NCBI RefSeq assembly: GCF_000019345.1
Contig: NC_010503.1
Span: 690,001-722,000 of the forward strand
Length of the DNA: 32,000 bases
Direction: 5' to 3'
Source of the DNA: Ureaplasma parvum serovar 3 str. ATCC 27815
GTDB taxonomy: Bacteria > Bacillota_I > Bacilli_A > Mycoplasmatales > Mycoplasmoidaceae
This document shows, in pieces, positions 1-32,000 of this stretch. The notes under the pieces were generated by a model. That model saw only the letters and a list, made by a program, of their open reading frames with translations, had not been told where the DNA came from and did no database searches. The position numbers and the translations under genes were made by a program. Each line of letters begins with the position of its first letter. Position 1 is the stretch's first letter.

Positions 1-3000
1 CATTATTAACTTTATCAGATATTTCATTATTCTCATTTCTTAAGTACTTACTTAATAATGGTTTTAAATCATTTATGTAAGATAAGTTGATTACTTGATA
101 TGATCCAATTGGTAATTTTTTAATAGAAAATTTGTATTTAAATCGTTTTTTGAAATTAATTTCATCAATATTTTCTTTATTATAATATTTTGCATAATCT
201 TCTTTTGTAGCTTGAACATATTGATTTGTTTTTTTATCGATAACTGGTTGAATTTGTAGCGTTGTAAATTGACCTGTTACATTATTTTGCAATACTAGTA
301 AAAACGGTTTATTTTCACGTTTTGGATCGTGTTTATTTAAGAACTCTTCTGATAAATAAAATTCACGTTCTTGCATTGTATCAATTTCGTTCTGTAGATT
401 ATTAGCTTCTTTTTCTCACGTTGATTTCGAACTACTTGTAGGCTCATTTTTAATTTTTTGATTTAATTTATTAATTTGGTGTTCTAAATCATGAATGATC
501 TTAGCGTCATATTCAGAATAATTAACATCAAACATTGGAATGGCTTTATCTTTTAATTTTAATTTACGTAAATCAGCTCTATTTGTTAGGTGTTGTGGAT
601 TATAAACTTCACTTGTTTTAATATTTGTTGGCGTTACCAATTCACGAATAATATCAGCGTCTTCTTCACTAATATGTAAACGTTTCAAAGCGTAATCTAA
701 TTCTGCTTTATTTTTATAACGATCAAAAAAGTTTTTTGGCGTTCAAGATCCTGTTGGATTTAATTCATAACCTGAGCTTTTATTATTTTTTAAATCAATT
801 CCATCAGGTGTTAAAAATAATCCTAATGCTGAGTCATAAGTACTACCAGCATATTTATCAAAGTTTTGATAAGAAATATCAAATTTACCACTATTTGCAA
901 ATGTCACAAATGTGTTTGGCGGTAATGCTTGTAACTCTAATTTTACATAACCATTCAGATTACGGTCAATTAAATCTTTAATAGCAATTACAGCTTTTCC
1001 AATATCAGCTGGTTCGGTAGGATAAACAAATTTTAAAACAACTTGTTTTTTATCTGGATGTTTTTTCTTATATTTATCTAAATAAAATTTAGCAACTTGT
1101 GGATCAAAACCAGTATCTTTTCGGTTAATATTTTCAAATGTTGAATTTTTAGCAGCAACGTGGTCACTAAAATCATTATTTTGGATTAAAAAAGAACGGT
1201 TTTGTTTTCTTGTTTCATGTGTTTTTTCATCTTTAATAGTATCAATGTATTCACTATCAAAACGTTTATTATCAAATCAATATTCTAAATTACGCCCTTT
1301 TGAATCTTTAATTCTTTGAAATGATGTTCAAGTTGTAACTGGAAAAGATGAAGTTCAACCAGATAATTTTAATATGTTTTCTCTGTTAATAGCAAAAGCA
1401 ATTGCACGTCGTAAATCAGGATCTAGGATTGGAATGTCCTTATTAGGATTTTTTAAATATTCTTGATAACTATCATAACGTGATTGACGATCTAAATTAA
1501 ATTGCATTGCAACCGTTCCAGCCCCTGCTTGTTTTTTCATTAAATCACGCATTTTACTTTGCGCTCAGAATTTTAATTGATATGATGGTGGAACAGTAGT
1601 TGATGAAATCATCCCTTGTTCAAATCAAAGTGATGTAACTTCATTTTTAGAATTAAAATAAATTTTAATCTTATCGCTAATTGTTCAATTAGCTGAAAAA
1701 TAATCTTTATTTTTTTCTAATGTCATATAACCTTGAGGTCCTAAAACAACATCAGCAATATTAAATGGACCGCTTCAAACAAAATTTTCAAGAGTAGAAC
1801 CGAATTTTTCAATTCCACCATGTGTTTCAATAAAACGACGATTAACTGGTAGTAAAGCTTGGTTTCCTAAAATATCAGTCAATAAAACACTAAATGAAGG
1901 TTTTGGAGCATAAGTCTCAAATTCCATTAGTAAATCAAAACGTGAAGTTGGTAATGATTTAAATTTAAATAAATCTTTTGAATTAGCTAAAGTTTGTAAA
2001 TCATCACTTGCCAACTTTTGACGATGATTAAACGAAGGGTTTTCAATTAAATTAATAACAATTTTTTCAGGTGTGTTTTTATCTGGTTTTTTATGATCAT
2101 ATTTAGGATTAAAAATTGTTAAAGTTTTTGACTCATGAAATTTGAAATCCTTATTTTCAGGTAATTTTAAAGCTTCTTTTAATTCTTTATTTGAAATATT
2201 AGTATAGGCTTGACCTGTACTTAATCCAATTTCATAAGCTGCTTTTTTAATTGCCGCAATTTCTAGATCATCAACAGGGTGACCATTTTTATCAAAAGTT
2301 TGGTTTTGGTATGGAACAAAATTAGGATCTTCTTCTCATTGACCTGTTTGCTTATTTAAAATATATGGAGCACGACCAAAAGGGTTTTTATAAGGAACGC
2401 CATGTTTACGAATATATTCTTCTTGAGCATCATTAAAAGCGTTTGTTCCTTTGATGTTAAAACGTAATAAGTGTGAACGTAATTGACTACCAGTATTTAA
2501 GTCTAAAATATACTGAATTGCATCAATGAAATCTTGTGCATTAACTTCTTTACCATCACTTCATTTCGAAGCGCCAAAATTAGTTGTAAATTTTGTTGCA
2601 ACAATACGATTATTTGAATTGTTATAAAAAACTCATGTTGGATCATCTTCACTAACTGTTGGTGCTAACGCTCCAGAATTAATTCCAAAAGATGATAAAT
2701 CAACATATGATGGTGATATTCTCATACCTTCTAATTGTGCATCAGTCATATTATTAAAACCTGCATCAACTGGATTTTTATATTGATTTAAAAACAACTT
2801 TGATATTCCTAATAAGTTACCGATTGTTGAATTTGTTGATGGCGCTTCTTTTATTAAACCATCTACTAGTGAAAATACAATTTTACGAAGCGATGCAAAT
2901 TTTACATAATTCAATGTGTTGATTGCATCCATTGCCAAACCAAAATTACTACCATCTTCTAAATATGGACTAATTTTATTTTGTTCTTTAGTGGTCTTAG

Positions 3001-3091
3001 TTCTAGCACAAGAAGCAATAATCGCAGCAACGGGAATTAAACCAACAATTCCAATAGATAAAAATATAATTTTCTTATTTATTTTTTTCAT
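1..3091 (-). CDS. oppA: Oligopeptide ABC transporter substrate-binding lipoprotein (OppA-like, SBP family 5); 3' end runs off the window
   Basis: ATG at 3091. Signal peptide MKKINKKIIFLSIGIVGLIPVAAIIAS|C has a lipobox. Track ORFs 2633-3091, 1775-2014, 1355-1552 and 416-688 share one frame. I read all gap codons and found 12 in-frame TGA and no TAA/TAG down to base 2. SBP-5-like stretches are present (AGTVAMQFNLDRQ, PDLRRAIAFAINRE). It is the last gene of the opp cluster. Confidence 0.8.
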
Positions 3092-3109
3092 TTTAAACTC
3101 CTTAATTTA

Positions 3110-6100
3110 CTAAACTGAGAATTGGTTTGAAATTCTAATAATTGTACGATTTTTATCTTTTGTATTTTCGTTTCTTGCATAAACTGGTGAAACAGTATAT
3201 GATTTACCGTTTTCAGCAACATATTTGCGTGAACCTAAAGTCATTAAACTTTTTGGGTTTTTTGGATCACTTAAATCCATAACTTCTTTTAGATCTTTAT
3301 CCACAAAATATATTTCAAATTCACTTCCTTTGGCATTAATTGAATCATAACCAATTAATTGGTTAGTGAAATTAGATAAAATTGCATAATCACTTGTTCA
3401 TGAAACATAACCTTCATCTTCTAATGTTCATTTAGAATTAATGTCTGATTGACGTTTTAGATAAAATAAATTATTTGTATTATCTGTGTGAACATCGATA
3501 TATTCTATTTTGCCATTATTTTTATTTTTTATTGCAATTTTTTTAACTTTATCCTTATATTCTTTTTTAAAGAAACCATACATTAAAATAGAATCTTTTT
3601 CTTTATTTCGATAAATTTGAGCTAATGTTCGATCACCAATACCTTTTGATCTTAATATATATAGTCACATTGCTCGAGCACGATCTGTTACTTTTGTTTT
3701 ATTATCTAATTCCAAAATATTTAAATGATCATCTTTAATTGGTTCACGATTGTCATCATAAATCTCTCAATCAATAATTTTTCTTAATCAACGGTCTTTG
3801 AAAAAACCATTATTTGTTAATCTTGTTTTACCGATATATGAATTAGATTTAGGACTTAAACGTGTTAGAAAAGAATATGAATTCAAATTATTTAAAACAT
3901 CACTATCATGAGTTTTTGTCAATGCTAAAAAGTTAGCATTAGATAAAAAGCTTTCCTTAACTTTATTAAAATTACTTTCTAATTCTTGTGGTTTTGTTAG
4001 ATAATCATCAAATAACTGTTGATTTTTTTGATAAACATTTAAAGCCTGATTTGCTAAAACATTTTGAATTTTTTCGTAATTATTTGTTGCAAATAAGGTA
4101 TTTAATGCGATTGTATTTGATACACTTAAGAAATTATTTACTGGAATTAAACGCTCGTTTCATTGTTTTGTATTATCACCACTAAAGACATATTCATTCC
4201 CTGTATTAAAATCACTTAAACCTGAAATATAATTTGGTAGGTTATCTAACTCATTTTGTGAAGGAATAAATACAGTTTGTACATAATCACGTGTTAATAC
4301 CTCAGCAATATTAAATACATAATCCCCAAAAATTTCGTTTAATTTTTCTTGAACACGTTTTTTATTTAATGTTACATAATCTGATGAAACAACAGTTCCA
4401 TCAGCATTTGGAATTTCAGACGATTGAGAAATCCCAAAAAATGATCCTAATCAACCATAAATATCTTTTGAACCACCAGGTATATCAGTATAAATTGTAA
4501 ATCCAAAAGCATATTGTAATAATTGACCAAAGTTTAAAGTGTTATTCTCACGGTGTTTTCGTTCAATTTCAAGTTGAATTCCTTTAATAATTGAATCAAC
4601 AGTACGTACATTTTTTTGGTTTGGTTTTGCTTTTCAAACATTCTGTGGATTACCAGCAAAATTATATGTATCAAGTGGCTCTCCATATGGTGAGCCTGGT
4701 CTTTCATATTTATTACCAAAACTTCTAAATCCATATAAACCTAGTTTGCCATCAAACACTTGTTTGTATTTATCTAATTCAGATGGGTTAAAATCTTTTG
4801 ATTTATAAAATTTAAAAATATCATTAGATTCTGTAAATCCATCAAATAATAAACCTGTCAGATTTTGTTTAAACTCTTCTAGTGTTAGATTTTTATATGC
4901 TTCTTGTTTTTTTATTACTTCATTGAAAAATTTATCAACATCATAACGTTCTTTTAAATATTCATAATCTCATTTACGAACATTTTCATGACTTGAGCTT
5001 AAAGCATTTTCCACAATTGTATATTTAGCTGGATCCACAGACATAAATTCAATTAAAGAAGGAATATCTTTAAATTTAATTGTGTAGAATTTTGATCCAT
5101 TATTTTCAAGTGTAAGAGGAGTGAATGATCCATTATTTGATTTTAGATAATCAAAATTAATTGCTTGTGCTTCAGCAGGCGTTAAAATCATTAATGGGTA
5201 AATTTCTTTTTCTGTTAATTCGTCAAGCTTTTTTAAATGTTTATTATCTTTTCCATCACCTCTATCAACAATCAACTTAATAGTTCCAAATTCATTTAAA
5301 TTTATCATGCTTTTATTAAATAATTGTTCATATGAAGTAATTTTATTTTGTGTAAGATAGCTAGGACGGATACCAATAATTGATTCAACTGATTCTTTTG
5401 TTTTTGTTCTTAAAATATTTTGATATAGTTCTTTTTCTTTTGGTTTAACAAAATATTTATAACCATTATTACCTTCAATTCCAGCGTCAAAATAATTAAA
5501 TAATGTTGTTTGAGCAACTACATTAACATTTTTAACACCGAAACGATCAAACTGTTTGTCATAATATTTTTTAATTTCTATTAATTCTGGATCAAGTTTG
5601 CTGACTTCTTCTTTAGATTTATTATCTCAAATTTTTGATGCATTGTATTGTAAAGTTAATAAAGCATATTTAAATTGGTCAAAGGTTTTATTTGTAATAT
5701 CTTCGCCAATAATTTGCGAAAGAACTTTTTTATAATATGGAACAGATGATGCATTCGCTTTTTCATCTAATTTTAAAGATTTGCTAATGTTAAAATCAGG
5801 GTATTTAAACATCGCATCAGTAATTCGTTCAGCTCATTTTCGTTTTTCATTTGAAGTAAACATTGGGTGATCAAAATATGTTTTTAAATTAAACATTGAT
5901 GTATCAAAATTACCGTTTTCATCTCAACCACCATTATAGTAATTTTTAACGATTAGGCTATTAATTGAATCTTGTATCTCTCTCACTTTTTCATTAAGTT
6001 TTCTTGTGTTAATTGTCCCATCTGATTTTAAACAAGTTGATAAATCAATTACTGGTGTATTGTTTTTGGTTTTAATTAAAATTTCAATATCATCTTTTTT

Positions 6101-8761
6101 GTATGGATGTTTTTTCTTGTGAAGTTTATAAACAATTGCTCTACCATCTTTACTAAATTTAATTGGTGTTCCCATACCATCTTTTAAAATACCATCATAT
6201 TTTGAAAGTCCTGGTTTTTCAATAACACTACCAAATTTAAAATTATCATTTTTTTGTTCTTGACTATTTTGATCATTATAAAAATAATATTCAGCTTTTA
6301 AACGACTTGGATCTTTAATGTCAGGGCCAAATGATGGGTTAACAGTTGCAGATTCATGATCAAATGAATTCATAATAAATAAATCATATGGTTTAACATT
6401 ACGTAATTTTGCCGCCTCAAATAATTCATCGTATTTTTGTAAAAAACGACGTTTTTTATTATAGAAAAAGGCTTTAGGATCATCAGCATTAACGGAACCA
6501 AAAATATCTTTTTGTGTTTCTCAAACTGGATTTTTAGGATCGTTATTTAATGAAAAATTAAAGAATGACCCATCTTTTGTTGGATTATAATCAACATCAG
6601 TTTTTCTAAAGGTAATTCCGCTAGAACGTGCATTTAAATAATCTTGTAATGCCTTACCATTTACATATGATTCATCACTAACTCCCGATCTAGAATCAAT
6701 TCCTCCACCAATAACTGAATCATTACTATCACTAATATCTTTCATGTCTTGTAATGTTTGGTGATGTCCATATTCGTGTGTACTTACATATTTTAAATAG
6801 TTAATACCTGTTGTTTTAAATGCAGGATCAGATTGAGCAACTAATGATAAATAAGGAATTCGATCAGTTACATAAATACCTTCGTATTCACCATTAACAA
6901 CTTTATATGTATTTTTACCATATTTATCTTGAACAACTTCTGTATGAATACCATTAATTTTTTGTAATAAATGACGATTTTTATTTAAAACCTTATCTAA
7001 TAAACCGCTATATGCATCAACATAAATAGTATAAGTTTTAATAATTTTGCCGTTAACAAATTTACTTCCTTGTTTAATCAAACGAGGTGTAAAAACATCA
7101 AAATAATTAGCCGCAACTTTAAGAGTGTTGAAAGCATCATCAAAACTTGAATCATAATTATAACCTTTTGGATTATTTTTAGGTGATTCTAAAATTAAAT
7201 CTTTATCATCTTTTGTTGTTAAAATTAGTTTATTTAAACCTTCGACTTTTGTTTTAGTAATAGTTACCAATGAAACTTTTTTCTCATCATAGTTAACTAA
7301 TTCAGATTCTAATAATGATTCTTTTGATTTATAAAAATGGGGATTTTTACCATTACCATCAATATCATAAATATAAAATTGTTTATTTTTAAATGTAGAT
7401 TCAACATCATAAACATTTTTAAAATTTTGTTTTTGATCAATATAATCATTAAAATTTTTAGTAATTATTTCACGTAAACTTGATGCTAAAATACTATTAT
7501 CATTTTGAATAAATTCATCATTTGAACTTGATTTAGTAGTGAATTCATCCTTAAACATGTAGTATTTAATTTTTTGTTGTTGGCCACCAATGGTTGCATC
7601 AATTAGTAAATAATTTTGATTACCACTTGATTTACCAATTGATTCAAGATCAAGCGAACCACCAAAAGGAGATGAAGCACTAGCATTAAATTCCAAAAAT
7701 TCATTAATTTTAATTTTATTAATTTCATCCATTTTAACGTCGATTTTAGGATTAAATTTTTTATCTTTTGGAATTAACCCTTTAACAAATTGTAATTCGT
7801 TTAAATATGCTTGTACTTTTTGTTTTGCTTGTTGTTCGTTTTGAGCATAAAAAAGATAATTTAATGTTCGATCACTTGCTTTAAGATTTTTTAAATTAGG
7901 AAAATTTAGTGGATCTTTTGTTAAATCAAAGTACTTATCAGCATTAAATAAATAAGTATTTTTTGCGTTTTTTAGGACATCAATTAATTTAACACCACCA
8001 AAACTATGGCTATTATATGCTGAAATCATTAAAGGAATTTTTTGATGATATTCTTCTAATTCTTCTAATGTCATAGCATCTTTATTAACTTGTCGTGCTA
8101 ATGAATCATAAGCATTGCCGGGGCCAGCATTAATATTATAAATTGGTAATGAACCAAAAAAAGCATCTGGGAAGAATTCAATTACTGTTCTTTCTCTTGT
8201 ACCACTATGTAACCCTAGTGTAATTGCGTTACCATTTTGTTGAATTCCACGACTTAATTTAAATTCTTTCAAAGTCAACAAATCCGGTCCTCAAGAAACA
8301 TTTTTAAAGAATCAATTAGTAAACTCAATGAATTCGTCTGGAGAAATACTATTGATATAATTGTTATTGAAAACAATTGGGCCCACTTCTAATCTTAAAT
8401 TTGGTAAGTTGTTGTTATTTAAATTAACAAAATTATCTAAAAATTCAAGATAAGAAATTTTCTGACCTTTTTTATATTTTCCAAAATCAATTAATAATGT
8501 TACTTGTGTATTATTACCTTTTTTTGCTTTAAAATCATAATCAGCAACTGGTTTGCCAAATTGATCCATTAATAAAGCACGATCTACTTGACGATTAGGA
8601 ATTGTCGTATCAAAACTACTGTTAACTTGTAATGTTTGACGTCCAAGTCCACCAGTAGAAACAGCATATAATTTCATAAAACCAACAACAGCACCAGCAA
8701 ATGCACCAACTGATGCAAAAGCAATTGCAATTTTAGCTGATAATTTTAACCTTTTTTTCAT
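3110..8761 (-). CDS. Giant (1883 aa) membrane-anchored surface protein with PDxFFG motif and HEXXH (HEYGH) motif; function unknown
   Basis: ATG at 8761 with AAGGAG at 8772-8777. The N-terminal TM anchor LSAKIAIAFASVGAFAGAVVGFM has no lipobox Cys. Track ORFs 8312-8761, 6521-8281, 5924-6373, 5627-5812, 4970-5308 and 3110-3304 share one frame. All gaps read by hand gave 15 in-frame TGA and no TAA/TAG before the TAG at 3110-3112. PDAFFG lies at 8153-8170 and HEYGH at 6764-6778. Confidence 0.85.
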
Positions 8762-8779
8762 ATTGCTTTCGCTCCTTTT

Positions 8780-10099
8780 CTAATATTTTCCTGCTTTTCA
8801 ATTAGCAATTTCTTCATCTGTCCCAAGAATATAATGATCGTTTCCTAAATGAATTCATTTTGGTTGTTTTGTTGGTGTATATTCATGCATGTTAGCATCA
8901 TATACATAACCTAATAGTGATTTTTTTTCTGAATCAATTGAAGGTACAGCTTCCATTAGAGAACGTGTGTATGGATGTAAGAAATTATTAACAATTTCTT
9001 TTGTTGGACCAATTTCTAACAACACACCCTTATTCATAACTGCAATTCGATCTGAAATATATTCAACCATTCGTAGATCATGAGCAATAAATAAAATTGT
9101 TAAATCATATTTAGTTTTTAATTCTTTAAAAATATTCACAACTTGAGCTTGAATTGAAACGTCTAAAGCACTAATTGGTTCATCAGCAATTAATAACTTC
9201 GGACGAAGTGCTACAGCTCTTGAAATCCCAATTCGTTGTTGTTGACCACCTGAAAATTCTAATGGATAACGGCGAAGAACGGTTTCATCTAAACCAACTG
9301 ATTTTAAAACATCTAAAATTAAATGGCGCGTGATGTCTGTTCTTGTTTTTGATTTTCAAGTATTAATATCATTAAAAGCTTTTTGTAATTTTTCATCATT
9401 ATTATCTAATGATAAATGATTTAATTCTAATTCATTGAATAATTGGATTAATTCTTGTTGAGCAGTTTCATTTAAATAATCAAACTTTAAATCTTGTGCT
9501 TTTTCTAAAAAAATTTGTACTTGTTCATTATTTAAAAAATTTTTTGCTTTAAGTTCTTTTTTTAATCCTCGTAAATAATCTTTATAAATTAAACGTAAGA
9601 AAGATTTTTTCAAATCTTTAATATTATTTAATCCTTCTGAAACAACTGTTTCAATATTTACATAAGGATTAAGTGAATTCGATGGATCTTGAAAAATCAT
9701 CTGCACATTATTAACCATAAAATCAGTTAGTTCTTTAGTAACTTTCTCACCTTGTTTAGGCAATTTAATACCATCAATAATAATATCCCCAAAACTATGA
9801 CGCGCTAAACCAATTAACGCAGATCCGGTTGTTGATTTACCAGATCCTGATTCACCAACTAATCCTAAAACTTCACCTTGATAAATATTAAATGAAATAT
9901 CTTTAACCGCTCTAAATTTTTTAAATCCATGACCATAAGTAACATCTAAGTGACGTACTTGTACTAAACGCTTTTTTTCAGGATTTGCATTTAATCGTTC
10001 TATTAAACCTTCAGTAACTGGGCGAATAGTAATTTTGTCTGGTAAACAAAAACGTTTTTTGTGATTAAAAAAGGCTTTTTTCTGGTTTGTATCACTCAT
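8780..10099 (-). CDS. oppF: Oligopeptide ABC transporter ATP-binding protein OppF (439 aa) with ~90-aa insertion
   Basis: ATG at 10099 with AAGGAG upstream. Motifs seen: Walker A GESGSGKST, signature FSGGQQQRIGISRA, Walker B LLIADEP, and the C-terminal HPYTRSL oligopeptide-transporter motif. Fragments 9356-10099 and 8855-9139 share a frame, with TGA at 9356, 8855 and 8798. The true stop is TAG at 8780-8782. Confidence 0.9.
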
Positions 10100-10119
10100 A
10101 ATTGATGCTCCTTATTTTA

Positions 10120-11640
10120 TTAATTATTTTCTTGTCGTTTTTTAAAATTATTTCATTTATCTAAAATTATTTGTGGAGGTGTATACTTTTCAGCACGTTC
10201 ATCTAATAATGCTGATTTAACACGATGAGTTTCACTTACATGATACATTTCAGGTTCATGTTCAAAATCACGAGTTAATGCATAATCATTACGAATAGCA
10301 AATGCATCACCAACTATGTCATTTAAACGTGATGGAACAGAACCTTTAATTGTTGCTAAACGATCACCTTTATTAACGTCAGGCATTGACATAATTAAAC
10401 CTCAAGTATATGGATGTTGTGGGTATCATAAAATTTCATCACGCTGACCTTCTTCAATAATTTGTCCAGCATACATAATAGAAATATAATTAGCAATTGA
10501 AGCAACCACTCCAAGATCGTGAGTAATAAAAATAATACACATTTTAAATTTCTCTTGTAACTCACGAATAACATCTAACACTAAAGCTTGCACTGTTGGA
10601 TCAAGCGCTGTTGTTGGTTCGTCTAAAACTAAAATTTTTGGATGTAATGAAACAATTGAGGCAATTACAACTCTTTGAATCATTCCACCAGATAATTCGT
10701 GTGGGTATAATTCCATAATTTCTTCAGGATTATTAATTTTTGTTAATTTTAAATATTCAATTGATTTATTATAGGCTTCTTTTCTTGTCTTAACAATTCC
10801 ATTAATTAACATCCCTTCCATAATTTGCTTACCAATCTTCATGGTTGGATTTAATGTTGACATTGGATTTTGAAAAACTGCAGAAATTACTTTCCCTAAA
10901 TAACGTGATTTCTCTCAATCTTTGAAGCTAAAATCTTGAACTTCATTGTTATATAATAAAATTTTACCTTCTTCAACATTGGCATTTTTTCCAGCCAAAC
11001 CATACAAAAGAGAAGTAATTACTGATTTACCAGATCCTGATTCACCAATAATTGCATGGACTTCACCTTCATAAAATTGAACAGATGTATTTCGTAAAAC
11101 TAAAGCACGATCATTGGGTTTTGATGGGTTTGTAAAAGTTAAACGTACATTTTCGATTTCAGCTGCAATTTTTTTAACTGTACCATCTTTAAAACTTTTA
11201 TATTTAACATTTTTTTCAAATTTTTCAAAATCAAAGTTTTTTCGTGAATTAGCAGCTTTAAAAGCCATTGTTTGTTTTTTATGTTTTTTATTAGCTATTG
11301 TAGTTTCTTTTTGTTCACTAATTTCATTAATACCACTAGCCTGTTCATTAATTAATGTTGTTGCTAAGATTTCTTCATTTAAATTTTGATTTTGATTATT
11401 ATCTTTAACATTAATTTCTTCTTCTAAAGTAACAATATCTTGAATATTAACTTTTTCATTAGTTAATTGTATATTAATGTCTTCTAAATTATTTAATTGT
11501 GGTTCTAAATCCACCTCTTGTTCATTTAAACAAACATTATTTGAAGTTAATTTTAAAATTTGTGGTTTTAATGTTTGAATAAAAGCGCGTTGACTACGAA
11601 GATAGTTAATATAAGTATATCGGTTGTTTTTTTGTTTCAT
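10120..11640 (-). CDS. oppD: Oligopeptide ABC transporter ATP-binding protein OppD (506 aa) with long N-terminal extension
   Basis: ATG at 11640 lies 3 nt after the oppC stop. Motifs seen: Walker A GESGSGKS (11023-11046), signature LSGGMIQR, Walker B ILVLDEPTTALD. Three track fragments share one frame, joined by TGA at 10915, 10426, 10402 and 10153. Stop is TAA at 10120-10122. Confidence 0.9.
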
Positions 11641-11643
11641 AAA

Positions 11644-12642
11644 TTATCTTTGACGTCTTAATGCGTCTTGTGTGGCACCCCCAACTAATTGAATTGAAGC
11701 AACTAAGCAAACTAGTAAAAATGATGGAATTAAAGTAAAACGTGGATATAAAGTAATGATTGATGAACCATCTGCAATTAAATTACCTAAAGTTGGTGTA
11801 TTTGGTAAAGATAAACCAATAAAAGCAAGTGATGATTCAGCTAAAATAGCTCCTGGAATACTAAATACTAATTGAGTAATCATCATTGGAATTAAAATTG
11901 GTAAGAAATTTAAAATAATTTTTCATGCTTTTGTTCCTAATGTTTTTGAAGCTGCAACCCATAAAAAACTACGAGCACGTTTAACTTGTGAACGCATTTG
12001 ATTAGCCATTGCAATTCAACCAGAAAATGAAATAGCAAAAATCATAACTCCAAATGATGGTTTTAAAATAATTGTTAAAATCATTAAAATGATGATTGTT
12101 GGAACGTTTGTTAAAATTTTAATAATGAATGTCATGATTTTATCAAACATTTCAAAATAACCCATTAAAATCCCTAAAGTTACTCCAACTACTAATTCAA
12201 TAGCAGTTACAATAATAGCAATTCCTAATGAATAACGTAATCCTCACCATAGCATGGCTCATAAATCACGCCCATTATTGTCAGTTCCAAAAATAAAACC
12301 ATCTGTAAAATAATCTAAATATCGTTTATTTGGTCGTAATTCTGTTGGTGATCCTGTTGTAAAAGGAATAATAATTGCCAAAATAAATAAAATAATAATA
12401 ATTGCTAATCCGATTAATCCAGAAAAAGAACGTCCGTATCGGTTAGCAAATTCACGAAAAGGACGAGGGCGCCCTCCCATGTATGCATTATCTCTAAACT
12501 CAATTAAATGACCGATAATCTTTCATTGTTGGTGTTGAAAAGGTTGTAAAAACTTATTTGGTGCATCAGATGTTAATTCATCTATAAATGATGAAGTAAT
12601 ACTTTTTGATTTTTGTTTTAAATATTCTCCAAACTTCGCCAT
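11644..12642 (-). CDS. oppC: Oligopeptide ABC transporter permease OppC (332 aa)
   Basis: ATG at 12642 lies 4 nt after the oppB stop, extending the track ORF 54 codons upstream through one TGA. The OppC/DppC-type N-terminal motif GTDNNGRDLW is present, followed by multi-TM sequence. Gaps are joined only by TGA (12259, 12244, 12016, 11926). Stop is TAA at 11644-11646. Confidence 0.88.
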
Positions 12643-12646
12643 AAAT

Positions 12647-13780
12647 TTATTTTCCTCCTCTTCTTATACGTGGATCAATAATTTGATATAAAGCATCTCG
12701 AATTGTATAACCAATAATTGTAATTAATGAATAAATAATTACTAATAATAAAATCACGTTGTAATCTTTTGAGATAATTGCTTCAAAAAATAATGAACCT
12801 GAACCTGGAATTTGAAAAATTTGTTCAATAAACAACGCTCCAACAAATGATCCTAAAATTACAAATGGAAAGAATGTTGCAATTGGGAATAATGATGGTT
12901 TTAAAGCATGTAATCACACAAAACGGTTAACAGTTGCACCTTTTAAATACGCAAATTTCGCATGCATTGAGTTTAATTCACGATTCATTTCAACTTTAAT
13001 ATATTGCACATAAACAATAATTGAACCAAGTGATAATGCTAACCCTGGTAAAATATAAGTCACAAAATTATTAATATCAAACGTAAATGGTAATCCAACT
13101 TCTTTACCAATTAATAACAAGATTAACCCAAATACAAGCGAAGGTACAGCTGAAATTACAGAAATAATAACGGTTGATACACTATCTAATATACCTCCTG
13201 GTTTACGCCCAACAAAAATACCTAAAGGGATTCCAATAACTAGAGTTAATAATACTGAAAAAATTCCAACAGCAAAACTTACTAAATAACGAGATCAAAT
13301 AAATGAATTAATTTCAACCCCTGGGCGAATTGAAGTACTTACTCCAAATTCTCCTCTAAAAATATTTGCTAAATAATTAACATAACGAACGCCTATTGGA
13401 CGATCTAAACCATACTGTGCTAGAATGGCTTTTTTCGCTTCTGGTGATGTAATCCCGATCGTTAAAGCAGATTCTCCAGGTACTGAGTTAATTAAAAAGA
13501 ATGTAATTGTAATTACAATTCAAGCTAATAAGAAAAATTCAGCAATTAATTTCAAAGATTTAATAATAAATGTCATAAACTTTGAATCAAAAGTGAAAAA
13601 ATCGATTAATGGATCAACAACACGATCGCGATCTGCTGCTGTTTTTAGTGAACGACCACCACCAAAAATAATAAAATTATTACTAAATGAATAATTAACT
13701 CGTTTTTTTTGGTTTAATATTGGCAATTCACCATAATTGTTTTGCGATGAATTAGCTTCAAAGCTGTTTTTCTGATTCAT
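12647..13780 (-). CDS. oppB: Oligopeptide ABC transporter permease OppB (377 aa)
   Basis: ATG at 13780 with AGGAG upstream. The C-terminal IIDPRIRRGGK is typical of OppB/DppB. Fragments 13520-13780, 12914-13120 and 12647-12835 share a frame, joined by TGA at 13520, 13294 and 12914. Stop is TAA at 12647-12649. Confidence 0.88.
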
Positions 13781-13794
13781 ATAAATCTCCTATT

Positions 13795-14235
13795 TTAAGT
13801 AATTGATTGTGTGGTTTTAATAATATAAGCAATCATACAAGCTAATGCATAAATAAAACTAGGTAAAATGATAATTGTAATTAAAATATTTAAGCGAATT
13901 GTGGCATAATCAATAGATCGTAATTCATATTTAGCATTGATATAAAAACGATCAACTAATTTCATTTCTCACGAACTAAGTTTATACTCATTATATTTTC
14001 TTAATTTAACTGCTCAACGGCGACGATAAACTTGGCGCGAGAAGATAATATATAAGAAAACTACCATAAAGATACATGTATAAGCTATAAAAACATTCAT
14101 ACGGTATTGGTGATAATCTTTAATTAATTCAACAATTAAGTGACTAATAACCATCAATATTAATAATGCAATTAAAACAATAATGCTTTTATAATTTAAT
14201 AAACGATTCGGAAACGATTGTTTTTTTATACTCAT
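13795..14235 (-). CDS. Hypothetical small membrane protein (146 aa, ~3 TM)
   Basis: ATG at 14235 with AAAGGAG upstream. The track ORF 14014-14235 continues through TGA at 14014 and 13969 to TAA at 13795-13797. Hydrophobic segments include IIVLIALLILMVISHLIV, VFIAYTCIFMVVFLYIIF and LITIIILPSFIYALACMIAYII. It sits 14 nt upstream of oppB. Confidence 0.6.
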
Positions 14236-14269
14236 TATTATTTAATAATTACTCCTTTTCTTAATAACT

Positions 14270-15463
14270 TTAATGACAAAAACCATCAGCATGGCAATGA
14301 TGAATACTACCTGGTTTTTTAGGTTCAAGTGTTAAATCAAAATAACTATACATACTATAAATAACATACATTCCTTTAATTAGAGCATTATTGTTTTTTT
14401 GCCCCTGAATTAGAAGATTTTCATATAAATTATCTAAATACTCTTTATTTGTTTTTAAATTAAAAGGTGTAATTTTTTTACCATTCTTTTTAATGAATGT
14501 TGGTGCTAAAAATGCAATTGGTGAAAAGTAAAAATCATCTAATTTATTATTTCAAATATTGGTATAAACAAGATCACGTTCGGGTTTAATAGATGTTTGT
14601 GCAGGACGATCAACAATAAAAATTTGTTTTAAAACAAGATCATTTAAATTAAATAATTTAACATCGTTATCAATATTTAAATCATTAATTTTACTAATCA
14701 TATAACGGACTTTGTTTTGATTATCATCGGTTGGTATAGCTTGTTTAACTCAACGATATAAACTACCACCAGTTATTGTATATCCTTCATAATGTTCTTT
14801 GCTATCTGGATATTTAATAATCGAATGATAAATTTTGACATTTGAATAATTAATTTGCATGCTAATAGCTTCATTAAAATAATCAATTATTGCTTTTTTT
14901 GAACCAAATCAAAAACGTTTAATTTTCTTAGTAAAGTGATAATCATCATTTCTCACTTTTTTGTCAGGTGGAATTGGCTCATAAAATTGAGGTTTAGTTT
15001 GTATATTAATATCACCAATGTCATCAATAACTAAGCCTAATTTATAATTAATATCAAAAGTACCATTATTTGAATTTTTATCTGTATTGTAAATTAAACT
15101 AAAATCATTTAACTTAACATGATATTTTGCATTATATAAATTTAGTAAAGCAAAATTATAAGAATAATATAAATACAAGGAGCGTTTAATTGTTTGATCA
15201 AAATAATCTTTTAAACTCTCATAGAGGTTTAGAAAAATTTTAGTTTCTTTATTTTGAGATTGATTTAATATTTGTTTTTCATTTGCAAGATTAATATTAT
15301 TATTTGTGATTGATTGAAACTTGATTTGCGTATCTTGATTAATTGTTACTTTTTTAGATTTTTTTGTTGAACAACTAGTTAATAAAACTAAACTAATAAT
15401 AGTTGTTAATAATATACTAATAAAGATTATTAATCTTGCTTTGAGATTACTTTTTGTTTTCAT
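14270..15463 (-). CDS. Lipoprotein (397 aa) of unknown function ending in a His/Cys cluster HHCHADGFCH
   Basis: ATG at 15463. Signal peptide with lipobox (LVLLTS|C). The track ORF 14909-15463 continues through TGA at 14909, 14750 and 14552. All codons were read and the first real stop is TAA at 14270-14272. The terminal HHCHADGFCH is encoded at 14273-14302. Confidence 0.75.
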
Positions 15464-15525
15464 ATATACTTGCCCTAAAATCTTATGTTAAAGAGCCTAC
15501 ACTTCCTTTAATTTATTTTGATTTA

Positions 15526-15705
15526 TTAAAAATACATTTTGTTAATAATGCTTCAACGCTTATTAATTTTAATTGTATTAATATACATCTTATAAATAAT
15601 AGAAATGCAAATAATAATAAAACGAGAGCAAAAAATACGTTTGCCATAAAAAATGCGAATGGTATGATTAAAAAATTTATTTTGATTATTATTTAAATTA
15701 ATCAT
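15526..15705 (-). CDS. Possible 59-aa leader or small basic hydrophobic peptide upstream of the lipoprotein-opp operon
   Basis: ATG at 15705 is preceded by AAAAGGAG about 11 nt upstream. It contains one in-frame TGA and ends at TAA 15526-15528. No homology was recognised, the composition is close to intergenic, and the ORF is below the track size cutoff. Confidence 0.25.
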
Positions 15706-15738
15706 CGTATTTTTTTCTCCTTTTGGTTATTGTGTTAT

Positions 15739-15744
15739 ATTATA
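15739..15744 (-). promoter_or_regulatory. Candidate -10 box (TATAAT on minus strand) for the sORF-lipoprotein-opp polycistron
   Basis: An exact TATAAT lies ~34 nt upstream of the sORF ATG, just downstream of the YitT terminator. No convincing -35 is present (the hexamer at 17-nt spacing is TATATA). Confidence 0.35.
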
Positions 15745-15853
15745 AGGTTTTTTTACTAAAATATATAATTAAATACCAAATATTACATTTTTTTTTACAA
15801 AAATAATCATTAATAAACTTATTTTTAACTAATTTATTTCAAAAAAAATAAAA

Positions 15854-15876
15854 AAAATGGTCACGACGACCATTTT
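15854..15876 (-). terminator. Rho-independent terminator after the YitT-family gene
   Basis: Perfect 9-bp stem AAAATGGTC/GACCATTTT with a 5-nt loop. On the minus strand it is followed by a long T run (A run 15841-15853 on plus). It starts 17 nt after the stop at 15893. Confidence 0.8.
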
Positions 15877-15892
15877 ATTTCTCATTAAATTT

Positions 15893-17377
15893 TTAACTAA
15901 TAGTAGATTTCTTAACAACCATTTCTCCATCAATATCAATAATTGGATAGATCACTATTAAACAATTCTTATCAATATCGCGCACTAAATGAATTAAAGA
16001 TGGTAACTCAATATATGGAGAAATAATTTCTAATGAATAATTTGTTCTTAATGTTAATGAATCACTTAAACTATTTAAAGTAATTGAATTATTAAAATCA
16101 TTAGCACGTAAATTTTCAATGATAGCATTAACGTTTTTTGAATAAACTTGAATTTTCAAACTTTTATGTTTTGGAAAATAAATGTTAAAAACAATTCCTA
16201 AAACAATTGAAGCAAGAATTGATGCTACCATATTTGGTGAAAAGAAATATTGTGCATCTCAATAACGAGAGTTAATCATACCAGCAGGAATGAATGATCC
16301 TAAAACAATTCCAATAATCAATGTTGCAACATTAAAATAGGTTAATATTGAACCGGTAGGTTTTCCATATTTTTTAGAATATCAAAATGAGATAATATCT
16401 GTTCCACCTGACGAACCTCCAGCAATATAAACAATCGATAAGAAGATACCATCAAAAATTGGATAAATAACTGCATAAATTAGAATTGAAGGAATTTTAC
16501 TTGCTTGATCAGGATCTACTCAAGATAAAATTTGTACTTTATTAATAATAAGATCATGAAAAATATATAAGGGCTTAGCAAATTCATACAAAGATTGTCG
16601 ATAAGTCAAACTTTGGTTTAAATGAAATAAATCACCAATTGTCGCATTAGGATTTGCTTGTACATAATGCATAAATTCATCAGCAATTTTTGAATTAGTA
16701 ATATTAGAATAATTCAAGACACCAGTTTCAATATTTTTAACTATTTTTTCATCTAAAATACCATTAGTAAAAAACAAATTAATAGGTGGATAACTTAAAC
16801 GGTTGTCGCCAAAAATCATAATTTTTTCTACGTTTGGAATTTGACTTAAAGCAAAACCAAAAACTTGCACAGTAATAATATATGTCAATGTCATTAATGT
16901 AAAATGCTTGCCAATTTTTTTATAAGAAAAAATTAATAAAGGAATATTTACAAAAATTGCAAATAATCAAAACATAATATCGTATGCTAATTTGGCTTCT
17001 TTTGGTGAACTATGATTTGAAATCATAATTGATTGTAAAATTCGTGCGATCCCTTGTGATGTTCCCATAATGCCAGCTGAATAAATTCCAGTATTATGAA
17101 CTAATAATAAAACTAATAAACTCGCAAGAAGTGAAAAAATAACAATAATTAAGTAACGTAAGAAGATTTTTTTAGTTGAATAAAGAGCGGCAAACTTTAA
17201 AAGGCCTGCTTTATAACGAATTTTTTCAATTTGTACACTTTGTTGAATAGTTGCTTCGTTGCTTATTTGTTTTAATAAATTATTTTCTGTTCTTAATACT
17301 TCTTTAGTTTTATTTGTTCAATTAAAAATCTTTTTAATTTTGTTTTTATGATGCGTTTTTTCTTCGTTATTACTCAA
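15893..17377 (-). CDS. YitT-family (DUF2179-containing) integral membrane protein, 494 aa
   Basis: TTG start at 17377 (TAA immediately upstream in frame, AAAAGGGG 9 nt upstream). Fragments 16520-16894 and 15893-16231 share a frame, and the gaps are joined only by TGA. The YitT-type motif GGSSGGTDII and a C-terminal soluble domain resembling DUF2179 are present. Confidence 0.7.
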
Positions 17378-17460
17378 TTAAATCAACCCCTTTTAGTCTT
17401 TTTATAAAAAGAAAGAATTTTATATTCTACTCAAAATAATATTTTAAGGATAAACATAAA

Positions 17461-17495
17461 AAAAACAACAACTATTTATAGTAATTGTTGTTTTT
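17461..17495 (-). terminator. Rho-independent terminator after rplS
   Basis: 11-bp arms AAAAACAACAA/TTGTTGTTTTT with an inner ACTAT/ATAGT pairing. A T8 run follows on the minus strand. It lies 17 nt after the rplS stop. Confidence 0.7.
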
Positions 17496-17511
17496 ATTCA
17501 AATAAAACATT

Positions 17512-17883
17512 TTATTGTTTATTTAATTCTTTAATTCTTGCAGATTTGCCTGAACGATTACGCATGTATGAAATATAAGCACGTCTTACTTTACCATACT
17601 TGATAACTTCAATTTTTTCAACAAGTGGAGAATGAATATTGAATGATTGTTCAACACCTATACCACTTGATTCTTTACGAACAATAACTGTTTCACTTGA
17701 ACCAGAACCACGACGACGTAAAACAACGCCTTCAAACTTTTGAATTCGTGATTTTTTTCCTTCTACAATTCGATTATGAACGATAATTGTATCACCAGAA
17801 TCAAAATTAGGAATATCTGTTTTTAATTGTGTTGAATTAACAAAATTCATAATTTCGCCTTTGTTAATCTTAAATAAAGCCAT
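17512..17883 (-). CDS. rplS: 50S ribosomal protein L19
   Basis: Intact 123-aa ORF with clear L19 sequence (FDSGDTIIVHNRIVEGKKSRIQKFEGVVL). AGGTG overlaps the trmD stop. An internal ATG (MNFVN..) at 17850 is an alternative start. Confidence 0.93.
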   Translation of the reverse strand: MALFKINKGEIMNFVNSTQLKTDIPNFDSGDTIIVHNRIVEGKKSRIQKFEGVVLRRRGSGSSETVIVRKESSGIGVEQSFNIHSPLVEKIEVIKYGKVRRAYISYMRNRSGKSARIKELNKQ

Positions 17884-17892
17884 TTTTTACAC

Positions 17893-18579
17893 CTACTTTT
17901 TGTTATTTAAATATTTTTGATATAAATCAGGACGATTCTTTTTAGTAATCGTCTCTTGTTGCTGTTTACGAAAATCAGCAATATTTTTATGATGACCAGA
18001 TAATAGTATATCCGGTACTTTATGCCCTTCAAAAACAAGAGGGCGTGTGTAAACAGGATAATCTAATAAGTAGTTATTAAATGATTCAGTTTCTAAACTA
18101 GAAGGAGAAATAACGCCATCTAACAAACGAATAACAGCATCAGAAATTACCATACTTGGTAATTCCCCCCCTGTTAAGACAAAATCACCGATACTATATT
18201 GGGCGTCAATGTAATAATTAATACGTTCATCAAAACCTTCATAATGACCAGCAATAATGATGATATGATCATATTTACTAACAAAATTGTTTGCTAATTC
18301 TTGATTAAAAACTTGACCTTTTGGTGTTGTTAAAATCACATATGAATTAGAAGAACGAATTGCACGAATGGCAGCAACAATTGGTTCAATCCTTAAAACC
18401 ATACCTGCTCCGCCACCATATTGGTAATCATCAACTTTTTTATGTTTATCATTTGTATATAAACGAAAATCGATAACTTCTATTATAACTTGGTTATTTT
18501 TAATAGCATTACTAATAATTGAATGCTTTATCCATGTTTCATATAATTCAGGAAATAAAGATAAAATCGATATTTTCAT
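17893..18579 (-). CDS. trmD: tRNA (guanine37-N1)-methyltransferase TrmD
   Basis: Intact 228-aa ORF. TrmD hallmarks are present ([36 protein letters not shown]). It is in the conserved rpsP-trmD-rplS context. Confidence 0.93.
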
Positions 18580-18591
18580 TAATGTTATAAA

Positions 18592-18888
18592 TTATTTAGC
18601 TTTACTTAAAGCAGCTTTACGTTTTTTATTTGCATCTTTTAAAGCAATAAATTCTTTTCAAATACCTTCTTGTGATAAGATATTTTTTACCGTTTCACTA
18701 GGTTGTGCTCCGTTTTGTAATTGAGCTAAAATAGCTTCTTTTTTTAAAACAACTTGTCCTAAAACAGGATCATAATGACCTAAATTTTCAATATATGCAC
18801 CATTAGCTTTGGTTTTAGCATCCATAACTACAATACGAAAAAATGGTTTTTTATGTGTTCCTACTCTTGTTAATCTAATCTTTACCAA
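18592..18888 (-). CDS. rpsP: 30S ribosomal protein S16 (98 aa)
   Basis: The likely start is TTG at 18888, giving (M)VKIRLTRVG, 6 nt after GAGGTG. The GTG start at 18897 in the track lies inside that SD. The ORF continues through TGA at 18658 to TAA at 18592-18594. Confidence 0.9.
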
Positions 18889-18929
18889 AATTTTCACCTC
18901 GTTTGTTTTATTATTAAAATAACTTTTAA

Positions 18930-18958
18930 ATTATAAATAAAAAAAACCAAGCTGTCAA
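18930..18958 (-). promoter_or_regulatory. Consensus sigma-70/A-type promoter for rpsP-trmD-rplS
   Basis: The minus strand reads TTGACA (18958-18953), a 17-nt spacer, then TATAAT (18935-18930), 42 nt upstream of the rpsP start. It lies inside the upstream terminator hairpin. Confidence 0.75.
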
Positions 18959-18985
18959 GTATTTTTACTTAACGCTTTGGTTTTT
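18942..18985 (-). terminator. Rho-independent terminator after the HAD hydrolase gene
   Basis: Arms AAAAACCAAGC (18942-18952) and GCTTTGGTTTTT (18974-18985) pair with one bulge, with an inner AAGTA/TACTT pairing. A T8 run follows on the minus strand. The hairpin overlaps the stop codon at 18984-18986. Confidence 0.65.
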
Positions 18986-19817
18986 ATTTTAGTAAGTAAT
19001 TATTAATAAATAATGCAACAGAATTAGAATTATTTTTATAATTAATAATCACATCAACATGTTCAATAATTGTTTTAGATTTAGTTCTAGCAGCCGCTGC
19101 TAAACCACTAATTTTAAACATTGGAATATCATTAGGCGAATCGCCAATCGTTGCAACCTTATCTAAATTAATCTGGTATAAATTAGCAATAAATCGTAAT
19201 GATGATGCCTTATTAATATTTTTATTAGTCACTTCAACAATGTATTTTGAGGTGAATGAAATATTTACTTGATCACTAAATTCTTTAATCAATTGATCTA
19301 TAACCTCGTGTTTTAATTTTTTAACAAAATTTGAAGGTAAAATATTAATTTTATAAAATTTATCATTTTTATTAAAAATTGGGTTTAAACAAACTTTTCT
19401 TTTTGTGTGATGAAGTTGTAATAAAAATTTATAGTTAATATTATAAACATCTAAAAAATGTGTTTGCATAAACCTTTGGTTATATGGTCAAAATCCTAAT
19501 CCATGTTTTAATGAAAATTTATAGATTTCATTCACTATATCTTTATTAATTGTTGATTCAAACAATACTTTTTCATTAATAACATCATAAATATATGAGC
19601 CATTAAAACATGAAATATATTGGATTAATTCCTTGATTTGATCATGAATTAAATGCACAATCTTTAAAGTATTTTCTAATGAACGTCCTGTACTTAGTAC
19701 AACCTTACCGCCTAAACTAATATATTTTTTTAATCCTTGTAAATTAGCTTTACTAATGTTTTTTGTTTTCGTTAATAAAGTACCATCTAGATCAATAACT
19801 AACATCTTATATTGCAT
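18984..19817 (-). CDS. Cof-type HAD-IIB family hydrolase/phosphatase (277 aa)
   Basis: The N-terminus MLVIDLDGTLL carries the DxDGT motif, with a distal GDSPNDIPMF motif. Fragments 19488-19817 and 18984-19469 share a frame, joined by TGA at 19488. AAGGAAA lies upstream. Confidence 0.85.
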
Positions 19818-19847
19818 ATTTTATAATTTCCTTAAAGGCTCTAATTT

Positions 19848-21638
19848 TTATAAACCGTTTGAAATTAAATCATCAATATCAACTTCTTGTTCAATTTCTT
19901 CAACTTCAGCTTGTTTGATAAATTCAACATAATTATTGTCTTTTCTAAACTGTTCGACCAAATCATTATTAATAATTGTGACATTAATAATTGGATTTTT
20001 CTTACGTCATTTTCAAACAATTGATTTAACATTTCCACTAACTATTTCTTTTAGTTTTTTTTCATCAAATTCTTTTTTTGCCAACGCTTCTTCTAAACTT
20101 GATTTTGCTACATTAGAAATTTTATTAATTAAATTAGTTGATTCTTTGGCAAAAAAACATCCTCGTGTTGAAATACTTACAGCAGAGTTTAACTTAGCTT
20201 TTTTAAAATCAGCATTTAAAACTAGATTTAAAATACCATCACTGGATAAAACAACACGTTCACTTAATAATTTACTAATTTTAGAACTAATTTCATAACC
20301 ATTAATAAATTTAGGTTCAGCATCAACATAAATATTAGTATGACTTAAAACACCATCTAATAATTGTAATTTTTGGCCATTTGGTGCAATAATGACATGG
20401 TCTTTATCAAAACCTTGGTCAACAGCATTTTGTTTTAAAGCACGAAACATTTTATATTCCCCATGGATTGGAAATAAATATGATGGATTAATTGCTTTAA
20501 TCATTAATTGGTGTTCACTCCGTGTGGCATGACCAGAAGCATGAATCTTTTTGTTAGGTGAATTTTCATAAACTGTTAATCCGAGTTTATAAAGTTTATT
20601 AACCATTGCTTCGACTTGAGCATAGTTTCCTGGGATTGGATTTGATGATAAGATAATTGTATCTGATGGTTTTAAAGTAATTTTTGAGTGGTTATTATTA
20701 GCCATAACATTTAAAGCCGCCATTTTTTCACCTTGTGAACCAGTTAAAATTACAACAATTTCATGATCTTTATAAAATGGCAATTCTTTATGTGTGATAA
20801 ATGAAGATTCAGGAACATTTAAATAACCCAATTTTCGACTTGTTTTAATATTAGCTTCCATTGATTTACCAATGATACAGATTTTTTTATTTAAACCAAC
20901 AGCTATAGCAATAATTTCTTCAACACGACCTAAATTAGAAGCAAATGTTGAAATAAAAGTTCGTCCTTTAATATTTACCATATAATCACGAATGTTATCA
21001 ATAACATATCGTTCACTTTCACTAAATCCAGGAATTTCAGCACTTGTTGATTCGCACATTAATACTGAGATTCCACGATTAGAAATTTGTGAAATCTTAG
21101 CTAAATTAGTCTCATCACCAGCTGTAGCAAAATCAAATCTAAAATCACCAGTTGTTACAATGTATCCGTTTGGTGTTTTTACACAAATTCCAAATGAATC
21201 AGGAATTGAATGACAAACACGATAAAAATCAACTTCAAAATATTTTGTTTTATACATTGACTCATCTTCAAAGACAATAATACGCGGAGGTTTAATATCT
21301 TTATATTCACTTAAACGACGTTCAATTAATTTTGCTGCTAATGTTGGTGCATAGATAGTCTTAATTTTAACATGTCGCAAAATGTGAGGAATCCCCCCAA
21401 TATGGTCTTCATGACCATGAGTAACTACTAATGAATGAATTTTATGATTGTTTTTTATTAAATAATCAAAATTGGCAACAGTTCCATCAAATCCTGGTAA
21501 AGATGCATTAGCAAATTTAATGCCCGCATCAATTAAAATAATTTCATCTTCATGTTCAACAACATAAGTGTTTTTACCAATTTCTTCTAGCCCCCCTAAA
21601 GCATAAACATATGTAGGACTTTTTTTGGTATTTTCCAT
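19848..21638 (-). CDS. rnj: Ribonuclease J (beta-CASP metallo-beta-lactamase RNase), 596 aa
   Basis: ATG at 21638 with TAAGGAG upstream. The HGHEDHIGG metallo-beta-lactamase motif and ASGHA beta-CASP motif are present. The track ORF ends at TGA 20013, and reading on through a second TGA at 20007 reaches TAA at 19848-19850. Confidence 0.93.
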
Positions 21639-21676
21639 TTTAACTCCTTATAATTGGTTTTATTATTAAAAATTTA

Positions 21677-21705
21677 TTTATATAAACATATAAACAATGT
21701 TGTAA
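21677..21705 (-). promoter_or_regulatory. Candidate promoter for rnj
   Basis: The minus strand reads TTACAA (21705-21700), a 17-nt spacer, then TATAAA (21682-21677), 38 nt upstream of the rnj ATG. Confidence 0.45.
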
Positions 21706-21820
21706 CATCATTTATACAAATCTTGATATATATTATTAATAATAATTATATTAGAAAAAGTTAAAAATATGAAAAATGATTATTATTTTAGTTGATATTG
21801 AAGTTATATTTAATAAATTA

Positions 21821-21854
21821 AAAAGTATTAAGAATTATACTACTCTTAATACTT
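21821..21854 (-). terminator. Rho-independent terminator after the helicase gene
   Basis: Perfect 12-bp arms AAAGTATTAAGA/TCTTAATACTTT with a 10-nt loop. A T-rich tract follows on the minus strand. It begins 24 nt after the stop at 21878. Confidence 0.65.
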
Positions 21855-21877
21855 TGTACAATTAGTGAATATTTTGA

Positions 21878-24800
21878 TTAAAAATTATTTTGTTGCCATA
21901 AAACATAATCAATTTTATTATTGTTATTATTTGATGATAACGAATCATTAATTCGTGACACAATTTTATGTTTATCAATATATCATTCATACTCTTTAAT
22001 TCTGTAAGTTGAATAACCTCGATCTTCTAAAAAATATTGTCGATCAATATCCTCAAACATAATCTGAACACTACGGTTTTCTTTTCAAGTTTCTAGTAGA
22101 ATTGTTTTTACAATTTCTTTAGTTTCTTTTTTAATAATTACTAAATCAATTTTTTTAGTACCAATGTTTCAATTTGGAAAGATTTGGTATTTATTTGATA
22201 ATTTTTTTGTTAGTTCGCTATAGATTTCTTTAACTAAATCATTATCAAATTCTAAATATGTTTGTTGTTCTAAACTTTCAAGTGAATCATTAATACTTAA
22301 TTGACCATTAATTCGATCAACATATTCAATAAAGCGTTTAAATGTCAGTGCATTTTGATTATTAAGATTTGAAACTTGAATTTGATGACCATAAAGTGAT
22401 TTTATAACAATCATTTTTTTACGTGCACGAGTGATCGCTACATTTAAACGATTCATTCCGCCCTTAGCATTAAGTGGTCCAAAATTATTACGTAAATTTC
22501 CTTCAGGATTTGGGCCATAAGCAATTGATAAAATAACTAAATCACCTTCGTTACCCTGAACATTTTCAAGATTAGTTATCACAATTTCATTATTTTCAAT
22601 TTTGTCACACAATCCCTTTTCAAATATATTCATTCGTTCAAAAAGTAGGTTTTCAACTAGACTAGCTTGTATAGCATTAAATGTTACAATTAAGATTTTT
22701 TCATATTTTTTTCAATTATCAATTAATGTTGCAATTGTTTGTTCTGCTTCTAATGGATTACCTTTTTCTCAAACTCCATTAACATTAATAACGTCAATTC
22801 CTTTTTCAAAAGCACCTTGGCGTGTGGCTACTTCTAGATTATTGTTATAAATGTATTTATTTGAAAACTCGATTAACTCTTTTGAATCAGAACGATAATG
22901 ATTTTTTAAATGATATTCATTTCATCATGAAGTTTTAGCACGTTCTAATAAAGAATCTACTTTATCAAAATCATCAATTTCAAAGTCACTATCAGCTAAC
23001 TTATTAATAAAGAATGATGTTGGCTTTAATTGTTTATCATCACCAGAGACAACTTTAGTTTTACAACGATACACAATAGGATATGATCGTTCAATTGTCA
23101 TTTGGGATGCTTCATCAAAAATTCCATAATCAAATTCATTCTCAACTAATGGAATTAAAGATGCAACATTATCTGGACGCGCAACCCAAATCGGAAATAA
23201 ACGTTTTAAAGCAGTGTAATATTTAGATAAATAACGTGAAATTGATGGTCAAGAACGTGATGAAGCAATTCGTAATGCGTTAGTAATTTCATCTTTTTCT
23301 TGTTGAGGTAGTTTTGTTAAATAATTTCTTAAATTATTAATATATTTTTTAAAAACAATTTCACCAACAATTTTAGCGGAGCGCATTGATTCACGTCTTA
23401 ATTGAATAATAATATCTTGCAATAAACGCCCTTTAGTTTCAGAAAACATTGGAATTATATGTGTAATTTCATCTCATAAAACAATCACTTTTAATTTCTT
23501 AAATTGATCGTGCGTGATTAATGTTGAAACATGTTTCATAATTTTACCAATCTTTTCAAGATCAAATAAAATTAATGGTTCTAAATACAGCGTTTTAATA
23601 TATGGTAAAGATAATCATGATCATTCACGAATAATATCTTGCATTGTTGGTGTATAAATTTCAGCAAGCGTATGTAATTTTGACAAAAAATCAACATCCT
23701 GGTTGATAAATTCACGATACGAAGCAATTTGGTCCATTTTTGGTTTAGATAAATATTCAATATTATTTAAAAAATCTATGAATAATTCAATTACTTCTTG
23801 ACTATCACGATTGCGTGTTTTAATTTCTTTTAAACTTAATGATGATTCATCGCTTGGGTCAGCGTTAGTAATAATTGTACCGTTACTAATAAATTCAGCA
23901 AAAATAATTTGTTTGTTTTCATCACTTGCATTATTATAAATTGATAAAAATGCTGAAATACGATCTTTGTTTTTAATTAGAAAACTAAATCATTCATTTT
24001 TGGCTAATAATTTTTTGTGTTTTGTAAAAAAATTATCACATAAATCAATAATTTCATTTAGTTCTTGTGTTGTTTTTGATTGCAAACTAAAATCTTTATC
24101 TATCACATCTTTACGGAACTTTAAATAATCACCAATTTTGTCTATAAAAATACGTTTATCACGAATTGATTTATTCATAAAAATAGTGTTCGATTCAAGA
24201 TTATGTTCAGCTAAAAAGTTGTAATAATTATCAATGTCTTTGGTGATTCTATTAGCATGCATCAAAAATTTTGTCACTAATTCATCATTGGTTTGAATTT
24301 TATTGGTAATCATTTTTAAATGTTTTAAAATTTCTATAGAACTATAATTATCTGTTAGCTTATATTTTTTAATAAAAGAAGTAAATCTTAGATAAGCTGT
24401 AAATAAATCTTCAATTTTTAACAAATTGTATTCATTAAAAATAGTGCTGATCTCTTCAAATAATGTTGTTCGTTTTTCATTTTCTTCATTAAATTGTTGG
24501 GGAGTTAATCATTCTTTAACAATTTGTTCTCCTAATTCATTTTTGGTAGCCACATAATCAGCATAGTCCATTTTATAAATGCCATCATTATAATCTTCTA
24601 TACTCCAGTGTTTTTTAACTAATTGTAGTAATTCAGAATTTCAATCCTCATAATTTTTAAAAAACATTGATTCCTCTGGAGTAAATTTAATTGGTTCTAT
24701 TTCTTTAATCTTTGTAGAACGAGATTGTTCACGATACCATTGTGTACCTAATAAATCATTTAAATTAGAAATTTTTTCAAAAAAAGTTTCTTTGTTTGTT

Positions 24801-25981
24801 AAATCATAAACATATAAAGCAAATTGTGAAAGCGAACCTATTCTTTCTGTTAATACATCTAAAGCCGCACGTTTTTCTGATACTAATAAACTACTTTTTC
24901 CTTTTAATAAAACATTAAAGATAATATTTGCAATTACTTCAGACTTTCCTGTTCCAGGAGGTCCATAAATCAAAGTATTTTGTGAAAGTGATGATGCAAC
25001 AGCATATTTTTGAAAAATATTTAGAGGACGTCCAATTTCCACCACCATTTGTTCTTTAATTACTTTATCTTCATAATATTCAACTGGTTTATTCAAACCA
25101 TCGTTTTCTGATTCAAATGGATCAACATCCATTTCAATAATTTTATGTAAATCAGCTTTTAAAGCGCCCCCATCGGGTTCGAATAACCCCAGTACAGCTG
25201 ATGGTTCAATTTCAAAAGTTGTATATCGATCTAAAATTTGTGTCTCATTTTCGTTCATGAAAGGAACAAATTCGTTTTCGTTAATATTAATTTTTTGACC
25301 TGTCATATCTTCAATCATTTTAATAGTTGAAGACAATTCATAATTAGTCAACAATTCTGTTGTTTCAACCTTAAAATCTTGATAACCTTTTTTTAAAAAG
25401 ATTTGGATTTTTTCATTAACAATTGGCTCATCTTGAATTTTAGCGATAAAAATTTTATCAGCTTCTTCTCGAATTTCAACTTTAAATAAAGTTAATGGTG
25501 ATTTAAAAGGATCGTTTGGTAATAATTTTCCTTTCAAAAAATTAAAAGTAAAGTAAAGAGGTCAAACAGTTGTATCTTCAAAATAATTTTTTGCTAGTCT
25601 ATTAATAGAAATAAACTTTTTTCTAAATGCTAACAATTGTTCAATTGCTAAAGGAATAATTTTTTTCTTATTTGCATGAAAATCACGTTGTAGTAAATTA
25701 ATTTTATTATCTGCTAAATTTACATTGTAATTTACTAAGATTTCTAAAAATTCACCAATATTTAAAGCATTTTTTAAACTTTCTTCAAATAAATTTAAAT
25801 TCTTACCTACATTTAATTCAACATAACTAATTTCGCCATTAACAAAACTAATTAGATCTTCTTTTTTAATATACTTAAATAAGTCTATATTTCTTGATGA
25901 TGAAAGTCTTGTTAAAATAATTGAATCATGCGGATTTAAATTAACAAGATTCATCAATTTTTGTTTAATCGCTTTTTTCAT
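21878..25981 (-). CDS. 1367-aa Upf1-like SF1B helicase (DUF4011-like N-terminus, AAA_11/AAA_12 core) with C-terminal DUF559/Vsr-like nuclease-fold domain
   Basis: Five track ORFs (25562-25981, 24641-25537, 23990-24424, 23249-23449, 22169-22633) share one frame. I read all gaps and found at least 15 in-frame TGA and no TAA/TAG until TAA at 21878-21880. Motifs seen: Walker A GPPGTGKS (24941-24964), motif II DEASQ (23102-23116) and VAITRAR (22421-22441). The N-terminus has DUF4011-like LSSSRN..LF and SPLTLFKVEI stretches. The C-terminal tail reads IDLVIIKKE..ILLETWKE..RQYFLEDRGYSTYRI. Confidence 0.85.
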
Positions 25982-26176
25982 ACTTGTGGATACCTCGTTT
26001 TTTATAATATGATTATTTTAACTAAAAATAAGAAAGTTTTAATATCAAATTATTTATCTTATTTGTGCTAATATAATTCATATTTTTAATCTACATTTAA
26101 AAAATAACTTTGTTATAAAGTTGTATAATTATATAACATACAAATTAAATGGATTAAGTAAGCAAACTAAATTTAT
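25982..26176. promoter_or_regulatory. Divergent control region between the helicase and the KAP-like gene
   Basis: This 195-bp AT-rich spacer has plus-strand candidates TGcTAATAT (26066-26074, extended -10) and TATAAT (26124-26129). The minus-strand candidate is TATTAT followed by GAGGT upstream of the helicase ATG. No -35 is convincing. Confidence 0.4.
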
Positions 26177-27913
26177 ATGAGAAATAATTTATCTGATTTG
26201 GAAATCGAAAAATTGACCAAAACATTAGTATCAAAAAACAAAAGAGTTGTAGCTTTATATGGCGTTCCCGAAAACACTTCTTATAAACTAATGAACGATC
26301 TAATTAGTTTAATGGATGTAGAAATTCCTAATTGATCATCAATTTCAAGCGCAACTGAAGACCAATGTATTAATGATATTAAAAATTTTTTACTGTCAAA
26401 TGCAAGTTTAGAAAACTTTAAAAACTTGCCTTCTAATAACCCTTTAATTAATTGGTGGAAAAGACGCCGTTTAAATACTGTTGTTAAAAAGATTGAAGAA
26501 ATCAACTCAGCGTTCGCAGACCGTGAAATAACATCTCGTTCAAAAATCTTTTTGATGCCTGTTTTAACAGCATTTAGTACTTTAGGAACTACACTAGCTG
26601 TTCCTTTAATATCTGTTACTTTTTTACGGGGTGATGCAATTATTAATTTGTGGGGTAAAGATGGATATATTGCTTTCTTAAGTTTACTATTTTCTTTAGT
26701 TGTTGCTGTTATTATTTCAGCTTTTGTCGCTTTATTTAGTAGTTTAAAAAATAATAAACGTAATTATATTGTTTCAAACATGACCAAAGGTCTTAAAAGA
26801 ATATATGATAAATATTTTATCGAAAGTAATTCTCAAGAAAAGATTAATGCTAAAGTAACTTTTTATTCACGCTTTTTAGAACGTTCTAAATTCGTTGTTC
26901 AAAATAATTACACATTTTTTTATGATGTTGTAGATATTAATAGTGATCAATATCCTAAAATATTAAAATATTTCAAAACCTTAAACCAATTAAATAATAC
27001 AGTAATCTTCGATGCTAGTGGTTTTAAATATTTAGACGAACGTAAAATTTTCCGTAACATTATCGATTTAGAGAAAACAAATGTTGTCCGTTTGGATCGT
27101 TATAAAACAAAAACAAGCGGACGTCGCTTAATGAGTTTTATTTTCTATCAATTATCAATCATTGCTAATGTTAATACACGAAAACTTTTACAAAAATTTC
27201 CTTTCTTTGTCAACTCTTTATATCGTTTTTTAGATTACAGCGAAAAAAATACTGAGTTATTAACACTTTTATTAGACATTAAAAAACACGCTTCAAAAAC
27301 AGAAATTCCATTAAACGATGAATCACAATTATTTTTTGTAGACTTTTTTACATTCGTGGTTTTTAAAGCTTTGGATGAATTAGGATTTGAGACGCTAATG
27401 AATGATTTAACAGTCTATGGTCGTCCATCTGAAATCACTAAGAAAAATATAACTTATAATTCATTAAAATTGGATTACATCATTAATCGTAATGCGCGTA
27501 ATTTTGGACAACAAGCATTATTGTTTAACTTATTAGATTATTTTGATGAGACAGTAAATAAAAATATCTTTAACGAATTAGGAAATAGTAATAAAAACAT
27601 GATTTTTTCTAAAAATCATCAATTAAATTTAGCCAATGAAGCTTTAAGTAAAAAAGGTTTTACAAAGCGTGAAATTGATTTAAATAATCATTGATATGAT
27701 GCTTTATATTCTAATCTTCATGATGATGAAGACATGTTTGTTAAAATTATTGAAATTAAAGATAATGTTGATATCTTAAATGTATTAGATGAACTCTTTG
27801 TTCGTGCTCAAAATGATGGTGTTAAAAATTTATTAATTTATGTTTTTAATGTAAAAATGTTATATTCATTAATAGATAATGAATACGAGTTGGTTAATGA
27901 GTCAATTATTTAA
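26177..27913 (+). CDS. 578-aa membrane protein with KAP-NTPase-like topology but degenerate Walker motifs; function unknown
   Basis: ATG at 26177 with TAA two codons upstream in frame. The ORF extends the track ORF 26426-27694 at both ends through TGA at 26333 and 27692, ending at TAA 27911-27913. An N-terminal strand-loop-helix RVVALYGVPENTSYKLMNDL sits where a P-loop would be (26261-26281). A TM hairpin lies at ~26546-26746. The Walker-B-like VIFDASGFKYLDE lies at 27002-27022. Confidence 0.55.
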
Positions 27914-27977
27914 TACTTAATATATAAGTTTTTAAATTTAATTATTTTATTTAAAATAATAGGAGTAAAATAAAACG

Positions 27978-29264
27978 ATGACAAATGATGAGCGTAAAGA
28001 ATTTATTAGAAAAAATAAAATTATTTATTTTAATCGAATTCGTTACTTTTTTTATGAATGAACAGATATGAAAGCATATCAACGCATGTTAGTGCCTGAA
28101 ACTTTTTTCTCATTTTTTTATCAATTATTCGTCTTAATGATTGCTTTTTGTTCCGTTACAATTATTATTTATAATCAAATTGAATTAAAACAAGCTAATG
28201 AAGAGCACATAGACTTTATTGCTAAATATTTTGAAGTTTATTATGCTTTTAATATTTTTTTTATTATTGATTATTTAATTCGTATTTCATACGCTGATTA
28301 CACATACAATTCAATTTCAAGACTAAAGGCTTTTTTAATAGCACCATTTCGTTTTGTTAATTTATTGGATCTAGTATCTTTTGTAGCAATTGTTATCATT
28401 TATAATACAGGATTATTAGATTTTGTAGCAAAAATGAATGAAACAACTTCATATTCACAAAAATTTGATTATTATTATCAAATCATCAATAATAATGCTT
28501 ATATGAATGTTGTTCCTTGTATGTTTTTAATTAAAATCTTAGGTGCGCATTCTAAAATTATCAAAAATGTTATTTTGAGTAGTGAAGTTAATTTCTTTTG
28601 ACAAATTTTTAAACGGCGTTGACGTGTATTATTATCATCATTCTTAATTTTAGTTTTATTTACTTTTCTATTAAGTTTTATTATTTATAGAATTGAACAA
28701 AATTATTATGAAATAAAGCATATTTTGCCTGGTAATCCGTTGTACAAACTTAAAAATTTTGGTGAAACTTTGTGGTTTTCTATGGGAACAATTACCACGA
28801 TAGCTTATGGTGATGTTACACCTGTTTCTCCAGCTGGTAAAGTATTTGCCGTTATTTTAGGTGTAATTGGTGTTACCTATTATGGTTTTCTGACTTCATT
28901 ATTTGCTTCAGCTTTAATTTCAGTAATTAATGAATTTGGTAAACGCCGTGATAGCCGTAGATTGTTAGAATTTCAAAATGAAAACGAGCGATTATTGCAT
29001 GAATTTTCTGAGCAAATTAAAGTAGATATTGTCCAAGAATTAATTAAAAATAATGTTATTCAGGATCCAGAAGAAATTAAACGAATTGAAGATCTTCAAA
29101 ATCAAGAACGTGAAGCTTTAAAAATGAAAGCGAAACGCCGAAAGAAAATTTATTTTAGTGATGATTTATTTGATGATACAAAACGAATTAGTGTTTCAAA
29201 CGTCAAAGTACGTAGTGCTTCAAATGTAACAAAAGTATTAGGTCGATCATCAACAAAAAAATAA
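27978..29264 (+). CDS. 6TM voltage-gated-like potassium channel family protein (428 aa), filter TTIAYGD
   Basis: ATG at 27978 with AGGAG at 27961-27965. Track ORFs 28068-28601 and 28725-29264 share a frame, joined by TGA at 28059, 28599 and 28620. The layout is S1-S6 with a weakly charged S4 (FLIKILGAHSKIIK). The pore reads LWFSMGTITTIAYGDVTP, with the filter at 28794-28814. Stop is TAA at 29262-29264. Confidence 0.85.
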
Positions 29265-29266
29265 TT

Positions 29267-29297
29267 AAAAACCTGCAAGGTTAAATTGCTGGTTTTT
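29267..29297. terminator. Bidirectional terminator shared by the convergent K+ channel and ATP-grasp genes
   Basis: Arms AAAAACCTGCAA/TTGCTGGTTTTT (one mismatch) with a 7-nt loop, flanked by A and T runs. It sits between the stops at 29264 and 29302. Confidence 0.7.
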
Positions 29298-29301
29298 AAT
29301 T

Positions 29302-30219
29302 TTATTTTCAATATTTACCTCACTCAATGTCTTTTTGTTTTCACTGAGGATCATCTCAAAAAGTAAAAAAAGCGTTTGATGTGTTAAAAGTAATTTCACC
29401 AATATACAAGCGATGATCAACATAATAAAAATCAATACGAAAGTGTTTAAAATCATTTTTTAAAACTTCATAAATTTTTTGGCAAACATCTTTTATTTCA
29501 CTAAAGTCAAAATTAATTATTTCATGATTTAAAATTGATTTATTATTTTTTAAATCAAAAATATTACTTTTTAAAAAATCCCAATTTCAATTATTTTTTT
29601 CAATTTCATCCTTATTCATATATAAACAAAATTGCTCTTGTGCAAAACAAAATATTTTATAATCAGCAACGAGTGTTTGTTTTCCTAATAAAGGTTCAAT
29701 AAGTACTTGTGGTTTAATTTGTGAATAACATCATGTTTCATAAAAATTACGTGGATGATTAATTTTTTTATTAAGCAAGATGTTATTAAAATGAGTTATT
29801 ATTTGTGTTAATTCTGCTTGTGAAGTAGTTTCACGAATAATATATAAATCTTCATTTTCAGTGCTATTATTCAATTTAATAATATAAGGTTTAGGGAACT
29901 TATTAAGATCTAATAAAGTAATTTGATTTTGACGATTAAAAATTGCTAAAGTTGGAACTTGATATTGATATAATCGATGTTTTATTAATCATTTTTTAAA
30001 ACTTATTTTATCGACAATTTCTAAAATTTTCGATTGATCTGTATTTAAATACATATAAAGTAGTTTTTCATTATAAGTTTTTGGGTCTTGCAAATTCGGA
30101 GTATAACCCATTGTTTTGCTTCATATATTTATTAAAGATTTTTTAAATTGATTACGATCATTTTTATAATATAATCTTGTAATTTCATTTAATTCTTTAA
30201 TTAATTTATCAGTTATCAT
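29302..30219 (-). CDS. TupA-like ATP-grasp fold amidoligase family protein (305 aa)
   Basis: This gene is absent from the ORF track because it has 8 in-frame TGA. I read all 306 codons from ATG 30219 to TAA 29302-29304. The sequence pattern matches the TupA-like ATP-grasp family (PKTYNEKLLYMYL, YIIKLNNST, WCYSQIKPQVLIEPLL, DYKIFCF, FRIDFYYVDHRLYIGEITFN). Confidence 0.75.
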
Positions 30220-30224
30220 ATTTT

Positions 30225-31178
30225 TTATTCCTTGATTAAAACATTAACTCTCTTAGTAATTATTTTAGGAGCATATGATAATTTTGAAGCACTTATATTA
30301 TCAGACCACGCCCCATCTTGTCGATCTATCAATCAATTATTAATATTATTAATTATTAAATTTTGTGATAATAAATATTGATACATACCTCTAATTTCAC
30401 GATCTGTTTGCTCAATAAGAATTTCTGCAATATTTGGACGAGTATAAACTAATGTAAATCCAACTATTTTATTTATTGATTTTTTTATTAAAAGTGATCC
30501 CATAAAATAAGGATTAGTTTGTGTGTTTAATAACAAATCAGAATTAGAATTAACTAGCATTCTTTTTGAATTAATAAAATTTTTAACATCTCATTCTTTT
30601 AAGAAAGTGCAAACCTCATGTAAATGAAATTTAGGATTATACTTAATAATTTCATAATCATTTTTAAAATTTTTAATAAAAAAATTAAGATTATTACGCT
30701 TTTTTTGTAGAATTTTTCCACAAAAGTATTTTAATGATTGCGTTTCATAAATAAAATTTGAATATCAACTATAAATTAATTCAAAATTAAATTGAGATAA
30801 ATTATTTAAATAATTTTCATCTTGTATTCCATTAATTGCTAATAAAAATTCTTTTTTAAAATTTGTTTTTAATGCTTCTAAAGCAATTGGAATCAATGTT
30901 GTTCAATCATATTTTTTTGCATCAAAATAAGCGAATATAATAAAAAATTTGCCAATAAACTGTGTTGCAATTTTATTTTGTTCAATTATCTTTAATTCTT
31001 CATTTGCTTGTGCATAAAATAGAACAATATTTTTATCTTTTAAATACTCAAAATAAATATCATAACCATAATAAGTTCATAATAATAATGTCAAGGTCGA
31101 AATTTGTTGTCCAGGATTAATATCTTCTTTTATTTGCTCAACAAATTCATAATTATTTCATGTTAGTTTTGTATACAT
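30225..31178 (-). CDS. DUF2156 domain protein (MprF C-terminal / aminoacyl-lipid synthase-like GNAT fold), 317 aa, no TM domain
   Basis: ATG at 31178 with TAA two codons upstream. There are 6 in-frame TGA, and I read all codons to TAA at 30225-30227. DUF2156-like motifs are present (QKKRNNLNFFIKNF, EQTDREIRGMYQYLL, SASKLSYAPK). The stop is 5 nt from the ATP-grasp ATG, with AAGGAA in the 3' end. Confidence 0.65.
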
Positions 31179-31198
31179 ATAACCTTATAAGATATAAT

Positions 31199-31223
31199 AA
31201 AAATCCATATAAAATGGATTTTT
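31199..31223 (-). terminator. Hairpin after rpsI (likely terminator or attenuator)
   Basis: Perfect 10-bp arms AAAAATCCAT/ATGGATTTTT with a 5-nt loop, 24 nt after the rpsI stop. The trailing tract on the minus strand (ATTATATCTT) is only moderately U-rich. Confidence 0.55.
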
Positions 31224-31247
31224 AAATGTTTAATAATTAAAAATAAA

Positions 31248-31649
31248 TTAACGTTTTGTAAATTGAGGAGCACGACGTGCACCATATAGCCCAAATTTCT
31301 TACGTTCTTTAACACGTGAATCACGTGTTACTAAACCAGCTTTACGTAAATCGGTTTTTAAATCTTCGCGAGTTTGAATTAAAGCACGAGTAATTCCTAA
31401 ACGAATTGCTCCAGCTTGTCCATTAAATCCACCACCAATAACTTTAACATAAACATCATAAGTTTCAGCTGTTTTTGTTAAAACCAATGGTTGCATCATG
31501 TCTTGGATAACTAATTTATTTGGAAAATAATTTTCTGGTTGACGATCATTAACAAGAACCTTTCCAGAACCTGGAACTAATTTAACTCTTGCAATTGAAG
31601 ATTTACGACGACCTAAACCTTTGTATTCAACAATATTACTTTTTTGCAT
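31248..31649 (-). CDS. rpsI: 30S ribosomal protein S9
   Basis: Intact 133-aa ORF with the typical S9 C-terminus ([29 protein letters not shown]). GAAGGAA lies upstream. Confidence 0.95.
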
Positions 31650-31668
31650 AATAATTTAATTCCTTCTT

Positions 31669-32000
31669 CTATTTTAATTTTAATTCCAAAATAGTTGGTT
31701 GTTGTGCTTCATGGGGATGTTTATCATTTTTATAAATGAATAATTTGTTTAGAATTTGTTTTGCTAATTTATTTTTTGGAAGCATTCCTTTAACTGAACG
31801 ACGAATAAGTTCATCTGAATATTTGCTAATCATTTCTTCCCCACTACGTGTTCTTAAACCACCAATATAGTGTGAATGATTATATCAATTTTCACGTAAT
31901 GCTTTTTGACCAGTTAAAACAACTTTATCTGAATTGATAACTACCACATAATCACCTGCATCAACGTTTGGTGTATAATCAACTTTATTCTTTCCTCTTA
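31669..32000 (-). CDS. rplM: 50S ribosomal protein L13 (C-terminal part; 5' end outside the window)
   Basis: Read by hand: ..[80 protein letters not shown] with stop TAG at 31669-31671. One in-frame TGA is present. The segments are too short for the track. Confidence 0.9.

Follow-up and report, generated by a model that had tools for sequence, protein, structure and literature searches.

The 7.4 kb occupied by three large genes in the analysed window, a 32,000-nucleotide stretch of the Ureaplasma parvum serovar 3 genome, are, with modest confidence, best explained as two independent units, i.e., an autonomous helicase-nuclease, and an operon of a transmembrane (TM) protein and a six-TM channel, in which the TM protein serves as an accessory to the K+ pore. 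The helicase-nuclease would be a vertically inherited DUF4011/SF1 helicase/PD-(D/E)xK nuclease that needs no partner to act on nucleic acid, and its role in Mollicutes may be foreign-DNA restriction or genome maintenance. The TM protein, for its part, would be a pseudo-enzyme whose ancestor was a membrane-inserted P-loop NTPase of Tmn/YobI- or KAP-type layout, acting as a membrane accessory or regulatory partner of K+-pore-superfamily proteins through physical or functional coupling; the putative partner is the six-TM channel in Ureaplasma and a TrkH transporter in related lineages.

Gene content of the 7.4-kb region

Open reading frames were called with genetic code 4 (TGA = Trp), under which three intact frames lie exactly where the first-pass annotation had placed them: the helicase-nuclease (1367 aa; positions 21878–25981, minus strand), the TM protein (578 aa; 26177–27913, plus strand) and the channel (428 aa; 27978–29264, plus strand). 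Translation with table 11 fragments the region. The divergent intergenic region, the spacer and the bidirectional terminator described earlier were likewise recovered at their positions. The divergent region between the helicase and TM genes (25982–26176) measures 195 bp, its equivalent in U. canigenitalium and U. diversum about 179 bp, and the 66 promoter-like matches in the scanned region are in line with chance expectation (63.9). GC content is about 25% overall, and there is no compositional island signal, the three genes ranging from 0.245 to 0.271 as compared with 0.206–0.283 in the flanks.

The helicase-nuclease and its neighbourhood

The helicase-nuclease carries DUF4011 at its N-terminus, followed by an SF1 helicase core that about 600 inserted aa divide in two; its C-terminal part is an MTES_1575 nuclease domain of the PD-(D/E)xK, restriction-endonuclease-like type (aa 1251–1347; 21941–22231, minus strand), for which positions 3–95 of the 96 in the Pfam profile are covered. 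The corresponding Pfam E-values are 2.3e-15 (AAA_12), 1.2e-12 (AAA_11), 3.2e-10 (MTES_1575) and 1.3e-09 (DUF4011). Motif scanning and translation place the Walker A motif, GPPGTGKS, at aa 340–347 (24941–24964, minus strand), and the remaining helicase motifs are intact, i.e., DEAS (in IFDEASQM), GDDKQL at aa 980, VQGNE at aa 1141 and VAITRA at aa 1181. PADLOC matches to PDC-S37 (7.1e-90) and Hhe (2.5e-46) bear out the identity proposed for this protein and its kinship to defence helicases. The NCBIfam scores of 329 bits for ProA and 215 bits for Hhe are far below the curated equivalog cut-offs of 1500 and 2000, and PDC-S37, Hhe and ProA are all single-protein models.

The first-pass annotation had suggested that the three products could form one membrane-coupled nucleic-acid surveillance or defence unit resembling Zorya. 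In U. parvum, U. canigenitalium and U. diversum the three genes remain side by side although the genes on either side of them are not the same, and the helicase may thus be under some selection to stay linked to the other two; restriction-modification genes and a gene with a Lit domain surround the trio in U. canigenitalium. The helicase-nuclease matches defence models, as described above, and the TM protein shares its layout with Tmn, a membrane defence NTPase. However, the helicase orthologues are unlinked elsewhere, which already weakens the idea of a single unit. In U. miroungigenitalium the helicase-nuclease gene follows the ATP-synthase operon, on the same strand as the TM–channel pair and 10.8 kb away from it, with nine housekeeping genes (hprK, lgt, trxB, whiA, psuG, pfkB and nrdFIE) in between. 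Full-length orthologues of about 51% identity occur in Metamycoplasmataceae metagenome-assembled genomes (MAGs), where they are located between pyrG and ruvX-alaS or between gatCAB and rplJL, and no TM or channel gene was found near them. Conversely, none of the examined loci of TM-family members outside Ureaplasma has a helicase neighbour. Furthermore, all three genes are present in every Ureaplasma species sampled and show no compositional anomaly, the TM protein has lost its Walker A motif and has no nuclease triad, and none of the three proteins matches a Zorya component model in PADLOC. Taken together, these data make a single three-gene defence module very improbable.

The conservation of the helicase-nuclease is consistent with its proposed autonomy. 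Its identity to the orthologues in other Ureaplasma species is 66–75%, which is higher than that of RNase J (62%), and compares with 58% for TrmD, 43–58% for the TM protein and 45–48% for the channel.

Pairing of the TM protein with K+-pore genes

The TM and channel genes are adjacent in every Ureaplasma lineage examined. They are co-directional with gaps of 11–64 nt in U. parvum, U. canigenitalium, U. diversum and U. miroungigenitalium, and in a fifth lineage both proteins are encoded on one 4.7-kb contig, which implies adjacency. The 64-nt spacer in U. parvum (27914–27977, plus strand) holds a ribosome-binding site, AGGAG at 27961–27965, 12 nt upstream of the channel ATG, and no terminator; it shows no significant structure (minimum free energy –6.1 kcal/mol, z = –0.65, with 48 of 200 shuffled sequences folding as well). 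A hairpin with the properties of a bidirectional intrinsic terminator is instead found at 29263–29301, in the gap separating the channel stop codon (29264) from that of the convergent gene (29302–30219), with which it is shared. It folds with –14.5 and –13.6 kcal/mol on the two strands (z = –4.2 and –4.4; none of 200 shuffled sequences as good) and is followed by a U-tract on each. The conserved adjacency, the lack of a terminator between the genes and the strong one after the channel support the earlier proposal that the two genes are co-transcribed, and they would thus form a two-gene operon.

Outside Ureaplasma, a TrkH gene precedes the TM-family gene, at a distance of 55 nt or 16 nt and in the same orientation, in two lineages (L015 and L017) whose TM proteins are about 28–35% identical to that of a third, L014. 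The flanking genes of the two loci differ from each other, and no KtrA/TrkA gene adjoins the TrkH–TM pair in either. In L014, a channel homolog is located 1.7 kb upstream of the TM-family gene. The placement of TrkH directly before the TM gene in two distant relatives suggests that the family is tied to K+-pore proteins and not to the sensing of nucleic acids. The TrkH pairings may represent a single ancestral arrangement rather than independent events.

Alternatively, all three genes may be unrelated neighbours, the TM–channel adjacency being synteny of one genus, with the channel serving ordinary cation homeostasis and the TM protein having another role or none. This is in keeping with the restriction of the TM–channel adjacency to Ureaplasma, with the short intergenic gaps that are common in compact Mollicute genomes, and with the lack of any K+ gene beside the family member in M. 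pneumoniae, M. cavipharyngis and one MAG (L016), from which it follows that any K+-pore coupling is confined to one clade. In addition, mpn358, the M. pneumoniae member, is freely disrupted (PMC7515713), and the family is therefore without an important role in vitro. On the other hand, the TM-family gene has TrkH at its opposite side, amid other flanking genes, in two further lineages, and has the channel homolog nearby in the third; by a rough estimate, a K+-pore gene would be an immediate neighbour by chance in about 1% of cases per gene in a genome of some 700 genes. Moreover, the TM–channel junction is intact in U. miroungigenitalium, i.e., it outlived the rearrangement that removed the helicase. 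The reading of all three genes as functionally unrelated neighbours is considered rather unlikely. The earlier caveat that the genes might be unrelated thus appears apt for the helicase, and the adjacency evidence speaks against it for the TM–channel pair.

Architecture and motif decay of the TM protein

The TM protein (26177–27913) was analyzed by homolog searches, alignment, AlphaFold and Foldseek, and belongs to the MG255/MPN358 family, an unannotated group of proteins from pneumoniae-group mycoplasmas. Its P-loop-NTPase-like fold is decayed and interrupted by a two-helix membrane hairpin; a helical domain and a C-terminal Hjc-like domain follow. In the AlphaFold model (pLDDT 85.7, pTM 0.76), the order of elements is strand, degenerate Walker A, helix, TM hairpin and FFYD strand, i.e., the hairpin is inserted ahead of the Walker B strand. 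Column analysis assigns the degenerate Walker A position to GVPENTSYK (aa 29–37; 26261–26287, plus strand), between strand 24–28 and helix 35–46. The M. cavipharyngis homolog keeps a canonical motif, GLAETGKT, and Lys followed by Ser/Thr is retained in 13 of the 24 family members; the Ureaplasma clade no longer has the Lys, and only 12 of 24 members have the Walker B Asp. In architectural terms, the model agrees with the previous designation of the protein as a pseudo-KAP.

Hydropathy and conservation delineate the membrane hairpin (26540–26752, plus strand) as TM1 (aa 122–150) and TM2 (aa 161–192). TM1 bears the family motif P-I-L-T-T-x-S-T-x-G-T-S-L-G-V-P-L-L-S and is the most conserved region (conservation 0.61 vs. 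0.32–0.46 in the soluble domains), with Pro128, Gly137, Pro143 and Ser146 invariant in the alignment. The C-terminal α/β domain (aa 479–575; 27611–27901, plus strand) has an archaeal Hjc-like nuclease fold according to Foldseek, with matches to 1gef, 2wcz and 2eo0 at probabilities of 0.87–0.98, target-normalised TM-scores of 0.37–0.45 and E-values of 0.08–0.27. The canonical catalytic triad was not found in the columns of the 24 members, where position Asp517 is acidic in 20, Lys523 is Lys or Arg in 13, and Glu571 is acidic in 18.

This architecture raises the question of whether the protein could instead be a relic or active Tmn-like abortive-infection protein that perturbs ion balance on its own, its K+-pore neighbours being coincidental or co-regulated under membrane stress. 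The two-TM hairpin in a P-loop-like fold with a subsequent helical region is as in Tmn (PMC13001434), TM1 is highly conserved, distant members retain Walker A, and mpn358 is dispensable in culture (PMC7515713), a usual trait of defence genes. However, Walker A mutations abolish Tmn defence (PMC13001434) and the Ureaplasma proteins lack the Walker A Lys; PADLOC, Pfam and NCBIfam models match none of the 24 members; and the members found are confined to pneumoniae-group mycoplasmas and Mollicute-like MAGs, with no plasmid copy among them, unlike patchily distributed defence genes. A Tmn-like protein acting alone is consequently regarded as unlikely.

The channel and its filter

The channel (27978–29264) is of the six-TM type of the K+-channel superfamily and has a charged C-terminal tail. 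It matches Ion_trans_2 (8.8e-16) and Ion_trans (4.7e-08) in Pfam, and the KvLm and KcsA pores in a PDB sequence search. Its pore filter, TITTIAYGD (28788–28814, plus strand), carries Ala where GYG has its first Gly; it is invariant in seven of seven Ureaplasma orthologues, and the outgroup has TITTIGYGD.

Comparison with known systems

Zorya combines a ZorAB proton-channel motor with ZorC/D, and the likeness goes no further than a membrane component that conducts ions being encoded beside a helicase/nuclease. The models for ZorA, ZorB, ZorC and ZorD are all without a match in the trio, whose membrane genes and helicase are separable.

The helicase-nuclease is closest to Hhe, ProA and PDC-S37, which are anti-phage DUF4011 helicase-nucleases encoded by single genes (PADLOC PDLC02194 and PDLC05009; NCBIfam NF042953 and NF058533), with which it shares the order of DUF4011, SF1 helicase (AAA_11/AAA_12) and C-terminal restriction-endonuclease-like domain, intact helicase motifs and strong profile matches (7e-90, 2.5e-46 and 5.7e-98). 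It differs in its length of 1367 aa, as compared with 1550–1911 profile positions, in that the best-scoring stretch of each match is only its C-terminal third, in scores far under the equivalog cut-offs (329 vs. 1500 and 215 vs. 2000), and in its core-gene-like conservation among housekeeping neighbours rather than in variable islands.

Tmn/YobI proteins have two TM helices within the P-loop domain and move ions (PMC13001434). The TM protein resembles these and KAP proteins in that two membrane helices interrupt a P-loop-type α/β domain after the Walker A helix and before the Walker B strand, with a helical region next in order, a layout that fits the description of Tmn in PMC13001434 and in Aravind et al. 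2004, cited therein. It differs in the extra Hjc-like domain, the decayed Walker motifs, the narrow taxonomic range and the lack of a match between any of the 24 members and a sequence model of those families.

In KtrAB/TrkAH operons, the gene of the cytoplasmic nucleotide-binding regulator often adjoins that of the pore subunit. The TM-family gene takes a similar position directly beside TrkH in L015 and L017, but this is an analogy only, as the TM protein is not an RCK/KTN protein, is membrane-embedded, and has no functional nucleotide-binding motif in these two lineages.

Compared with KcsA and KvLm, the channel has an Ion_trans_2 pore with T-x-T-T-x-x-Y-G-D and lacks an RCK or other recognisable cytoplasmic gating domain. 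Its filter Ala is exactly at the position substituted in the KcsA G77A mutant (PDB code 6nfu), in which the S3 site is removed and conductance is about 32-fold lower, and selectivity is lost in the equivalent Gly mutants of BK, GIRK2 and Shaker (PMC11251424). By analogy, the TTIAYGD filter is predicted to confer low conductance and, possibly, relaxed K+/Na+ selectivity; unlike the Ala of the KcsA mutant, the one in the channel occurs naturally and is a fixed feature of the genus Ureaplasma.

Gene organization of the region

Open reading frames (ORFs) were called with translation table 4, in which TGA encodes Trp, since table 11 fragmented every gene of the region and was rejected; the GC content of the window is ~25%, and an exact match in the homolog search assigns it to Ureaplasma parvum. 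Under table 4, the three ORFs of the first-pass annotation are recovered exactly, i.e., a helicase-nuclease on the minus strand (21878-25981; 1367 aa), and a transmembrane (TM) protein (26177-27913; 578 aa) and a channel (27978-29264; 428 aa) on the plus strand. The window sequence also bears out the 195-bp divergent control region between the helicase-nuclease and TM genes, and the 64-nt spacer between the TM and channel genes. The structure of this spacer is not significant (z = -0.65). The spacer contains AGGAG positioned 12 nt 5' of the channel ATG. Likewise confirmed is the bidirectional terminator after the channel, a strong hairpin at 29263-29301 that has a U-tract on each strand (-14.5 and -13.6 kcal/mol, z ~ -4.2 and -4.4, for the two strands). 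A short GC-rich palindrome within the TM ORF, AAGCGGACGTCGCTT (27114-27130), gives a terminator-like score on both strands, however, the region holds two terminator-like sites versus 1.6 expected from shuffles, and the palindrome is therefore probably due to chance.

The interval from the channel to rpsI contains two minus-strand genes (29302-31178), which encode a TupA-like ATP-grasp protein (2.5e-12) and a protein weakly similar to the phosphatidylglycerol lysyltransferase C-terminal domain (0.0034, below cut-off), an unexpected pair in a wall-less organism. The minus strand of 1-15463, read from translations only, encodes two very large proteins (1030+ aa and 1883 aa) that are predicted to be surface proteins or lipoproteins, and after these an apparent oligopeptide-type ABC transporter comprising a pair of ATPases and a pair of permeases.

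Linkage of the three genes

The three products had been proposed to form one membrane-coupled nucleic-acid surveillance module, comparable with Zorya. By combining a helicase-nuclease with a KAP-like membrane protein and a channel, the locus resembles a defence island; the comparative context shows that it is not one. The neighbourhood sample was small and comprised four Ureaplasma lineages besides the window, and six other lineages with a TM-family gene. The trio is unbroken in U. canigenitalium and U. diversum, where the divergent region measures ~179 bp and neither flank matches that of U. parvum. The trio occurs independently of rnj: a genome-contig scan with RNase J, which returned U. canigenitalium as the sole species, placed rnj at a separate locus without the trio. 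In U. miroungigenitalium, the helicase gene comes after the ATP-synthase operon; 10.8 kb that include hprK, lgt, trxB, whiA, psuG, pfkB and nrdFIE separate it from the TM gene, which lies downstream in the same orientation, and the gap between the TM and channel genes is 12 nt. The helicase is therefore separable, and the conserved junction is that between the TM protein and the channel. Outside Ureaplasma, no helicase gene was found near a TM-family gene in any of the six lineages (loci L012-L017). With the helicase unlinked in U. miroungigenitalium and absent near the TM family elsewhere, a three-gene surveillance module is not supported, and is improbable in those Ureaplasma species in which the trio is kept together. 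Nor did the Zorya analogy find support, PADLOC giving no ZorA/ZorB or ZorC/D match for any of the three proteins. The most likely reading of the region is an autonomous helicase-nuclease beside a separate two-gene operon of TM protein and channel, in which the TM pseudo-NTPase is inferred to work in the membrane together with K+-pore proteins.

The U. canigenitalium locus (L002) carries Tsp45I and Eco47II-type restriction-modification genes together with a Lit-domain gene on one side of the trio (1-5620), and a DUF2779 gene on the other (13054-15135). Such a defence-island-like context of the trio was seen in U. canigenitalium only.

The helicase-nuclease

The helicase-nuclease assumes the Pfam domain order DUF4011, SF1 helicase (AAA_11/AAA_12) and C-terminal MTES_1575, a REase-like nuclease, which reproduces that of the single-gene helicase-nuclease models Hhe, ProA and PDC-S37. 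A motif scan of the translation shows all helicase motifs to be intact (Walker A GPPGTGKS, DEAS, GDDKQL, VQGNE and VAITRA). PADLOC matches the protein to PDC-S37 (7e-90) and Hhe (2.5e-46), however, the NCBIfam scores of 329 bits for ProA and 215 bits for Hhe do not reach the curated equivalog cut-offs of 1500 and 2000 bits, respectively. Judged from these profile matches, the protein is kin to the single-gene helicase-nuclease defence proteins and the equivalog of none. No literature was found on "PDC-S37", or on "ProA" together with "Hhe", and ProA is known here by its NCBIfam name alone. Mokosh, which combines MkoA, with its RNA-helicase N-terminal region, and the PLD nuclease MkoB, was rejected: the best stretch of the PADLOC match to MkoA (8.5e-18) covers the generic SF1 C-terminal core alone (aa 1094-1227), and ORF calls and Pfam reveal no PLD gene at the locus.

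Full-length orthologues are present in all Ureaplasma species sampled, and orthologues at ~50% identity occur in many Metamycoplasmataceae and Mycoplasma metagenome-assembled genomes (MAGs), where the neighbours are pyrG and ruvX-alaS, or gatCAB and rplJL. Identity among Ureaplasma species is 66-75% for the helicase compared with 62% for RNase J and 58% for TrmD. The sporadic, defence-island-type distribution of Hhe, ProA and PDC-S37 is thus not seen for the Mollicute helicase, which adjoins housekeeping genes and whose distribution is unlike that of a variable defence gene. No phage or true plasmid searched carries a close copy; the 0.4-1 Mb Mollicute sequences filed as "plasmid" are chromosomes. 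The literature fits a conserved but dispensable chromosomal gene: in M. hominis, an ICE is inserted in the DUF4011 gene and the disruption is tolerated (PMC12228374), and a large core gene bordering a defence hotspot in P. aeruginosa carries DUF4011 (PMC10250203). The gene of the DUF4011 helicase-nuclease resembles a core gene of Mollicutes in its behaviour, and automated defence annotation of minimal genomes as Hhe or PDC-S37 therefore calls for caution.

Outside the window, U. urealyticum encodes a second DUF4011/AAA_11/AAA_12 protein (P0085, 1285 aa) without a nuclease-domain match, which shares 44% identity across about one-third of the query. In the cluster of this protein, U. parvum is represented by one 106-aa partial sequence alone.

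Family and fold of the TM protein

A word-based search with the TM protein gave matches in Ureaplasma only, whereas an exhaustive profile search recovered ~20 further distant full-length relatives, among them M. pneumoniae MPN358 ("MG255 homolog") and proteins of M. amphoriforme and M. cavipharyngis; by its name, the MG255/MPN358 family also occurs in M. genitalium. No Pfam, PADLOC or NCBIfam family is matched by any of the 24 aligned sequences. A sequence-profile search against the PDB gave nothing meaningful, a five-sequence family alignment found no relatives in metagenomes, and the search of phages and plasmids returned no copy of the gene. Transposon sequencing of M. pneumoniae identified mpn358 as the most transposon-tolerant gene (PMC7515713).

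AlphaFold modeling on six Ureaplasma sequences was unusable (pLDDT 47) and became confident only once the distant relatives were added, the 24-sequence alignment yielding a model with pLDDT 85.7 and pTM 0.76. The model starts with a strand (residues 24-28), a loop and a helix (35-46), and continues with a long helical hairpin that contains TM1 (122-150) and TM2 (161-192), in agreement with hydropathy. Strands 246-251, 275-279 and 301-305, alternating with helices, lead to a helical domain (331-470) and a C-terminal alpha/beta domain (479-575). TM1 is the best-conserved part of the family, with a majority fraction of 0.61 versus 0.32-0.46 elsewhere, and P128, G137, P143 and S146 are invariant. 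The Walker A position corresponds to the loop after the first strand, where 13 of the 24 members have Lys followed by Ser/Thr; the sole fully canonical motif is that of M. cavipharyngis (GLAETGKT), and the Lys is lost in Ureaplasma and its nearest relatives (GVPENTSYK in U. parvum). The Asp of the putative Walker B strand (FFYD) is present in only 12 of the 24.

Foldseek returned no significant whole-chain match for the model. Weak matches to AAA+ clamp-loader and ORC folds cover the first ~330 alignment columns (probability 0.1-0.4), and ~105 columns align to Hjc-type resolvases with probability 0.87-0.98, but with E-values of 0.08-0.27 and target-normalised TM-scores of 0.37-0.45. From the predicted secondary structure, the Hjc-type matches were assigned to the C-terminal alpha/beta domain, which makes this domain a candidate for the alpha-beta-beta-beta-alpha-beta fold of PD-(D/E)xK nucleases. 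Family column analysis found no invariant residue anywhere in the domain, and the residue two positions N-terminal of K523 is not acidic; the D...(D/E)xK catalytic triad is thus not conserved.

K+-pore proteins beside the TM family

The Ureaplasma channel has a K+-channel-superfamily pore domain (Pfam Ion_trans_2, 8.8e-16, and Ion_trans) and matches the KvLm and KcsA pores in the PDB. Its filter (28788-28814) reads TITTIAYGD, with Ala for the first Gly of GYG, in seven of seven Ureaplasma orthologues; the filter of the nearest outgroup is TITTIGYGD.

Outside Ureaplasma, one MAG locus (L014; P0135) carries a channel homolog (25% identity) 1.7 kb upstream of the TM gene with three genes between, and two others pair the TM gene with TrkH. 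In one of these (L015, 5257-8785; P0136), the order is FtsX-domain protein, TrkH, TM gene after a 55-nt gap, and lipoprotein; in the other (L017, 1012-4396; P0140), it is rpmE, TrkH, TM gene after a 16-nt gap, and ffh. Our reading of the translations shows the expected glycine P-loop motifs in the TrkH sequences, and no KtrA/TrkA gene lies beside either pair. The two pairs belong to distant Mollicute MAG lineages with unlike flanks, and may share ancestry. Together with Ureaplasma, these three loci repeatedly place the TM family, within the clade that has lost Walker A, next to one or another kind of K+-pore-superfamily protein. The remaining loci have other neighbours: SpoU methylase and ruvX in M. 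cavipharyngis (L013), AhpC and ackA in a further MAG (L016), and ligA, followed by the TM gene, a protein with three TM segments and rpmE, in M. pneumoniae (L012).

Two candidate channels were rejected. The unannotated stretch that follows the TM gene in L015 encodes the lipoprotein and not a hidden channel, and MPN359, the 258-aa product that follows mpn358 (L012, 7835-8611), has no similarity to the Ureaplasma channel. The three TM segments of MPN359 are predicted, and it has no Pfam match; the rpmE gene after it also adjoins the TrkH-TM pair of L017. Just downstream of ffh in L017, ~1.3 kb from the TM-family gene, are DUF3800, HNH_2 and N6_N4 methyltransferase genes (5737-8719), which may constitute a small restriction or defence cluster.

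Comparison with known systems

The pseudo-KAP reading of the TM protein stands with respect to layout, i.e., a hairpin in a P-loop-like fold with a decayed Walker A, and KAP-family proteins reportedly have a layout like this one, going by the title of a 2004 paper by Aravind et al. The profile match, however, is missing: none of the 24 members matches the KAP NTPase family (PF07693) at E <= 1, and the P-loop is degenerate.

Tmn/YobI proteins have two TM helices inside the P-loop domain and a helical C-terminal region, and they form a decameric pore and export Mg2+ (PMC13001434). In the AlphaFold model, the two helices of the TM protein are likewise inserted within a P-loop-type domain with a helical region after it; by Walker motif and sequence model, however, the protein falls outside Tmn/YobI. 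A tentative reading, which we consider rather doubtful, is that MG255/MPN358 is a decayed Tmn/YobI-like membrane NTPase that, in a Mycoplasmoidaceae clade, came to serve K+-pore-superfamily proteins as an accessory or gating subunit embedded in the membrane; its partner would be TrkH in some lineages, and the AYG-filter six-TM channel in Ureaplasma. If true, it would represent a K+-transport regulator of a new type, with a defence-type scaffold as its origin. The analysis as a whole offers a first structural interpretation, together with a contextual one, of MG255/MPN358, which minimal genomes have retained, and provides a testable link to K+ transport.

Compared with canonical K+-selective channels and their T-[VI]-G-[YF]-G filter, the Ureaplasma channel has T-I-A-Y-G instead. 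In the low-conductance mutant KcsA G77A, the S3 site is removed, conductance is ~32-fold lower and selectivity is disputed, and the equivalent Gly mutants of BK, GIRK2 and Shaker have lost selectivity (PMC11251424). The AYG filter and the mutant data therefore modify the earlier label "K+ channel", which is right about the superfamily pore but not about a canonical K+ filter, to "K+-channel-superfamily cation channel". The Ureaplasma filter is the natural equivalent of KcsA G77A, and its genus-wide presence constitutes a natural experiment with the same mutation that is used in the debate on K+ permeation mechanisms.
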